The notes under the pieces: generated by a model
The model's database searches: none
What the model saw: only the letters and a program-made list of their open reading frames with translations
What the model was told of the DNA's origin: nothing
Translations under genes and position numbers: made by a program
Assembly: GCA_029564515.1 (NCBI GenBank)
Contig: JAKQPV010000048.1
Coordinates: 15,610 to 79,609, forward strand
Length of the DNA stretch: 64,000 bases
DNA from: Spirochaetota bacterium
GTDB taxonomy: Bacteria > Spirochaetota > UBA4802 > UBA5550
Reading direction: 5' to 3'
Shown here: in pieces, positions 1 to 64,000 of the stretch
Layout of the letters: every line of letters begins with the position of its first letter
How positions within the stretch are numbered: position 1 is the stretch's first letter

Positions 1-57
1 GGAGGGGACCACGCTGGTGAGGATCGGCACGGCAATATTCGGACACAGGACGGTTGA

Positions 58-870
58 ATGACAGCAGGGAAGAAGATCATCGGATGCATCGGGACGGGGA
101 ACATGGGATCAGCTATCATGTTGCGTCTCGCTACGGGTCTTGATCCCGCACTGCTGATGATATATGATAAGGACACGGCTCGCTCCGACACCCTGTCGCG
201 CGGAGCGGGCATCTCTGTATCGTCCACACCCCAGTCACTTGCTGCCGAATCGGGCGTGGTCATTATCGCGGTCAAGCCGGATGCCGTTCCTGCCGTTATT
301 GGAGAAATTCGCGGGGCACTCAAGCCCGGTGCCATTATTGTATCAATCGCAGCCGGTGTCAGCATAGCTGCCATCGAAGTCCTGACCGGGTCTCCGATGA
401 AGATTGTAAGGGTCATGCCCAACACACCTTCCATGGTGGGAGAGGGCATGTCTGTGCTCTCGCCGAATGATCATGTGGATGAGCAGTCCCTCCTGGAAGT
501 TGAGCAGATATTTTCAAAGATAGGAAGAGTCACCGTGCTGCCGGAGAAGCTCATGGATGCTGTAACCGGCCTGTCGGGAAGCGGCCCGGCGTACGTATTT
601 ACATTTATACAGGCGCTTGCTGACGGCGGTGTCAAACTCGGGATCCCGCGCGATAAGGCAATAATGCTCGCTGCCCAGACAGTCCTCGGCTCTGCGAAAT
701 ACGTCCTGGAAAGCGGCGAAGACCCGGCGGCGCTCCGGGGCAGGGTTACTTCGCCCGGGGGCACGACAATCGAGGGAATACACGTGCTCGAGCGGAGCGG
801 CTTCTCGGGCATCGTCATGGACGCGGTTGAGAAGGCCGCGCAGAAATCACAGAAGCTGGGAGAACGGTAA
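58..870 (+). CDS. proC: pyrroline-5-carboxylate reductase
   Basis: 270-aa ORF. N-terminal Rossmann GxGxxG ('IGCIGTGNMGSAI') and the C-terminal P5CR-type 'VTSPGGTT' motif. High third-position G+C. Confidence 0.9.
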   Translation: MTAGKKIIGCIGTGNMGSAIMLRLATGLDPALLMIYDKDTARSDTLSRGAGISVSSTPQSLAAESGVVIIAVKPDAVPAVIGEIRGALKPGAIIVSIAAGVSIAAIEVLTGSPMKIVRVMPNTPSMVGEGMSVLSPNDHVDEQSLLEVEQIFSKIGRVTVLPEKLMDAVTGLSGSGPAYVFTFIQALADGGVKLGIPRDKAIMLAAQTVLGSAKYVLESGEDPAALRGRVTSPGGTTIEGIHVLERSGFSGIVMDAVEKAAQKSQKLGER

Positions 871-1847
871 TGCCCAAACGTCTGCCATTGGTCGATCCAC
901 GAGGCCGGGACGCCAGGCTCTATATTGCCGGCATATCCGCTGCAATAATAGGGATTCTCCTGATCGGCAATATCATAACCGCCCTCGTCCGCGACAGTGT
1001 CCGGGTGAAGGAGGGCAGTTATTCCGTCAGGCAGGGCTTTCCGCTTTTTACTGATGCCGGTGAATATGTAAAGCTTGTCAAGAGCTATCCCTATGATCCG
1101 GGAGTGAAGATCACCACGCACCGACTCATCAACGGCGAATCCTACTGGGACGTCGCGTATTATCATAACATATCAATTGATACTCTCATTGCAGCAAATC
1201 CGTTCATCTCGTCGCTGGTCCCCAAAGACGGCATAGAGCTCGTCGTGCCGGCTACCGACGGGGTCCTCGTGGCTATAAATGACGTGTTCGACGTGAGGAG
1301 AATGAAAAGCCTTCTTGATTTCAAGGGCGAGGTCCGGGGCGATTATTTCCCGACCATATTCAAAATAATTTCCACAGATGATATCAGGCTGGTATTTTTT
1401 AAGGGGATGAAACCTGTCATCGTGAATGCGGGCCTGGAAAAGCTCTACCGGATGAAAAATATTTTTCAATCGCCGCTCAGGGGTAATTTCACCTCTCTTT
1501 TCGGCAGCCGCGAGCACCCGTACATTCAGGACGGGACCTTCCGTTTCCATAACGGGGTTGATATAATTTCAGGTTATGGAACGTCGATTCGTCCCGCCCG
1601 CGACGGCATGGTCATCTTTACCGGTTGGCGCGGCGGGTTCGGCAACACAGTGATGATCCAGCATGATGAGGGTTATACCACCCTTTACGGCCACCTGAGT
1701 TCGATCAGCGTGAAGGTCGGTGCTTGGGTTACGAAAGACGACATCATCGGGCAGGTCGGATCGACCGGATTTTCAACCGGACCGCACCTGCATTTCACCG
1801 TCATGAAGCATGGCCAGGATGTGAACCCCCTTCTCTTTATATGGTAG
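870..1847 (+). CDS. LysM-domain M23 family metallopeptidase
   Basis: N-terminal TM helix, a LysM-like segment ('YWDVAYYHNISIDTLIAANP') and M23 motifs 'HNGVDI' and 'GSTGFSTGPHLHF'. The start overlaps the proC stop by 1 nt (TAATG). Confidence 0.85.
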   Translation: MPKRLPLVDPRGRDARLYIAGISAAIIGILLIGNIITALVRDSVRVKEGSYSVRQGFPLFTDAGEYVKLVKSYPYDPGVKITTHRLINGESYWDVAYYHNISIDTLIAANPFISSLVPKDGIELVVPATDGVLVAINDVFDVRRMKSLLDFKGEVRGDYFPTIFKIISTDDIRLVFFKGMKPVIVNAGLEKLYRMKNIFQSPLRGNFTSLFGSREHPYIQDGTFRFHNGVDIISGYGTSIRPARDGMVIFTGWRGGFGNTVMIQHDEGYTTLYGHLSSISVKVGAWVTKDDIIGQVGSTGFSTGPHLHFTVMKHGQDVNPLLFIW

Positions 1848-1893
1848 CGGTCCGATATTAACCGAAAACTATCCTGACGAGTGGTATCATGGT

Positions 1894-3456
1894 ATGGTCT
1901 ACGCCATTATCTCGGTAATTCTCTATCTCCTTTCATTTCCCGTCACGGCATATGATTTTTCCCTCTGGCCGCTGGCCTTTATAGCGCTCGTTCCATTCTT
2001 TATCTCCCTCGACAGAACCGATTCGGTGCCGGTGCAATTTGCCCTCGGGGCCGCCTGGGGCACGGTCATATCGCTCGGTATGGCGTACTGGCTCGTGTAT
2101 GCCATGATCTGGCAGTACGGTACTTCCGTCGTGACGGCAGTCGTATTCATGATTGCCGGTCTTGCGCTTCCACACGCCCTGGTATTCGGGGCTTTTGCGG
2201 TCATGTATGGCCTTCTCAGGGTGCGGAAGCCCTGGTTTTATCTGTTTGCCATACCCTCACTCTGGGTCCTCATGGAGTATTCACGGGAGCTCATTCCACT
2301 GCTGGTACCCTGGGGCCTTGCCGGTTATGCGCTCCAGCCCTGGAACCTGTTCGTGCAGGCTGCGGATATTGCCGGCGTGTACGGACTGTCTTTCATGGTG
2401 GTGATGATCAACGCCGCGATTGCGTACCTGTGCAGAGATGCATCACTGAAATCGGTGGTTACATCTTTAAGGCAGCCCGGGCTTGACGGCCGTTTGAGGC
2501 TTTTCGCGATCGGGAATCGCCGTGTGCTGGCCATAATGGCATGCGTGATGATCCTGCCGCCCGCGTACGGCGCCGTCCGCCGGCACATGATTCAGGATGA
2601 GATGTCGCTGGAGCGGGCTGCCGGGCGGGAGATACCGATAACTATCGTGCAGGCGAACTTCACCCAGGACGAGCGGTGGCGGGACTCGGGCTTCATGGAC
2701 CGGGTCAACGTCTGTCTCGGGCTGACCGGGCGGTGCCATTCGGGCAGGGGAATCGTCGTGTGGCCTGAAACGGTCCTCAATTCCCAGGGCATGGTACGGA
2801 GCGGACTTTTCGAGTTTATCAGGTCCCGCATGAGCGGGGCCGACCTCCTGGTCGCCGGCGGCGTCCGGCGTGCTATCGGCAGAAGCGGTGTATACAACAC
2901 CGCCTACCTGATATCTGAAAAGGGGGGGGAGACCTTTTACGATAAGAATGTCCTGCTTCCTTATGCTGAGCTTTCGCCCTTCGGACCAGTGCTCGGCAGT
3001 TTCTATACCGCGCCCACCGAGTTCCTGGGGGGTGATACGCCGCCGGCCGCACTGACCGGCGCGGGCATGATCGGCCTGTCGATCTGCTTTGAGTCCGTGT
3101 ATCCCTGGCACGTGCGGCGGTCGGTAACGAGCGGGGCACGCTGCCTTGTCAATATCTCGAACGAGGGGTGGTTTGGCCGCTCCTCGGAGCCGCCGCTCCA
3201 CCTGAGGCAGGCGTCAGTGCGGTCCATCGAGAACAGGCGCTTCATGGCGAGGGCCTCGAACAACGGGTATTCCGCGATCATTGCGCCGACCGGGGAGATC
3301 GTGCGGGTTTCAGGGCTCTTCACCCGCCAGTGCGTTTCCGGCGGGATCCTCATGCTCGAATCGCGAACCCTTTACACTATCCTGGGGGACTGGATACTGT
3401 ACGTCGCCGCGGCTGTTTTGCTGGCACTGCTCGGCATGGCCCTCGTAAAAAAATAA
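1894..3456 (+). CDS. lnt: apolipoprotein N-acyltransferase
   Basis: 520 aa. Polytopic N-terminal membrane region followed by a CN-hydrolase domain ('VVWPE', 'LSICFES' catalytic Cys context) and a C-terminal TM helix. Confidence 0.85.
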   Translation: MVYAIISVILYLLSFPVTAYDFSLWPLAFIALVPFFISLDRTDSVPVQFALGAAWGTVISLGMAYWLVYAMIWQYGTSVVTAVVFMIAGLALPHALVFGAFAVMYGLLRVRKPWFYLFAIPSLWVLMEYSRELIPLLVPWGLAGYALQPWNLFVQAADIAGVYGLSFMVVMINAAIAYLCRDASLKSVVTSLRQPGLDGRLRLFAIGNRRVLAIMACVMILPPAYGAVRRHMIQDEMSLERAAGREIPITIVQANFTQDERWRDSGFMDRVNVCLGLTGRCHSGRGIVVWPETVLNSQGMVRSGLFEFIRSRMSGADLLVAGGVRRAIGRSGVYNTAYLISEKGGETFYDKNVLLPYAELSPFGPVLGSFYTAPTEFLGGDTPPAALTGAGMIGLSICFESVYPWHVRRSVTSGARCLVNISNEGWFGRSSEPPLHLRQASVRSIENRRFMARASNNGYSAIIAPTGEIVRVSGLFTRQCVSGGILMLESRTLYTILGDWILYVAAAVLLALLGMALVKK

Positions 3457-3503
3457 CGGGTTACGGCTCCGGTGCCGGGTGTGCCGGGCCGGGACGTCGG
3501 AAT

Positions 3504-3537
3504 AAAAAAAGGGACATGCCGCCATGTCCCTTTTTTT
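3504..3537. terminator. bidirectional intrinsic terminator between convergent lnt and the CocE/NonD gene
   Basis: A7 - GGGACATG CCGC CATGTCCC - T7. Perfect 8-bp stem with a 4-nt loop, and A/T tracts on both sides. Confidence 0.8.
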
Positions 3538-3554
3538 CCCTGCAGCGATGAGTG

Positions 3555-6098
3555 TTACGCTTTTTTTCTTCTCCTGAAATACCGCTGGAGCATGATGAGC
3601 GTCATCGGGAGCATCATGATCCCCATGAGACCCATGATCTCCGCCGCAAGGCCGGCCGGGGTTCCGCGGTAGGAGGCGGCGCTCGCCGGACTTCCGCAAC
3701 CGGTGGATTCGCCCGAGAGCAGGTACTCGTCCGCATCCGCGTTGTCTCCGATCCACTCCCAGGTTTTTCCCTCGTTGTCGTCGTTGGTTACCGTGAAATC
3801 GATCCTGGCCTGGTGCTTCGCATCGATAACGATCGTGTTGTCCGAAGGCTGGATGATCGGAAGCAGGTGCGGGAAATCGGAAGCCGAGAGGCTCAGGCGT
3901 ATGCGGTGGCCGGCCTTGAATACATTGCAGGTGGGCCACAGCTCGACCGTGTACTGGTAGTTCTCGCCCTCGTTGATGGTCTTCGGGTTCTTGTCCGGCC
4001 CGTCATAGAACGGGTCAAACGGAGCATATGCCGGGTCGATGGGATGGTCGACGACCCTGGTCGGCCAGTACCAGGGGCCTTCGTTGTAGACGTTGGTCTT
4101 GCCCGAGGGATCGTACTGGCGGTGCCAGGCGGAGAGCCAGCCGGAGGTGATGTTGCGCGCCCTTCCGTCGGGGAACACATCGTTCAGCTCGGCGACCCAC
4201 TGCACGTCCTTTTTGTTCATGCCGTCGAGGATCAGGTTGTCGGTAATACCGAGGGTGCTCTTGATCGTGTCGAACAGGCCGTCGATCACCGTCTGGGTGA
4301 GCGGGTCAGCAAACCTGGTCTTTGCCCAGAAGGTAAGTGCGATGGGACCGGTTATGTTCACGTCCTCTTCGAGGGGCTCGGTCGTGAAGGTCAGGCATTC
4401 TTTTTCGTCCTGGCGCTCGTCCTCGAACCACTGGTCCTCGTCAATGTTTTTTCCCAGGTAGAACTTTGACACGTCGGAGAGTATCGCTTCCATCCCCATG
4501 AGCCACCGCGTGCTCGAGCGGGACTCCCATCCGTGCAGGTTCGCCGGGTTGTGTTTCAGCACCGGGTTATCGCCGGAGAAGCTCTGGACATCGCTCAGTC
4601 CGTAGTTGTTGTCGGTATATTTTTTCAATAGCGGCAGCGTATCCTCGTCGGTGTACCAGTCACCGTCGATTGGCGAGGGGGCCTGCTTGGTCAGGTAGAG
4701 CGTCCGGTGGTCGAGCCGGCTCTCCGGCAGCGGCCAGGACTTTTCTGCGCGCCACTTGTTCTCGCCCATGACGTACATTAAAACGGGGAATTGCTCGAGG
4801 AACGGTTCCTCAATCTTTTTGATCTTCCAGTCAAACCAGCGGGCCGGGAGCTTCCCGCCCACGATCGAGTTGAGGCCCATTCCCAGGGACCCGCCCAGGT
4901 GGTAGTATTCGCCGATGATCATGCGCTTGTCGGATGCTGCATGCTTGCTCAGGCCGTACTGGTATGCGTTCGTGGTGCCGCGGGTGAAGATGTCGAACCA
5001 TCCGCCGACGCTGAAGACCGGCAGCTTGCTTGACAGGACCTTGTCCCCTTCAGGGAAGCCCCAGCCGCCCTTCGGCTTGACGGGCCAGTAGATCATGGTC
5101 GACTTCTTGTCATAGAAGGGGCCGTCTTTAAGGTTGGCGGCGTCCATGACCCACCCGAGGGTCGTCGGGATGTGGTTCAGGTGCTCGCTCCACATGGCCC
5201 GCGCCTGCGCCATGTCCTCCTCGGTAAATTTTCCGTCGACGCCGAGGTTGAGCATCGAGGGCAGGATGGCCATTATGTCAACCATCCCGAGCCACAGGGG
5301 GATGAAGAGCATATCGCAGTTGCCGCCGTGCATGACGATGTCGCGGTAGGTGTCGGCCATCGGGACCAGCGGGAAGAGCGCTTTCAGGTGCACCGGCTCG
5401 CCGGTCTTCGGATCGGTCTCAACGAGACCGCCGGTGAGCAGCTGTATGATGCCCATGTATGACGGGCCGATCATGCCGATCGTGCCGTCGGACCAGACGC
5501 GCGTCGGAATGAACTTGTCAACCAGGTACTTGATGTCATACTGCTCGACCAGGTCGAACGAGGTCCATTTGCCCGACGAGGAGCCGGTCCCGCGGATGTC
5601 GATCGCCATCAGGTTGTACCTGCTCGCGACGAGGGGAACGTAGAGCATCATCATGATCTCGCGGCGGTACGGCGTCGCTACCACGATGGTGGGAAGCTTC
5701 TCGCTGCCTGACGGCCTGATGACGGTCGCCCACAGGTCGGTGTCCCCGTCGCTGTAAGGATTTTCCGTCTGCGGTACGGTAACGCGGACATTCAGGTCGA
5801 TCTTCGCATTGAGAATGCCGCTCTTCGAAAGCTCGCCGCTAATCTGGTCCTTCTGTGTCGATAAAAGCTGGTCCGGACAGCTCGAGCAAGAGTCGTCGCC
5901 GATCGGCTCGACATAGTATTTCGATTCCTCCACGGTGCTTCCAATGCCACCGGTGCCGCCTGTTGTATCATCGGACAGGTCGGATTCAGATGGATCATGA
6001 AACGGGAAAGAAGAGTCGCTGGAGTTATTATCACATGAGAGAGTGGAGAACAGGGTTACAGCTATGATGAAGATTAAAAATAATCCGGATCGAATCAT
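3555..6098 (-). CDS. CocE/NonD (peptidase S15 / X-Pro dipeptidyl-peptidase-like) family hydrolase, lipoprotein signal plus C-terminal TM/basic tail
   Basis: 847 aa. Lipobox 'FSTLSC' at the N-terminus. 'GPSYMG' fits the GxSYxG nucleophile elbow of the S15/CocE family. The C-terminus is 'GCGS...' followed by a hydrophobic helix and 'RRRKKA'. Confidence 0.75.
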   Translation of the reverse strand: MIRSGLFLIFIIAVTLFSTLSCDNNSSDSSFPFHDPSESDLSDDTTGGTGGIGSTVEESKYYVEPIGDDSCSSCPDQLLSTQKDQISGELSKSGILNAKIDLNVRVTVPQTENPYSDGDTDLWATVIRPSGSEKLPTIVVATPYRREIMMMLYVPLVASRYNLMAIDIRGTGSSSGKWTSFDLVEQYDIKYLVDKFIPTRVWSDGTIGMIGPSYMGIIQLLTGGLVETDPKTGEPVHLKALFPLVPMADTYRDIVMHGGNCDMLFIPLWLGMVDIMAILPSMLNLGVDGKFTEEDMAQARAMWSEHLNHIPTTLGWVMDAANLKDGPFYDKKSTMIYWPVKPKGGWGFPEGDKVLSSKLPVFSVGGWFDIFTRGTTNAYQYGLSKHAASDKRMIIGEYYHLGGSLGMGLNSIVGGKLPARWFDWKIKKIEEPFLEQFPVLMYVMGENKWRAEKSWPLPESRLDHRTLYLTKQAPSPIDGDWYTDEDTLPLLKKYTDNNYGLSDVQSFSGDNPVLKHNPANLHGWESRSSTRWLMGMEAILSDVSKFYLGKNIDEDQWFEDERQDEKECLTFTTEPLEEDVNITGPIALTFWAKTRFADPLTQTVIDGLFDTIKSTLGITDNLILDGMNKKDVQWVAELNDVFPDGRARNITSGWLSAWHRQYDPSGKTNVYNEGPWYWPTRVVDHPIDPAYAPFDPFYDGPDKNPKTINEGENYQYTVELWPTCNVFKAGHRIRLSLSASDFPHLLPIIQPSDNTIVIDAKHQARIDFTVTNDDNEGKTWEWIGDNADADEYLLSGESTGCGSPASAASYRGTPAGLAAEIMGLMGIMMLPMTLIMLQRYFRRRKKA

Positions 6099-6634
6099 AC
6101 GTCCTCTCTTTATTATTTTATGTAATGGATGTAGATGAATAACAAAAAACAGACCAGAATACTGATCTGTTTGCCCTTGCTATTGTTATAAAGAGGTTCA
6201 TGCCTTGTGTCAATAAAAAACCGACCAGACGGTAAAAAATATGGAATTTTTAACTCTTGTCCAATTTTTTAACATAAAAAATGACCGATCAGTCAATGTG
6301 GGCATTTATACACTGAAAGAGGGTATGTAAGTTTTGGGTGCAGGGCGTAGACGGCTGAATCTTCAGATGAAGTAAAATTACCGACTTGAACGCAATTCAT
6401 CACAGCTTGAATAGGTCAGAGCGGGGTGCCAGAGTAATTGCAGCACGTTAAAACATGCAGGAGCCCCGCGTCACGGCGATATAAAAAATAAATTGAATTA
6501 TTTCAGTGACTTATAATAATATACAACTATCTTAATTATATTGTGCTTGTGTCCTGCCATCACCGGGAGCAAGGGTGGTGAATTGCGAACCGCATATTAA
6601 GAAACAAGGAGCCGGAACGGCTGATAAGTATATC

Positions 6635-7402
6635 ATGAAGCGCATCTGTATCATCTGTATCATCGCAGCATCGGTCGGTGTTTTCAGTTCCGCATCCCTC
6701 TCGCAGGAAGACAGGAAAATAGAGCTGAATGCACAAGGTATCCTGGCGCGGGTCGACAGGTTTTTCGAATATCCCCGCGGCCTGCTCAAGGGGGTTATCA
6801 AGCACATCAGGCCGGACGGAAGCGCGCTGAACATCTACCTGACCGGGCGCATCACCCAGGAGGATTTTCTCTTCACGTTCAACACCCACGAGCGGGGCGA
6901 CCAGATGAAGGTGCTCTACAATCTGGGGGGTGAGGATATCTGGGTCTATAATCTTCACGAGCTGAAGATGTTCCACAAGATGGGCATCGATAAGTTCGAC
7001 GAGGTACTCGCGACGAACTACAGCTTCACCGACCTCTCGAACGTCGATTTCCAGAGTAACTACACCGCGACCATCACCGGCGAGGCGGTGGTCAAGGGGA
7101 GCGACGTTTACACGCTGGTGCTGAAACCGATCGCGAAGGGGGGGGAGTACGGACAGCTTACCCTGTATGTGACGAAGGACAAGTTCATCCCCCTCAGGAT
7201 CGACTACCATGACCGCGATAAGGTCATATTTAAATTCTTAAGCGTCGTCAAGGTAAAGGAGAACGGCTCCCGCGTGGTCCCGGTCCGGTACGACATGATG
7301 AATATCCGGCAGGGCACGGTCACCGTGTTCAGCATCAGCGATATAGACGAGAATGCGGCGTTCAACCCGGAGATATTCCGGCCGGAACGGCTCGGTGAAT
7401 GA
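6635..7402 (+). CDS. outer-membrane lipoprotein-sorting (LolA-like) family protein
   Basis: Signal peptide 'MKRICIICIIAASVGVFSSASL'. Length, beta-rich pattern and C-terminal '...FNPEIFRPERL' resemble LolA-like/DUF4367-type proteins. The start was chosen at ATG 6635 inside track ORF 6575..7402 and is uncertain. Confidence 0.55.
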   Translation: MKRICIICIIAASVGVFSSASLSQEDRKIELNAQGILARVDRFFEYPRGLLKGVIKHIRPDGSALNIYLTGRITQEDFLFTFNTHERGDQMKVLYNLGGEDIWVYNLHELKMFHKMGIDKFDEVLATNYSFTDLSNVDFQSNYTATITGEAVVKGSDVYTLVLKPIAKGGEYGQLTLYVTKDKFIPLRIDYHDRDKVIFKFLSVVKVKENGSRVVPVRYDMMNIRQGTVTVFSISDIDENAAFNPEIFRPERLGE

Positions 7403-7414
7403 CGGAGACCCCCG

Positions 7415-8161
7415 GTGCCCCAGTTTTTCGTAATGTCGTCCGATATCGTTGACAGCAGGTGCCGCATCGCCGGCGACGATTACCGCCACCTTGCCTCGGT
7501 GCGGCGCGTGCGGCCCGATGACCGGATCATGCTCCGGGACGAGCGTGGCGATTCGCTTTCCGGCCGCGTCGTGAACGTGACGGACAGCTATATCGAGGTC
7601 GAGATCGTCGGCAGGAGCGCCGGCGCGCCTCCGCCGGCCGACATCACGCTCTGCATGTGCCTTCTGAAAGGAAAGAACTTCGACCTGGTCATCGAGAAAG
7701 CGGTGGAGGTGGGGGTCTCCCGGATCGTGCCGGTACTGTCGGAGAGGACCATCGCCCGCCCGGCGGACGCGGAGGCGCGGGTGACCCGCTGGGACCGAAA
7801 GGCCGGGGAAGCGGCGAAGCAGTCGCTTCGCGGCACGCGGCCGGTTATCGGGGAGATACGCTCCTTCACGGAACTGATCGCGGGAGAGCGGGACCGGGTG
7901 CGGATCATTGCGCACCCCGGGGCACCGGGATCGCTGATGCAGGTTCTCCGCCGGGAGCGCTCGTGCGGCATAAGCCTCCTGGTCGGGCCCGAGGGCGGCT
8001 TTAGCCCGCGCGAGGTTGCCGCAGCGGAGGAGGCCGGGTGGACGGCCGCGGGGATCGGTTTCTCGCAGATGAGGGCCGGCACCGCCGCGATTGTGCTCTG
8101 CGGAATTATCGTTTATGAATGGGGAGAGCGGGACAACGCATGTTCCGCTGTTTCGACCTGA
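7415..8161 (+). CDS. rsmE: 16S rRNA (uracil1498-N3)-methyltransferase
   Basis: 248 aa. 'MPQFFV' start, a PUA-like N-terminus, 'LLKGKNFDLVIEKAVEVGV' and C-terminal 'GPEGGFS..E' SPOUT motifs. Confidence 0.85.
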   Translation: MPQFFVMSSDIVDSRCRIAGDDYRHLASVRRVRPDDRIMLRDERGDSLSGRVVNVTDSYIEVEIVGRSAGAPPPADITLCMCLLKGKNFDLVIEKAVEVGVSRIVPVLSERTIARPADAEARVTRWDRKAGEAAKQSLRGTRPVIGEIRSFTELIAGERDRVRIIAHPGAPGSLMQVLRRERSCGISLLVGPEGGFSPREVAAAEEAGWTAAGIGFSQMRAGTAAIVLCGIIVYEWGERDNACSAVST

Positions 8162-8205
8162 CTGCTTTTTCACACTGACTGACGGGCACCGCCCGAGGGG
8201 CCACC

Positions 8206-9282
8206 ATGGAACGATACCTGTATGCAGCTATTGACGCCAATATCAACCGCGCGCTCGAGGGAGTGCGCGTGTGCGAGGACGTCCTCCGCTTCTGCCTTCA
8301 CCGGGCGGACATCTCCACCCGCATCAAGGAGATACGGCACCGCGTCGCCGATGCAGCAAAGCTCTTTCCGCGCGCCCTGCTCCTCCGGGGCCGCGACGTC
8401 GAAGCCGACGGGCAGAAGTTCGTTGACCTGGGGGGAGAGGGAACGAGGGAGACGCTGGACGATCTCTGCTCCGCCAACCTTCACCGCGCCATGGAGGCGG
8501 TCCGCTCCCTCGAGGAGTTCGGCAAGCTTGCTCTCCCCGGAATGCCGGGGAACCCGTTCCAGGAGATCCGCTTCATGCTCTACGCGCTCGAGCGCGAGGT
8601 CGTGCCGGCGCTCAGGCGCGAGGCGGTCATGGCGCGCTTTAACCGGGCGCTTTACGCGGTGCTCGACCCCTCGTACATGTCCGGCGTGAATTACCGCGAT
8701 GCCGCCATTGCCATGGTGCGGGGCGGCGCCTCGATCATACAGCTGCGCATGAAGGGAGGGGGCCGGAAGGAAGTCCTGGAAACGGCGAAAGACCTGTCGG
8801 CGGTCTGCCGGGCCGAGAAGGTCGTGTTCATCGTCAACGATCACGTCGATATCGCCATTCTTGCCGGAGCCGACGGCGTCCACCTGGGCATTAATGACCT
8901 TGATGCGGCTGACGCGCGCAGGCTGCTTCCGCCCGAGATGATCATCGGCGTGTCCGTCTACAGTACGGACGGGCTTGCCCTGGCGGCGCCGCGGGCGGCC
9001 GACTATATCGCCATCGGGCCGGTGTATGACACCGTGTACCAGACCGAGAAGGGCGCCATCAAGCTGAGGGGGTCGGGCGTGGACATGATCGGCCGGGCGA
9101 AGAAGACCGTAAGCGTGCCGGTTGTCGCCATCGGCGGCATTACCGCGGCGGAGGCGGGGAAGGCGATCGCCGCGGGCGCGGATGCGGTAGCGGTGACATC
9201 GGCCCTGTACGGGGAAAACCGGATTGAAGAGAACAGCCGTGCGCTCGCCGAGGCGGCGCGCGGCGGGCAGAAGTCCCTGTGA
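8206..9282 (+). CDS. thiE: thiamine-phosphate synthase with an N-terminal extension of about 150 aa
   Basis: The C-terminal roughly 200 aa carry ThiE motifs ('VNDHVDIAILAGADGVHLG', 'AIGGI'). The N-terminal helical extension has unknown function. Confidence 0.8.
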   Translation: MERYLYAAIDANINRALEGVRVCEDVLRFCLHRADISTRIKEIRHRVADAAKLFPRALLLRGRDVEADGQKFVDLGGEGTRETLDDLCSANLHRAMEAVRSLEEFGKLALPGMPGNPFQEIRFMLYALEREVVPALRREAVMARFNRALYAVLDPSYMSGVNYRDAAIAMVRGGASIIQLRMKGGGRKEVLETAKDLSAVCRAEKVVFIVNDHVDIAILAGADGVHLGINDLDAADARRLLPPEMIIGVSVYSTDGLALAAPRAADYIAIGPVYDTVYQTEKGAIKLRGSGVDMIGRAKKTVSVPVVAIGGITAAEAGKAIAAGADAVAVTSALYGENRIEENSRALAEAARGGQKSL

Positions 9283-9293
9283 CCGCCGGCGTC

Positions 9294-9533
9294 ATGAAAG
9301 AAGAAGAGATCAGGAAGAGCATTGATATGGCGCGCGGGGAATGGCGCCGGGCCCGCGACGCAAAACTCTCGCGCAAGCGCGAGCTGCTGGCCGGCGGGAT
9401 GGGCGGTGCCGCGGCCCGCCGCGACCGTGCGTACCGCGGACACAGGAAAGAGCAGCGGCGCAGCGCAGTCGTCATCCGGCACCTCGAGCGGCGCCTCAAC
9501 AGGATTCGTGCACGTGAAAAAAACAGGTCGTGA
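9294..9533 (+). CDS. small highly basic (Arg-rich) coiled-coil-like protein, unknown function
   Basis: 79 codons from ATG 9294 (track ORF 9279..9533). G/C-rich third positions throughout this frame. The 5' end abuts the thiE stop and the 3' end overlaps the radical-SAM start by about 20-26 nt. Confidence 0.55.
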   Translation: MKEEEIRKSIDMARGEWRRARDAKLSRKRELLAGGMGGAAARRDRAYRGHRKEQRRSAVVIRHLERRLNRIRAREKNRS

Positions 9534-10794
9534 CTTCAGCCTCGCCTTCGCAGACGCGGAAGGCCATGTCTGGGACTACCCCGGCCGGGAGCCGGCATTC
9601 CGCGCCGGCAACCGGCTCGTCAGGCTTTCGCCCGGCGAGCTGATCCCGCTCCCATACGGGAGCTACCTTTTCTCGCTGCCGGAACGTTATCCGCTCTCAT
9701 TCAACAGGAAGAAAAGGGACTTCAACCCCGTCACTGCCTCGCCGGACGGCGACGAGATCACCGCCGCCTCCGCATTCCTGGCTTCCGCCTATCTCCGGAC
9801 CCATCTCCCCGCATTTGCGCGGAAGAAAGGGGCGCCGGTGCTGCCGATGTGGGCCTACGCCGGCGTGGCGGTCTCGGACGGAGAGTTCGTCGTGCCGGCG
9901 GTCCGCATTGACGATGACCCGCGCTCGGACCCTGCGATCCACGAGAACGACGAAGAGCTCCGCGCCGCCATCGGCGAAACGACGGCCCTGTTCCCGGACA
10001 ACCGGCTGGTGGGGCAGCTTGCAGTCTGTTCCACGGAGTACCGCTGCCTCTGCGCCAGGAACTTTTTCCTGGGCCGCCACGAGGCGCCGGTGCCCACGTC
10101 GCCGGCATGCAACGCCGACTGCGTGGGCTGCCTGTCGCGGCAGGCCGGCGACTCGCCCTTCCCGCCGTCGCAGCCCCGGCTTGATTTCAGGCCGGCGCCG
10201 GAAGAGATCGCGGCGGTCATCCTGCACCACCTCGGGCGGGTCGACCGGGCGGTCGCAAGCTTCGGGCAGGGTTGCGAAGGAGAGCCGCTCCTCCGCGCCG
10301 GGGACCTGGCGGCTGCAGTGCGCCTGGTGCGGGAAAAGACCGGCCGCGGCACGATCAACATCAACACAAACGGCTCCCTTCCCGGCGGGGTGAAGGCGCT
10401 CGCGGCGGCCGGCATCGATTCGATCAGGATAAGCCTCAACTCGCCCACGGAGGAGTATTACACGCGCTACCACCGTCCCGCGGGGTATTCCTTTTCGGAT
10501 GTGCTCAGGTCGGTCGGCACCGCACTCGACGCGGGCATATTCGTATCGATCAACCTCTTTTTCATGCCCGGGTTCACGGACATGGAGACCGAGGTCGGGG
10601 CGCTGGAAGGCTTTCTGAACCGCTTCCCCGTCAACATGATACAGACCCGCAACATGAACATAGACCCGGACTATTATTTCGAGCGGATCGGTTTCCGCGA
10701 ATCGGAACCGCTGGGGATAACGGCCCTGCTCGCCCTGCTGGGGAAGAAGTACCCCGCGGTGCGACTGGGCTACTACAACCCGCCCCTGCGGTAA
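9508..10794 (+). CDS. radical SAM protein with an uncharacterised N-terminal domain of about 200 aa
   Basis: CX3CX2C cluster motif 'CNADCVGC', 'GQGCEGEPLL' and 'NTNGS'. The first 62 codons of track ORF 9322..10794 look non-coding (Ala/Ser/Gly/Pro-rich junk), so a GTG start at 9508 or 9514 is preferred. Confidence 0.75.
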   Translation: MHVKKTGRDFSLAFADAEGHVWDYPGREPAFRAGNRLVRLSPGELIPLPYGSYLFSLPERYPLSFNRKKRDFNPVTASPDGDEITAASAFLASAYLRTHLPAFARKKGAPVLPMWAYAGVAVSDGEFVVPAVRIDDDPRSDPAIHENDEELRAAIGETTALFPDNRLVGQLAVCSTEYRCLCARNFFLGRHEAPVPTSPACNADCVGCLSRQAGDSPFPPSQPRLDFRPAPEEIAAVILHHLGRVDRAVASFGQGCEGEPLLRAGDLAAAVRLVREKTGRGTININTNGSLPGGVKALAAAGIDSIRISLNSPTEEYYTRYHRPAGYSFSDVLRSVGTALDAGIFVSINLFFMPGFTDMETEVGALEGFLNRFPVNMIQTRNMNIDPDYYFERIGFRESEPLGITALLALLGKKYPAVRLGYYNPPLR

Positions 10795-10889
10795 GGGCGC
10801 GGCGCCGGCCCATATATTTCTTGACGAAAAGAATAGTTGGCTGTCAATTTGATCGCATCGTCAATTCTCGTGCGAGAAGGGAGAAGACC

Positions 10890-11504
10890 ATGGCCGAAAC
10901 CATAATTCATGCGCTGGTCCTCATGCAGAACTGGGGGGAAGACGCCGATATCGTATCTATGCTCACTCAGAACAGGCACGTGATATCTCTTTTCCACATC
11001 ATGGGCCGTCACAGTTATCTCATGGACGCCAATTTTGACGGGAAGGCGCAGCTCGCGGAATGGATCACGCAGATGAAGGCCACGCGGCTCACGTCAGGCA
11101 TTCCGGCCATTATCTCGATACAGACCCAGCGCATCATCGACGTGTATAAAAAGAAGGACGATTTCAAGCTGGCGGACTACCTGAGCATGAAAGAGCCGTA
11201 CCACTTTTTCGTCAAGATCGACAACCCGCACCATGATGACGCGTTGCTGAAGCTCCTGACGAAGAGCCGGATCGTGCATTCCATACTGCACGTGCAGGGC
11301 GAGAACTCCTTTACCATCGAGGTCATCGCGTCCAGTTATGACGATTACCGGGCGCTTCTCTCCGAGATGAAGCTGCTCAAGACCATTCATCACATCGAGA
11401 CCCAGGAAGTCATCTCGGTGCTGAAGTACCGGAACCAGATCATCGGGGCGGGCGGGAAGCCGGAAACGGGTACGGACGATATCAGGGAATTGTACACGTT
11501 ATAG
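10890..11504 (+). CDS. tandem RAM (AsnC/Lrp ligand-binding-type) domain protein without an HTH
   Basis: 204 aa from ATG 10890. Two internal repeats of about 80 aa with an AsnC_trans_reg-like pattern ('...HIMGRHSYLMDANF...' and '...HVQGENSFTIEVIA...'). The upstream part of track ORF 10272..11504 is out-of-frame overlap with the radical SAM gene. Confidence 0.6.
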   Translation: MAETIIHALVLMQNWGEDADIVSMLTQNRHVISLFHIMGRHSYLMDANFDGKAQLAEWITQMKATRLTSGIPAIISIQTQRIIDVYKKKDDFKLADYLSMKEPYHFFVKIDNPHHDDALLKLLTKSRIVHSILHVQGENSFTIEVIASSYDDYRALLSEMKLLKTIHHIETQEVISVLKYRNQIIGAGGKPETGTDDIRELYTL

Positions 11505-11581
11505 CCCCCTCCCGGTCTCCCCCGCAAGCGGGGGAGGCGGCCGCAGGCCGGTGGGGGAACGTATATCGCGAGGAATAAGCC

Positions 11582-11995
11582 ATGAGTACGCCAGTCACAA
11601 TAGAGAACCCGATCGAATACGCGCGGGAAGTCGTAGGCCGTGACCCGTTCGCCACGTTTCTCGGCATCGAGGTCGAAGAGGTTCGCGAGGCCTATTCCCG
11701 GGTCGCCGTCACGGTGAAGCCGGAGTTCTTTAACGCGGTCGACAGGGCGCACGGCGCGTTTATCCACGCCGTGGCCGACCAGGCGTTCGCCGTGGCCTGC
11801 AACAGCACAGGGGTGATGGCCATAGCCGTGAATTTCCAGATCAACTACCTCTCGTCCGCCGGTGACGGCGAGAGGATTTTCGCCGAGGGCCGCCCGGTCA
11901 ACATCGGGCGTAAAGTCAGCGTGTGGAGCATCGAGGTGCGGGGCGCCGCCGGCAAGCTGATCGCAACCGGCACCGGGACGGCCTACCACAAGTAA
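11582..11995 (+). CDS. PaaI-family hotdog-fold thioesterase
   Basis: 137 aa. 'HGAFIHAVADQAF' and the overall PaaI/4HBT pattern. RBS 'GAGGAA' upstream. Confidence 0.75.
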   Translation: MSTPVTIENPIEYAREVVGRDPFATFLGIEVEEVREAYSRVAVTVKPEFFNAVDRAHGAFIHAVADQAFAVACNSTGVMAIAVNFQINYLSSAGDGERIFAEGRPVNIGRKVSVWSIEVRGAAGKLIATGTGTAYHK

Positions 11996-12020
11996 AGGGC
12001 CGGCGCGAAGAAATAAATTC

Positions 12021-12051
12021 TTGACAGCGGCCTTCCCGGCCGTGGTATACT
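12021..12051 (+). promoter_or_regulatory. sigma70-like promoter with extended -10
   Basis: TTGACA (12021-12026), a 19-nt spacer, then TGgTATACT (12043-12051), upstream of the lipoprotein gene. Confidence 0.45.
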
Positions 12052-12085
12052 TCTGTTACAGTCTGGCAAGCGGGAGATTAATGCA

Positions 12086-12469
12086 TTGAAACGAATTATT
12101 GCGGCGATAGCGATAGCGGCGTGCCTGCTCTTCGTGCTGGCGTGCGACGTGTTCGTGCCCGGAAAGGACCTGGACACGCTCCGGGAGAAAGAAAACAGGA
12201 TCTACGTTCTTAAGAGCGACCTTGAGATAGACGGGAAAAAGCTGAAGAAGGGCGAGGAAGTCCGGATCAAGATTACGCCGGGAAGCGGCTGGATCAAGGT
12301 CCACGCGTATCCAGCGCGGTCCGACGAGCTGAAGGCCGAGTACCTTCTGCTCCTCTTCGTGTTTGATGACGAGTTCGAGAAAAACAAGTACAATGCCGGT
12401 TATTTCAACGAGCGGCTTGGGGCCCTGATAGCTGACAGGAGAGCCGCGCCGGTTATCAAAAAGAAATAG
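12086..12469 (+). CDS. small lipoprotein, unknown function
   Basis: TTG start 9 nt after 'GGGAG'. Signal plus lipobox 'LLFVLAC'. 127 aa. Confidence 0.6.
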   Translation: MKRIIAAIAIAACLLFVLACDVFVPGKDLDTLREKENRIYVLKSDLEIDGKKLKKGEEVRIKITPGSGWIKVHAYPARSDELKAEYLLLLFVFDDEFEKNKYNAGYFNERLGALIADRRAAPVIKKK

Positions 12470-12484
12470 GGTCTGGACACGATT

Positions 12485-13366
12485 ATGTTCGAGGGAGTTT
12501 ACACCGCGCTGATAACGCCGTTCAGGAACGGCTCGATCGATTACGGGGCGCTGGAGAAACTGGTTGCCATGCAGGTCGAGGGCGGCGTCGACGGCATAGT
12601 GCCGATGGGCACTACCGGCGAGTCGCCGACCGTGTCGTTTGACGAGCACAAGGAGTTCATCCGGCGCGTGGTCGGCCTGGTGAAAGGGCGCGTGAAGGTC
12701 ATCGCCGGCACCGGGGCCAATTCGACCAGGGAGGCGATCTGGCTCTCCCGCGAGGCGGAGGAGGCCGGCGTCGACGGCGTGCTCCAGGTCAACCCGTACT
12801 ATAACAAGCCGACGCAGCGCGGACTCATCGCTCATTTCGAGAGCGTGGCGAAATCCATCACGGTGCCCGTCGTCCTCTACAACATTCCGGGAAGAACGGG
12901 CGTGAATTTCCTGCCGGCCAGCGTGAAGGAGCTCCTGGACCGCGCCGGCAACGTCGTTGCCATGAAGGAAGCCTCCGGCGACATCCAGCAAATGATGGAG
13001 CTGTACGAGCTCTGCGGCGAGCGGCTGACCCTGCTCTCCGGAGACGATAACATACTGCTCCCGTTCCTGTCCATCGGGGGGAAGGGCGTCGTCAGCGTGG
13101 TCTCGAACCTTCTCCCTGCGGACGTGAAGAGCGTGGTGACCTGCTATGACCGCGGCGATATCGGCGGGGCGCGGGAGCGCTTCTACCGCCTCCTGCCGCT
13201 CTGCCGCGCCATGTTCCTTGAGACGAACCCGATCCCGGTCAAGGCCGCGATGGCCATGGCCGGATACTGCACGGATGACCTTCGCCTGCCGCTCGTTCCC
13301 GTTTCGGACGAGAACCGGGCGAAGCTCCGGAAGGCCCTTCTCGATTACGGGGTGGAGCTGAAATGA
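12485..13366 (+). CDS. dapA: 4-hydroxy-tetrahydrodipicolinate synthase
   Basis: 293 aa. 'GTTGESPT' and 'YNIPGRTG' DapA signatures. Confidence 0.92.
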   Translation: MFEGVYTALITPFRNGSIDYGALEKLVAMQVEGGVDGIVPMGTTGESPTVSFDEHKEFIRRVVGLVKGRVKVIAGTGANSTREAIWLSREAEEAGVDGVLQVNPYYNKPTQRGLIAHFESVAKSITVPVVLYNIPGRTGVNFLPASVKELLDRAGNVVAMKEASGDIQQMMELYELCGERLTLLSGDDNILLPFLSIGGKGVVSVVSNLLPADVKSVVTCYDRGDIGGARERFYRLLPLCRAMFLETNPIPVKAAMAMAGYCTDDLRLPLVPVSDENRAKLRKALLDYGVELK

Positions 13367-14160
13367 GAATCGGCATATGCGGCATATGCGGCAGGATGGG
13401 CGTCATGATCATGAAAGAGGCCCTGCAGCGGGGTCACTCGATCGCGGCGGCCTTCGATCATGACGGGGCGCCCCTGTTCGGCCGCGATGCGGGCGCCCTC
13501 CTCAACATGAAGGACCTGGGCGTCACCGTGGCCGCGGTCAACGAGGAGGACGTGGCGCGCTGCGACGGCATTATAGACTTTTCCTCACCCGCCGCCACGA
13601 TGAGGCTGCTCGACGCGGCGATTGCACAAAAAAAGCCGCTGGTCATAGGTACCACCGGCTTTTCGGCGGAGGAGACCGGGCGTATCAGGACAGCGTCGGG
13701 CGTTGTCCCGCTCCTTTTCTCGCCCAACATGTCGCGGGGCGTCAACGTGCTGTTCCGGCTTACGGAGTTCGCGGCCGGGGCGCTGGGCCCCGATTACGAC
13801 GTGGAGATATTCGAAGCGCACCACCGGTTCAAGAAGGACGCTCCCTCGGGCACGGCCAGGCGGCTTGTCGAGGCCGTGAAGTCCGCCATGAAGGGGCTCG
13901 GCGGTGCGAAAGAGGTCGCCGGGCGGAGCGGGATGACCGGCGAGCGGACCAGCAACGAGATCGGCGTGCATGCGATGCGGGGCGGCGATATCGTGGGAGA
14001 GCATACGGTGTTTTTCGTGACCGCGGGCGAGCGCATCGAGCTGACGCACCGCGCCACCAGCAGGGAGTCGCTGGCCAGGGGCGCGGTCGCCGCGGTGGAG
14101 TTCTGTTCCGGCAAATCGGCCGGACTATATACCATGTACGACGTGCTGGGGTTCAAATGA
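13363..14160 (+). CDS. dapB: 4-hydroxy-tetrahydrodipicolinate reductase
   Basis: 265 aa. N-terminal 'GICGRMG' nucleotide loop, 'GTTGF' and 'EAHHRFKKDAPSGTA' DapB signature. ATGA overlap with dapA. Confidence 0.92.
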   Translation: MRIGICGICGRMGVMIMKEALQRGHSIAAAFDHDGAPLFGRDAGALLNMKDLGVTVAAVNEEDVARCDGIIDFSSPAATMRLLDAAIAQKKPLVIGTTGFSAEETGRIRTASGVVPLLFSPNMSRGVNVLFRLTEFAAGALGPDYDVEIFEAHHRFKKDAPSGTARRLVEAVKSAMKGLGGAKEVAGRSGMTGERTSNEIGVHAMRGGDIVGEHTVFFVTAGERIELTHRATSRESLARGAVAAVEFCSGKSAGLYTMYDVLGFK

Positions 14161-15101
14161 CAGACAAAAAAGAGCAACCGGCTGACGACAAGCGCGAATT
14201 CGAGGAAAATCCCTTTAACCCGGAGAACCGGCGGCCCGAGGACGTCGTCAGGCTCTTCTACACCAACAACGTGCCCATCATTCCCGTCATATCCAAGCGG
14301 GGGATCCTCATCGGCGTTCTGAAAAAAGAGGACGTGGTGTCCGAGCTTTCGGACCTGGAGCGCGCGCGCAAGCTCAAGATAGACGATTGCATCAACCGGC
14401 TGGCGAAGAAAATGACGCTGGACGAGCTCCTGCCGTACGGCAACATGAAGGAATTCGTTGTCATCAACATATTCGGAGAGCCGCAGGGCACCTGGTCACG
14501 GCTCCAGCTCTTTACCGCTTCGGAGGTCCCGGAGCGGGCCGCGGCGGCAGTCCAGTCCGAGGCGGTCCAGCAGAAGGAGGAGCAGGTGCTCGAGTGGATG
14601 ATATACCTCATCCTGGAGCACATACCGCGCGCCCTCTACGCGGTCAACATTAACGGGAAGACCATATTCTACAACAGCCACTTCGAGGACCTGTACCGCC
14701 GCCAGTTCAAAAAAGACGTTGACGTAGGGCTCGTGGAACAGTCGCTGGCGAACACGGAGAGGAACGAGCTCCTCTCGGGCAGGAAGAACGATGACCTGCT
14801 CTTCTTCAACAGCGAATTGAAGCTCCATTACGAGAAGATCCCCCTCATGAGCAAGAGGAAGAAAGTCGGGTTCCTGTTTTTCTGCTCCCTTGCCGACGGC
14901 GACACCGGCGGGTCGCTCATCCCGGGCGTGGACATACGATCGAAGTCCCTGGAAGATATCAGCGGGGCGGTCGAGCGGATGGTGCTTGTCGACCTGATAC
15001 AGAACAAAAAGGACATGGCCGCTGTGGCCAAATCGCTGAAAATCAGCCAGAAGTCACTCACGCACAAGGTGAAAAAACACGGCATAAAGGTCAAGAGCTG
15101 A
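14157..15101 (+). CDS. CBS-like / PAS-like protein with C-terminal Fis-type HTH (putative regulator)
   Basis: 314 aa. ATGA overlap with dapB. The C-terminal 'MAAVAKSLKISQKSLTHKVKKHGI' fits an HTH_8/Fis-type helix-turn-helix. The N-terminal 'IPVISKRGILIGVLKKEDV' is CBS-like. Confidence 0.6.
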   Translation: MTDKKEQPADDKREFEENPFNPENRRPEDVVRLFYTNNVPIIPVISKRGILIGVLKKEDVVSELSDLERARKLKIDDCINRLAKKMTLDELLPYGNMKEFVVINIFGEPQGTWSRLQLFTASEVPERAAAAVQSEAVQQKEEQVLEWMIYLILEHIPRALYAVNINGKTIFYNSHFEDLYRRQFKKDVDVGLVEQSLANTERNELLSGRKNDDLLFFNSELKLHYEKIPLMSKRKKVGFLFFCSLADGDTGGSLIPGVDIRSKSLEDISGAVERMVLVDLIQNKKDMAAVAKSLKISQKSLTHKVKKHGIKVKS

Positions 15102-15128
15102 TCGTTCATCGCATTTTAAAAAACGCGA

Positions 15129-15157
15129 CTTGAAAAAATAGTTGAAAGGGTTTACTA
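15129..15157 (+). promoter_or_regulatory. sigma70-like promoter upstream of rho
   Basis: TTGAAA, 17 nt, TACTAT. A second candidate is TTGACT (15197), 16 nt, TACATT (15219). Either implies a rho leader longer than 200 nt. Confidence 0.45.
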
Positions 15158-15439
15158 TTTTTATTATATTCAAGTACGGATTTGATGATATTTTTCTTGA
15201 CTAAAAGCGGTTAGCCCATACATTGTCCCTATCTGGAACAGAAGTGGCGCCTCCGATTCTTCATCAGGTGTTTTTCCCGAAATTATCTGTTAAAGGACGT
15301 TGTTGAGAGAGTTTTGCATTATATAACCCTGCATAAAAATAATACTATAACAGTACGGTATTTTCTAAATCTCTGACATCATTATTAATGAACCTGATAA
15401 ATCGAATCGACACATCAATCTCATACCACTCATAAGGAC

Positions 15440-16840
15440 ATGCCCATGGCACGAACTACGGATTCAGCAAAGGCCGCGAACAAGGCCGACAACCAGGTCG
15501 TAAACGGAACCGAGCCTGCGGTCGCGGAAGCGGCCGCCCCTGCGGAAACGCCGCCGCCCGCAACAAACGGGAAAACGGACTCCGGGACCTGGCTTGACCT
15601 TGGGGAGCTGAAAACCAAGAAGATCACCGATCTCGTCAACATAGCCAAGGAGATGGGGATCGAGCGCATCTACGGCCTGAAGAAACAGGACCTGATCCTC
15701 GAGATCCTCAAGTCGCAGACCGAGCAGAAGGGCCTCATCTTCTCCAGCGGCGTTCTCGAGATTCTTGCCGACGGGTACGGGTTCCTCCGCTCGCCCAACT
15801 ACAACTACCTGCCCGGCCCGGACGACATCTATGTGTCCCCGTCGCAGATCAGGCTGTTCGGCCTTAAGACCGGCGATACCATTGCCGGCCAGATACGCCC
15901 CCCGAAGGACAACGAGCGGTTTTACGCGCTCCTCCGGATCGAGGCCGTGAACTTCGAGAACCCGGAACAGCTCCAGCACCGGGTCCTGTTTGACAACCTG
16001 ACGCCGCTGTATCCCCAGGAGCGCATCAGCCTGGAGACCACGGGCGAGAACGTGGACATGCGGATCGTAAACCTGATGACCCCGATCGGCAAAGGACAGC
16101 GCGCCCTGATCGTCGCGCCGCCCCGCACCGGTAAAACCATACTGCTCCAGAAAATAGCGAACTCCATTACCACCAACCATCCGGAGATATACCTGATCGT
16201 CCTGCTTATCGACGAACGCCCTGAAGAGGTGACCGACATGCAGCGCACGGTAAAGGGCGAGGTAATCTCCTCGACCTTCGACGAGCCCGCAAGCCGGCAC
16301 GTGCAGGTCACGGAAATGGTGCTCGAGAAGGCCAAGCGCCTGGTCGAGCACAAGATGGACGTGGTCATTCTTCTTGACTCCATCACGCGACTGGCGCGGG
16401 CCTACAACCAGGTGGTGCCGACCAGCGGCAAGATCCTGTCAGGCGGCGTCGACTCGAACGCCCTGCACCGGCCGAAGCGCTTCTTCGGCGCGGCCCGGAA
16501 CATCGAGGAGGGGGGCAGCCTGACGATCCTGGCCACCGCCCTGATCGACACCGGAAGCCGGATGGACGAGGTCATTTTCGAGGAGTTCAAGGGCACCGGC
16601 AACAGCGAGCTGCACCTGGACCGCAAGCTGGTGGACCGCCGGATATTCCCGGCAATAGACATAAGCCGGTCCGGCACCCGGAAGGAGGAATTATTGCTTG
16701 ACACGGAAGAGCTGAATAAACTATGGGTCTTGAGAAAGGCACTTTCATCAATGAGCGCCACCGAGGCGATGGAGCTGCTCGTTGAGAAGATGAAGGCGAC
16801 GAAGAACAATAAAGCGTTTTTCAAGGCCATGAATTCATAA
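15440..16840 (+). CDS. rho: transcription termination factor Rho
   Basis: 466 aa. Rho N-terminal helix bundle ('[19 protein letters not shown]'), an OB RNA-binding domain, Walker A 'PPRTGKT' and Q/R loops. About 55 aa of low-complexity N-terminal extension. Confidence 0.95.
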
Positions 16841-16856
16841 GCGAGAGGAGTTCCAG

Positions 16857-17057
16857 ATGAAACCGAAGATACATCCCGAGTACAAAGACACGGTAATAAA
16901 ATGCGCGTGCGGTAACGAAATAAAGACGAAATCGACCGCGAAAGACCTTCGCGTTGAGATTTGCTCCAACTGCCACCCTTTCTATACCGGGAAGCAGAAT
17001 ATCGTCGATACGGCCGGCCGTGTGGAAAAATTCAAGAAAAAGTACAATATAAAGTAG
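16857..17057 (+). CDS. rpmE: 50S ribosomal protein L31
   Basis: 66 aa. 'MKPKIHPEY', with a CxC...CxxCHPFYTG zinc motif. Confidence 0.95.
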
Positions 17058-17086
17058 TGTCTGCGTACCATCATACAACAATCGGG

Positions 17087-17118
17087 GGGCTGGCCTGTGG
17101 GCCGGCCTCATTTGTTTA
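17087..17118 (+). terminator. intrinsic terminator after rpmE
   Basis: GGGGCTGGCC tgtg GGCCGGCCTC (10-bp stem including two G:U pairs) followed by a U-rich 'ATTTGTTTA'. A weaker hairpin plus T6 follows at about 17131-17164. Confidence 0.55.
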
Positions 17119-17332
17119 TAGGCGCAACCCGCCGCCCCCGTCCCGGACAACAGGCGGCTTTTTTCCATAAAACAGTGATTAAATGAGACCGAAAATGCCG
17201 ATACTCGTTTTAAGAAGAAGGAATTGCCTTATTATACTGAAATGCGCGCAGTCTGTGCCCTGAGGCATTACACGGAGCACGGAGGTCGGTGACCGGTACC
17301 GGTTTACAATTACTCTTATTAAGGAAGGAACG

Positions 17333-17518
17333 ATGGCTTCCAAGCGACTTGGTGAAATCCTCATGGAGAACGGAATAATAACCCCGAACCAGCTTAATGA
17401 GGCCCTGGGCGTACAGAGCTCCAAGGGCGGACTGCTGGGTATCATACTCGTCGAGATGGGTTACCTCAAGCCCAAAGTGCTGGCCGATTTTCTTGAGGCC
17501 CAGAAGTACTCGCATTAG
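17333..17518 (+). CDS. stand-alone MshEN (T2SSE_N-like) domain protein, putative c-di-GMP receptor
   Basis: 61 aa. Good RBS 'AAGGAAGG'. Two tandem 24-residue motifs, 'RLGEILMENGIITPNQLNEALGVQ' and 'LLGIILVEMGYLKPKVLADFLEAQ', separated by 5 residues (SSKGG). Confidence 0.7.
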   Translation: MASKRLGEILMENGIITPNQLNEALGVQSSKGGLLGIILVEMGYLKPKVLADFLEAQKYSH

Positions 17519-17560
17519 GGGTGCGGCGCAGGCCGGCGGGCATGCCGCCGCCGGCTGTGA

Positions 17561-18316
17561 TTACGCGGCTTTTCTCGCCCTGTTTTCCACCAGTATCCAT
17601 CCGAGCACGCCGGTGATAATGTAAAAAATGGAGACGACCTGCGCCTGCGTCATGCCGAGAAGCATGACCGGGTTGAGCCTGATGAACTCCACCAGCATCC
17701 GGGCAGCGCCGTTGAGTATGAGATAAATAAAGAAGATCTTGCCCGCCGGCCACTCCCTCTTGCGCATCTTCATCGCGAAAATAAATACCAGGAACGCGAA
17801 AAAGGACTCGAACAGCGATGTGGGGAACACCTCCGCGGACGTCGGCACGATGCCGTTGGGATATGCCGTGCCCAGGAACGACGCGGTGGTGATGCCGTAG
17901 CACCCGTCGCCCGACACGTGGCAGCCCAGCCGGCCGATGCCGTACGCGAGCGCCATGGCCGGCACGGTCAGGTCGAATATCTCCAATATGCTCTCCTTGT
18001 TTTTCCGTATCAGCACCATCGACAGGATAAATGCCAGGATGAAGCCGCCGAACACGGACAGGCCCGCGCCGGAAAAGATCATCCCCTTCGGGTCCCGCAG
18101 AAACTCGCCCATGTTTTCAAGGATGTGAAAGATCTTCGCCCCGATAATGGCGCTCGGGATGATGACGAGGAGGAGCTTGTACGCCAGCTCCGGGTCCTTG
18201 CCGCGTATGGTCAGCTCGCGCTCGGTGAGGAGGAAGGCCAGGTAAAAGGCAAGGCCGAGCATGAGGCCGTAACTGCCAATGTTGATGAATTTATAGCTGA
18301 ATAATATCGGATACAT
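17561..18316 (-). CDS. lgt: prolipoprotein diacylglyceryl transferase
   Basis: 252 aa from ATG 18316 ('MYPILFSYKFINIGSYGLML...'). Lgt pattern 'GRLGCHVSGDGCYG'. The upstream 107 codons of track ORF 17561..18637 look non-coding. Confidence 0.88.
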   Translation of the reverse strand: MYPILFSYKFINIGSYGLMLGLAFYLAFLLTERELTIRGKDPELAYKLLLVIIPSAIIGAKIFHILENMGEFLRDPKGMIFSGAGLSVFGGFILAFILSMVLIRKNKESILEIFDLTVPAMALAYGIGRLGCHVSGDGCYGITTASFLGTAYPNGIVPTSAEVFPTSLFESFFAFLVFIFAMKMRKREWPAGKIFFIYLILNGAARMLVEFIRLNPVMLLGMTQAQVVSIFYIITGVLGWILVENRARKAA

Positions 18317-18505
18317 CGCGTTTCCCCTGGTATTTAACGTACCGTAATGTAACATGGGGGCGAAGATATTTGTCAAGATATTTATAGGGCACCGGGGCGT
18401 GTGTATCACGGCGGCGGGAAAGATAAATAGCCTTATTTTTTGTTTGTCATATTCCGATAATTTCAATATCGTAGTATATATCATCAGGCTGGTACAGAGG
18501 GACGT

Positions 18506-18871
18506 ATGGACAGCAAGGAGCGTGTGGAGCTGATACGGCGCGGCAACGAGCTCTTCAATAACGGGGAGATCAACAAGGCCGCGGCCCTGTTCGTGAAAAC
18601 CGGTTACCGGGACGGGTTGACCAGGATCGCCGATCATCTGTTCTACGACAAGCGCCAGCCCCTGTACGCGCTGAAATACTACCGGATGGTGAACCGCCAG
18701 GACAAGGTGCAGGAAATTTTCGAGCGGATGGCTTTCGCGCTCGGGAAGCTCCTGGGAAAGGAGACCGCGCCGAAACAGAAGATCGAGCTGCCTCCGCTGA
18801 AAGTCTCGCCGAAGCTGAAGATCATCGCGGAGGAGATCCTGCGCAGGAACGAGGCCGGCGCGGAGAAATAG
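18506..18871 (+). CDS. hypothetical helical (TPR-like) protein
   Basis: 121 aa. RBS 'GAGGGA' 5 nt upstream. Coherent codon usage. No recognisable catalytic motif. Confidence 0.6.
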   Translation: MDSKERVELIRRGNELFNNGEINKAAALFVKTGYRDGLTRIADHLFYDKRQPLYALKYYRMVNRQDKVQEIFERMAFALGKLLGKETAPKQKIELPPLKVSPKLKIIAEEILRRNEAGAEK

Positions 18872-18928
18872 GGCGCCGGAAAGCCTGTGCGTATCCGTAT
18901 CATCGCATTGTCCTCATGGCAATGAAAT

Positions 18929-18958
18929 AAAAAGGGCGGCACGTGCCGCCCTTTTTTT
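18929..18958. terminator. bidirectional intrinsic terminator
   Basis: A-tract, GGGCGGCACGTGCCGCCC (perfect palindrome), then T7, between convergent genes. Confidence 0.8.
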
Positions 18959-18978
18959 ATGTATGCTCATAACCGCGA

Positions 18979-21174
18979 TCATTCATTGATCGGGCGGCCC
19001 GTGTCCCTGTCGAGGACCGCCAGGCCTACGAAGCCGTACCCGGCTATGGATGTGATAACGCCGCCCACCACCAGGTAATCGCCTGCCGACGCAAGGTCGA
19101 GCACTTCTCCGTCCGGCGAGGGATCGAAGATTGTGTCTGCGCTGCCGTCGCTCTTCAGGATTTTAGCCAGGTAGTTCCGGGCAGTGTCCCCCGTGCCGCC
19201 TCCACCCGCATGGGTAAAGTTTCCTCCTATATAAACTGCATCTCTCTTCACGACAAGGTCATTGACGCGGCTGTCCGCGCCGGGGTTCCATGATGTGGCT
19301 GCCTGCGGATTGATGGCCGTAGAACCGACATAAGAGCGGGCTTTTACATCCGTGAAATGGCCCAGGCCGGTAAACAGGCCGCCCATGTACAGTGTCTTGC
19401 CGTCCGGGATAATACTGTAGACGGTGTTATCCGCGGTTGTTTGCCAGTCTTGGCTTCCTCCTTTGACGGTGAACCGGGCGAGGTAGTCGCAATCTCCCCC
19501 GGTGAAATAGCCGCCGGCGTAGATTAATCCGCCGAGCACCGTAATGGCCTGGACGCCCCCGTTAAGGCCCGGGTCAATCCAGCCCGTTTCGAGTTCACCT
19601 GTATCAGCGTCAATTGCCGCGATGTAGTTCCGATCCTCCCCGTCCACGGTGGTGAAGTCCCCGCCGATGTAGAGCACGCCCCTGTTAATTGCCATTGCGT
19701 TCTTGGATATATAGGTGCCGTCAACCACCGGGTTCCAGTCCAACAGGATGTCGCCGGTATCAGCATCCAGGGCCGCGACCCGCGGCTGCGCGGTTCCGTT
19801 CACATTGGTGAAGCTCCCGCCAATGTACAGCGTGTCGCCCGTCGTGGCCATTGACAGGACTGGGTTGTTCGGGGTGCAGTTGAAGTCCGTGAGTAGGCCC
19901 GTGCTCGTGTTAAAGGCGGCGACCCGCGTCCGCTCGCGCATGTTCATGTACCCGAAATTGCCGCCGGCATAGATTTCGCTGCCGGAAACGGCAAGGCATT
20001 GTGTCGCGTTGTCCGGCGCCGGGTCCCATGCGAGGGCGTCCCCGGTCAGGGTGCTGACCGCGGCCAGTCCGTTGCGGGTCTGCCCGTCAATACTGGTGAA
20101 TCCGCCGCCGACATAAAGCGAGCCATCGCCATCGCTCAGCTCTATCGAAGTTACGATCGCCGTATCGGGCGCGGGATTCCAGGGGAAGAGAGTAGCGTCA
20201 CGCGAATCCAGGTACGCGAGGCCGTTGCGGGAACTTCCGCCTATCGAGGTGAAGAGGCCGGCCACGAAAAGGTGGCACGGGGCGGCATATTCCATGTCCA
20301 GCACCGCGTTTTGCGCGCCGCCTGTCGGGTACCAGCTTGTTGCGTCCCCGTACGTGGCGCTCTCGGGATCGGCGTCAAGGGCAGCGATGTTCTGCCGTAC
20401 CTGCCCGCCGATGTTGGTGATGATGCCGCCCACGTACACGGTAGTACCGGCTATCGCCATGGACGATATGGCCGAAATCTGGCCCGGGTCCCAGGAGGTA
20501 AGGGCGCCGGTCGACGCGTTGAAGGAGCAGATGCCGATCCGCGTGACCGGCGTCGCCGGGCCCACGCTCGTGAAGCTGCCGCCTACGAAGACGAAGCCGT
20601 TGGCCACCCTTACGACGTAGACCGTGTCGTCTGCGTCGCCCACGGACGGGTTCCAGCCGGTGAGCTCGCCGGAAGCGGCGGTGAACGAGGCCAGGTTGTT
20701 CCTGGGGGTGGACGCGATGGTCGTGAACTCGCCGCCCACGTAGAGCGTGGCCCCCGACTTCACGATAGTCCTCACCGTGTCGTCCGCGCCGGGGTTCCAC
20801 GGGTGGAGCGTGCCGTTTTTATTAATGCGGGCGATGCGGTTGCGCGGCGTGTCGTTAATCATGGTGAAATCGCCGCCGATGTACCAACCGCCCTTGCCGT
20901 CCGGCTCGGCCGCGTATACCGTGTCGTTAATAACCGGCACCTTTTTTAAGCCGGCAATAAGCCCGGTGGTGTTGTTCAGCACCGCGCCGTTTCCGGTGAC
21001 GGCGAACACATGCGTGAACTCCCCGCTGGCGTACATGGTCGAGCCGTTGAAGACCACCTTGCTCACCAGGCCGTCAACGCTCCAGTTGCCCCAGTACTTG
21101 ATGGAAGGTTCGCATCCGCCGGCCGTGATAAGAACGGCAAGGAGAATCAATGTGTTTCGATATAATTTCTTCAT
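18979..21174 (-). CDS. lipoprotein with about 14 delta-60/DUF5122-type beta-propeller repeats
   Basis: 731 aa from ATG 21174. Lipobox 'LITAGGC'. Fourteen repeats of about 50 aa of the type 'LYVGGxFTxIxGxxRNxLAAxDxxTGxLxxWNPxxD'. Confidence 0.8.
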   Translation of the reverse strand: MKKLYRNTLILLAVLITAGGCEPSIKYWGNWSVDGLVSKVVFNGSTMYASGEFTHVFAVTGNGAVLNNTTGLIAGLKKVPVINDTVYAAEPDGKGGWYIGGDFTMINDTPRNRIARINKNGTLHPWNPGADDTVRTIVKSGATLYVGGEFTTIASTPRNNLASFTAASGELTGWNPSVGDADDTVYVVRVANGFVFVGGSFTSVGPATPVTRIGICSFNASTGALTSWDPGQISAISSMAIAGTTVYVGGIITNIGGQVRQNIAALDADPESATYGDATSWYPTGGAQNAVLDMEYAAPCHLFVAGLFTSIGGSSRNGLAYLDSRDATLFPWNPAPDTAIVTSIELSDGDGSLYVGGGFTSIDGQTRNGLAAVSTLTGDALAWDPAPDNATQCLAVSGSEIYAGGNFGYMNMRERTRVAAFNTSTGLLTDFNCTPNNPVLSMATTGDTLYIGGSFTNVNGTAQPRVAALDADTGDILLDWNPVVDGTYISKNAMAINRGVLYIGGDFTTVDGEDRNYIAAIDADTGELETGWIDPGLNGGVQAITVLGGLIYAGGYFTGGDCDYLARFTVKGGSQDWQTTADNTVYSIIPDGKTLYMGGLFTGLGHFTDVKARSYVGSTAINPQAATSWNPGADSRVNDLVVKRDAVYIGGNFTHAGGGGTGDTARNYLAKILKSDGSADTIFDPSPDGEVLDLASAGDYLVVGGVITSIAGYGFVGLAVLDRDTGRPINE

Positions 21175-21339
21175 ACGCGCACCCCTTTTTTTGGAATATT
21201 GCAGTGTATCATGGCTATAATTCAGTGTCAATAAGGAAAAAATCCCTGCCGGGTGGGCCCAAAATTATACTTGCTAATTGGCTCCCGCCCTGCTGAATAG
21301 TGATACCTTTGATCGAGAAAAACAACCAGGGAGCAATCC

Positions 21340-22851
21340 ATGAAAAAAGCCATGATGGTGCCGGCGCTCGTATTCATCGCGCTTCTTGCTTCGCCCGGTG
21401 ACGCGGCCATCCGCGATGCCGGCGTATATTTAAAGAAGAACGTGGTGGCGAAAAAGCTGAAAAACGGGATCACCGTGATTTTATTGAACCGCGGCTTCGC
21501 CCCGGTGTGCGCTTTCGAGATCGCGTTCCGCGTCGGTTCCGTGGACGAGAATTACCGGACCGCCGGCGCCGCCCATTTGCTGGAACACATGCTCTTCAAG
21601 GGGACGGACACCATCGGAACGACCGATTACGCGAAGGAGCGCGTCATCCAGTCGCGGATCGAGGCGGTGGGCGAGACGATCGACCGGTTGAAGCTGGAAT
21701 CGCCGAAAAACGCCCGGCTCCCGGAGCTCGAGAAGGAGCTCGCCCGCCTGCAGGAGGCGCAGTCGAAGTTCCTCACCGCTGAACCGTACGACCGTATCTA
21801 TTCGGAGATCGGCGGCGTGGGGCTGAACGCCTCGACCTCCAGGGACAAGACCGGCTACTACATCGAGCTGCCGGCGTCACAGATGGAGACCTGGGCGAAG
21901 ATGGAGTCCGAGCGGCTGATGAACCTGGTGCTTCGCGAGTACTACCTGGAGCGAAGCAATGTTCTTCAGGAACGGCTCATGCACTATGACTCGCTCGGCA
22001 CCGGGCTCATCTACGAGCGCTTCATGGCCGAGGCCTTCATCGCCCACCCGTATCGCCATCCCATCATCGGGTGGCGCTCCACCATACCGTTCCTCTCCAT
22101 CGAGGACGTCAGGGCCTTTTACCGCGAGCGCTACATCCCGTCGCGGATGACGATCACGATCGTCGGCATGCAGGACACGGCGAAGACGCTCGCCCTGGTC
22201 GAGAAATATTTCGGCCGGATAGAGCAGCGGCCGGAGCCGCCGCCCGTTACCGCCATGGAGCCGCCCCAGATGGGGGAGCGGCGGTTCATCCTGGATTTTG
22301 AATCGAACCCGTACCTCGTCATCGGCTGGCACAAGCCGGCGTTCCCCGCGTACGACGACCTCGTGTGCGAGGTCATCAGCGAGCTTCTCACCGGCGGCAT
22401 GTCCGCGCGGCTGAACCGCGCCCTTGTCGTCGAGAAGAAGATCGCGTCGTCGATCAGCGCATGGAACGGCGCGCCCGGGGCGCGCTACGACAACGTCTTC
22501 GCGCTCTTTGCGACGCCCCGGCCGCCCCATACCGCGGAAGAGCTGGAGCGCGCCATATACGCCGAGATGGACCGGCTCTTCGCGGACGTGAGCGAGGCCG
22601 AGCTCGTAAAGGTGATCAATTCGATCGAGTCGGAAACAGTCTTCGACCTGGAGACGAACAAGGGGCTGGCGCGAACGCTGAGCTATTACCAGACGCTCTA
22701 CGGCGACTGGACCTACGCAGCGCAGTACCCGGAAATGACGAGGAGGATAACCGTGCAGGACATTAAAAAGGCGGGTGCGCGCTATTTTATCCCGGGCAAC
22801 AGGACCGTGGGCGTTTTGCGCGACAGCCGCGCGGCGGGAGGCGCTCGATGA
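21340..22851 (+). CDS. M16 family (pitrilysin/insulinase-like) zinc peptidase, active subunit
   Basis: 503 aa. Signal peptide and the inverted zinc motif HxxEH in 'AAHLLEHMLFKGT'. Confidence 0.88.
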   Translation: MKKAMMVPALVFIALLASPGDAAIRDAGVYLKKNVVAKKLKNGITVILLNRGFAPVCAFEIAFRVGSVDENYRTAGAAHLLEHMLFKGTDTIGTTDYAKERVIQSRIEAVGETIDRLKLESPKNARLPELEKELARLQEAQSKFLTAEPYDRIYSEIGGVGLNASTSRDKTGYYIELPASQMETWAKMESERLMNLVLREYYLERSNVLQERLMHYDSLGTGLIYERFMAEAFIAHPYRHPIIGWRSTIPFLSIEDVRAFYRERYIPSRMTITIVGMQDTAKTLALVEKYFGRIEQRPEPPPVTAMEPPQMGERRFILDFESNPYLVIGWHKPAFPAYDDLVCEVISELLTGGMSARLNRALVVEKKIASSISAWNGAPGARYDNVFALFATPRPPHTAEELERAIYAEMDRLFADVSEAELVKVINSIESETVFDLETNKGLARTLSYYQTLYGDWTYAAQYPEMTRRITVQDIKKAGARYFIPGNRTVGVLRDSRAAGGAR

Positions 22852-24218
22852 AACGATACGCGCTGCTGGTTCTCATGTTAATCGCCGCTTCCGCGCTGCA
22901 GGGTTCCGCCGGCGCGGACCTGAAGCTCCCGCCGGTGCGGACCGCGGCGCTGACCAACGGGATCAAGCTCTTCTACGTGCAGGACGAGCTTCCCCAGGTA
23001 ACGGTCGTGTTATCCGCCGGCTACGGGAGGATGTACGAAGACAGGGAGAGCGCGGGCATGGCCGAGCTCATGGCGCAGGCCGTGTCCCTGGGCGGCTCGA
23101 AGCGCTTCCCCGGGACCGTGCTCCACGAAAAGGTCGACGCCATGGGCGGCCGCTTCTCCATTGAGGCGGGCTGGGAGCACGTCCTTATCTCCATAAAGGT
23201 GCTGGACCGCTTCCGGGACGAGGCGCTCGACATCGTTGCGGACCTTGCCGCGAACCCGAACATGGAGGAACAGTACCTGGACAACGCGAAGGCGCTGGTT
23301 GCGGACTCCATTCGGAGAAAATACGACGACCCGGCGGAGATCGCCTTTGAGCGGGCCCGCGCCATCATTTTCGGCGGCGAGGGCTACGGCTCAACCCCGA
23401 CCGAGGCGGGCGTGCGCTCATATTCCCTTGAGCGGGTGCGGGAGACGTGGCGGAAGCATTTCGCGGGCCGCAACATCATGATCGGCATGTACGCGCCGCT
23501 CGGGTTCCCGGAGGCCGAGCGGCTTTGCCGCGAGCGCTTTGCCCCGCTGCCGGCGGGCGCCGCCGCGATGTACCCGGCCGACCGGAAGAAGGCCCTGGAC
23601 GCGGTGGCCTCATCCCGGAATAAAATCTTCTTTTACCCCAAGGACATACCGCAGTCCACGGTGGTCGTGGGCACGATCGCGCCAGATATCAAGTATGCCG
23701 GGGCCTATTCGCTCGAGGTCATGAACTATATACTGGGCGGCGGCTCGTTCAGCTCGCGCCTGATGCAGGAGATACGGGTGAAGCGCGGGCTGGCGTACGC
23801 GGTCCAGTCGATCATGCGGTTCCGCTACCGCTCCGGGGTGTTCCTCGCGTTCGCCCAGACAGAGAATAAAAGCGCGGGCGAGGTGCTTTCTCTCCTGACC
23901 GGCAATATCGGCCGGATGACCGCCGAGCCCGTTCCCGCCGCTGAGATCGTGTGGGCGCAGAGGGCCATCAATAACAGCTTCGTGTTCCAGTTCGACACGC
24001 CGCTGAATATCCTGTCGAATTACATGGAGATCGCGTACAACGAACTCCCGGCCGATTATTATATCTCGTACCTCGACCGCATTAACGCCGTGGACGCCGG
24101 AGAGATCATGCGTGAAAGCCGCGACCTGTTCTCGCCCGGGCTGATTACGGTCGTCGTCGGGAACGAATCGGTCGTGCCGGAGCTCAGGAAGCGGGGCGAG
24201 GTCGTGGTGTTGAAATGA
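22848..24218 (+). CDS. M16 family peptidase, non-catalytic partner subunit
   Basis: 456 aa. Signal peptide and M16 fold pattern, but the HxxEH position reads 'AELMAQAV'. 4-nt overlap with the preceding gene. Confidence 0.8.
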   Translation: MKRYALLVLMLIAASALQGSAGADLKLPPVRTAALTNGIKLFYVQDELPQVTVVLSAGYGRMYEDRESAGMAELMAQAVSLGGSKRFPGTVLHEKVDAMGGRFSIEAGWEHVLISIKVLDRFRDEALDIVADLAANPNMEEQYLDNAKALVADSIRRKYDDPAEIAFERARAIIFGGEGYGSTPTEAGVRSYSLERVRETWRKHFAGRNIMIGMYAPLGFPEAERLCRERFAPLPAGAAAMYPADRKKALDAVASSRNKIFFYPKDIPQSTVVVGTIAPDIKYAGAYSLEVMNYILGGGSFSSRLMQEIRVKRGLAYAVQSIMRFRYRSGVFLAFAQTENKSAGEVLSLLTGNIGRMTAEPVPAAEIVWAQRAINNSFVFQFDTPLNILSNYMEIAYNELPADYYISYLDRINAVDAGEIMRESRDLFSPGLITVVVGNESVVPELRKRGEVVVLK

Positions 24219-24289
24219 TGCCATAAGAGGAGAACCCCCGCAGGAGCGCAGGCGTTTGCGTACCTGTCGGGTTACGCCGGATTTTTTCC

Positions 24290-27244
24290 ATGAATGAATT
24301 ATCATCGTATTCCACGCTTGTTGAAGCGATCTCCTCCCGGAGCGAGCGCGACCCGGGGGGCAGGGCAATTGTATTCCTGTCGGAAGACGGCAGCGCCCAT
24401 TCCATAACAAACCTTCAGTTGAATGAGGATATGAAGCGCTGCGCCCTCCGTTTGAAAGGCGAGGGGATCGGTCCCGGCGACATCGTCCTCCTCGCCCTTG
24501 ATCATGACTACGGGCTGATACGGCATTTCTGGGGCGCACTCTGCTGCGGCGCCGTTCCGTCAGTCATGACCTACTGGCGCCCCGGCTCCGACCCGGATGC
24601 GTATGCCAGGAAGGTCGGGCGACTGGCCGCGGCGGTGGATGCGCGTGCGGTGGTTGCATTGCCTGACCTGTGCCCGGCCTTCACTGCCGCCCTGGCGAAC
24701 ACCGGCTGCCAGGTGATTGAGGGCCGGGAGCCGGACGCGGACCGGGCTGTCATGCCCGGGCCGCTTCCCGTGGTCGGGCCCGGGCAGATCGCGCTGATGC
24801 AGTTCACCAGCGGTACTACCAGCGCGCCGAAAGCTGTCCGGTTCTCCCACCGTGTAATTCTTGATCATATCGCAGCCAGCGCGGAGGCTTACCGGATGAC
24901 GCGGGACTGGGTCTACGTTTCCTGGCTCCCCCTTTACCACGACATGGGCATGGTCGGGCATATCCGCTCGTTGCTCTATGGGGACCTGCTGGTGTCAATG
25001 TCGCCGCAAACCTGGCTGCACAGGCCGGAGATGCTGTTGCAGGCGGTGCACAGGTATGGCGGCACGCTGACCAACATGCCGAACTTCAGCTTTGATTATT
25101 GCACGCGGCGCATCCGCGACGAGGACCTGGCAGGGGTCGATTTGAGCAGCTGGCGGGTTATAACCAACGGCGCGGAGCCTGTCCTGCCGGAAAGCATGCG
25201 GAGGTTCAGCGAGAGGTTCATGGCGTATGGTCTGCGGGAGAATATTTTCGCTATAGGATACGGGATGGCTGAAAACGTGTGCGGGATATCCATGACCCGC
25301 CCGGGAGAGGCACTGGTCGTGGACTGGGTGTCGGCGGAGGGACTGCACCTGCAGGGACGCGCAGTCCCGGTTGAGCCGGGCTCGCCCGGGGCCCGGGTGG
25401 TTGCCGGCTGCGGCTATCCTTTCACCGGAATTGACCTGGCGGTCATGGACGACCGGGGCGAGCGCCTGTCCGAGAGGGAGGTGGGGGAGATTGTTATCCG
25501 GTCCAACACCCTGTTCACGGATTACTACCGCGCCCAGGATGCAGCGGGAGGCTCTTTCATGAACGGTTGGTACCGCACCGGCGATGTGGGTTATATCGCC
25601 GGCGGACAGCTGTACGTGTGCGACCGCAAGAAGGACCTGATCATTTCAGGCGGGAGAAACGTCCACCCCCAGTCGATCGAAAGCATCGCGGGAGCGGTAT
25701 TCGGGGAGTCTGCGGCGCGGTGCGCCGCGTTCGGGATAAGCGACCCGGTCATCGGGACGGAGATCCCGGTCCTGGTAATCGAGCGGCGGCGGGACACGGA
25801 TGCCGCCACGGAGGAGCGGATGATACGCCGTCTGCGGCAGGCCGTTTCCGACGAGCTGGAGCTTGTACTGGCTGATGTGCGGATGGTGCCGCGGGGCTGG
25901 CTGGTAAAGACCACAAGCGGGAAGCTCGCCCGCGCGGCCAGCAGGAAGAAATATATCGATGAAGGTTATAACCGCAGGCCGGGAGAGCCGGCATTTGTAC
26001 CGGAGGAGTTGAGCCCGGACCGATTGCATCAGGAAGTGATCCGCCTGTTTGAAACGGTCATCGGTACCGGCAGGGTCGGGCCTGATGATGACTTCATCAG
26101 ACTGGGCGGCGATTCCCTTTCCGCCCTCCGCCTGTTCCTCGAGATCGAGCGGCTCTTCGGGCGGAAAATCTCGAACACGGAATTTTTTCAAAGGCCGACG
26201 GTCCGGCACCTGGTTGAAATACTGTCCCGCGGACAGGATGGCGATGCGGCAGGGGAACCGGAGGAGGACGATATGCGCGGCGGCGCCGGGATGGGACCGG
26301 GCGCCTGTCGCGTGCCGACGACGCCGGTGCCGGTTCGTGACGATGCCATTAGGGAAACAAGCCTGTCGGACCTGAAATCGCCCGGCTTCACCTATGAATT
26401 CAGGCTCGCTTTTTTAACCTGGCTGTACGGGAAACGATGGGCGCAGAAAATGTTCAAACAGGACGTTGCCCGCCTGACGCGTGATTTTTACGCCCTGCTT
26501 GAGAACCCGTCGCAAAGTGAAAGCGAAGCCGTCCAGTGCGCAATGATTATCAGGAGCCCCGGGAGCATCCAGAGGCAGCTGCTGAACCATCTCCTCATGA
26601 ATAAACCGTCATGCTGGCGCCTGAAGGTTGACATGGCCCGGCTGGAAAGCGCCTACCGGAAGGGGAAGGGCGTGATCATTGCGGGCAGGCACGCGGGTAT
26701 TGCGTTTCTGGTGCGTGAGCTTGCGCTCGAGCGCGTGAAACCCGGCGCGTATTATTTCATTAAGATGGCGGCGGGATTCCTGCATCGGGAAGCGGGGTCG
26801 TTGCCGCCGCGCGAGCTCGGGCGTTTGAGGCTGTCCATTTTCCTGGACCAGTTGCTGACCGGCAAGCGCGTCCTTTCCGGCGGGGGCGTCGTTTTTATCC
26901 TGCCGGACGCCCGCGACGGGTTAAGCCGCGGTATTACATTTCCCTTTCACGGACGGCAGCGCAATTTCAAAACCGGGTTCGCGGAGCTGGCGCTCGAAAC
27001 GGGAGCGCCCGTCGTGCCCGTGTCCGCGGCGATAGATGTTCGCGAGAGGGAGGTGACGCTCGCTTTCCTGGACCCGCTTGACGCCGGACCGGAGGACAGG
27101 CCTCGTGCGGAGCGGATCGGGAAGCTCGTCGGACAGTACGCGGAATATCTCAGGAAGGAGTGGAACCGGTATCCCGGGACCGTGTTCATAAAGCATATGA
27201 AAGCGCATCTTAACACGGCCCCGCGGATTGATAGGGGGAAGTAG
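24290..27244 (+). CDS. tri-domain fusion: fatty acyl-AMP ligase (FAAL) - acyl carrier (PP-binding) - LpxL/HtrB-like (LPLAT) acyltransferase
   Basis: 984 aa. Adenylation motifs 'FTSGTTSAPKAV', 'YRTGDVGY' and the FAAL-like 'DRKKDLIISGGRNVHPQSIE'. Carrier motif 'LGGDSLSALRL'. The C-terminal roughly 330 aa show a lauroyl-acyltransferase-like pattern ('KGKGVIIAGRHAG...', 'ILPDARDG...FPFHGRQRNFKTGFAELALETGAPVVPV'). Confidence 0.8.
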   Translation: MNELSSYSTLVEAISSRSERDPGGRAIVFLSEDGSAHSITNLQLNEDMKRCALRLKGEGIGPGDIVLLALDHDYGLIRHFWGALCCGAVPSVMTYWRPGSDPDAYARKVGRLAAAVDARAVVALPDLCPAFTAALANTGCQVIEGREPDADRAVMPGPLPVVGPGQIALMQFTSGTTSAPKAVRFSHRVILDHIAASAEAYRMTRDWVYVSWLPLYHDMGMVGHIRSLLYGDLLVSMSPQTWLHRPEMLLQAVHRYGGTLTNMPNFSFDYCTRRIRDEDLAGVDLSSWRVITNGAEPVLPESMRRFSERFMAYGLRENIFAIGYGMAENVCGISMTRPGEALVVDWVSAEGLHLQGRAVPVEPGSPGARVVAGCGYPFTGIDLAVMDDRGERLSEREVGEIVIRSNTLFTDYYRAQDAAGGSFMNGWYRTGDVGYIAGGQLYVCDRKKDLIISGGRNVHPQSIESIAGAVFGESAARCAAFGISDPVIGTEIPVLVIERRRDTDAATEERMIRRLRQAVSDELELVLADVRMVPRGWLVKTTSGKLARAASRKKYIDEGYNRRPGEPAFVPEELSPDRLHQEVIRLFETVIGTGRVGPDDDFIRLGGDSLSALRLFLEIERLFGRKISNTEFFQRPTVRHLVEILSRGQDGDAAGEPEEDDMRGGAGMGPGACRVPTTPVPVRDDAIRETSLSDLKSPGFTYEFRLAFLTWLYGKRWAQKMFKQDVARLTRDFYALLENPSQSESEAVQCAMIIRSPGSIQRQLLNHLLMNKPSCWRLKVDMARLESAYRKGKGVIIAGRHAGIAFLVRELALERVKPGAYYFIKMAAGFLHREAGSLPPRELGRLRLSIFLDQLLTGKRVLSGGGVVFILPDARDGLSRGITFPFHGRQRNFKTGFAELALETGAPVVPVSAAIDVREREVTLAFLDPLDAGPEDRPRAERIGKLVGQYAEYLRKEWNRYPGTVFIKHMKAHLNTAPRIDRGK

Positions 27245-27246
27245 CC

Positions 27247-27690
27247 ATGGAACATGGAACGGTAATAGAAAAAACGGGCGGCACCATTTTGGTCGAGGTT
27301 GAGGCCTGTCCTTCGTGCGAGGGGTGTGCGGCCGGATCCTCATGCGCCCTCGCGGGCAGCACGACCATGCGCAGGATCAGGATGGAGAACACGCATGACG
27401 CGCGCGTCGGCGACACGGTCAGCTTCGTTATTACGGGGAAATCCGTTGTCGCCGGCTCCCTGCTTTTTTACCTGCTGCCCGTGGCCATGCTTGTCGCCGG
27501 CGTGCTTGCCGGGGACGCGGTCCGGTCCGGGACCGGGCTCGACCGTGACGTCTCTTCGATCCTGGGAGGGGCCGCAGGTTTGATTATGTCGTTTCCGGTC
27601 ATCGCCCTTATCTCGAGAGCCATAAACAGGAGGAAGGGGTTTTCGCCGCGCCTCGTGGAAGTTACGGGCCGCGGGCGCGAATTAATTTAA
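27247..27690 (+). CDS. RseC/MucC (SoxR-reducing system) family membrane protein
   Basis: 147 aa. N-terminal 'GTVIEKTGGTILVEVEACPSCEGCAAGSSC' Cys cluster followed by two TM helices. The start lies 2 nt after the FAAL-fusion stop. Confidence 0.7.
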   Translation: MEHGTVIEKTGGTILVEVEACPSCEGCAAGSSCALAGSTTMRRIRMENTHDARVGDTVSFVITGKSVVAGSLLFYLLPVAMLVAGVLAGDAVRSGTGLDRDVSSILGGAAGLIMSFPVIALISRAINRRKGFSPRLVEVTGRGRELI

Positions 27691-27895
27691 TCCGGCAGGA
27701 GGATGTTCCGACATTAATCATGTGCTCCGCCGGCGGCGCCGGAGGCGCTGCAGCGGCAAACGCGTCAAACACGCATCAATACCGGCAGAAATGGGATAAT
27801 TTGCATGACGGGCCATTTTTTCACTGATGGCGGGGCGGCCCGGAAACAATGTCCCGGACGTTTCCGGTATTAAAAATAGTTCACGGAGGAACGAC

Positions 27896-28024
27896 ATGTC
27901 AAAAAAAGTAATTGATTTAATGACTTACCGGATTGAAAAGACCCTTAAAGACAATGGCTTCGAAGTCAAGAAAGACGACAACAGAAACGTCAAGATTCTG
28001 ATCAAATTAAACAACAATGAATAA
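27896..28024 (+). CDS. small (42-aa) hypothetical protein
   Basis: ATG 27896 is preceded by 'GGAGGAACGAC'. AT-rich relative to its neighbours. Lys/Asn-rich with no recognisable motif. The track ORF starts at 27827. Confidence 0.4.
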   Translation: MSKKVIDLMTYRIEKTLKDNGFEVKKDDNRNVKILIKLNNNE

Positions 28025-28081
28025 GCTTCCACGCGCGCTCCCCGGTCCGGCGGAGAAGCGTGGACCGAGAGGAGACGTGCA

Positions 28082-28582
28082 ATGGCTAACGATTTTGAAA
28101 TAAAGCGCCAGGCCATCAGGGATGAGCTGGAGAAGCTGAACTATGAGTTCAAGGTGGAGATCCCGAAGCGGATCGCGGAGGCGCGCACCTACGGCGACCT
28201 GAAGGAAAACGCGGAATATCATGCTGCACGGGAGCGCCAGGGCTTTGTCCAGGCCCGGATCTCGCAGCTCAACGGGCAGCTTGGCCAGCTGAACAATCTG
28301 AATATTGGCGAGATCGCCGATGAGTGCATTGGATTCGGCGCGGCCGTTACCGTAATAGACCTGGATTCCGACGACAGGATCGAGTTCGTGTTCGTGTCGC
28401 CCAACGAGGTCGATCCATCGGCCGGGAAGATTTCCCTCTCTTCACCGATAGGAAACGCGCTTCAGAACAAAAAGGCGGGGGAAACGGCAGAGGCGGTCAT
28501 CCCTGCCGGCAAGAGACGGTATTATATAGAGAAGATCGTTACCATACACGGGAACACATTTGAGAAGAAGTACAGTGGATAG
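28082..28582 (+). CDS. greA: transcription elongation factor GreA
   Basis: 166 aa. Coiled-coil N-terminus with 'YGDLKENAEYHAARERQ' and a C-terminal FKBP-like domain. Confidence 0.93.
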   Translation: MANDFEIKRQAIRDELEKLNYEFKVEIPKRIAEARTYGDLKENAEYHAARERQGFVQARISQLNGQLGQLNNLNIGEIADECIGFGAAVTVIDLDSDDRIEFVFVSPNEVDPSAGKISLSSPIGNALQNKKAGETAEAVIPAGKRRYYIEKIVTIHGNTFEKKYSG

Positions 28583-28629
28583 TTAACAGTTAAAAGTGAA
28601 TAGTGAATAGTGAATAGTGAATAGTTAAG
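28574..28629 (+). repeat. phased heptad tandem array (8 x AGTNNAN, including 4 perfect AGTGAAT)
   Basis: AGTGGAT AGTTAAC AGTTAAA AGTGAAT AGTGAAT AGTGAAT AGTGAAT AGTTAAG. It begins inside the last two greA codons. Confidence 0.9.
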
Positions 28630-28633
28630 GAAT

Positions 28634-28657
28634 AAAACCGCTCCGAAGGAGCGGTTT
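28634..28657 (+). terminator. intrinsic terminator for greA
   Basis: AAAACCGCTCC gaag GGAGCGGTTTT followed by GTATTTT. Confidence 0.75.
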
Positions 28658-28696
28658 TGTATTTTAATTGCTATAACATTCTCATGATACATACAT

Positions 28697-28726
28697 AAAA
28701 AAATCCGCTCTGAGAGCGGATTTTTT
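28697..28726. terminator. bidirectional intrinsic terminator (serves the minus-strand tRNA-Ala)
   Basis: A7-TCCGCTC tgag AGCGGA-T6. Confidence 0.75.
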
Positions 28727-28735
28727 ACAATAATT

Positions 28736-28763
28736 ATTCACTATACATTATTAACTATTCACT
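28736..28763 (-). repeat. phased heptad array, inverted relative to 28574-28629
   Basis: ATTCACT ATACATT ATTAACT ATTCACT, which is the reverse complement of AGTGAAT AGTTAAT AATGTAT AGTGAAT. It ends 10 nt from the tRNA 3' end. Confidence 0.85.
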
Positions 28764-28773
28764 GCCTTAACTG

Positions 28774-28846
<73 letters not shown>

Positions 28847-28860
28847 GGTTCGGAAATTTT

Positions 28861-28889
28861 CAGATATTTGAAGGGTCGTTTTTTGTCAA
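28861..28889 (-). promoter_or_regulatory. sigma70-like promoter for tRNA-Ala
   Basis: On the minus strand: TTGACA, 17 nt, TATCTG. The -10 box ends 14 nt upstream of the tRNA 5' end. Confidence 0.5.
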
Positions 28890-29056
28890 TATTATTTTTA
28901 AAACCAGATAAATAATGTTGCCGGTGCCGCGGGGCTTCCGGGATCTTAAAAATTACACTCCTGCGACAAACCGCGAGTATACTTTACGTGCCGATAATCC
29001 GATAATATAATGAGGTTTTCCGTGCCGGTTCCGGCCGGGTGCCGGAAAATACAATC

Positions 29057-29085
29057 TTGACAGAAATGGCGTTCCGTACTATCAT
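29057..29085 (+). promoter_or_regulatory. sigma70-like promoter at the head of the 29.1-38.3 kb cluster
   Basis: TTGACA (29057), 17 nt, TATCAT (29080). The ATG lies at 29119. Confidence 0.5.
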
Positions 29086-29118
29086 TTGCATAACGCCACC
29101 TGAAGGTATGATGGTTCG

Positions 29119-30471
29119 ATGATATTCACCTATGTAATCGTCTTCCTGTTCGTTATCATGCTTGCGATGATCGTTGTCTATACGCTCCAGACCTTCGTTC
29201 TCCCCAGACGGATCGATGAGATCGCCCAGATGATCGAAGCGGGCCAGATCAAGCAGGCAATCAAGAAGCTGACCGACATACTTGAAAAGGATGACCGGAA
29301 CAGCTATGCGCACTTTCTCCTCGCCGATGCCTATGCGCGGGACAACAACATCAAGTTCGCCATCGTGGAATACCGGCAGGTCCTGAAATACGGCAAGTAC
29401 AGCGAGAAGGTCGTTGAGGTGGATGTCCGTTCACGACTCGCAAAGCTCTACCAGGAGCAGGGCTCCTTCGACGATGCCAAGAATGAGTACCTGATCCTGA
29501 CCAAGCTGGAGCCCGACAATTTCCAGAACTTCTTTGAGCTTGGCTCCATCTATTTCAGGACGAACACGCTTGACCGCGCGCTCACATTTTTAAAGAAGAG
29601 CGCTGCCCTCAACCCGCGCCACGAGCAGTCGCATTACTACCTCGGGCAGATATACTACCAGACCAATCTCTACCCGGACGCGAAGCAGTGCTTCATCGAG
29701 TCGATCAAGATCGACCCGCTCAATTACCGGTCCCACTACTTCCTGGGCCTGGTGCTCCGCCAGATGCAGGACTACGAGTGGGCGATCAAGGAGTTCGACA
29801 TCGCGCAGAAGAGCGAGGACCTCAAGGTGAAGTGCTTCCTCGCCAAGGGGTCGTGCCACATGCAGAAGGGGATGCTCCCCAAGGCCATGATGGAGTTCGA
29901 GCGCGGCCTGAAGTTCGCCCGCAAGGGGAGCGACACCGAGCTGGGCCTCCGCTACTACCTGGCGGAGTGTCACGAGAAGACCCGGGACCTCCACTCTGCC
30001 ATCCACCAGTGGGAAAAGATCATCGAGGTGAAGCCCAATTTCCGCGACGTCCAGGCCAAGCTCAAGAACTATGCCGAGTTCCGGCAGGACGACCGGATGA
30101 AGGACTTCCTGATTTCGGGCCTGTCACAGTTCGAACACACCTGCCGCAAGATCGTGGAAGCGATGAACTTCAACATCACCGACATCAACATCATCAGCGA
30201 CACGGAGATCGAGATCATCGGGACCGAGAGCGAGGGAAAGTGGCGCAACACCCGCCAGACGAACCGGCTGATCCGCATCTTCCGCGACACGGAAACCATA
30301 CAGGATAAAACGCTCCGGAATCTCCACGAGAGCATGAAGGCTAAAAACGTGACGCGGATCATCGTCATAAGCACGGGCGACTTCTCGCAGAGCGCGATCG
30401 ATTTTGCAAACACCCGGCCCATTGAGTTGTACGGCAAGAACGAGCTGGTCGGCATGCTGAGAAAGTTCTGA
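29119..30471 (+). CDS. membrane-anchored TPR protein with a degenerate Mrr_cat-like (PD-(D/E)xK fold) C-terminal domain (paralog A)
   Basis: 450 aa. N-terminal TM helix and several TPR-like repeats. C-terminal 'FEHTCRKIVEAMNF...DTEIEIIG...LIRIFRD...IIVISTGDFSQSAIDFA...IELYGKNEL' aligns by eye to the Mrr restriction-endonuclease catalytic domain but lacks the (E/Q)xK lysine. Confidence 0.65.
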   Translation: MIFTYVIVFLFVIMLAMIVVYTLQTFVLPRRIDEIAQMIEAGQIKQAIKKLTDILEKDDRNSYAHFLLADAYARDNNIKFAIVEYRQVLKYGKYSEKVVEVDVRSRLAKLYQEQGSFDDAKNEYLILTKLEPDNFQNFFELGSIYFRTNTLDRALTFLKKSAALNPRHEQSHYYLGQIYYQTNLYPDAKQCFIESIKIDPLNYRSHYFLGLVLRQMQDYEWAIKEFDIAQKSEDLKVKCFLAKGSCHMQKGMLPKAMMEFERGLKFARKGSDTELGLRYYLAECHEKTRDLHSAIHQWEKIIEVKPNFRDVQAKLKNYAEFRQDDRMKDFLISGLSQFEHTCRKIVEAMNFNITDINIISDTEIEIIGTESEGKWRNTRQTNRLIRIFRDTETIQDKTLRNLHESMKAKNVTRIIVISTGDFSQSAIDFANTRPIELYGKNELVGMLRKF

Positions 30472-30484
30472 GCGACCCCGCACC

Positions 30485-32314
30485 ATGGACGTCATCGGCA
30501 CCATCCTTCCGCGCATCCCGCTTTTCAGGCACTGCCTGGAGGATGAGCTGCGCCGGCTCCGCGCGATCGGGAAACTGGCCGAAGTGAAGAAGGGCCACCG
30601 GTTCGACCTGAAGAAGATCAATTCCCTCAATGTCGTCGTCAACGGGATCTTCGAGATAGAGTCGACCGGCAACACGGACGTCGTGTACCTGGCGCCGGGC
30701 TCGTTTTTCGGCACGATCCCCTTCACCGAGAACCGCCAGGCGGGAAGGATCCGCGCCCTGGTGGACTCCTCGATCCTGATGTTCGCCGCGGAGGACATGT
30801 TCCGATTTTTGCTCATGTCATACCGGTGCCTCCGGGGCTACCTGAAGATCATCGACAGGATGGGCTTTGACGTTTCCGACGTGGGGAAAGAGTATTTTGG
30901 CGGTACTACCAGGATCATAACCGCGTACAGCAGCCTGCCCGGAGCGGGCAAATCGCTCCTTGCTTCCCTGATGGGCGTCTCGCTGAAGGGCGCGGGAAAA
31001 ACGGTCATCCTCGACCTGTCATACGCGGGGAACAGCGTGTTCAATTTTTTCGAGAAGAAAATCACCGCCCCCCTGTCGCACCGGGCGGAAGACGGCCCTT
31101 CCTTCGAGGAGATCATCCGCGGGCGGATCGAGCCGGTGGATGAGGGCCTTGACCTTGTCAACGTCGCGTTCGGCTCTAAGGTAAAGGTCAATCCCGATAT
31201 CCTGTCGCCGCTCCTGTTCATGCTGTCGAAGGAATACCGTTTCATCGTGATCGACTGCGGCGACGATGACCCGGGCCTCAGGGACCGCGTCATTGGCCTG
31301 TCCGACCGTGTCTTCACGCTCGTGAAGAACAGGAAGGACATACGCTCACTGCACGAGGTGTTCGACAGATCGGCCCGTGAGGGCCAGCGCGTCTATTACG
31401 TACTGAATGAATACCACGCCGGCGACATCAGGGATTTTCCCGGCGGACTGACGCTCCCGAAATTCGACCCGCCGTCATCCGGCGAGTACGAGCGTCTGCG
31501 GCGCTGTGCCGGCGGGGACGCTCTCGCGCCTCTGGTCTCGCTCGTGACGAAGAAGAACCGGGCACTGGTTCTTGAAACGGGCCTGCTCAACGCGCTCTAT
31601 TTCAGCGGCCTGTTCGGAGCGATGCAGGGCTCCGGAACGACCTTTGACCTCCTGTACGCATCTTCCTACGCCTATATCGTCGCCGCGCTCTCCCTGGTGA
31701 GCGGAAGCGGCGGCGAGTTCAGGAAGCGGATGGACCACTTTTTCTCCGAGGACCGGATGAGCAGGCTGCTGGACGTCACCTTCCCGACGGACCACGTGTT
31801 CAAGAACGACAGCGTTGTGAAGCTTGCGGGCGAAATGTGCGGCAGTGCGCGGATCGAGACCTTCCGCGAGCTTCCGGTGGCCATGCTGGGCCAGGGCGGA
31901 ACGTCCGGCCGGCGCATATTCAGCACCGGTTATCTCCGCGATATGCTTGCCGCCGCGTTCTGCCTCTACCCCGTGTTCGAGGAGGTCCCGATACTGGAAG
32001 AGCGCTACAACGCGGGCTATCCGGGTTTCAGCGTGCGCGTGGAGGACCTGTTCCGCATTGATGTCGACGAGACAATTTATATTTCGGTCCGGAACGCAAT
32101 GAAGCCCGCCTACCGCGACGGCAAGCTGATGAGCTTCTACACCCGCTACCTCGATTTTATCGGGGAGCAGGCCACGGACAGCGCGCCGGGCGATTGTGCG
32201 GACGAAACAATTGTGCTTGAAGTCTCTGAAAAAGACGTGCGTCCCGGATGGATCATTGAACACTCGCGGGAAATCTCGGACAAACTCGTGAAAAAAATCT
32301 CCCGGAAGTCATAA
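30485..32314 (+). CDS. cNMP-binding domain / ParA-MinD-superfamily P-loop / degenerate patatin-like domain fusion protein
   Basis: 609 aa. N-terminal CAP-type cNMP-binding pattern ('GSFFGTIPFTENRQAGRIRALVDSSILMF'). Central P-loop 'ITAYSSLPGAGKSLLAS...TVILDL...FIVIDCGDD'. The C-terminus aligns by eye to patatin blocks with altered catalytic positions. Confidence 0.65.
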   Translation: MDVIGTILPRIPLFRHCLEDELRRLRAIGKLAEVKKGHRFDLKKINSLNVVVNGIFEIESTGNTDVVYLAPGSFFGTIPFTENRQAGRIRALVDSSILMFAAEDMFRFLLMSYRCLRGYLKIIDRMGFDVSDVGKEYFGGTTRIITAYSSLPGAGKSLLASLMGVSLKGAGKTVILDLSYAGNSVFNFFEKKITAPLSHRAEDGPSFEEIIRGRIEPVDEGLDLVNVAFGSKVKVNPDILSPLLFMLSKEYRFIVIDCGDDDPGLRDRVIGLSDRVFTLVKNRKDIRSLHEVFDRSAREGQRVYYVLNEYHAGDIRDFPGGLTLPKFDPPSSGEYERLRRCAGGDALAPLVSLVTKKNRALVLETGLLNALYFSGLFGAMQGSGTTFDLLYASSYAYIVAALSLVSGSGGEFRKRMDHFFSEDRMSRLLDVTFPTDHVFKNDSVVKLAGEMCGSARIETFRELPVAMLGQGGTSGRRIFSTGYLRDMLAAAFCLYPVFEEVPILEERYNAGYPGFSVRVEDLFRIDVDETIYISVRNAMKPAYRDGKLMSFYTRYLDFIGEQATDSAPGDCADETIVLEVSEKDVRPGWIIEHSREISDKLVKKISRKS

Positions 32315-32463
32315 TTTTACCGCACGCGCCAAATTCTTATTGATTAATTAACGGATTTGATAAGTTGTATCCAGACCGGTCGGCGGTGCCGCATATGGAC
32401 CTGCGCCATGGTTGATCGGCTGCAGGGTATTGTAAAAACCTTCAATGACCAGGGGTTGGGCGA

Positions 32464-33048
32464 ATGAGATCAAGAAAGACGAACCTGTTGCAGGGCGTGG
32501 TGCTCCTGACCGGCGTGCTCTTTATCGTCATGGGGCTTTTTTTCTATATCTCTCCGTTCCGCGTATTCAAGATGCTGTCACCGGGCGCCGAGGCCCGCAG
32601 TGCGGCCGTGGTCCAGAACCCGGGTGAGACGGTATCGGGGACGCTTGATGAAGGCGAGGAGCTCACCCAGGACAACTGGCTCAAGCAGATCATCAACGAC
32701 GACATCATCTCGCCGCTCTATTACGTGTTTCGCGCCCTGGCGGTTTTGCTGATCGTAAGCGGTGTGGCCATGATCATGCCCCTGTTCGACCCGCTTCGTT
32801 ACCGGGGGCTTGTGTATTATAACGGGCTGATTTTTCCCTTCTTTTTTTCGATTTCGATGTTCATTTTCATGCGCATACAGAAATCGATAAATACCGGGAT
32901 TGCGGCGGATACCGGCAAGGAGGCCATCGCATCAATGGAAGCGCATCCTGCCATGGTCGTGCTGGCCTCCGTTTTTCTCGTGATAGCGGTCCTGAACGCG
33001 GCAAGCCTGATCATCACGAGGGACCAGGCCAGGGCAGGAAGGGAATAA
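32464..33048 (+). CDS. 4-TM membrane protein, unknown function
   Basis: 194 aa. Four hydrophobic helices and an acidic loop. No known motif. Confidence 0.6.
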   Translation: MRSRKTNLLQGVVLLTGVLFIVMGLFFYISPFRVFKMLSPGAEARSAAVVQNPGETVSGTLDEGEELTQDNWLKQIINDDIISPLYYVFRALAVLLIVSGVAMIMPLFDPLRYRGLVYYNGLIFPFFFSISMFIFMRIQKSINTGIAADTGKEAIASMEAHPAMVVLASVFLVIAVLNAASLIITRDQARAGRE

Positions 33049-33193
33049 TCACCAGCTGCTGCGCCCGATAAATATTGCAGCTCATTTAAATTTTTTAATT
33101 GATTAATATTTCACGAATATATAAAGTTGTTGAAAAGCTTTACAGCGGCTGATTCCTGAGATTTAATTGATAACGGAGTGACTGGAGAAACCT

Positions 33194-33532
33194 ATGAATC
33201 TGAATATTAAAAGGGTCAATAACGTCGTAGTTGTTTACCTTTCCGGACGGCTGGACGTGCATCTTTCCGCCGAGATAGAAAAAGAAATCAACAAGATCAT
33301 TCAGAATGAGCCCAACACGCATCTCCTCATGAACCTGAACGACGTGGAGTACATGAGCAGCTCGGGTCTGAGGATTTTCGTTTCCACCATGAGGATCCTG
33401 AAAGAGCAGAAGAGGCTCCTGAAGCTCTGCAACATGAACAACGCCGTCAAGAAGATCTTTGAAGTCGTTGAGTTGATGGATATGTTCGATATATACGAGT
33501 CCGAGGATGAAGCGCTGAAATCTTTCAAGTGA
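33194..33532 (+). CDS. STAS-domain protein (anti-sigma-factor antagonist / SpoIIAA-like)
   Basis: 112 aa. 'LSGRLDVHLSAEIEKEI...', with the conserved phospho-Ser context 'VEYMSSSGLRIF'. Confidence 0.8.
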   Translation: MNLNIKRVNNVVVVYLSGRLDVHLSAEIEKEINKIIQNEPNTHLLMNLNDVEYMSSSGLRIFVSTMRILKEQKRLLKLCNMNNAVKKIFEVVELMDMFDIYESEDEALKSFK

Positions 33533-33539
33533 TCATCGC

Positions 33540-35747
33540 GTGATCCAGTGGTCGCCATTGAGCATATTTCGCAATATAAAAAAAGCTGAAAAGAATTCTG
33601 TTGATTTCGCCGGCGCCTGCAAAGTAACAATAGATAAAGAAAAGTACCGCTTCTCCGAAGGCCTGTACCGCGCCGGTATCAATAACTATTCCCTCTTCCA
33701 GAAATTCTCCGGATTCAGGTGGCCTGCCTGGATAAACGCCGTGACGGACACGCGGCGCGGCGCTGCATCGTTCGTGCCCCTCGTGCTTGTAAACGCCGCC
33801 GCGCGTGACAACCTCTATTTCACGAACCTGCTCTCGGATGAAGGACTCTCCGTAGACCCGGCCGGCATGCTGTCGCCGTCGTATGCGCACTGGTCGATCG
33901 AAGTGTGGTTCGTCGCCGGTAACACGGTGCACCGCCCCGCGGACGACTGGGGCAGGGTCCGGATCGACCGGGACGTGAAAAATTCCGTTATAACCACGGT
34001 GTGGGACAGCCCCCTGTTAAAGCTCCAGCAGACCGTATTCGGCGCACGGAGCGAGGTTGACGAGGCCGTCGTGGAGGTTGAGTGCGTCCTCAAGGAGCGG
34101 AAAAACTCATCCCTGTTGGTGGCGGTGCGGCCCTATAACCAGTTGCACCTGGGTGGCCTCGATTCCGTCGAGTTCCACGCGGACTCGCTCGCCCTGACCG
34201 TAAACGGGAAGAAAACGGTCTGCATGGGCGCGCGGCCCGACTACGTGATCTCGGGCGGCGGCGACCGCTGCCGTGATATCGACCCGCGCGATGACGGCAA
34301 GCAGTTCAAGAGCGCGTCGAAGCACGGCATGGCCGCCCTCGGCCTCGGCTATTCGCTGAAGAAGGGCGAGAACAGGGTGCGGTTCCGTATCGCGCTCGAT
34401 CCGCGCGGCGGCATGGCCGGGGGCAAGTTTGATTACAATGCGGTCCGGGAGGACTATACGTCCTTTTCGGGCATGAGGATAAAGAACGGCGCCAACGCCG
34501 CGTTTCCCGACAAGCTGCTGCAGAACTGGTTCTACGGATCAAAGGTTTCCCTCCTCAACTTTTCGCTGAAGAAACTCCGCCGCGAGGACGGGACACTCGA
34601 TTACCGTGCGGCGTGGCAGATCGTGCTCGGGGCCGTCCGCATGGGGTACTTCCCCGAGTCGCTCAGCTATATTGATCATCTTATCAAGCATTTCGCCTGC
34701 GACGAGAAGCGCATCGGTTTCGACGATGCGATCAATATCTGCTTCGTGATTGAGTCCGCGGCGGACCATTTCATCCACGTCCGGGACAACGCGTTTCTCC
34801 AGGGCCGCTTCGACTTCATTCGGGCCAAGGCGCGCCTCCTGTACGATTACGCGCGGAAGCTAAAAAAGCCGGGCCTCCTCAACCGCAATTCGCTGCCCGA
34901 CTACTACATTGCCGAAGACCACCCGCACGACCTGATACTCATCGCGCACGCGCTCGGCCAGTACTCCTACCTGGCACGCTGCCTGGGCATATTCGGCGAC
35001 GAGCTGAAATTCAAGAAGGAGTCGGACCGCATCGCCGCCGGCGTTGTCAGGGCGGTGTTCGATCCTGACAGCGAGCGGCCAGAAAACGATTTCATCGTCG
35101 GCAGCGTGTCGGCCGGGTTCCCCTTCCGGCACGAGTCGTATACTGCCGTGCTGCTCGGCGGGCTGCTCGGCCGCGTGCGGGCGCGTTTCGGCGACATGCC
35201 GCTCTTCGTGAAATCGATCGGATGGGACCTGTTCTCGACCCTTGTCGCCGCGAACGCCATGATCATGCTGAAAGACCAGGCGGGCTACGACGTGGTCGAG
35301 GGCCTCCTGAAAATGAGGAGCAGGACCTTCTCCCTGCCGGAATATGTCAACCCTTCGACAGGGAGGGCCAACTGGGGGGACGGCTCTTCGATCGCGGTCA
35401 GCGCGATGGTCTTCGCGACCCTGCGCAACCTTCTCTTCGTGGACAACCCTGAGCGGCTCGAACTCTTCCCCCTGCCGCGGGAAAGCTGGTTCGCCCCGGG
35501 AAACGAGATCAGGATCGAGGACGCGCCGTCGCGGTTCGGGCTCATCTCCCTGCGCATGTCCTCCACCGTCAACGAGATACAGCTCCATTTCGAGAAGCTC
35601 CCGAAATTCGTGCCGCCGGACATCATGATAAACCTTCCCTATAAGACAAAAATCAAGCAGGAAGACGATTTTATCCTCAAACGCGAGGAGGATACCTCGT
35701 TTATCATTAATGGGTGGCCCTCCATCGTCCGATTCTTAAGGGTATAG
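33540..35747 (+). CDS. large hypothetical protein, possibly an (alpha/alpha)6-barrel glycoside-hydrolase-like fold
   Basis: 735 aa. GTG start 7 nt after the STAS stop. The C-terminal half has a helical-repeat pattern plus 'LPEYVNPSTGRANWGDGSSIA' and a terminal beta-rich segment, reminiscent of GH15/GH63/debranching-type barrels. The fold call is tentative. Confidence 0.35.
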   Translation: MIQWSPLSIFRNIKKAEKNSVDFAGACKVTIDKEKYRFSEGLYRAGINNYSLFQKFSGFRWPAWINAVTDTRRGAASFVPLVLVNAAARDNLYFTNLLSDEGLSVDPAGMLSPSYAHWSIEVWFVAGNTVHRPADDWGRVRIDRDVKNSVITTVWDSPLLKLQQTVFGARSEVDEAVVEVECVLKERKNSSLLVAVRPYNQLHLGGLDSVEFHADSLALTVNGKKTVCMGARPDYVISGGGDRCRDIDPRDDGKQFKSASKHGMAALGLGYSLKKGENRVRFRIALDPRGGMAGGKFDYNAVREDYTSFSGMRIKNGANAAFPDKLLQNWFYGSKVSLLNFSLKKLRREDGTLDYRAAWQIVLGAVRMGYFPESLSYIDHLIKHFACDEKRIGFDDAINICFVIESAADHFIHVRDNAFLQGRFDFIRAKARLLYDYARKLKKPGLLNRNSLPDYYIAEDHPHDLILIAHALGQYSYLARCLGIFGDELKFKKESDRIAAGVVRAVFDPDSERPENDFIVGSVSAGFPFRHESYTAVLLGGLLGRVRARFGDMPLFVKSIGWDLFSTLVAANAMIMLKDQAGYDVVEGLLKMRSRTFSLPEYVNPSTGRANWGDGSSIAVSAMVFATLRNLLFVDNPERLELFPLPRESWFAPGNEIRIEDAPSRFGLISLRMSSTVNEIQLHFEKLPKFVPPDIMINLPYKTKIKQEDDFILKREEDTSFIINGWPSIVRFLRV

Positions 35748-35793
35748 GGACCGGGGCCCGGGCGGCCCCGGCACCGAAACACAGGGTGATGAC

Positions 35794-37365
35794 ATGCTGG
35801 TACCGTCCCTTATAATTCTGGTCATACTGCTGGGCCTCGTGCTTGTGTACGTCTATGTTCTTGCCCCCCGCCTGAACCCGCTCAACCGCGCGGACAGCTT
35901 CTTGAAGCAGGACATGGTCGATGAGGCGATACTCGAGTACAAAAAGGTCCTGGACAACAACCCGAACGATTTCGCCGTCCACTGGAAGCTGGCCAACGTC
36001 CTGTTCGACCGGGACGAGGTCGACGAGGCCGTCCTGCACCTGGAGGATATCCTCAGGATCGACAAGTTCAACTACGAGGTCGAGAAGGTGAAGGTCCAGC
36101 GGAAGCTCGCCGAGGTCTATCTCCGCCGCGACGAGACATTGAAGGCTTTCCAGAACTATTTCGACATACTGAGGGCGTACCCGGGCGATGCCGAGTCGCT
36201 CTACCACGCGGCGTTCATCCTGCTCGGGAACGAGTACTTCGAGCAGGCGCTCCGCTACTTCGACCGGCTCATCAAGATGGGCGAGAAGGACATGGAGGTG
36301 CTGTTCGGCGCCGGCATCGCGAGCTACCAGGCCATGAAGCTCAACGAGCCGGTGGAGTACTTCCGGGACGCCCTGGCGCTCGAGACGCGGTCGGACATCA
36401 CGAACCTCGCGATGGCGTTCGCGCTCCAGCGGAAGCGCGACTTCAAGGCCGCCCTGAATTACGCGCGTCTTATCATCGACGGGACGGAGGACGCGACGGC
36501 CCGGTTCGTGGCGACCAGGCTCTACGGCATACTCTGCGTCCAGGCGAAGAAGCCGGCCGAGGGCGTGAAGATGCTGGAAACGGTCCTGGAATACGCGCGT
36601 AAAAACGACATGCCCGACGAGACGTCGATGATTCTCTACGACCTGGGCTTTGCCTGCCTCCACGCCGAGATGACCGACCAGGCGTACGACTACTGGAACC
36701 AGCTCTACCAGGCCGACAGGAATTTCCGGAACATCCAGTTCCTGGTGACGCAGCTCCGCAAGGAGATGGACACCGCGGCCAAAACAGGCAACCGCACCGA
36801 CGGGACGGTGACCGAGCACGAGCAGGAATGGCTCGACGGCGCATTCGCGCCCGATTTTCTATGGAGCATCTGCGGCCTCAAGAGCGCGAAGGCCGTTGAC
36901 CTGGACCCGATCCTTGCCTCGGCACGGGCGGACGCGGTCCGTGACGATGACCGGGGGATGAAGACGGGGAGGTCGTCCATCGCGGACGACAAGATCAACG
37001 CCTTCCTTGATCTGGACATGGAGAACTTCCGGATCATCGCCGGCCGCGTGGTCGGCAAGCTCGGCCTGCGCGTGGACGAGATTCTGCCCTCGTACCGTGA
37101 GGCGGACGGCGTCGACTTCCTGGCCGTCGATCCGGCGACCAGGGACAAAACGCTGGTCTGGGTCAGGAGGTGGAGGGACCTTCGCGTCAGCGAAATCCCG
37201 CTCCGGAACTTTGCCCAGGCGGTGAACGACGCCAAGGCGAAGCAGGGCCTGTTCATCACGACGAGCGAACTCTCCTCCGTCGGCGAAGACGCGGTAAAAC
37301 GGCTCTCAAAGGTGCGGGTGGTGGCTCCCGAGGAGCTCGGGAACACACTCGCGGGCCTGATATAG
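35794..37365 (+). CDS. membrane-anchored TPR protein with a degenerate Mrr_cat-like C-terminal domain (paralog B)
   Basis: 523 aa. Same architecture as 29119..30471. C-terminal 'ADGVDFLAVD...TLVWVRRW...KQGLFITTSELSSVGEDAV...VRVVAPEEL'. Confidence 0.65.
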   Translation: MLVPSLIILVILLGLVLVYVYVLAPRLNPLNRADSFLKQDMVDEAILEYKKVLDNNPNDFAVHWKLANVLFDRDEVDEAVLHLEDILRIDKFNYEVEKVKVQRKLAEVYLRRDETLKAFQNYFDILRAYPGDAESLYHAAFILLGNEYFEQALRYFDRLIKMGEKDMEVLFGAGIASYQAMKLNEPVEYFRDALALETRSDITNLAMAFALQRKRDFKAALNYARLIIDGTEDATARFVATRLYGILCVQAKKPAEGVKMLETVLEYARKNDMPDETSMILYDLGFACLHAEMTDQAYDYWNQLYQADRNFRNIQFLVTQLRKEMDTAAKTGNRTDGTVTEHEQEWLDGAFAPDFLWSICGLKSAKAVDLDPILASARADAVRDDDRGMKTGRSSIADDKINAFLDLDMENFRIIAGRVVGKLGLRVDEILPSYREADGVDFLAVDPATRDKTLVWVRRWRDLRVSEIPLRNFAQAVNDAKAKQGLFITTSELSSVGEDAVKRLSKVRVVAPEELGNTLAGLI

Positions 37366-37378
37366 CGGCGGGCGGCAG

Positions 37379-38326
37379 ATGACCTCTCCGGCCGACACGG
37401 GCGGCATGAAGCGCGTCCCCCTCACCTCCATCGACGGGGACGACCGCTACTTTAAAATCAGCAGGAACATCATTCGCGACGAGCTGAGAAGCTCGATACG
37501 GGAGTTCGGCGTCCTTGACCCGCCGGTGGTGACGCCGCGCGGCCGGTCGTACCGCGCGGTCTTCGGGTTCAACAGGCTCGATGTACTCCGCGAGCTGGGC
37601 GCGGAGGCCGCCGACTGCCTGGTCGCGCCCGATTTCGGCGCCGGGTTTTTCGCCCGGGGCGCGCTGCTGAAATGCCAGCGGAATGAAGCGGGCCCGATCG
37701 GCAGGCTCAGGGCCCTCGCGATACTGCGCGACCTCGGCGTCGACGATGCGCACCTGGAGCTGATCGCGTCAAAGGGCCTGCACGTGTCCGCGGACTTCGT
37801 CCGCGACGGCGCACTCCTCGCCGCGGCTCTGGATATGCCTGCCGTGCTGCGGGACTACTGCGACGTACGCGACATCCACCTGCGCATTGTCAGGGACCTG
37901 GCGCGGATGCATCCTTCCGACAGGGCGCTGCTCTCGTCGTGGGTGGAGTTTGCGCCCCTGAGGGTGAACATATTCAGGTTCATCGTCGAGATGCTGGCGG
38001 ACATCCGTGATCGCGACGGCGGTCTTGATGCCGTGGCGGGAATAAGCCCGGGTGAGGACCGGGACCGGAAAACATGGGAGGAGGAGTTGTACGGTCGCGT
38101 CCGCGCGGCCCGCTATCCGGAGTTTTCCTCTCTCAGCCAGGAGGCTGACGGCATAGTAAGTTATTTTGCTTCACGGGGGCTTGAACTGACCTATCCGCCC
38201 TATTTCGAGGGGGACAGGGTGGAGCTGACGCTGCGGCTGGGAAGGCGCGATGACCCGGAATCGGTCGGCGGTCTTCTGTCGGGTGTCGACTGGTCGCGGC
38301 TCCGGCCTTTGCTTGACCTGCTTTGA
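37379..38326 (+). CDS. ParB/Srx-fold N-terminal domain protein (ParB-like)
   Basis: 315 aa. 'VPLTSIDGDDRYFKISR...LRSSIREFGVLDPPVV...YRAVFGFNRLDVLRELG' fits the ParBc pattern including the GxxR box. No obvious HTH seen by eye. Confidence 0.55.
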   Translation: MTSPADTGGMKRVPLTSIDGDDRYFKISRNIIRDELRSSIREFGVLDPPVVTPRGRSYRAVFGFNRLDVLRELGAEAADCLVAPDFGAGFFARGALLKCQRNEAGPIGRLRALAILRDLGVDDAHLELIASKGLHVSADFVRDGALLAAALDMPAVLRDYCDVRDIHLRIVRDLARMHPSDRALLSSWVEFAPLRVNIFRFIVEMLADIRDRDGGLDAVAGISPGEDRDRKTWEEELYGRVRAARYPEFSSLSQEADGIVSYFASRGLELTYPPYFEGDRVELTLRLGRRDDPESVGGLLSGVDWSRLRPLLDLL

Positions 38327-39778
38327 TCACTTCTCGATTTTTTTCTGTATGTCCTCAAACTTGTTTTTCAGCATGGCGCCCAGGGTGTTGGAAGCGGAGG
38401 CGCCTTCCTTCTTCACGAAGGTCTCGTAGTCCTTCCGCTCTTCCATCTGGACCGCCTCCTTCTCGCTGAGGACGAGCTTGCGGCTGCTCTGCTCGATCCT
38501 GAGCACGGCGGCCTTTATGGAGTCGCCCTCGGCGTATTTCTTCAGCATGTCCGCATCCATTTTGTTCCTGAGCTCTCCCCGGGGAATAAAGCCGAGCATG
38601 CCGTTCTCGAGGCGAACGCTCAGTCCCACCGGCTTCACTTCTTCCACGATGACGGTCTGCACGGAGTTCTCGATGCCGGAGCCTTTCTCCTGCCAGGGAT
38701 CGGGGCCGCCGGACACCAGCTCCAGGGATATCTTCCTGTCCACGGCATTGATGCTGTTGATACGGACCTGCACCTCGTCCCCCAGGGAAACTGCGTCCTC
38801 GGGCCGGGTGATCTTTTTCAGGTGGCTCATCCGGGATACGTGGATAAACCCGTCCAGCCCGGGCTCGAGCTCCACGAACGCGCCGGTCTTGATGATGTTG
38901 GCCACGCGCCCGGGCACGGTAGCGCCGGCCTCGTACGTGCCGATGTTGTCCCACGGGTCCGCCTCGATGTCCTTGATGGAAAGGGTCAGGCGCCGGGTGT
39001 CCCAGTCGATAGCCTTCACGGAGGCCTCGATCCGCTCGCCGATCTTGAAGGAGGAGGTGCCGACGTTCCGTCCCCGCGACAGCTCGGACTTCGGGACCAG
39101 GGCGTCCATGCCGCCGATGTCCACGAACACGCCGAAGTCGCGCACGTTTGATACCGTGCCTGCGATCCGGTCGCCGACCCTGAGGGTCTCCTTCAGGCTC
39201 GCCTCGGTCCGCTTGCGCTGCTCGTCGAGGAGGGCGGTGCGCGACAGGATGATGTTCTTGCCGCGCTCCTTGAATTCAATGATCTTGAAAAGGAAGGCCC
39301 GGCCTATCATTGCCGCCGGGTTCGATGGCGCACGCGTGTCTATCTGGGAAACGGGGCAGAAGCACTTGATGCCGCCCACCGAGATCGAGTACCCGCCCTT
39401 GACCGCGTCGATCACGGTCCCGTACACGGGGATCGCCTCGCGGTGGGCCATCTGCACCAGGTTGATGCTCGCGCCGCCCCGTCCGATGCTGGTGGTAAGG
39501 CGAATCTCGCCGCTCGTGCGGGAGACGACATAGGCCTGTATGATGTCCCCGTTTTTTACCGAGAGCGTCTCGTCGTCGTTCCTGAATTCCTCGGCGCCGA
39601 TGACGGCTTCGCTCTTCCCTGAAATGTCGACAAAAACGAGTTCTTTTGTTATGAATACGATTTTTCCTTCGACCCGGGTTCCGATCTCGAAATCGTCCCT
39701 CCGGTTCAAGGAGCTTTCAAGCATTTCCTGAAAGTTTTCGCCGTTCGTGTCTTCGGTGTGTTCGAATGGTGTGCTCAT
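38327..39778 (-). CDS. rpsA: 30S ribosomal protein S1 (multi-S1-domain)
   Basis: Repeated S1 OB-fold modules ('G.V..V...G.FVD.GG..G..' several times). ATG 39778 is preferred. The track ORF extends to a TTG at 39808. Confidence 0.8.
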   Translation of the reverse strand: MSTPFEHTEDTNGENFQEMLESSLNRRDDFEIGTRVEGKIVFITKELVFVDISGKSEAVIGAEEFRNDDETLSVKNGDIIQAYVVSRTSGEIRLTTSIGRGGASINLVQMAHREAIPVYGTVIDAVKGGYSISVGGIKCFCPVSQIDTRAPSNPAAMIGRAFLFKIIEFKERGKNIILSRTALLDEQRKRTEASLKETLRVGDRIAGTVSNVRDFGVFVDIGGMDALVPKSELSRGRNVGTSSFKIGERIEASVKAIDWDTRRLTLSIKDIEADPWDNIGTYEAGATVPGRVANIIKTGAFVELEPGLDGFIHVSRMSHLKKITRPEDAVSLGDEVQVRINSINAVDRKISLELVSGGPDPWQEKGSGIENSVQTVIVEEVKPVGLSVRLENGMLGFIPRGELRNKMDADMLKKYAEGDSIKAAVLRIEQSSRKLVLSEKEAVQMEERKDYETFVKKEGASASNTLGAMLKNKFEDIQKKIEK

Positions 39779-39969
39779 TGTGGTCCCGCCGTATAATATA
39801 TCTGTCAATCGTTCCGGGGAGAGGGCTCCGGCAGGTTGCCGGGCTCTTCCGGGTCAATAAATTTGTGTCAGCGTATAATCAGTGCCCGGATGCTGTAAAC
39901 AAAATATTTATGGTTTGGGGCAATTTTATGTCAGATGATTATATATCACATTACGCCTCGATCCGGGAT

Positions 39970-40078
39970 GTCATTGCGGGAAGCCCCGATGAAATCGGGA
40001 CGGCGAAGCATGCCTCGACTCCGCTCGGCAACCAATTGGTACCTGAGCGAAGTCGAAGGGCGCTGCGCTCGCGATGAC
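39970..40078. repeat. 109-nt nested-palindrome element (REP/MITE-like) in a divergent intergenic region
   Basis: Terminal inverted repeats GTCATTGCGGGAAGC ... GCTGCGCTCGCGATGAC. Inner hairpins CCCGAT-gaa-ATCGGG and CCTCGACTCCGCTCGG-(14 nt)-CTGAGCGAAGTCGAAGG. Confidence 0.6.
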
Positions 40079-40151
40079 AAAGTTTTCAGGATGATTGCCC
40101 TGAATTCTTTCTCTATAAAGCAGGAAAAAGCTGCAAACAGCCATAAATTCA

Positions 40152-40180
40152 TTGACATAATTTTTTATAAGAAGATAATG
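40152..40180 (+). promoter_or_regulatory. sigma70-like promoter
   Basis: TTGACA, 17 nt, ATAATG, about 34 nt upstream of ATG 40214. Confidence 0.5.
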
Positions 40181-40213
40181 TTACACTATCTTAAATTCTA
40201 CAGGGAGATTGCT

Positions 40214-40672
40214 ATGAAACGTATTATATGCATGGTTCTGCTTGTTGTCGCGGCGGTCGCGGTGGTGCAGGCGCAGGAAGCCAAGACCGAAAAATCCGCA
40301 AAGGAATATATAGCTGATTTATCATCCGGCGGCGATGAGAAAGCCCTCATCGAAGCGGCCCAGTGGCTTGGCAACAAGAAGGAGAAAGACGCCGTTCCGG
40401 GCCTCATAAACCTGATGAGCGACAAGCGTGCGAACGTACGCATGGAAGCGGCCATATCCCTGGGTCTCATCGGCGAGGAAAGCGCGGCCGACGCCATTAA
40501 TAACGCCGTTCTCAACGACGAAAGCGCGGAAGTCCGCTATGCGGCAGTTCTCGCGGCCATGAGGATCGGATCCAAAAAGTCCGCAGACATCTTCCTTCAG
40601 GCAAAGCAGAAGGAGACCGATCCCTTCATCCAGGACCTCCTGGCCAAGCTGGAAGAAAAGTCGAAAAAATAG
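40214..40672 (+). CDS. secreted HEAT-repeat (PBS-lyase-type) protein
   Basis: 152 aa from ATG 40214 (RBS 'AGGGAG'). Signal peptide 'MKRIICMVLLVVAAVAVVQAQE'. HEAT_2-type repeats ('AVPGLINLMSDKRANVRMEAAISLGLIG', 'VRYAAVLAAMRIG'). Confidence 0.75.
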   Translation: MKRIICMVLLVVAAVAVVQAQEAKTEKSAKEYIADLSSGGDEKALIEAAQWLGNKKEKDAVPGLINLMSDKRANVRMEAAISLGLIGEESAADAINNAVLNDESAEVRYAAVLAAMRIGSKKSADIFLQAKQKETDPFIQDLLAKLEEKSKK

Positions 40673-40841
40673 AGGACGCTCCGTTTCCGCGGTATGGCCC
40701 GGCCATGCCGCGCGAAGCGCTCGGAAACCGTATCAATACATACGAACGGTCTAATCCGGCAGAAGCATGTTGCGAAGACGGGCGGGCAACATGCTTTTTG
40801 TTTTATCCGGGCTCCACAATACGCCTCCCGAGGGGTGACAG

Positions 40842-41648
40842 GTGAAAGATGAATCGGTAAAGTTCCTTGTGTTCGACGTCGAGTCGGTGCCGGATAAAAA
40901 ACTGATCTCGCTGGTGAAATATCCGGGCGAGGAGATCGACGGGCTCGAGGCGGTACGGCGCTACCAGCAGGAGCTGCTCGGGTCGTCGGGCGGCGTGTCC
41001 GATTTCATACCGGTGACCTTCCAGTACCCCGTGGCGATATGCGTTGCCAAGGTGCGGCATGACTTCACCCTCCTGGATATTGTTTCCCTTGATGATCCAG
41101 AGTTCAGGCCGGACGAGATGACAAGGCTCTTCTGGCTCGGCGTCGAGGAGGTGTACGACGGCGCTTCGCTCGTGACCTACAACGGCCGGGGGTTTGACGT
41201 CCCCCTGCTTGAGCTGATGGCGTACCGGTACGGGTATTCGGCCAAGCGCCATTTCAAGGACAAGTACGCGGGACGGAGCCGGTACGGGAACAAGCACATC
41301 GATTTACAGGACTGGCTCTCCAATTACAGCGCGGTGCGGATACACGGCGGACTGAACCTGCTGGCCAAGATCATCGGCAAGCCGGGGAAGATGCAGACGA
41401 AAGGGAACGAGGTATACTCGATGTTCCTGGAGGGACGTATCCGCGACATCAACAACTACTGTGTCCACGACGTGCTGGACACCTATTTCGTATTCCTGCG
41501 AACGCGGGTGCTGACCGGCGAGGTCACGATCGTGCGGGAGCAGGAGATTGTAAAGTCCACGAAGAACTTTCTGGAGGACAACCAGGAGCGTATTCCCGCC
41601 CTGAAAACATACCTGGCCAACTGGGGCGACTGGGACCCCTGGCCCTGA
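40842..41648 (+). CDS. predicted 3'-5' exonuclease (PolB-exonuclease-like, DEDDy type)
   Basis: 268 aa. 'LVFDVESVPD' (ExoI), 'YNGRGFDVPLLE' (ExoII) and 'YCVHDVLDTY' (ExoIII). Confidence 0.7.
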   Translation: MKDESVKFLVFDVESVPDKKLISLVKYPGEEIDGLEAVRRYQQELLGSSGGVSDFIPVTFQYPVAICVAKVRHDFTLLDIVSLDDPEFRPDEMTRLFWLGVEEVYDGASLVTYNGRGFDVPLLELMAYRYGYSAKRHFKDKYAGRSRYGNKHIDLQDWLSNYSAVRIHGGLNLLAKIIGKPGKMQTKGNEVYSMFLEGRIRDINNYCVHDVLDTYFVFLRTRVLTGEVTIVREQEIVKSTKNFLEDNQERIPALKTYLANWGDWDPWP

Positions 41649-41669
41649 CAGCGGCCCGCCCGGTCCGGG

Positions 41670-43511
41670 TCAGTCCTCCTCCGGTACGATCCGTATCGCT
41701 CCCCGGTCAGCCGATGTCACGAACTTCGCGTAGGCGCGCAGTGCGTCCGAGATCGACCGGTCGCGGCCGGCGGGCTTGAAAGCCATGCGGCCTTTCTTCT
41801 TCTCTTCCTCGCGCCGTTTTGCCAGCTCCGCATCAGAAAGCTTCACGTTCAGCTTCCGCGCCGGGATATCTATCTCGATCGTGTCGCCGTCGCGCACCAG
41901 GCCTATGTTTCCGCCGGCCGCGGCCTCGGGCGATACGTGCCCAATGGACAGGCCTGCCGTGCCGCCGGAGAAGCGGCCGTCGGTGACCAGGGCGCAGGCC
42001 TTGCCCAGGTTCATCGATTTCAGGTACGAGGTCGGGTAGAGCATCTCCTGCATGCCGGGACCTCCCCTGGGGCCCTCGTACAGGATCACGACCACGTCGC
42101 CCGCGCTGACGCTGCCGGAAAGGATCCCTTCGCTCGCGTCCTCCTGCGATATGAAAACCCGCGCCGTACCGCTGAATGCAAGAAGCGAGGGGTCCACGCC
42201 CGCGGTCTTGACGATACAGCCGTCTGCGGCGATGTTGCCGCGGAGCACGGCGAGGCCGCCGTCTTTGCTGTAGGCGTGCGCGACGTCGCGGATGCAGCCC
42301 TTCTCGCGGTCCGTGTCCAGGCCTTCGTACATCGTCTCCTGCGAGCCCAGGACCAGGTTGCGGCCTGCGCCTCCCGGCGCGCTCCGGTACAGGTCGGCCG
42401 CTTCCGGCGACGCCCCTTTCCGCATGATGTCGTAGCGGTCAAGGGCCGCGCCCAGGCTGGCGGCGTCCACGCGCTTCACCGCCCGGTCCATGAGGCCGGC
42501 GCGGTCAAGCTCGCCCATGATGGCCATGATCCCGCCCGCGCGGTTCACGTCCTCCACGTGGTAGGTCGAGCTGGGCGCCACCTTGCACAGGGTGGGCACG
42601 CGGCGCGACAGGTCGTCAATGTCCTTCATGGTGAAGTCCACGCCGGCGGCACCGGCCACGGCGAGGATGTGAAGCACGGTGTTGGAGGAGCCCCCCATGG
42701 CGATGTCGAGCGCCATGGCGTTGTTGAAGGCGGCCCGCGTCGCTATGGAGCGGGGCAGCACCGAGTCGTCGCCGCCGGCGTAGTACCGGTCGGCCAGCTC
42801 GACGATGAGGCCGGCGGCCCGCTCGAACATGAGGGTCCTGTTCCGGTGAGTCGCCAGCACGGTGCCGTTGCCGGGGAGGGCCATGCCCAGCGCCTCGGTC
42901 AGGCAGTTCATCGAGTTTGCGGTAAACATGCCGGAGCAGGAGCCGCAGGTTGGGCAGGCGGCCTGCTCGATCTCGGCGATCTCGGCGTCCGGCACGGACG
43001 GGTCCGCGGCCATGACCATGGCGTCGATCAGGTCATATTTTTTACCGCCGATCACGCCCGCCTCCATCGGACCGCCCGAGACGAACATGGTCGGGATATT
43101 GAGACGCATGGCAGCCATGAGCATCCCCGGAATGATCTTGTCGCAGTTGCAGATGCAGACCATCGCGTCAGCCCGGTGCGCGTTCACCATGTACTCGACG
43201 CTGTCCGCGATCAGGTCACGCGAGGGGAGGGAATAGAGCATGCCGGTATGGCCCATGGCAATGCCGTCGTCAATGGCGATTGTGTCGAACTCGGCCGCAA
43301 ACATGCCGCGGGACTCTATGAGCTCCTTCATCCGCTGTCCGATCCCGTGCAGGTGCACGTGGCCGGGAACGAACTGGGTAAAGGAGTTCGCGATGGCGAT
43401 GATCGGCTTCCCGAACTGCTCCTCCTTCATGCCGTTTGCCCGCCAGAGGGCGCGGGCGCCGGCCATCTTTCTTCCCTGCGTGCTTAACGAGCTGCGTAAC
43501 GGATGTGCCAT
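41670..43511 (-). CDS. ilvD: dihydroxy-acid dehydratase
   Basis: 613 aa from ATG 43511 ('[28 protein letters not shown]'). ILVD_EDD signatures 'CDKIIPGM' and '[12 protein letters not shown]'. RBS 'GGAGGA'. Confidence 0.93.
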
Positions 43512-43540
43512 GGTGCTGTTCCTCCACTTCTGAATGACCG

Positions 43541-43570
43541 TACATAGCGCGGGGCGGGGCGGGATGTCAA
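43541..43570 (-). promoter_or_regulatory. sigma70-like promoter for ilvD
   Basis: On the minus strand: TTGACA, 18 nt, TATGTA, about 30 nt upstream of the ilvD ATG. Confidence 0.45.
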
Positions 43571-43818
43571 GATGAAATTGACGTGTGCTTCCCCCCTGCC
43601 TGGCGGGTGCGGATGATCGAAATCCGGAGTGCCGCCCCTGCGGGCGGTTATGTATCGGAAACACCAATGGATCATAAGGCGCATTCAGTCCCGTGACCGG
43701 ATGAAGCTGATTTTTATTAAACGAGAAAACAGATATTTTTTATTTGATTTAATATTTATTTAGTGTAAATTATAACCTGTCAATTGTCTAACTATTAAAT
43801 GACCGAGTGTATAACTGT

Positions 43819-45885
43819 ATGGAAAACAAATACATCAAACCGGGTGCGGTGCTATGTATCATATGCTTTATATTCCTGGCCGGCCCTGTCGCTTCCTCGG
43901 ATTGGCCGATCTATAAGGGCAACATTTTTTTCACCGGCAACAATGATGAAATAACGGTTAAAAACAGCAATCTGAAATGGCTCTTCCAGGCGACTGATAT
44001 GGTCTACAATCCTATCGTATCGGACGGCATGGTCTATTTCGTCGATATCAAAAAAAATGTATACTGCCTCGAGGAGGACTCGGGAAAGCTCGTATGGAAG
44101 CTTAATCTGAAGGAATTATCAGCCAGGTTTTTCCCCGGCTCCAAAGCCGCGGGCAAGGTAAAGTACCCCCTTGTCAAGGATAACCGTCTCATCCTTACCG
44201 ACAATTTCGTCATCTACTGCCTGGACAAGCGCACCGGAAATGTGTTATGGGCGCGCACGGGCATGAGTGACGAGAAAGAATTATTTGACAGGGACAGCGA
44301 GTACAACAGGAAGACGCCCTCGTACGACCCGAACAGGGCCGGCGCATGGGATCCCTCGAAGCATTCCACCACGCTTGTGGAAGGGATATATTCCGATCCT
44401 GTTATTGCCAGTGACATGATATTTTACGGTACCCGCAACGTGTTCATGTCCCGTGAAATCATCCAGGGGCATTTGAAATGGGACAACAAGAGCATAAAAT
44501 CATACAGCGGCTTTCCTTCCTTTTATGATACGTACATTTTCACGCAGTCAATGGATTATCAAAAAAATACATTTACCCTCTACTGTCTTGATGCCGCGAC
44601 CGGGAAGGTGGTGTGGGCCAATACCATCAACAAGCCCGAGCAGATATTCTCGCCGGTCGTATACAGGAGGAACGTGTATCTTGCGTCCGGAAGCTTTGTT
44701 CACTGCTTCAACCTGGCCGATGGATCCAGGGTGTGGGAACATAATTACGGCGAGACCATCACCTCGAATCCGAGCTTTACCGAACGCGAGATACTCTTCA
44801 CCACCGGGAACAGGCAGGTGACGATAATAGAACCGTCTGACGGCAGCATTACCGCCTCGATCAATCTTGGTGAACGGTCGAGCCCATATTTTGTTACCAT
44901 TCGGGACCAGATATACGTGGCCAGCACGTTTAACAGGAAGGTGGGTGACCGGGACCTTCCGTTCACGGCGCTCAGGGCCCTTCGCTTTGACCGGAAGGAT
45001 ATGCTCTGGGAATTCATTCCCCCCTTTCCGGGGGGCGCGTATCAGCCGGCCGCATCCGGCGGCATCATGTTCCTACCGGCAGGGAACTACCTCTATGCGG
45101 TGGGCACGGATTATTATCCCCGCATTATAGACGGCGGTGACGCCATTTATGATCCCTACGGCAAGCGTGACCCTGACGATAAAAACGACTCCCGTGCGGA
45201 CCGGGATAAAAAATCCGATGAAAAAATCGAAAAGGATGCGATTGATAAAGCTATAAAAAAGAAAGAAGCTGAACCAAAGACCGACTTCCGCACAATGAAA
45301 ATAAGCGTGAAGGATGAAAACAACAATCCGATACCGGCCGATATCGACATCAAGCGATGGGACAACGGCAAATTGGTTTTTACCCGTCGTATCAGGATAA
45401 CACAGGCGGACCAGGAAATTACGGTCCCTGACGCGGACGATGTCGAAATCACCGCGGATTCGGACGGATATGTGCCAAAAAAAATAGTGATCTCACGCGA
45501 GGATGAAAACAAATCCATCAACCTGGAAAGGATAGAAAAAGGGAAGGGGATCGTCGTCGACAATATACATTTCGAGATCAATTCCGCATATTTGAAAAAG
45601 GAATCGCTCAATATTCTCGATCGCATGATAGAATCGATGAAACGGAACACGAAAATCAGGCTTGAAGTCCGGGGCCACACCGATTCAACCGGAACGCACG
45701 AGCACAACATGAAGCTGTCGGAAAAAAGGGCGGACGCCGTCAAGGATTACATGATTAAAGGAGGTATAAGTCCCGAGCGCCTCCTGTCGCAGGGGTTCGG
45801 TCCCGACAAGCCGATTGCCGACAACACGTCAACCGGGGGGAGAAGAAAAAACCGGAGGACCGAGTTTTTCATACTTGATAAATGA
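43819..45885 (+). CDS. PQQ-like beta-propeller / OmpA C-terminal domain fusion protein
   Basis: Signal peptide. BamB/PQQ-type repeats ('DGMVYFVD..KNVYCLEEDSGKLVWK', 'LYCLDAATGKVVWA'). Lys/Asp-rich linker. C-terminal OmpA_C pattern ('NIHFEINSAYL...GHTDSTGTHEHNMKLSEKRA...NRRTEF'). A GTG at 43807 is an alternative start. Confidence 0.8.
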   Translation: MENKYIKPGAVLCIICFIFLAGPVASSDWPIYKGNIFFTGNNDEITVKNSNLKWLFQATDMVYNPIVSDGMVYFVDIKKNVYCLEEDSGKLVWKLNLKELSARFFPGSKAAGKVKYPLVKDNRLILTDNFVIYCLDKRTGNVLWARTGMSDEKELFDRDSEYNRKTPSYDPNRAGAWDPSKHSTTLVEGIYSDPVIASDMIFYGTRNVFMSREIIQGHLKWDNKSIKSYSGFPSFYDTYIFTQSMDYQKNTFTLYCLDAATGKVVWANTINKPEQIFSPVVYRRNVYLASGSFVHCFNLADGSRVWEHNYGETITSNPSFTEREILFTTGNRQVTIIEPSDGSITASINLGERSSPYFVTIRDQIYVASTFNRKVGDRDLPFTALRALRFDRKDMLWEFIPPFPGGAYQPAASGGIMFLPAGNYLYAVGTDYYPRIIDGGDAIYDPYGKRDPDDKNDSRADRDKKSDEKIEKDAIDKAIKKKEAEPKTDFRTMKISVKDENNNPIPADIDIKRWDNGKLVFTRRIRITQADQEITVPDADDVEITADSDGYVPKKIVISREDENKSINLERIEKGKGIVVDNIHFEINSAYLKKESLNILDRMIESMKRNTKIRLEVRGHTDSTGTHEHNMKLSEKRADAVKDYMIKGGISPERLLSQGFGPDKPIADNTSTGGRRKNRRTEFFILDK

Positions 45886-46015
45886 ATACGGTGCCATGCA
45901 GTCGGCCCCGCCGCCATGGCCGGGGGCGGCGGCATCCGCGGTAAAAAAAGATCCCGCGGAGTAATAAGGCTTGAATCCGTAATAATTGTGTGGCAGTATG
46001 GCAGCAGGCAAACGT

Positions 46016-46414
46016 ATGAAACTATCCGGAATTATGGTTTTGGTTCTATTGGCGGTCGCCGGCCCTCCTCTCGCGGCGCAGGAGAGACCGCCGGTTGAGA
46101 ACAGGCAGCCGCTGCTCATGGAGATTGCCGCTTCCATAAATACCTATAAAACAAAAACAATCACCCTCCGCCTGCGGCTGAAGCAGGTGGACCGTATCTT
46201 CGAGAAGATTGTTTTTTATGATACGAAGAACCATGACATCGAGTTCTCAATATCCGATAGAGACTTGAAGAAGCGCCTGGCCGCGGACATGCTGAATGTC
46301 CACCAGGGCCTGGAGTATAATGTGACCTTCACGGTACGCGACGCCGGCAGCGCGGGAAACATCCTCGCGGACCTGAAAGGTTTCAAGCCGGTCATCCTGG
46401 ATGCCCTGCCTTAG
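46016..46414 (+). CDS. secreted hypothetical protein
   Basis: Signal peptide 'MKLSGIMVLVLLAVAGPPLAAQE'. 132 aa. The track ORF starts at a TTG at 45986, and ATG 45998 is also possible. Confidence 0.55.
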   Translation: MKLSGIMVLVLLAVAGPPLAAQERPPVENRQPLLMEIAASINTYKTKTITLRLRLKQVDRIFEKIVFYDTKNHDIEFSISDRDLKKRLAADMLNVHQGLEYNVTFTVRDAGSAGNILADLKGFKPVILDALP

Positions 46415-46642
46415 CGAGCGGCGCGATCCCCATAAAAAAAGAAAGCAGAATAGCTGGGCGGCTATCCTGCCTTCTCACGAAACGCAGTGCCAAGTTTTCA
46501 ATATGGTAAAATCGGGAGGGAATTACCATATATTAACTTGTAGATTAGATATCGGCATGTTCCGGAAAAAACTTGAGCGAATTTTTCGGCGGTTTATAAA
46601 TATTTACAGTTCCTGGATAAAGTGGATGGTTTATAACAGAAT

Positions 46643-46674
46643 GCAGCCACTATGTAAAATAGTGGCCGCTTTTT
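46643..46674 (+). terminator. terminator-like hairpin plus T5, 40 nt upstream of rsgA
   Basis: GCAGCCACTAT gtaaa ATAGTGGCCGC (11-bp stem, 1 mismatch) followed by TTTTT. A second copy of the 5' arm (GCCACTAT, 46679-46686) follows. Confidence 0.5.
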
Positions 46675-46684
46675 CTGTGCCACT

Positions 46685-46705
46685 ATTCACCATTAACTAT
46701 TACCT
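46685..46705 (-). repeat. three phased heptads (ATTCACC ATTAACT ATTACCT) related to the 28736-28763 array
   Basis: Same ATTNNCT period-7 family and same orientation as 28736-28763. It also sits directly after a hairpin with a T-tract. Confidence 0.6.
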
Positions 46706-46714
46706 GTTGACTCT

Positions 46715-47641
46715 ATGAAAGGCATAGTGGTAAAAAGCTTCGGCAAGTACTATACCGTGGAATATGAATCCGGGCGGATCAATTGCGTGCTCCGGGGGAA
46801 GCTCAGGAAGGACAAGCGCCTGGAGAAATATTCGGAGGCGGTCGTGGTCGGAGACGAGGTGGAGTTCGAGCCGGACACGGACGGGGACGGCGGCGCCATC
46901 AGCCTGGTGAGCGACCGCCGCAACGTGTTCACCCGGAAGTACAAGGACAGCGACCGGGACGACCTGATTGCCGCGAACCTCGACCGGATCGTGGTGATAC
47001 AGTGCTTCGGCAAGCCCCGGCTTAACCTGCGCTTCGTCGACCGGCTCATGGTGCGGGGCTGCAAGGAGGAGATCCCGGTGACGCTGTGCGTGAACAAGCT
47101 CGACCTGGCCGGGGAAGAGGATGCGTCCATGCTCGATGACTACTACCGCGGTTACGACGCTGATATCCTCCTGGTAAGCGCGAAAACGGGCGAGGGGCTG
47201 GCCGCTTTCAGGGAGATGCTGGCCGGCAAATTGTCGATCCTTATCGGCAGCTCGGGCGTGGGAAAGACGAGCATACTGAACGGGTTGTACCCCGGCCTGG
47301 CCCTGCGCACCACGGATGTGTCCGAGAGCACCGGCAAGGGGCGCCATACCACCACCAACGTCGAGATGTTCAGCATGGCCGACGGCGCGAGGATCATCGA
47401 TACGCCCGGACTGCGCGAGTTCGGCCTCATGGACATCGAGCCGGAGGAGCTCGGCATCTACTTCATGGAATTCGGCGCGTACAGCCGCAAGTGCGGGTTC
47501 AGCCCCTGCACGCATGAACACGAGCCCGACTGCGAGGTAAAGAGGCGGGTGGAAAAGGGCACGCTCAGCGGGGAGCGGTACATCTCGTACCTGAATATTC
47601 TCTCCACGCTGAAGGACTACTACGAGAACCGGTACCGGTGA
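46715..47641 (+). CDS. rsgA: ribosome small-subunit-dependent GTPase A
   Basis: 308 aa. OB domain, circularly permuted GTPase ('NKLDL', 'GSSGVGKTSILN') and C-terminal zinc knuckle 'C.FSPCTHEHEPDC'. Confidence 0.92.
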   Translation: MKGIVVKSFGKYYTVEYESGRINCVLRGKLRKDKRLEKYSEAVVVGDEVEFEPDTDGDGGAISLVSDRRNVFTRKYKDSDRDDLIAANLDRIVVIQCFGKPRLNLRFVDRLMVRGCKEEIPVTLCVNKLDLAGEEDASMLDDYYRGYDADILLVSAKTGEGLAAFREMLAGKLSILIGSSGVGKTSILNGLYPGLALRTTDVSESTGKGRHTTTNVEMFSMADGARIIDTPGLREFGLMDIEPEELGIYFMEFGAYSRKCGFSPCTHEHEPDCEVKRRVEKGTLSGERYISYLNILSTLKDYYENRYR

Positions 47642-47642
47642 C

Positions 47643-48395
47643 ATGATAGAGGTCAGGGGGCTCCGCATATCGTTCGGCGGCAGGACCGTTATTGACGGGA
47701 TCGACCTGTCGGTTCCCGCCGGGAGCACCCTGGTCCTGATGGGGAAGAACGGCTCCGGGAAGTCCGTCATTCTCAAGGCCATGTCCGGGCTCATCGATTA
47801 CGAGGGGACCATCGTGCTGAACGGCACGGACATTCGCGAGCTGTACCGGGACCGGGGCAGGGCCGGCAGCGGAACGGGCGGTCTCCGGGTCGCGTACGTG
47901 TTCCAGAAAGGCGGCCTGTTCGACTCGATGAACGTGTACGACAACGTGGCGTTCGGCCTCAGAAGGCTGGGCGAGCCGGAGGAGTCGATCGCGGAGCTGG
48001 TAGCCGGCTCGCTGGCTCGGGTGGGACTCCGGGGGAGCGAGGCCAAGCTCATCGCCGAGCTGTCGGGCGGCATGCAGAAACGGGTCGGCATCGCGCGCGC
48101 CGTGTGCATGAGCCCGAACATCATATTTTTCGACGACCCGACAGCGGGCCTTGACCCGATCCTCTCGGACTCGATAGCCGATTTGATGGTCGAGATCAAG
48201 AGCTCCCTCAACACGACCTCGATCACGGTCACGCATGACGCGGCAGTGGCGCGGAAGGTCGGGGACTCGATAGCCCTCCTGTACGGCGGCAGGATCGTTC
48301 ACCGGGGAGACAGCGCGGGCTTTTTCACCGGGGACGACCCGTATGCCCGCCAGTTCATCGAGGGCGGGATCGAGGGGCCGATCGACATTTTCTGA
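47643..48395 (+). CDS. ABC transporter ATP-binding protein (MlaF-like)
   Basis: 250 aa. Walker A 'GKNGSGKS', signature 'LSGGMQKRVGIARA' and Walker B 'IIFFDDP'. No permease gene is adjacent. Confidence 0.85.
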   Translation: MIEVRGLRISFGGRTVIDGIDLSVPAGSTLVLMGKNGSGKSVILKAMSGLIDYEGTIVLNGTDIRELYRDRGRAGSGTGGLRVAYVFQKGGLFDSMNVYDNVAFGLRRLGEPEESIAELVAGSLARVGLRGSEAKLIAELSGGMQKRVGIARAVCMSPNIIFFDDPTAGLDPILSDSIADLMVEIKSSLNTTSITVTHDAAVARKVGDSIALLYGGRIVHRGDSAGFFTGDDPYARQFIEGGIEGPIDIF

Positions 48396-48437
48396 CCGGC
48401 CGTGGGCCATCCCGCTCGCACGACGCGATTCTCCTCC

Positions 48438-48467
48438 GATAGGTCCGCAAGCGCTTGCGGACCTATC
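48438..48467. other. 30-nt perfect palindrome
   Basis: GATAGGTCCGCAAGC|GCTTGCGGACCTATC. A T7 run begins 13 nt downstream, so it is not a textbook intrinsic terminator. Confidence 0.7.
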
Positions 48468-48490
48468 GATTGATATCTGTTTTTTTATCT

Positions 48491-48519
48491 TGACAGTAAA
48501 CTTTCCCGCACCTATCTTC
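48491..48519 (+). promoter_or_regulatory. sigma70-like promoter for the sugar-nucleotide genes
   Basis: TTGACA, 17 nt, TATCTT, 37 nt upstream of the start at 48557. Confidence 0.5.
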
Positions 48520-48556
48520 ACCAGGAATCAGCTGATTTTTATCTCAGGAAACGGCC

Positions 48557-49609
48557 GTGAAAATACTGGTTACCGGCACCGCCGGTTTCATCGGGTTCCA
48601 CCTTGTCGAGGCGCTCATGGCGCGGGGCGACGAGGTAGTGGGCATCGACAACATATGCGACTATTACGACGTCAATTTGAAATACGCCAGGCTCGCCGCC
48701 TCGGGTGTGAAAAAAGAGTCGGTGCGCCTCCACGCAGAGGCGCGGAGCTCCCTGCACCCGGGTTACCGCTTCATCATGATGGACCTTCTGGACCGCGACG
48801 CCCTGTCCGGGCTCATCGCCCGGGAGAAGTTTGACGTCGTATGCCACCTCGCCGCCCAGGCGGGTGTGCGCTATTCCCTCGAGAACCCGTACGCGTACAT
48901 CGATTCGAATATCACCGGGTTCGTGAACGTGCTTGAGTCCTGCCGCAGCAGCGAAACAAAACACCTCGTGTTCGCGAGCAGCTCCTCGGTGTACGGCCTG
49001 AACGAGAAGATGCCTTTCAGCACCTCGGACAATGTGGACCACCCCGTGAGCATCTACGGCGCCACCAAGAAAAGCAACGAGCTGATGGCCCACACCTACA
49101 GCTACCTCTTCGGCATACCGTCAACCGGACTGCGGTTTTTCACCGTGTACGGCCCCTGGGGCAGGCCCGACATGGCGCCGTTCCTCTTCACGAAGGCCAT
49201 CATCGAGGGGAAGACGATCGACGTGTTCAACAACGGCGACATGGAGCGGGACTTCACCTACGTCGACGACATCGTCGAGGGCGTGGTGCGGATCATCGAC
49301 CGGCCGCCGAAGGCCGACCCCGGCTGGAGCGGTACCGCGCCGGACCCGGCGCGTTCGAAGGCGGCCTACCGGATCTACAACATCGGGAACCGGTCGCCCG
49401 TCAGGCTCCTCGATTTCATTGGGCTCCTGGAAACAAAGATCGGCAGGCCGGCGGTGAAGAATTTTCTGCCGATGCAGCCGGGCGACCTGGCCGCGACCTG
49501 TGCGGACGTGGACGATCTCGTGCGCGATATCGGGTATGCGCCGGCCACGCCCTTTGAGAAGGGGATCGGGAAGTTCGTGGACTGGTACCGTGACTACTAC
49601 GGCGTGTAG
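48557..49609 (+). CDS. NAD-dependent nucleotide-sugar 4-epimerase (UDP-glucuronate/GlcNAc epimerase-like SDR)
   Basis: 350 aa. 'MKILVTGTAGFIGFHL' and the catalytic 'YGATK'. Confidence 0.85.
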   Translation: MKILVTGTAGFIGFHLVEALMARGDEVVGIDNICDYYDVNLKYARLAASGVKKESVRLHAEARSSLHPGYRFIMMDLLDRDALSGLIAREKFDVVCHLAAQAGVRYSLENPYAYIDSNITGFVNVLESCRSSETKHLVFASSSSVYGLNEKMPFSTSDNVDHPVSIYGATKKSNELMAHTYSYLFGIPSTGLRFFTVYGPWGRPDMAPFLFTKAIIEGKTIDVFNNGDMERDFTYVDDIVEGVVRIIDRPPKADPGWSGTAPDPARSKAAYRIYNIGNRSPVRLLDFIGLLETKIGRPAVKNFLPMQPGDLAATCADVDDLVRDIGYAPATPFEKGIGKFVDWYRDYYGV

Positions 49610-49677
49610 GCCCGTTTTTCTGCCCTGCTGCCCCCTTTTTTGCGGAATAATACCCTTTTTCGTGCCGATAGGATAGT

Positions 49678-50826
49678 ATGAACGTCCCTTTCCATAAGCC
49701 CTACATCACCGAGGAGGAGGTCGCGTCCGCCGCGTTGCAGCTCCGCGAGGGCTGGCTCACCGCCGGAAGCAGGACCGTCGAGTTCGAGCGCGCCTTCAGG
49801 GACTATGTCGGGTGCGGGTGCGCGGTCGCCGTGAACTCGGCCACCGCCGCGCTCCATCTCGCGCTCGCGGCCATAGGGCTGAAAGAGGACGACGAGGTCC
49901 TGGTGCCCGGCATGACGTTCACCGCCACAGCGGAGGTGGCGCGCTATTTCCGCGCCTGGCCGGTCCTGGTCGATATCGAGCGCGATACCCATAACATCGA
50001 TCCGGATAAGATAGAAGAAAAGATCACCGGCCGCACGCGGGCGATCATGCCGATGCATTTTGCCGGCCAGCCCTGCGATATGGACGAGATTTGCGCGGTC
50101 GCAAAGAGGCACGGCATCGCCGTGATCGAGGACGCGGCCCACTGCATGCCCTCCTGGTACAGGGGCAGAAAGGTCGGCGCGCTGGGCGACATGACCTGTT
50201 TCAGCTTCTACGCGACCAAGACCATGACGACCGGCGAGGGCGGCATGCTCTGCACCGACAACGCGGAATGGGCGCGGACCGCCGGCATCCTTCGCCTTCA
50301 TGGCATCGACCGTGACGCGTGGGAGCGGGTCAATTCGCCCCGCTTCTGGCAGTACGACGTGGTGGAGGCGGGGTACAAGTACAACACGACGGACATCGCC
50401 TCCGCGATCGGCCTCGTGCAGCTTAAAAACGTGGAGACGATCTGGGAGAAGAGGAAGCGCATCGCGGAGCGCTACGGCGAGGCCTTCGGCGGCCGCGACG
50501 ACATCAACCCCGTCGCGGTGCGTCCGGACCGGGTTTCGTCCTGGTACCTGTACACCGTCGACCTCAACCTTGAATGCCTCTCGATCGGGAGGGACGAGTT
50601 TATCGGGCTCATGCGGGACCGCGGGATCGGGCTCTCCGTCCACTTCATCCCGCTCTACGAGTTCACCTATTATAAAAAGCTCGGGTACGACGGAAGGGAC
50701 TGCCCTAACTGCGCCTGGGTCTTCGACCGGACCGTGTCCCTGCCGATCTTCCCGGGCATGACTGACGGGGAGATCGATTACGTGATCGGCAACGTGACCG
50801 GTCTCCTGGAAAAAAACCGGAGATAA
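49678..50826 (+). CDS. DegT/DnrJ/EryC1/StrS family sugar aminotransferase
   Basis: 382 aa. PLP-Lys context 'FSFYATKTMTTGEGG'. Confidence 0.88.
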   Translation: MNVPFHKPYITEEEVASAALQLREGWLTAGSRTVEFERAFRDYVGCGCAVAVNSATAALHLALAAIGLKEDDEVLVPGMTFTATAEVARYFRAWPVLVDIERDTHNIDPDKIEEKITGRTRAIMPMHFAGQPCDMDEICAVAKRHGIAVIEDAAHCMPSWYRGRKVGALGDMTCFSFYATKTMTTGEGGMLCTDNAEWARTAGILRLHGIDRDAWERVNSPRFWQYDVVEAGYKYNTTDIASAIGLVQLKNVETIWEKRKRIAERYGEAFGGRDDINPVAVRPDRVSSWYLYTVDLNLECLSIGRDEFIGLMRDRGIGLSVHFIPLYEFTYYKKLGYDGRDCPNCAWVFDRTVSLPIFPGMTDGEIDYVIGNVTGLLEKNRR

Positions 50827-50832
50827 CGCGGC

Positions 50833-52740
50833 ATGGGATTATTCTACACGATACGCGGGAAAAAAATAATCTTTCCGGTCCTGGACGCGGTGATCGCGGC
50901 CGGGTCGTACGCCGCAGCCTGCCTGATCCGTTTCTATCCCGATACCGATTACTACAGGGAATATATCGGGCCCGAGTACATTGTCCTGCTCGCCCTGCTG
51001 TACGTGCTGTCATCCTACCTGTTCCAGATATACCGGATGATGTGGGCCTACTCGAACATCTCCGACATGTACCGGCTCCTCATGGCAAGCGCCTCCGGGT
51101 TCATCGTGTACTTCGCCTGCCTGCACGCGGCCGACATGCCCTATTCCATGGCGGTCCTGGTGATGACCTTTCTCATCACCACGCTGCTCTGCTCGTTCTA
51201 CCGGATCGTTATCAGGGACCTGTATTCACGCAGGGCTGCCGCGGGGGAGGCGCCGGTCCGCAGCCGGCGCGGCAAGAAGGTGCTGGTCGTGGGAGCGGGC
51301 GAGGCGGGCCGCGTCATTTTATCGGAATACATCAAGCGGGGCCTCGGCAGGATGATCGCGGGCTTCGTGGACGACGACCCGGAAAAGGTCGGCACGATCC
51401 TGAACGGCAAGATGGTCTTCTGCGATACCGGCGGCGCCAGCCGGCTCGTGCGCGACCGGGCCGTCAGCGAGGTCATCATCGCCATGCCGTCGGTGGGTTC
51501 GGAGAAGATCAACCGGATCGCGTCGCTTATCCGCCGCGACCACCGGTCCATCCCGATCAAGGTGCTGCCGCACGCCTTCGAGCTGGACGAGCGGAAGCCG
51601 CTCTCCATCTCCCTGCGTGACATCGGCATCTCCGACCTGATCGGCAGGGAGGAGGTGAGGGTGGACGCGGGCGCCGTGGAGAAGAAGTTCGCGGGCAAAA
51701 CCGTGCTCATAACCGGCGCGGGCGGGAGCATCGGGTGCGAGCTCTGCCGCCAGCTCCTGAAGTACGGCATCAGGAAGCTCGTGGCCGTGGGGAGGGGCGA
51801 GTTCTCCATGTACAACCTGATCAGGGTGCTGAACGAGGACGCCGCGTTCCTCTCCGGCGGGACCGGGATCGAGTACCGCATCGCCGACATCAAGGACCGC
51901 CGCCTCCTGGGGGCGATCTTCGACCGGCACCGGCCCGACATCGTGTTCCACGCGGCGGCGCACAAGCACGTGCCGCTCATGGAATTCAACGAGGCGGAGG
52001 CCGTGCAGAACAACGTCGGGGGGACGATGAACGTTCTCGACCTCGCGCTTGAATACGGGGCGGCCGAGTTCGTCTTTATCTCGACCGACAAGGCCGTGAA
52101 CCCGACCAGCATCATGGGCGCGACCAAGCGGATCGCCGAGATCATCACCGGCCACTACTACCGGGAGCGCGGCCTGAAGACCTCCATCGTCAGGTTCGGG
52201 AACGTGATAGGGAGCCGCGGCTCGGTCATACCGCTCTTCATGGAGCAGATCGAGCGGGGCGGCCCGGTGACCGTCACGCACCCGGACGTCACGCGCTACT
52301 TCATGAGCATACCCGAGGCGTCTCTCCTGGTCATCAACGCCGCGGCCTATTCGTCCGGGGGCGAGCTCTTCGTCCTGGACATGGGCAGGCAGTACCGGGT
52401 CGCGGAGATAGCGAAACGCCTCATCGAGTTCTATGGCTACCGCTCCGACGACCAGATACGGATCGAGTACACGGGCCTCCGCCCGGGCGAGAAGATGCAC
52501 GAGGACCTGTTCTACGAGGACTCGACGCTCGTCAGGACGCAGAACGAAAAGGTATTCATCCTCTCGGAGAGCGGCGGCACGGACACCGCCCGCATCGAGC
52601 GCTTCATGAAAAAGGACCTGCCGCGCGTCGCGGGGATGAGCCCGGCGGAGATCAGGGCGCTCATCAAGAAAATAGTTCCCGGGTTCGAGTCGGACCCGGA
52701 GAGCGCCGGAGCGGCGCAGAATAAAAAGCTTATCAGCTGA
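50833..52740 (+). CDS. membrane-anchored polysaccharide biosynthesis protein CapD/PglF/WbpM-type (nucleotide-sugar 4,6-dehydratase)
   Basis: 635 aa. Four N-terminal TM helices and two Rossmann motifs ('VVGAGEAG', 'ITGAGGSIG'). 'STDKAVNPTSIMGATKR'. Confidence 0.88.
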   Translation: MGLFYTIRGKKIIFPVLDAVIAAGSYAAACLIRFYPDTDYYREYIGPEYIVLLALLYVLSSYLFQIYRMMWAYSNISDMYRLLMASASGFIVYFACLHAADMPYSMAVLVMTFLITTLLCSFYRIVIRDLYSRRAAAGEAPVRSRRGKKVLVVGAGEAGRVILSEYIKRGLGRMIAGFVDDDPEKVGTILNGKMVFCDTGGASRLVRDRAVSEVIIAMPSVGSEKINRIASLIRRDHRSIPIKVLPHAFELDERKPLSISLRDIGISDLIGREEVRVDAGAVEKKFAGKTVLITGAGGSIGCELCRQLLKYGIRKLVAVGRGEFSMYNLIRVLNEDAAFLSGGTGIEYRIADIKDRRLLGAIFDRHRPDIVFHAAAHKHVPLMEFNEAEAVQNNVGGTMNVLDLALEYGAAEFVFISTDKAVNPTSIMGATKRIAEIITGHYYRERGLKTSIVRFGNVIGSRGSVIPLFMEQIERGGPVTVTHPDVTRYFMSIPEASLLVINAAAYSSGGELFVLDMGRQYRVAEIAKRLIEFYGYRSDDQIRIEYTGLRPGEKMHEDLFYEDSTLVRTQNEKVFILSESGGTDTARIERFMKKDLPRVAGMSPAEIRALIKKIVPGFESDPESAGAAQNKKLIS

Positions 52741-52872
52741 GAGCAAGACACGGCATTATCCCATGGTTTCTGCCGCCCCGGGATGGATATGTGCGCATTT
52801 TCCAATTTCATCATATCCCGGCGTGGCCGGCGGATAGAATAAGCGGCACTACAATCATCAGGGCGATACATA

Positions 52873-53571
52873 ATGGAAGAAATCATGTGGAAGTGTGCGC
52901 TTGCGTCACTCATGATCGCGGTATCATGGAAGTTGATGCTCGAGCCGTTATGGGAGTCGTTGCGAGATGATATAAATCTGGACAGGGCGAAGAAAGACCT
53001 GCCTGTCCTTGCTAAAGAACTGAAATTGTCGCATACGAAGGGTGATGGGTTCGGCATATACCATGGTTCGTGGAACAATCATAAAATACGAATCGAGCCG
53101 AATCATTTCCAGGCATCCATATGCATGCAGGTCAAGGGCGATCCTCAGTTTTCCGCGGTACACATGGGGGTTTCCTCGAGAATATTCCATGTTAACACGC
53201 TTTTTCACCACTTGAAGAAACTAATTATTGCGTTCATCCCCGATTATCCGGTTGCCCAGAGCGATTATCCGCCGTTCAGTTTCGAGGATGGAGAGCTGGA
53301 TGCCTATTTTCAGGAGAGGAGGCTCCTCGGTGACGGCGGAAAAAGCCTGGTTGGCAACCCTGAATTCAAGAATGCGTTGAAAGACTTCATAAGCAAAAAC
53401 AGGACAATTGTTAAAGACATGGTTGTCGGGCGGGAAGCGGGCTGCTCTCTCTGGCTGGGAGGCTCAACCGGGAAGACCAGGTTGTATTCGGTGACCGGGC
53501 GGCAGGTGAAAGAAATGCTTCCGGAAATGCTGCCGGTGGTCGAGGTGATTGAAAAACTATGCATGAAGTGA
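52873..53571 (+). CDS. hypothetical protein
   Basis: 232 aa. Visibly lower G+C than the flanking genes. One N-terminal hydrophobic segment. No recognisable motif. Confidence 0.5.
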   Translation: MEEIMWKCALASLMIAVSWKLMLEPLWESLRDDINLDRAKKDLPVLAKELKLSHTKGDGFGIYHGSWNNHKIRIEPNHFQASICMQVKGDPQFSAVHMGVSSRIFHVNTLFHHLKKLIIAFIPDYPVAQSDYPPFSFEDGELDAYFQERRLLGDGGKSLVGNPEFKNALKDFISKNRTIVKDMVVGREAGCSLWLGGSTGKTRLYSVTGRQVKEMLPEMLPVVEVIEKLCMK

Positions 53572-53750
53572 CAGCACCGTCGCGTCCCTTTCTCGCCCGG
53601 GAATAATTTTCCGGCAATCGTTGACGTGCCGGGTCATCTTTGCCGCACGCGGTGAAAAATCATTCCTCCGCACTGCACCGATACCAGCATTGTTCGTTGT
53701 TGACTGCTCATTATTTCACCTTTCCGCATCCTGGTTAGTGATCAGGTGCC

Positions 53751-54368
53751 TTACCAGCATACGCCGACCAGAGCGGGCCCTGATCCGCAGGATACTGCCG
53801 AATGGATCAGCCATGTATCAGTTATACTGCCGCTGCTTCCGGTCGTTCCGTTTGAAGCGGTCGAAGTCCAGTTGGTGCAATTCCAGCCATGGAGCCCGCC
53901 TTCTGATGTGGCGCCGGTCCAGTAGTTGCTTACAAAATTTTCAACCACACCGGCGTCACCCAGAGACGTATTTATGGAACCGTCCAGAAGATCGGCGCGG
54001 TCGTTCGCGATCACCGTTCCGTCAGGGCTCTTCACGGGCAGGTCGGCCGGGATGCCCAGGTCCCTGATCTCGTCATCTGCGGCAACGCTGATAAAAGCAT
54101 GAACCTCCCTGCAATGCAGGTTCGAATACGATGCCTGGTATGCGGCCAGCGCAAGCTGGTCGAGGTCAGCCCGGGAACTAGCGTCGGTTAGAAAATCGCC
54201 GTTATGCGATGATGATACCTGGAAGAGATAGACGGCCGGCTCGGACTGGCCGGCAAGCCCCATGATCAGCGGGTTTATTTCATTGCCGGGGTCATGACAT
54301 GAGGTGAAGTTGATCAAAGCCGGAAGGCATATCAATAATGCCGAAGCTGCCGCGATGAATTTATTCAT
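53751..54368 (-). CDS. lipoprotein, DUF1554-like (Leptospira-type Cys-rich lipoprotein)
   Basis: 205 aa from ATG 54368. Lipobox 'LINFTSC'. Spaced Cys residues and a terminal '...CGSGPALVGVCW', as I recall for DUF1554. The family call is tentative. Confidence 0.5.
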   Translation of the reverse strand: MNKFIAAASALLICLPALINFTSCHDPGNEINPLIMGLAGQSEPAVYLFQVSSSHNGDFLTDASSRADLDQLALAAYQASYSNLHCREVHAFISVAADDEIRDLGIPADLPVKSPDGTVIANDRADLLDGSINTSLGDAGVVENFVSNYWTGATSEGGLHGWNCTNWTSTASNGTTGSSGSITDTWLIHSAVSCGSGPALVGVCW

Positions 54369-54893
54369 GAAAGCCTCTTTATGGTACTTGAGTAAAATAT
54401 GCATGATTCGGCGTATATAAGCCCCTGGCGTGAGCAATATACTATGACCAGCAATGAAAATATACATTCACCGCGTTGGGTATGCATCACCCAAAAGTAG
54501 TAGATTGGGGAAATAATGGATTTTGAATTAAAAAAATGAAATGGCGACAATATGAGGAATTCCGATGCCGTCTATTGCCTCACGGTTTCGATGAGCGTGT
54601 GCGGGAGCTCATTGTGCGGCATCGATTCGAATATCCGCCGTGGGTCGTTTATATTATCTGACGGTAAGCCCCGACCGGAAATGAACGGTATTTTCCTTGA
54701 CAGTCGCGGAAAATACGTTTTTATGCTTATTGCCATGTCATGTTGAATCATGGCCGCATATATGCAATAAATAAATCGACAGTGTACATTTAATAAGGTT
54801 TTCCCCCGCCTGCTGCGGTGAGAAAGCCGCATTGCATGCAGAAAACAATTTTGTTCACAGTATAATTGATACGATTCGGGTGCCGGGTATACA

Positions 54894-56141
54894 ATGTTCG
54901 TGATGTCGATTTTATCAACAATTTCCTTTGTCACGTATATTTATGTGGGCGCCTTCGTGTTATACTTGAATTATAACTCGAAAATAAACAGAAATTTCTT
55001 CTATTCCTGCCTTGCCTTCTCCCTCTGGAGTTTTTCATATATCTTCCTGAATATGGCGCTGGCACCGGAACAGAGGGTCTTCTGGCAGAAAATGAGTTTT
55101 TGCGGTGCCCTGGTTTACGAGATATTCACATTAAGATTTTTTCTTTTTTTGACTCGTTTCGATGAAAAAATAAAGCACAGGGTTCTTGTAAATGCGCTTA
55201 TCCTGGTCATCCCGGGCGTTTTCTTGTACCAGAATATTGCCTACAACGCCATTGTTAATGATTTTCCATATGGCAAGTGGTATGTCATGGCGCATGTCTA
55301 CGCAAACAGTTATAATATGATTGGGCTTTTTCTCGTATTTGTCTGGGGCAGGAAATCAACGCGCAGAATGGAAAAAAAGCAAGCGGCGATTATCGTGAGA
55401 AGCGCCGTGGCGGTTATCATCATAACGATTATCTGCGATTACGCCATGGGGTTCATGCGCATACCAACCCTCACGCCGTTTCTTACGCTGATCTGGTGCT
55501 ATGCTATTGTTTTCGCAATGGCCAGGTATCGTCTTTTGAGTATTACGCCTGAGATGGTAAGCAGGTATATAATTGATCACATCGATGAATTGATCATTTT
55601 TTTACATGCGGACTCCACTATAGCTGCAATTAATGACAGGATGAAAGAGCTGTGCGGAGGCGATTCTCTCGTTGGCAGCCATGTTTCAAGCATCATCCCG
55701 GAACATGGAAAAATTCAGGACCGGATTCTGCTGTTGCTGTCGGACCAGACGAAAACCTTCTCTGCGCGGCTGCATTTCTGCCATGGGGGAGAAGACTCAC
55801 GGATGATGGACGCGCGCTTCAGTGTCATCACGGACAAGCTGGGGGACAGCCTGGGATTGCTGGTCATAGCGAAAGAGCTGCGGGAACTGAAGCACCTCGG
55901 GCACCTCTACACAATAACGGCGAGGGAGATCGAGATCATCCACCATGTTACCTATGGGGCGTCCAACAAGGAGATAGCTTCGTATCTTGGTATAAGCGAG
56001 AACACCATGAAGCGTCATATCACGAATATATATAACAAGCTCAATGTGAACAACAAGATGGGACTGCTGCGGCTTCTCGACGACCTGAATATCTCCTACG
56101 AAGATCCCGGTAATCGCCGCGATGCCGCGAAGGGATTTTGA
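54894..56141 (+). CDS. membrane-bound one-component regulator: 7TM sensor region / PAS-like / LuxR-type HTH
   Basis: 415 aa. About 6-7 N-terminal TM helices (histidine-kinase 7TM-like). C-terminal 'ITAREIEIIHHVTYGASNKEIASYLGISENTMKRHITNIYNKLNV' fits the GerE/LuxR HTH. Low G+C by eye. Confidence 0.75.
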   Translation: MFVMSILSTISFVTYIYVGAFVLYLNYNSKINRNFFYSCLAFSLWSFSYIFLNMALAPEQRVFWQKMSFCGALVYEIFTLRFFLFLTRFDEKIKHRVLVNALILVIPGVFLYQNIAYNAIVNDFPYGKWYVMAHVYANSYNMIGLFLVFVWGRKSTRRMEKKQAAIIVRSAVAVIIITIICDYAMGFMRIPTLTPFLTLIWCYAIVFAMARYRLLSITPEMVSRYIIDHIDELIIFLHADSTIAAINDRMKELCGGDSLVGSHVSSIIPEHGKIQDRILLLLSDQTKTFSARLHFCHGGEDSRMMDARFSVITDKLGDSLGLLVIAKELRELKHLGHLYTITAREIEIIHHVTYGASNKEIASYLGISENTMKRHITNIYNKLNVNNKMGLLRLLDDLNISYEDPGNRRDAAKGF

Positions 56142-56425
56142 AATGTCTACCTGTGCGCATATTCCATGATATCGTACTGCGTTGCCGTGCGTTTGCCGGG
56201 CAGATAAACGAGCATTCGGGCCAGATCCGTATGAGGATGCGTTGAAAGACAGGAGGGGACAACCATCAGGAACGGTCTATAGCCGGAAACCGTGCGTCGG
56301 GTTAAGGGGATGCTTCCGGAATGCGGCCGATTGCGGAAATGACGGGAAGAATGGGACGGAAGCGCTGCTTCCTGCCGGAACAACAGACGATCCGGCGCAT
56401 TAAACCGGGTCATGACTGGTGGACG

Positions 56426-56941
56426 CTAAGCGGCCCGTTCCCGAAAAAGTTGTACGGCACAATACAGGCCGAAGCCGAGGAATCCCAGGCCCATTAAAAT
56501 GAAGATATAATTCTCTTCGCCCCCCTCAGTCTCCAGGACGGATTCTTCCGGAACGCGCGGATTGTAATAAACCTCGGCACTTCTTCCCGCGCAATATTTT
56601 TTCGCTTTCTCACTCCAGTAATCCCGGTCGCCTGTGTGGGGCCCGAAGTTAAACCTCCGCCCCCGGTGCGCCACTCCGGCGACCTCGTATTCATATTCCA
56701 TGTCCAGGTCGTAGGCCACCGTTTCGCCCAGGCTGCTCTGACCGTAGCGCCCGCCGACGGATGAGCTCCGGTGCTTCGCCACGCGGCATTTTACAAGCTT
56801 ACCCGTTGTCGACGGCCAGTCGGCGCTGTCATCGGCAGCCCTGATCAGTAGAATGAAGTAGCCCAGGGTTGCAATGCCGCCTGCCAGGCAGAGCAGGGCC
56901 AGGACAGAAAGGGGTTTATTGGCCAGAACCTTTTGAAGCAT
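56426..56941 (-). CDS. DUF3592-like membrane protein
   Basis: 171 aa. TM helix, then a beta-rich central domain ('WPSTTGKLVKCRV...YEYEVAGVAHRGRRF...YYNPRVPEESVL'), then a TM helix. Confidence 0.65.
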   Translation of the reverse strand: MLQKVLANKPLSVLALLCLAGGIATLGYFILLIRAADDSADWPSTTGKLVKCRVAKHRSSSVGGRYGQSSLGETVAYDLDMEYEYEVAGVAHRGRRFNFGPHTGDRDYWSEKAKKYCAGRSAEVYYNPRVPEESVLETEGGEENYIFILMGLGFLGFGLYCAVQLFRERAA

Positions 56942-58665
56942 TATTTCTTTTCCCGCGCCTCCTTCAGCTCCCCGGCCAGGGTCTCGTCATAACGGTCGGT
57001 CCAGAGGCCCTTCCAGAGGAGCGATCCGTCGGGATTCAGCACTCGTAAATCCATGAGCTTGTAGGCGCACAGGTGGATGGAACCCTGCTCCGACGCCGAG
57101 ATCCTTTTTGACCAGGTGCCGATGGAATAATTATGCTTCGGCGCATGCGGGCCGGCCAGGAGCCGGAAGGAGCCGTCGGTCCCGATGCGCGCCACGTGGG
57201 GCCAGTCTTCCCCGCCGATTTTTTTCTTATGCCAGAAGATGATGCATATGGTGCCGTCCCCGGCGATGCAGAAATCCTCTATTTCCCTTATTGCTTTCTG
57301 TTCCGGACGTATCAAGCCGAGGAATTTTCCATCGCGGTCATAGCGCGCGGTGACGGCGCTTGCCGGGTCCATCATGTAAAGGATGCCGTCCGGGCCCGCT
57401 TCAAGCAGCGCGTTTTCCGGCGGCTGAGCCGGGCAGTCCGGCATGGCGTCCCATGCGGGGACCGTGCGTTCAAGGCCGGCGTTGTCGCGGCCGGGCCAGA
57501 GGGAGATCCGCTTTCCCGTTTTATCGAAGCGGCGAATTTCCCTGAGGCCGGTCTTGCTGTTTAATTGCGCGATTTCTTCTGCTGTCAGCGTATGAGGGCC
57601 TTTTTCCCGTATCCGCTCCGTGATTGTGCCCCCGGGCGGGCCCTCCTTCCACGTGCGGTATACCAGGAGCGTGGTATCGCTGCAGGCGGCGACATTGTAA
57701 TTGTCCAGTACGGAAATAAGGCCCGGGTCATCCACGTCGTTTCCGATAGTGTTGATTTTTTTTCCCGTTGCGGCGTTGAAGGAGAGCACTATCTCCGCGT
57801 CGTGGTCCATGATCCAGAGCGTGTCCGATGCGCCGACATAGAAAAGGCGGGCATATCCCGTGCAGGGGATACCGCGCACGATCCACCGCATAAGCCCGGT
57901 CTTCTCGACGCGTCCGAGACGGTATTCGCTCTCCTCTTCCCACAGCAGGGCCGTGGTGTCATCGGGCATTCCGGCCAGGTCCACGAACTCGTTGATGTCG
58001 AGGGGCAGCATGGCTTCGGCGTCCCCGAGGTCGATGATAACGTACCATGGGCGTGCGGTCTTTACCGGATGGAGGCGCATCCATATGTCGTCCGGTACCA
58101 GGAAATCACCGTTGCAATAGGCGCACCGTACGGTGCGCCTGGATCCGTCCAGGGGCAGCGGACTGCCGCAGTGATAGCAGAAGATGGAGATGGATACCGC
58201 GCCCCGGAGATCCTCTTCGTCCTCTTCGGGCGCAATCTCATCCACAAGGAGCCGCGCGAAGGGCAGGACCCTGTCGAACCATTGGGGCGGCCTGCGAACG
58301 CTCGATATCGTTCCGCACCCAGTGCAGGTGGAAACGGTATCGCCCTCGTCGACGATTTTAATCAAATCACCGATGTCCCGGGCTCCATTGCATGTCCGGC
58401 AGCGCGGGGCTTGCTGCCCGAAACTCGAACGATAGCTGCCCATACCGGCCATGATGCCGGTCGCCCAGGAATCCGAACCCGGTTTCATGCTGGCTGCTTC
58501 CAGGAGGCGGGGCGTCGCCACCGTCTGCCAGATTCCCACCGGCATTTCGGCAGTAGAGTTGCAGTGCGGGCAGAGGACGCTCTCTGCGGCCCGGTTTACC
58601 GGCAGGGGCCGCTCGCACCGGGAGCAGGTGATTGACAACTCCAGAAAAATCGATTTCATTGACAT
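56941..58665 (-). CDS. triple zinc-ribbon / beta-propeller-like protein, unknown function
   Basis: About 574 aa from ATG 58665. Three CxxC...CxxC pairs ('CSRCE..CPHCN', 'CRTCN..CTGCG', 'CYHCG..CAYCN') followed by a repeat-rich C-terminal region. Its stop overlaps the start of the DUF3592 gene by 1 nt. Confidence 0.6.
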   Translation of the reverse strand: MSMKSIFLELSITCSRCERPLPVNRAAESVLCPHCNSTAEMPVGIWQTVATPRLLEAASMKPGSDSWATGIMAGMGSYRSSFGQQAPRCRTCNGARDIGDLIKIVDEGDTVSTCTGCGTISSVRRPPQWFDRVLPFARLLVDEIAPEEDEEDLRGAVSISIFCYHCGSPLPLDGSRRTVRCAYCNGDFLVPDDIWMRLHPVKTARPWYVIIDLGDAEAMLPLDINEFVDLAGMPDDTTALLWEEESEYRLGRVEKTGLMRWIVRGIPCTGYARLFYVGASDTLWIMDHDAEIVLSFNAATGKKINTIGNDVDDPGLISVLDNYNVAACSDTTLLVYRTWKEGPPGGTITERIREKGPHTLTAEEIAQLNSKTGLREIRRFDKTGKRISLWPGRDNAGLERTVPAWDAMPDCPAQPPENALLEAGPDGILYMMDPASAVTARYDRDGKFLGLIRPEQKAIREIEDFCIAGDGTICIIFWHKKKIGGEDWPHVARIGTDGSFRLLAGPHAPKHNYSIGTWSKRISASEQGSIHLCAYKLMDLRVLNPDGSLLWKGLWTDRYDETLAGELKEAREKK

Positions 58666-59120
58666 GTGTCCGTAACCTTCGATTCCGGGAATTACCGGGT
58701 TCGGGAAAAACACCCGCGAGCATACATTCTTCATTCATGGAAGTCAATTATTATTGTTGTATTATTCAACGGTCTTCCGGAGGGGAGAAACGGACGGTGC
58801 CGCAGCTTTCAGATGGAAACGGCGAATTTCGTAAGTCGGAGGGGTAGTGACAGGGCCGGCTGCGCGTCTTATGAAATTATACCATTTCGTTCCAATCGAC
58901 CCTGGTATTTGATGAATGGATTGTAGTGTGCCGGGGATACAGGCTTTCGCCATGAAATAGCACTGAATGTGTGTTTGGTGATAATCAAACCGGAAATTTT
59001 CACGTGCCCGACCAGAGTATATATCCCGGATGCCGATTCGATTCAGGACGGAAGAGGGCCCTGTCTTGGCCCATGCTGCGCCGAGTCTCCTGACGCCTGG
59101 CGGTGCGGTACCGCTTCCGC

Positions 59121-59321
59121 TTAATGAATCGTGGGACCGGTACTGATTTTTTTTGCAGCTACTCGTACTTCATCGTAGTTGTTCCCGGCCCTGATACAGG
59201 TCGCAAAAGCCCGGTCTTCGGCCTCTTCCAGGCTGGAAGCCTTCAATTCGGTTTCCAGTAAAATCTCTCCGCTCTTCCTGTTTGAACATGTCGTGCTATA
59301 TGTGGATGTACTATCGTTCAT
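59121..59321 (-). CDS. small hypothetical protein (66 aa)
   Basis: RBS 'GGGAGG' 6 nt upstream of the ATG. No recognisable motif. Confidence 0.45.
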   Translation of the reverse strand: MNDSTSTYSTTCSNRKSGEILLETELKASSLEEAEDRAFATCIRAGNNYDEVRVAAKKISTGPTIH

Positions 59322-59468
59322 TTTATTCCTCCCTGTGAACTCCCGGAGCCAGCGCCTCCGATAGTATAGTTATTTAAAATATACTAAATTACCGTACGGT
59401 TGTCAAAAATATTTTTTTGAAACAACTACGTGTAAATCGCAGGGAGGGCCTCAGTGTCCAATACCGGC

Positions 59469-59498
59469 TTGACAACCCCCGGTTTCCGTGCCTACACT
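59469..59498 (+). promoter_or_regulatory. sigma70-like promoter
   Basis: TTGACA, 18 nt, TACACT, upstream of ATG 59542. Confidence 0.45.
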
Positions 59499-59541
59499 CA
59501 ATGCAAAGGCTTCTATCTCCGTGAAATGGGAGGAAAACACT

Positions 59542-60411
59542 ATGGTCATCGACTGCCATTACCACCTGGATGAGCGTTATCTTGCTATCGACGAGCTGAT
59601 AAAAAAGATGGATGAAGCCGGGGTGGAAAAGACCGCGCTCATGGGAGCGCAGATTGACCCCTACCCGGAGCCGTCGCGGTTCCTGATATCGCTGCTCCTC
59701 CCGATGCTCACCATCCGCGCCCTGCGTCCTGTCGGGAAGATGTTTATCGCCAATTTCACACAGAACGGCATCAAGCTCATGGGCAAGGAGTATCCTCTTT
59801 ATATCGACCCGGACAACGGCCCGGTATTCGACGCGGTGAAAAAGCACCCGGACCGGTTCCTGGGGTGGATCTTCGTGAACCCGCATGGCAAAAAGGACCA
59901 GGTCGTCGAATTCGAGAAGTGGAGAAAGATAAAGGGAGTTGCCGGCGTGAAGGCCCACTGCTTCTGGAACCACCACACCCCGATTGAGCTGAAGCCGGTG
60001 GCGGAGAGGCTCGCGTCCGCAGGCCTTCCCCTCATCGTACACCTCGGTTACGGGCCGGAAGGCGACTACGGGTCGCTCCTTAAAGCGGTGCCGGAGCTGA
60101 AGCTGATCATGGCGCACACCGGGTTTCCCGGCTACTCGGACACCTGGCGCGAGATCAAGGGCCGCAAGAATGTGTTCGTGGACCTGTCGCAGACCAGCTA
60201 CGTGAGTCCCGGCACCCTTCGGGCGGCGGTGAAATATCTCGGCGTGCAGCGCTGTCTCTTCGGCACGGACGGCCCCTTCGGGTTCCGCGGTAAAGACGGT
60301 AAGTTCGATTACGGCCTCATCAAGCGGAGGATCGAGGCGGCCTTCCCGGACGCCGGGACAAGGCGGAGGCTCCTCGGCGACAACTTTCGGGAGATCGCCG
60401 GGGTGCGGTAA
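59542..60411 (+). CDS. metal-dependent amidohydrolase-superfamily (TIM-barrel) hydrolase
   Basis: 289 aa from ATG 59542 (RBS 'GGGAGG'). 'MVIDCHYHLD' HxH metal motif and late 'FGTDGP' Asp motif. Confidence 0.8.
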   Translation: MVIDCHYHLDERYLAIDELIKKMDEAGVEKTALMGAQIDPYPEPSRFLISLLLPMLTIRALRPVGKMFIANFTQNGIKLMGKEYPLYIDPDNGPVFDAVKKHPDRFLGWIFVNPHGKKDQVVEFEKWRKIKGVAGVKAHCFWNHHTPIELKPVAERLASAGLPLIVHLGYGPEGDYGSLLKAVPELKLIMAHTGFPGYSDTWREIKGRKNVFVDLSQTSYVSPGTLRAAVKYLGVQRCLFGTDGPFGFRGKDGKFDYGLIKRRIEAAFPDAGTRRRLLGDNFREIAGVR

Positions 60412-60441
60412 GCGGTGTGGAGAAGAACAACTTGACTCCGC

Positions 60442-61647
60442 ATGGTTGACGGGATATGCCAGGCCATGGAACCTGAATTAAAAAGCCTTGTCATCTGGTA
60501 TGTGCTGTTCGCCGGGGTGCTCCTGCCGGTCAATGGATATATCTTCATGCGCGGATGGCAGACCCTTCCGGAGAAGCGGGTCTTTCGCTGGCCCTATGCG
60601 GGCCTGTATCTTTTCCTGTCACTCTCGTACTTTGTTGGAAGGGCCATTGAAAAGGTGTCGATCTGCGCAGCCAGCGATGCGCTTTTCTGGACCGGCTCGT
60701 TCTGGTTCGGCATCATGCTCTACCTCTTCATTGCCGCGCTGCTCGTCGACGCGGTGCGCCTGCTGAACAGGTTTCTGCCGTTCCTGCCGGAGAAGGGAAC
60801 GGCGGGGTACGCCAGGGTAAAGCGTGCCGCTGCGGCCGGCGCCGTCGTTATCACGCTTGCCGTCCAGTCGGCGGGTTTCTTCCATGCGCGGGAGACCCGC
60901 GTTACCGGGCTTGAGCTCGATATCCCCAAATGGGCCGGCGGCATGGAGGCCCTCACCATCGCGCTTGTCACGGACATCCATCTGGGGACCATCATATCCA
61001 ACGGGCGGCTTGCCGTCATGGTGGAGAAAGTCAACCGCCTAGAGCCGGATATCGTCCTTCTTGCCGGCGACATGGTCGACGAAGACGTCGCCCCCGTATT
61101 GGAGAAGAATATGGGCGAACTGCTAAAAAATCTCCGCTCCCGGTTCGGCACCTACGCTGTGACGGGAAACCATGAGTACTATGGCGACGTGGAGGAGACC
61201 TGCCGCTACCTGGAACGGAGCGGCGTCACCATGCTGAGGGACAGGGCGGTGAGGATAGGGGATTTCTTCTACCTCGCCGGTCGTGATGAAGCCACGAAGG
61301 AGACGCAAACAGGCGGCCGCTGTCTTCCCCTCCCGGATATCCTGCGCGGCGTCGATACGCGGCTCCCGGTGATACTCATGGACCACAACCCTGCCAGGAT
61401 ACGGGAAACCAGGGGGAGCCCGGTGGACCTGTCGCTGTCCGGCCATACGCACGACGGGCAGCTGTGGCCGATCGGCCTCATCACCCGGCGCGTCTACGAG
61501 ATCAGCCGCGGGCACCGGATGATCGGTGCGACCCACTTTTTCGTTTCGCAGGGTTTCGGCACCTGGGGACCTCCCGTCCGGGTGGGTACCGACTCGGAGA
61601 TCGTACGGATCGTGGTGCGGTTCAGGAAAACGCCCGGGAGCAAGTGA
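60442..61647 (+). CDS. membrane-anchored metallophosphoesterase (YkuE/calcineurin-like)
   Basis: 401 aa. N-terminal TM helices. 'VTDIHLG', 'AGDMVDE', 'GNHEYY' and 'SGHTHDGQ' motifs. Confidence 0.85.
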   Translation: MVDGICQAMEPELKSLVIWYVLFAGVLLPVNGYIFMRGWQTLPEKRVFRWPYAGLYLFLSLSYFVGRAIEKVSICAASDALFWTGSFWFGIMLYLFIAALLVDAVRLLNRFLPFLPEKGTAGYARVKRAAAAGAVVITLAVQSAGFFHARETRVTGLELDIPKWAGGMEALTIALVTDIHLGTIISNGRLAVMVEKVNRLEPDIVLLAGDMVDEDVAPVLEKNMGELLKNLRSRFGTYAVTGNHEYYGDVEETCRYLERSGVTMLRDRAVRIGDFFYLAGRDEATKETQTGGRCLPLPDILRGVDTRLPVILMDHNPARIRETRGSPVDLSLSGHTHDGQLWPIGLITRRVYEISRGHRMIGATHFFVSQGFGTWGPPVRVGTDSEIVRIVVRFRKTPGSK

Positions 61648-62217
61648 TCAGGCCCCCGCCGCTTTCACCCCCAGCTCGCGCGCCTTCTTCCTCGCGGTTT
61701 CGTCCATGCTGATCTCGCCCTTTTCACTTGCGGAGGCCATGACCGCGCCAAGCCACCTCATCTTCGTCATGTCCACCGTTGACCTGAAGCTGTGCACTAT
61801 CGGGTCGGCCGTATGCACGTCCGGATCCCCGCATACCGTGATCAGGCCTATGGGCTTGCCTTTCATCTTCGGGTAGTACTGCTTCTGCCATTTCCATTCC
61901 GCGTCAAACAGGGCGCACCACCGGTCCAGGTAGGCTTTCATCTGCGCGGTCATGGACCAGAAGTAGACCGGCACGCTGTGGATGATGGCATCCGCTTCCA
62001 CTATTTTTTCGTGGATCCCGGGCATGTCGTCCCTGATGACGCACAGGCCGGTCTCGTTGCATTTCTTGCAGTCTTTGCATCCGGAAATTTTCATTTTATC
62101 CAGGATTATTTTTTCCACCTGCGCGCCCGCCTTTTCGGCCCCGGCCAGGGCATCGTCAAGGAGAACATCGCTGTTGCCGCCGACCCGCGGGCTTCCCATA
62201 ATGCCAAGGACCTTCAT
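61648..62217 (-). CDS. NADPH-dependent FMN reductase / iron-sulfur flavoprotein (Isf-like)
   Basis: 189 aa from ATG 62217. 'MKVLGIMGSPRVGGNS' flavodoxin-like start. Compact Cys cluster 'CKDCKKCNETGLC' (CX2CX2CX5C). Confidence 0.8.
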   Translation of the reverse strand: MKVLGIMGSPRVGGNSDVLLDDALAGAEKAGAQVEKIILDKMKISGCKDCKKCNETGLCVIRDDMPGIHEKIVEADAIIHSVPVYFWSMTAQMKAYLDRWCALFDAEWKWQKQYYPKMKGKPIGLITVCGDPDVHTADPIVHSFRSTVDMTKMRWLGAVMASASEKGEISMDETARKKARELGVKAAGA

Positions 62218-62377
62218 GACCCACCTCCTGATTGTGCTAACATTCGGGAGCCTCTGGCGTAAAATTTCAAGATTTATTTTCCGGCATGGCGCCCGGGACA
62301 TGCTGCCGGAGTCAATTCATCCCGTGATATCCGCGAATTAAACCCTTAAAACATTAGCACTTGACAATATTCTCATC

Positions 62378-63361
62378 ATGAAATATACCGATGCTTCAGG
62401 AACGGACATCATGGAACGAATGGTACATTACGAAGCCGCCGACTTTAACAGGAAGGACCTCCTCCGCGCCAAGGGCGGGCGAAGGGTGTTCGTCGTGTTC
62501 TCCACCTTCGGCGAACGCGAGGCGGGCCTCATCCATGACAAGATCGCCGTCCTGAAAAAGGAGCTGGCCGGTTACATCGACGGGATACTCGTATCGCACC
62601 GGCGCGCCGGGGACACCGAGGAGCAGACCGAGCGCAGGGCGCGCGACGCCTGGGACCGCGTCGAGGTCCTGGTGTGCAACGGCTACGCCGTCCCGGACAT
62701 GGGCGACGAGCGGGGCAAGGGCGCGGACATGCGGCGCGCCCTGTACCATATCAACACCTCCTGGAAGCAGGGGGCCTCCGCCCGCGACGTGGTCGTGGTG
62801 TTCCTCGACGCGGACGTGGTGCCGCGGTACTTCGGCGCGCATTTCGTCATGGCCCTGAGCGGGGCGGTGTTCGACGGCAACGATTTCGCCCGCGCGAGCT
62901 TCTGGAGGGCCCTGGGCCGCGTCAAGAAGTTCGTGGCCCAGCCGCTCTTCTCGGTCATAGACCATCCCGCCCTGAAGGGGATGACCGATTACCATTACCC
63001 GCTCTCGGGCGAGGTCGCCGGGACGCTGGCGTTTTTCAACGCCGTGCATTTCTGGCAGCGGTACGGGGTCGAGACCGGCATCAACGTCGACACCTGCCTG
63101 AACGGGCACCGGGTGGCGGACGTGAACCTGGGCCTGTACGACCACGAGCACCATGGCGACATCGATCTCCAGAAAATGGCTTTCGGCATCATCCGCACCT
63201 ACCTGATGCAGCTGCGCGACTACGGCATCATCAGGCTTGAGGACGGCGCGACGATATCGGATACGTTCAAGGAGTGCTTCATCGACGAGGGGGGAACCCG
63301 CCGCCGCCTCGAGTTCGAGCTGAGTGAGAAAAAGTACGAACCGCTGAAGGACATACTATGA
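62378..63361 (+). CDS. GT81-type glycosyltransferase, glucosyl-3-phosphoglycerate synthase-like
   Basis: By-eye alignment to GpgS blocks: 'GKGADMRRAL', DxD 'VFLDADV', 'YPLSGEVA', 'YGVETGINVD' and 'NLGLYDHEHH'. A TTGACA/TATACC promoter at 62361-62389 suggests the real start may be ATG 62411 or 62420. Confidence 0.6.
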   Translation: MKYTDASGTDIMERMVHYEAADFNRKDLLRAKGGRRVFVVFSTFGEREAGLIHDKIAVLKKELAGYIDGILVSHRRAGDTEEQTERRARDAWDRVEVLVCNGYAVPDMGDERGKGADMRRALYHINTSWKQGASARDVVVVFLDADVVPRYFGAHFVMALSGAVFDGNDFARASFWRALGRVKKFVAQPLFSVIDHPALKGMTDYHYPLSGEVAGTLAFFNAVHFWQRYGVETGINVDTCLNGHRVADVNLGLYDHEHHGDIDLQKMAFGIIRTYLMQLRDYGIIRLEDGATISDTFKECFIDEGGTRRRLEFELSEKKYEPLKDIL

Positions 63362-63951
63362 GCGGCATGATGGACAGGGCAAAGATGAAGGCCCACGAGC
63401 GGACGATAACCATGGCCACCTATCCGGCCGGTGAGGGACGGGTGGTGGTCGAGGGGCGCCTGGTCGACCGGCGGCTGGGCGATTACTACCTGGTTACCGG
63501 GGAGAAGAGGGAGGCCGGCGAGATACACCACATGGTGATACGGCTCCTGGTAAACACCGGCACCCTGGCCATAGAAGACGTCGAGGTCGAGCTGGTGTCC
63601 GTTCCACGCGGGGAGTGCGCTGCGGTCCGCGACAGCCTCGCGGTCATAAAGGGCGAGCGGATCGTCCGGGGATACTCGGACCGGATGAAGGAGCTCCTTG
63701 GCGGCGTGAAGAGCTGTACCCACCTGGTGACCCTCCTTATCGCGATGGGCCCCGCGGCCCTGCAGGGCATCTTCTCGAGCCGCGCCCGGAAGCCGATGGA
63801 CCTGGCCTCGATGGTCGCGGACCCGGTACGCGTGAAGTTTTTCATGGATACGATCGTCAACACCTGCCACGTGTGGCGCGAGGGCGGCCCGGAGCTGAAG
63901 AGGCTCCGGGACTTCATAGGCTCGATGGGCGGGACTACTTCTTCAAAATGA
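63358..63951 (+). CDS. DUF2889-like protein
   Basis: 197 aa. ATGA overlap with the preceding gene. The 'VKSCTHLVTLL' motif matches my recollection of DUF2889. The family call is tentative. Confidence 0.5.
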   Translation: MSGMMDRAKMKAHERTITMATYPAGEGRVVVEGRLVDRRLGDYYLVTGEKREAGEIHHMVIRLLVNTGTLAIEDVEVELVSVPRGECAAVRDSLAVIKGERIVRGYSDRMKELLGGVKSCTHLVTLLIAMGPAALQGIFSSRARKPMDLASMVADPVRVKFFMDTIVNTCHVWREGGPELKRLRDFIGSMGGTTSSK

Positions 63952-64000
63952 GGATGACCGTCAGGTCGTCGTTCAGCTCGCGGTTCCCGACAAAAGCAAA
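63935..64000 (-). CDS. 3' end of a gene truncated by the window edge, possibly a PP2C/SpoIIE-family phosphatase
   Basis: The minus-strand frame reads '...FAFVGNRELNDDLTVILILKK*' with the stop at 63935-63937. 'DD.T.I.LK' is a typical SpoIIE/PP2C C-terminus. Only 21 codons are visible. Confidence 0.3.
   Translation of the reverse strand, partial: FAFVGNRELNDDLTVILILKK

Follow-up and report, generated by a model that had tools for sequence, protein, structure and literature searches.

Noc is a membrane-tethering ParB paralog, and LapB combines an N-terminal TM segment with cytoplasmic TPRs and a small C-terminal domain. PadC, which tethers ParA to a scaffold, is an adaptor resembling ParB (PMC5703909). 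For divergent ParB-fold proteins the ligand is an NTP other than CTP, and which one cannot be predicted from sequence (PMC12704722). Likenesses to Noc, LapB and PadC were found in the products of a seven-ORF, plus-strand cluster spanning positions 29119-38326 of the window, i.e. the whole 64,000-nt stretch of Spirochaetota DNA that was analysed. The earlier note on this DNA knew of no named system with such a composition, and none was matched. The reading favoured here, tentatively, is a lineage-specific core operon, passed on by vertical descent, for a cytoplasm-facing inner-membrane platform, rather than a classical ParABS system, a cNMP switch or a defence system.

The genes, designated g1 to g7, are separated by gaps of 13, 149, 145, 7, 46 and 13 nt, and the stop codon of g7 (end 38326) directly adjoins that of the convergent rpsA (38327-39808; five S1 domains). 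The seven ORFs, their gaps, the upstream TTGACA-17-TATCAT sequence and the stop-to-stop junction, all described in the earlier note, were re-found in the window, and identical metagenome contigs, called independently, gave the same seven genes. The cluster is insulated from the upstream greA by a terminator with a 13-bp stem (28632-28660), by a second hairpin and by an opposite-strand tRNA-Ala gene (28773-28846).

A neighbourhood survey of 53 species-level genomes bore out the proposal that the seven genes are one conserved, co-inherited unit: order and strand of g1-g7 were kept in ~38 sufficiently long loci, all from uncultured Spirochaetota of one clade, many of whose MAGs carry the NCBI label Leptospirales. 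The chromosomal site between greA and rpsA is fixed in most genomes, and the identity of every cluster gene tracks rpsA identity (Spearman 0.77-0.85), with g1 (median 63%) and g4 (79%) exceeding rpsA (48%) in conservation. Three tightly coupled pairs are present, namely g1-g2, g4-g5 and g6-g7 (median gaps 13, 15 and 9 nt, respectively, with frequent 4-nt overlaps). The seven genes are not an obligate unit, since one sub-lineage (L061, L062) is missing g5 and retains the rest, and another (L047, L048, L054) keeps g1-g2 only (g4-g7 lost).

Part of the conservation could be simple descent, since all 53 genomes belong to one clade and synteny in most of them extends to greA on the upstream side and rpsA on the downstream side. 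In its extreme form, in which unrelated genes are adjacent merely through kinship of the sampled genomes and no functional module exists, this explanation would also accord with the losses of g5 or g4-g7 and with the remaining three junctions, where median gaps are 67-115 nt and promoter-like elements occur. It is nevertheless quite improbable. Order persists where g2, g5 and g7 have fallen to 22-35% protein identity, despite rearrangement of the flanks: in L009 the intact cluster lies downstream of CheB/CheR and histidine kinase genes and its rpsA side is rearranged, and in L023-L027 and L033 it follows 2-3 kb inserted after greA. Furthermore, at three junctions the genes overlap or are tightly coupled, the g1/g6 duplicate stands at both ends, each copy followed by a partition-protein relative, one 12-mer box precedes both g3 and g4, and the g2, g3, g5 and g7 families are essentially confined to this Spirochaetota clade.

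All domain calls of the earlier note are backed by profile or structure evidence, including an inactive Mrr_cat-like domain in g1 and g6 and the paralogy of the two (Pfam and hhalign), ParA-like g2 (family profile against 3k9g), ParB-like g7 (family profile and structure search) and STAS in g4 (Pfam STAS and TIGR00377). The g1 product (29119-30471, 450 aa) consists of an N-terminal membrane anchor, a TPR solenoid predicted to be cytoplasmic and a C-terminal Mrr_cat fold without the catalytic Lys; g6 (35794-37365, 523 aa) has a TM anchor, TPR, an acidic linker and an Mrr_cat fold. Pfam TPR families match g1, as does Mrr_cat (E 7.7e-13, 49 bits vs a cutoff of 21), which also matches g6 (E 1.4e-10). 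The two are full-length paralogs (TM, TPR and Mrr-like), their families aligning in hhalign with probability 99.5 and E 4.7e-23 over 416 columns starting at residue 1. A single TM segment occupies residues 1-30 of g1, and by the positive-inside rule of thumb both proteins would be oriented N-out/C-in. Identity of g1 is 55-94% across the 53 genomes; g1 is basic (pI 8.7) and g6 acidic (pI 5.1). This layout is that of LapB, but LapB matches are weak, at TPR level only and far under family cutoffs.

The (Q/E)xK motif of Mrr is missing from both paralogs. Aligned with EcoKMrr (E 3.9e-14), g6 retains both Asp of GDGGID (D438 and D441) and carries WxR where Mrr has QxK (Q217 replaced by W456, K219 by R458), all of these being invariant; a weak partial alignment of g1 places R386 and F388 at Q217 and K219. 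Domains of the Mrr_cat, patatin, ParB/Srx and TPR kinds are common in defence islands, and weak matches to PDC-S02 (g1, E 3.7e-6) and mREase_IV (g6, E 1.6e-5) in PADLOC, limited to the Mrr-like domain, and to NA-iREase1, under the Pfam cutoff, were obtained. An anti-phage or conflict system, with nuclease-, patatin- and ParB-fold proteins and TPR sensors acting as an abortive-infection or restriction module, is nonetheless very unlikely; the earlier note had already rated a defence-type module as less likely. PADLOC returned no significant match and no complete system, with nothing for g2-g5, and neither plasmids nor viral contigs yielded relatives. The fixed greA-rpsA site, divergence that tracks rpsA, the conservation of g1 and g4 above rpsA, and the missing nuclease (Q/E)xK, patatin oxyanion loop and Asp also speak against defence.

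The g2 product (30485-32314, 609 aa) is a fusion of a CAP-like beta-barrel (residues ~1-135), a ParA/MinD-like P-loop domain (~138-313) and a patatin-like domain (~359-570). Its family profile matched, in the PDB, the Borrelia PF-32 ParA-family protein 3k9g (E 2.2e-8), the PlpD patatin 5fqu (E 1.2e-4) and cNMP-binding domains (E 7e-4 to 0.02), and the P-loop weakly matched the polysaccharide-export BY-kinases Wzc, Etk, CapA and VpsO (E 0.007 to 0.9). Pfam cNMP_binding and Patatin are under cutoff in the window protein, yet precomputed for many orthologs. Motif statistics were taken over 144 sequences. The phosphate-binding-cassette (PBC) Glu is present in just 7 of these; at the position equivalent to the Arg, 56% have K/R, and the window protein has Ala. 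The gating by a second messenger that had been proposed is not upheld, and with the Glu and Arg missing the cluster is not read as a classical cNMP switch. Walker A has GK[ST] in 85% of members, with Asp177 and Asp257 invariant; the other 15% have another residue in place of its Lys, so that ATP switching cannot hold for the whole family. The signature lysine (KGG) of the deviant ParA Walker A is absent from the g2 family, and the Gly-loop (oxyanion loop) and catalytic-motif Asp of patatins are missing.

For g7 (37379-38326, 315 aa), a ParB/Noc-fold protein with an N-terminal ParB domain, a helical HTH-like domain and a C-terminal alpha/beta extension, the window sequence alone reached only E 0.033 in Pfam. 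The family profile matched Noc 7nfu (E 4.9e-8, residues 4-183), its top sequence match, with the helical DNA-binding-domain region included, and ParB 4umk (E 5.7e-8). Foldseek with an AlphaFold2 model (pLDDT 90.5) retrieved ParB, KorB, Noc and PadC (E 2e-6 to 8e-4). Residues G63, N65, R66, R101, E103, G105 and P106 are invariant; GFNR (G[FHLY]NR in the family) replaces the ParB GERR box, and the E-N of the ENLQR box is lost. Both g7 (pI 5.4) and its HTH-like middle domain (5.75) are acidic. No parS-like palindrome was found in the 64-kb window and no inverted repeat within the cluster. With no KGG lysine in g2, no GERR in g7 and no parS-like site, the locus is not read as canonical ParABS. Judged by sequence, the motifs that define canonical cNMP, ParA, patatin, Mrr and ParB mechanisms are lost in the cluster.

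The earlier note had suggested that the cluster may be a machine of ParA/ParB type, gated by a second messenger and serving for positioning or nucleoid anchoring. In such a model, g2 would sense cAMP/cGMP and show ATP-dependent ParA dynamics, g7 would bind DNA as ParB or Noc does, and the TPR/nuclease-fold proteins would tether nucleoid or cargo to the membrane. The matches of g2 to 3k9g and cNMP-binding domains, the affinity of g7 to the membrane-tethering Noc, the basic g1, and the nuclease folds of g1 and g6, potentially still able to bind DNA (g6 with both GDGGID Asp), are consistent with such a machine. It is improbable, however, given the degenerate cNMP site, the absent KGG signature, the altered GERR and ENLQR boxes, the acidic g6, g7 and g7 HTH-like domain, and the absence of parS-like palindromes and inverted repeats.

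The pair g4-g5 is preceded by g3 (32464-33048, 194 aa), which sits between g2 and g4 in 47 loci. It has four TM segments (hydropathy segments 5-36, 80-112, 116-139 and 155-187) and, between TM2 and TM3, the loop PLFDPLRYRG, conserved in 49 sequences; no family match was found in Pfam, NCBIfam or PADLOC. The g4 product (33194-33532, 112 aa) consists of a single STAS domain and belongs to the anti-sigma-factor-antagonist superfamily (Pfam STAS, E 3.3e-21; TIGR00377, 85.5 bits vs a cutoff of 53.45). Its loop DVEYMSSSGLRIFVSTMR is fully conserved across 47 genomes, and its median identity is 79% vs 48% for rpsA.

The 735-aa g5 product (33540-35747, GTG start, cytoplasmic), previously left as an unknown, had no HMM match in Pfam, NCBIfam or PADLOC. 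Its AlphaFold2 model (pLDDT 88, pTM 0.90) comprises an N-terminal beta-sandwich, an (alpha/alpha)6 barrel and a C-terminal beta-sandwich, and Foldseek matched it in the PDB to GH94 cellobiose phosphorylase (E 1.8e-15, TM 0.53-0.57), with GH15, GH65, GH95 and GH78 also retrieved. A GH94/GH15-like sandwich-barrel-sandwich fold is therefore predicted with confidence; this glycoside hydrolase/phosphorylase-type fold had not been foreseen. A representative library contained 878 relatives. Polar residues N85, R89, D106, R197, D246, D464 and R629 are shared between g5 and a 770-850-aa sister family; the named members of that family come from Spirochaetales and Bacillota MAGs. Distant g5 relatives lie in unrelated gene contexts. 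On the model, g5 may be an active enzyme or a pseudo-enzyme, its catalytic residues not being mappable.

Another reading is a LapB-like envelope/glycan metabolic and regulatory module, in which the TPR adaptors would present or regulate an active g5 and a possibly lipid-acting g2 at the inner membrane, with STAS as regulator and the ParA-like and ParB-like folds as incidental scaffolds. The confident GH94/GH15/GH65-type fold, polar residues conserved beyond the clade, the tight g4-g5 coupling, the LapB-type layout of g1/g6 with weak LapB and TPR matches, and the BY-kinase matches of g2 all point this way. Such a module is possible but doubtful: L061 and L062 do without g5 yet keep the other cluster genes, distant g5 relatives occur in unrelated contexts, no glycosyltransferase, transporter or sugar-nucleotide genes lie in or adjoining the cluster, patatin catalytic motifs are missing, and the LapB similarity stays far under family cutoffs.

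Under the favoured platform reading, the single-span TPR proteins g1 (basic) and g6 (acidic) would be inner-membrane proteins alongside the 4-TM g3. Each would recruit the soluble product encoded just downstream, g1 recruiting g2 and g6 recruiting g7, a pairing proposed from gene adjacency only. The g2 P-loop would probably still switch by dimerising in a nucleotide-dependent way and would have g7 as partner, in a manner resembling ParA-ParB or ParA-PadC but with the membrane platform, in place of parS DNA, as the target. With its invariant phospho-acceptor-type loop, g4 could act by partner switching, either upstream of g5 as an input or downstream of it as an output. The nuclease-, patatin- and CAP-fold parts are most likely non-catalytic interaction or ligand-binding modules. 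Since g5 is the sole component still resembling a working enzyme or ligand binder, the likely output is that a cytoplasmic glycan or sugar-phosphate, possibly envelope-related, is processed or sensed locally.

Upstream of g1, the sigma-70-type promoter-like site TTGACA-17-TATCAT (29057-29085, + strand; 11/12 matches) lies 33 nt 5' of the ATG, and TTGACA-17-TAnnnT recurs 31-33 nt from the g1 ATG in eight relatives (L008, L010, L012, L015, L017, L018, L036 and L050). From sequence, we infer that it acts as a promoter. In the g3-g4 gap, a promoter-like element (33096-33127, + strand) contains a T-tract, the box TAATTGATTAAT and a 17-nt spacer, with -35 TTGATT (33099-33104) inside the box and -10 TAAAGT at 33122-33127. 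Across 28 genomes its consensus is TTTTTaATTGATTAATA...TaTtTA.AaT, typically 60-65 nt 5' of the g4 ATG, with a conserved UP-tract and TTGATT-17-TAnAAT. The same 12-mer box occurs in the g2-g3 gap as TTATTGATTAAT (32337-32348, + strand, exact match), and thus before both g3 and g4. With at most one mismatch it is present in the g2-g3 gap of 13 of 47 genomes, on the + strand every time; a conserved ATATCC follows after ~21 nt, and no clear -10 hexamer was found after the box in this gap. The TTATTGATTAAT box is possibly an operator or promoter element for g3. Because of the conserved g3-g4 element and the shared box, the cluster is probably driven by more than one promoter. The internal promoter-like elements had not been foreseen in the earlier note. 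Over 977 kb of related loci scanned, 32 of 53 occurrences of the 12-mer box fell in the g2-g3 and g3-g4 gaps.

Seven genes on the forward strand, designated g1 to g7, constitute a conserved, co-inherited unit. They are located at 29119-30471 (g1, 450 aa), 30485-32314 (g2, 609 aa), 32464-33048 (g3, 194 aa), 33194-33532 (g4, 112 aa), 33540-35747 (g5, 735 aa, GTG start), 35794-37365 (g6, 523 aa) and 37379-38326 (g7, 315 aa), exactly as described in the earlier note, with spacings of 13, 149, 145, 7, 46 and 13 nt. The same seven genes were called on independent metagenome assemblies with an identical g5 protein. As also reported there, the stop codon of g7 adjoins that of the convergent rpsA (38327-39808; five S1 domains), and a promoter-like site, TTGACA-17-TATCAT, is present at 29057-29085 (11 of 12 matches). 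An element of the form TTGACA-17-TAnnnT was found in eight related genomes at an equal spacing of 31-33 nt from the g1 ATG. Between the upstream neighbour greA and g1 are a strong terminator 3' of greA (28632-28660; hairpin 28625-28667 with a T-run), a second hairpin comprising a perfect 14-bp palindrome flanked by A- and T-runs (28698-28726), which could potentially act in both directions, and, on the minus strand, a tRNA-Ala(GGC) gene (28773-28846). Because these three elements intervene, the cluster is considered a transcription unit apart from greA. The tRNA was the sole above-threshold match of an Rfam scan, which at permissive thresholds detected neither riboswitches nor leaders within the genes and gaps of the cluster, and a scan for inverted repeats found none inside the cluster.

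Upstream of greA (24290-27690) are genes for a 984-aa AMP-binding/PP-binding (adenylation and carrier) protein and an RseC/MucC-family protein, both called from Pfam marks on the identical contig L001; neither is kept beside the cluster in the related locus L009. The G+C content is 0.52 at 28001-30000 and 32001-34000, covering g1 and g3-g4, and 0.60-0.64 in the remaining cluster, and the former stretches also lie below most of the window. These AT-richer parts encode g1 and g4, whose conservation is the highest among the seven proteins.

The earlier note had viewed the genes as possibly one module, and a gene-neighbourhood survey found the seven-gene set co-occurring syntenically across about 38 related genomes. 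When one genome was scanned for each GTDB species, 53 loci carrying the cluster or parts of it were recovered, all from Spirochaetota metagenome-assembled genomes (MAGs), many of them labelled Leptospirales by NCBI. According to tblastn, the order and strand of g1 to g7 were kept in about 38 loci, i.e. all that were long enough with the exception of certain sub-lineages, while identity to the window proteins dropped to 22-35% for g2, g5 and g7. Homolog clusters numbered 43 for g5, 116 for g2 and 47 for g7, with named sources being almost only uncultured Spirochaetota MAGs. The flanks were less constant: L009 carries chemotaxis and histidine kinase genes upstream and is rearranged on the rpsA side, and in several genomes greA is followed by an insertion of 2-3 kb or rpsA is missing on the downstream side. 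Among the exceptional sub-lineages, L061 and L062 lack g5, and L047, L048 and L054 retain g1-g2 alone followed by unrelated genes, for which reason g1-g2 is regarded as the most persistent core.

Several minor features of these loci were recorded. In L061 (2296-4218) and L062 (6792-8723), g6 follows the STAS gene by approximately 30 nt, and g2 is 26% identical to that of the window. In L047 (8629-16673), as in L048 and L054, the genes 3' of g1-g2 encode a small transmembrane protein, a weakly methyltransferase-like ORF and a 518-aa ORF; the last was considered as a divergent g6 and rejected (hhalign probability 0.1), its neighbours being unrelated as well. A DUF1015 gene is found upstream of g1 in L047 (6906-8126) and in L062 (1582-2841), in the latter between greA and g1, and the upstream junction of the cluster is therefore not fixed. 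Directly 3' of rpsA and on the same strand, relatives carry a 113-115-aa ORF without a Pfam match (L007, 14894-15241, minus; L008, 15038-15379, minus; L009, 18147-18488, plus). This ORF lies between g7 and rpsA in L007 and L008; the window, where the stop codons abut, has no room for it.

Median identities to the window proteins were 79% for g4, 63% for g1, 51% for g6, 44% for g2, 39% for g3, 38% for g5 and 34% for g7, with 48% for rpsA and 66% for greA as references. Per-gene identity tracked that of rpsA (Spearman 0.77-0.85), and no relatives were found in IMG/VR viral contigs or PLSDB plasmids. Given the retained order, the correlation with rpsA and the absence from viral contigs and plasmids, the pattern is that of a vertically inherited core cluster and not of a mobile defence island. 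An anti-phage defence system is accordingly very unlikely and was rejected: the locus is fixed, inheritance is vertical and the catalytic motifs described below are dead. PADLOC-DB 2.0 returned weak domain-level matches to g1 and g6, which speak for defence, and nothing for g2-g5; the vertical inheritance and lack of a system-level PADLOC match agree with the low rank previously given to this reading. The origin of all genomes from one clade would also suit mere synteny by descent, with the seven genes forming no functional module; we consider this improbable. The conservation of g1 and g4 across the clade exceeds that of ribosomal protein S1, which suggests an important cellular role in this group of environmental spirochaetes.

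The spacing between genes was uneven. Across 37-51 genomes, the g1-g2, g4-g5 and g6-g7 junctions were tight (medians of 13, 15 and 9 nt, with frequent 4-nt overlaps), whereas the g2-g3, g3-g4 and g5-g6 junctions were looser (medians of 67, 115 and 80 nt). Thus each of the TPR/nuclease-fold paralogs, g1 and g6, directly precedes a relative of a partition protein (ParA-like g2 and ParB-like g7, respectively), and the glycoside hydrolase (GH)-fold protein g5 lies directly behind the STAS protein g4. A box, TTATTGATTAAT, occurs in both the g2-g3 and g3-g4 gaps of the window (32337-32348 and 33096-33107). With at most one mismatch, the related loci (977 kb) contain 53 copies, 32 of them in these two gaps and all of these on the plus strand. 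In 28 genomes the copy before g4 forms a T-tract with TTGATT-17-TAnAAT and lies about 60-65 nt ahead of the ATG; the -10 of the window is TAAAGT (33122-33127). The copy before g3 precedes a conserved ATATCC and lacks a clear -10. Since the box recurs before g3 and g4 and is promoter-like before g4, at least one conserved promoter is probably located inside the cluster, and TTATTGATTAAT is possibly a shared operator. The proposal that all seven genes lie behind one promoter is incomplete.

The products of g1 and g6 each contain one N-terminal hydrophobic segment (residues 1-30), matches to several TPR families and, at the C-terminus, an Mrr_cat domain that exceeds the Pfam cutoff of 21 (49 bits in g1, 41.7 bits in g6). 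Profile-profile comparison of the two ortholog families aligned 416 columns from residue 1 (probability 99.5, E 4.7e-23), so that the paralogy seen earlier is true and full-length, although the two proteins are only 18% identical in pairwise comparison. The g6 domain aligned to residues 160-281 of EcoKMrr, as given in the E. coli K-12 record (E 3.9e-14). Both Asp of GDGGID are retained invariantly in g6, and the catalytic residues of Mrr, Q217 and K219, are replaced by W456 and R458, which are invariant in 21 genomes. In g1, a weak partial alignment (E 1.3e-5) places R386 and F/I388 at the same positions. The catalytic D...(Q/E)xK signature of Mrr_cat is therefore lost in both proteins (WxR in g6, RxF/I in g1), and the idea of dead nucleases is borne out by a fold that passes the family cutoff with QxK replaced. 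The domains differ from Mrr PD-(D/E)xK nucleases also in their fusion with a TPR array and a membrane anchor; the inactive NA-iREase1 family of Pfam scored below cutoff, and searching the PDB with the single sequences of these domains from g6 and g1 gave nothing useful. The two paralogs are opposite in net charge across orthologs (pI 7.1-9.2 for g1, 5.0-6.7 for g6), which is compatible with a heteromeric pair.

LapB (YciM) is an inner-membrane TPR adaptor of LPS assembly with a C-terminal rubredoxin-type zinc domain. Its layout resembles that of g1 and g6, which likewise begin with a membrane anchor, continue as a TPR solenoid in the cytoplasm and end in a small globular domain, show weak TPR-level matches to LapB and would work in a similar mode, as membrane-tethered adaptors for cytosolic clients. 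In contrast to LapB, the C-terminal domain is of the Mrr-type nuclease fold instead of rubredoxin, there are two paralogs, and lpxC and ftsH are absent from the gene context. NCBIfam LapB models scored 17-40 bits against cutoffs of 363-474, so that the overall layout alone is common to them. A LapB-like role of the cluster in envelope or glycan regulation is the strongest rival to the membrane-platform model set out below, with which it overlaps; we regard it as conceivable, if somewhat unlikely.

The g2 protein had been read as a cNMP-binding/P-loop/patatin fusion, and a family profile matched all three domains. In Pfam, neither cNMP_binding (PF00027; 24.7 bits, cutoff 27.5) nor Patatin reaches its cutoff with the window protein itself, the PF00027 match being precomputed for most orthologs. 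A profile of 33 family members, compared with the PDB, matched the Borrelia PF-32 ParA-family protein (3k9g) over residues 138-313 (E 2.2e-8) and, more weakly, Mrp, Soj and MinD; it also matched the patatin PlpD at fold level (E 1.2e-4) and cNMP-binding domains (E 7e-4 to 0.02). PF13614 is precomputed for one ortholog, and some orthologs are named by NCBI as 'cyclic nucleotide-binding and patatin-like phospholipase domain-containing protein'. Motif statistics were derived from 144 distinct family members. The P-loop domain is homologous to ParA and lacks the deviant Walker A motif, xKGGxxGK[ST]: the signature position is Lys in 20 of 144 members, the GG is not conserved, and only G155 and [ST]157 are invariant within the motif, leaving a plain G-K-[ST] (GAGKS in the window protein). 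K156 is present in 122 members, the other 22 having T, N, R, V or G in its place, and D177 and D257, the Walker A'/B aspartates, are kept in all 144. Replacements of K156 occur also in close relatives of the window protein (SGRS, SGVS, SGNT and AGTT). ATP use by this domain was apparently given up repeatedly.

The remaining domains of g2 showed similar losses. The CAP-like beta-barrel is recognizable, and the Glu and Arg of the phosphate-binding cassette (G-E-x-A-L ... R-[ST]-A) are not conserved. The Glu is found in 7 of 144 members and is T in the window protein; position 86, which is assigned to the Arg by its spacing from the invariant Gly, with CRP and PKA as references, is K/R in 80 members (56%) and A in the window protein. 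These values do not support the suggestion that a second messenger gates the system. In the patatin-like domain, the GGGxR/KG oxyanion loop is replaced by [EQ][TS]xxxx, the nucleophile elbow reads Y-[ST]-S-[SA]-[YF]-[SG], which keeps the Ser and loses the glycines of GxSxG, and the catalytic Asp of DG[AG] is Ser510 in 129 of 144. The g2 protein thus resembles NTE/RssA-like cNMP-binding/patatin fusions in that one polypeptide starts with a CAP-type barrel and ends with a patatin-type domain, and differs from them by the ParA-like domain inserted between these and by the absence of a conserved cassette Glu/Arg, oxyanion loop, GxSxG glycines and catalytic Asp.

The ParB-like call for g7 is upheld by both profile and structure. 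Although the window protein alone matched ParB_N at E 0.033, the family profile matched Noc (7nfu) over residues 4-183 (E 4.9e-8), as well as ParB, and a structural model (pLDDT 90.5) aligned with ParB, KorB, Noc and PadC over about 200 columns (Foldseek, E 2e-6). A ParB N-terminal fold is followed by a helical (HTH) domain, and the nucleotide-binding and hydrolysis residues of box II (GERRxR) and box III (ENLQR) are altered: G63-[FHLY]-N65-R66 stands at the GERR site, the E-N of ENLQR is L-K, and only R101 is kept. Divergent ParB folds can bind ATP or GTP with a specificity that is unpredictable from sequence (PMC12704722), and for this reason we do not claim that g7 binds no nucleotide. Both g7 and its HTH-like domain are acidic. 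A search for consensus parS with up to three mismatches gave no match in the 64-kb window, a divergent site elsewhere in the genome being conceivable.

With a ParA/MinD-fold domain in g2 and a ParB/Noc-fold protein in g7, the cluster recalls ParABS, Noc and PadC systems. It departs from ParABS in that the ParA-like domain sits between CAP-like and patatin-like domains, has no KGG signature lysine and has lost the Walker A Lys in 15% of members; in that g7 reads GFNR at the GERR site, its HTH-like domain is acidic and its C-terminal domain is unrelated; in that the two genes are not adjacent, each lying behind a membrane TPR paralog; and in the lack of a parS-like site in the window. A canonical cNMP-gated ParABS system was rejected on the motif failures. 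The broader proposal of the earlier note, a cNMP-gated machine that positions the nucleoid or cargo, is unlikely in view of the failed motifs, the acidic g7 and the window without parS. In Myxococcus xanthus, the ParB fold of PadC, which acts with ParA and bactofilins, serves as a non-centromeric ParA adaptor on a scaffold (PMC5703909).

The STAS assignment of g4 proved bona fide, with 85.5 bits to TIGR00377 (cutoff 53.45) placing it in the anti-sigma-antagonist STAS superfamily. Across 47 genomes its loop DVEYMSSSGLRIFVSTMR does not vary; it includes an invariant Ser-rich MSSSG, which is assigned to the position of the phosphorylated DSSG motif of SpoIIAA. The likeness to SpoIIAA/RsbV partner switching, namely the TIGR00377 match and a phospho-acceptor-type Ser loop, does not extend to the gene context: the cluster contains no RsbW/SpoIIAB-type kinase, PP2C phosphatase or sigma factor, and the gene coupled downstream of g4 encodes a GH-fold protein. 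No HATPase_c or PP2C domain was found in the cluster or its immediate flanks, and such proteins may be encoded elsewhere. The g3 protein has four hydrophobic segments with a conserved loop, PLFDPLRYRG, between TM2 and TM3, and matched no family in Pfam, NCBIfam or PADLOC scans.

No Pfam or NCBIfam model, including any GH family HMM, matched g5, and its sequence profile returned only noise from the PDB (sorcin, POFUT2). In the AlphaFold2 model (pLDDT 88, pTM 0.90), an (alpha/alpha)6 barrel lies between an N-terminal and a C-terminal beta-sandwich. Foldseek matched it to GH94 cellobiose phosphorylases (E 1.8e-15, TM about 0.55, range 0.5-0.57) and also to GH15, GH65, GH95 and GH78 (E 1.8e-15 to 1e-10). 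The three-domain arrangement is that of GH94, GH65 and GH15 enzymes, from which g5 differs in having only about 10% sequence identity and a TM score of 0.5-0.57. An exhaustive HMM search recovered 878 relatives, including a sister family of 770-850 aa, with members from Spirochaetales and Bacillota MAGs, that itself has only sub-threshold matches to GH95, GH15 and GDE_C. The two families have N85, R89, D106, R197, D246, D464 and R629 in common; D464, at the N-terminus of a barrel helix, is conserved across the wider family, as are several polar residues of the N-domain. Because the modelled GH-type fold is confident and these polar residues are common to the sister family, g5 may be the one component that still works as an enzyme or ligand binder.

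All functional statements made here are inferred from gene order and domain content. That the genes constitute one core, non-defence module is held with more confidence than any specific mechanism. The mechanism that we tentatively favour is a membrane platform, in which basic g1 and acidic g6 would act as N-out/C-in anchors forming a cytoplasm-facing surface together with g3. This platform would recruit g2 and g7, with the P-loop domain of g2 as a nucleotide-dependent switch and the ParB-fold g7 as its partner, comparable to ParA and PadC (PMC5703909), and the STAS protein g4 would tie phosphorylation-type partner switching to g5.

Each domain belongs to a known superfamily. The cluster as a whole received no system-level or equivalog assignment from PADLOC, Pfam or NCBIfam, no HMM library names it, a literature search returned nothing relevant on this domain combination, and a survey of ParB folds (PMC12704722) makes no mention of Spirochaetes, TPR, STAS or patatin. 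Profile searches supported the domain calls at the fold or family level, but for each of ParA, ParB, CAP, patatin and Mrr a defining sequence feature is missing, and the cluster is therefore not to be filed under any of these systems. Comparative genomics shows a strongly conserved system, in an unstudied clade, that consists for the most part of enzyme folds whose canonical catalytic motifs are gone. Should the seven proteins form one machine, it would put partition folds to a new use uncoupled from DNA, pair the ParA-like and ParB-like modules each with a membrane TPR anchor, add STAS signalling and a glycosidase-fold protein, and consist largely of enzyme folds without their canonical catalytic motifs; it would also add to the evidence for the ParB fold as a general NTP switch outside chromosome segregation (PMC12704722). 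A bolder proposal, to which we give limited credence, is a previously unrecognised cell-organising machine, a core and possibly essential invention of one Spirochaetota lineage. Here two paralogous TPR/nuclease-fold anchors would build an inner-membrane platform that, under STAS control, employs a degenerate ParA-like switch within a CAP/patatin pseudo-enzyme, together with a non-centromeric ParB-fold partner, for positioning or regulating a cytoplasmic glycan-processing enzyme or other cargo, the whole system having been assembled from repurposed enzyme folds. The seven families also provide a clean genomic marker for the clade and define testable protein pairs.

Distant relatives of g5 are found in other settings. 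Two of them (P0044 and P0046) were rejected as parts of the same system, as their neighbours are gpsA, PIG-L and CofC genes and, in one case, a nucleotidyl cyclase. The 815-aa relatives in L063 (8001-11620) and L064 (3917-7536), with approximately 25-30% identity over a quarter of their length, are located directly 3' of gpsA and overlap at their ends with a gene for a class III nucleotidyl cyclase (Guanylate_cyc). This context is unrelated to the cluster and represents a curious tie of the GH-like family to cyclic-nucleotide signalling.
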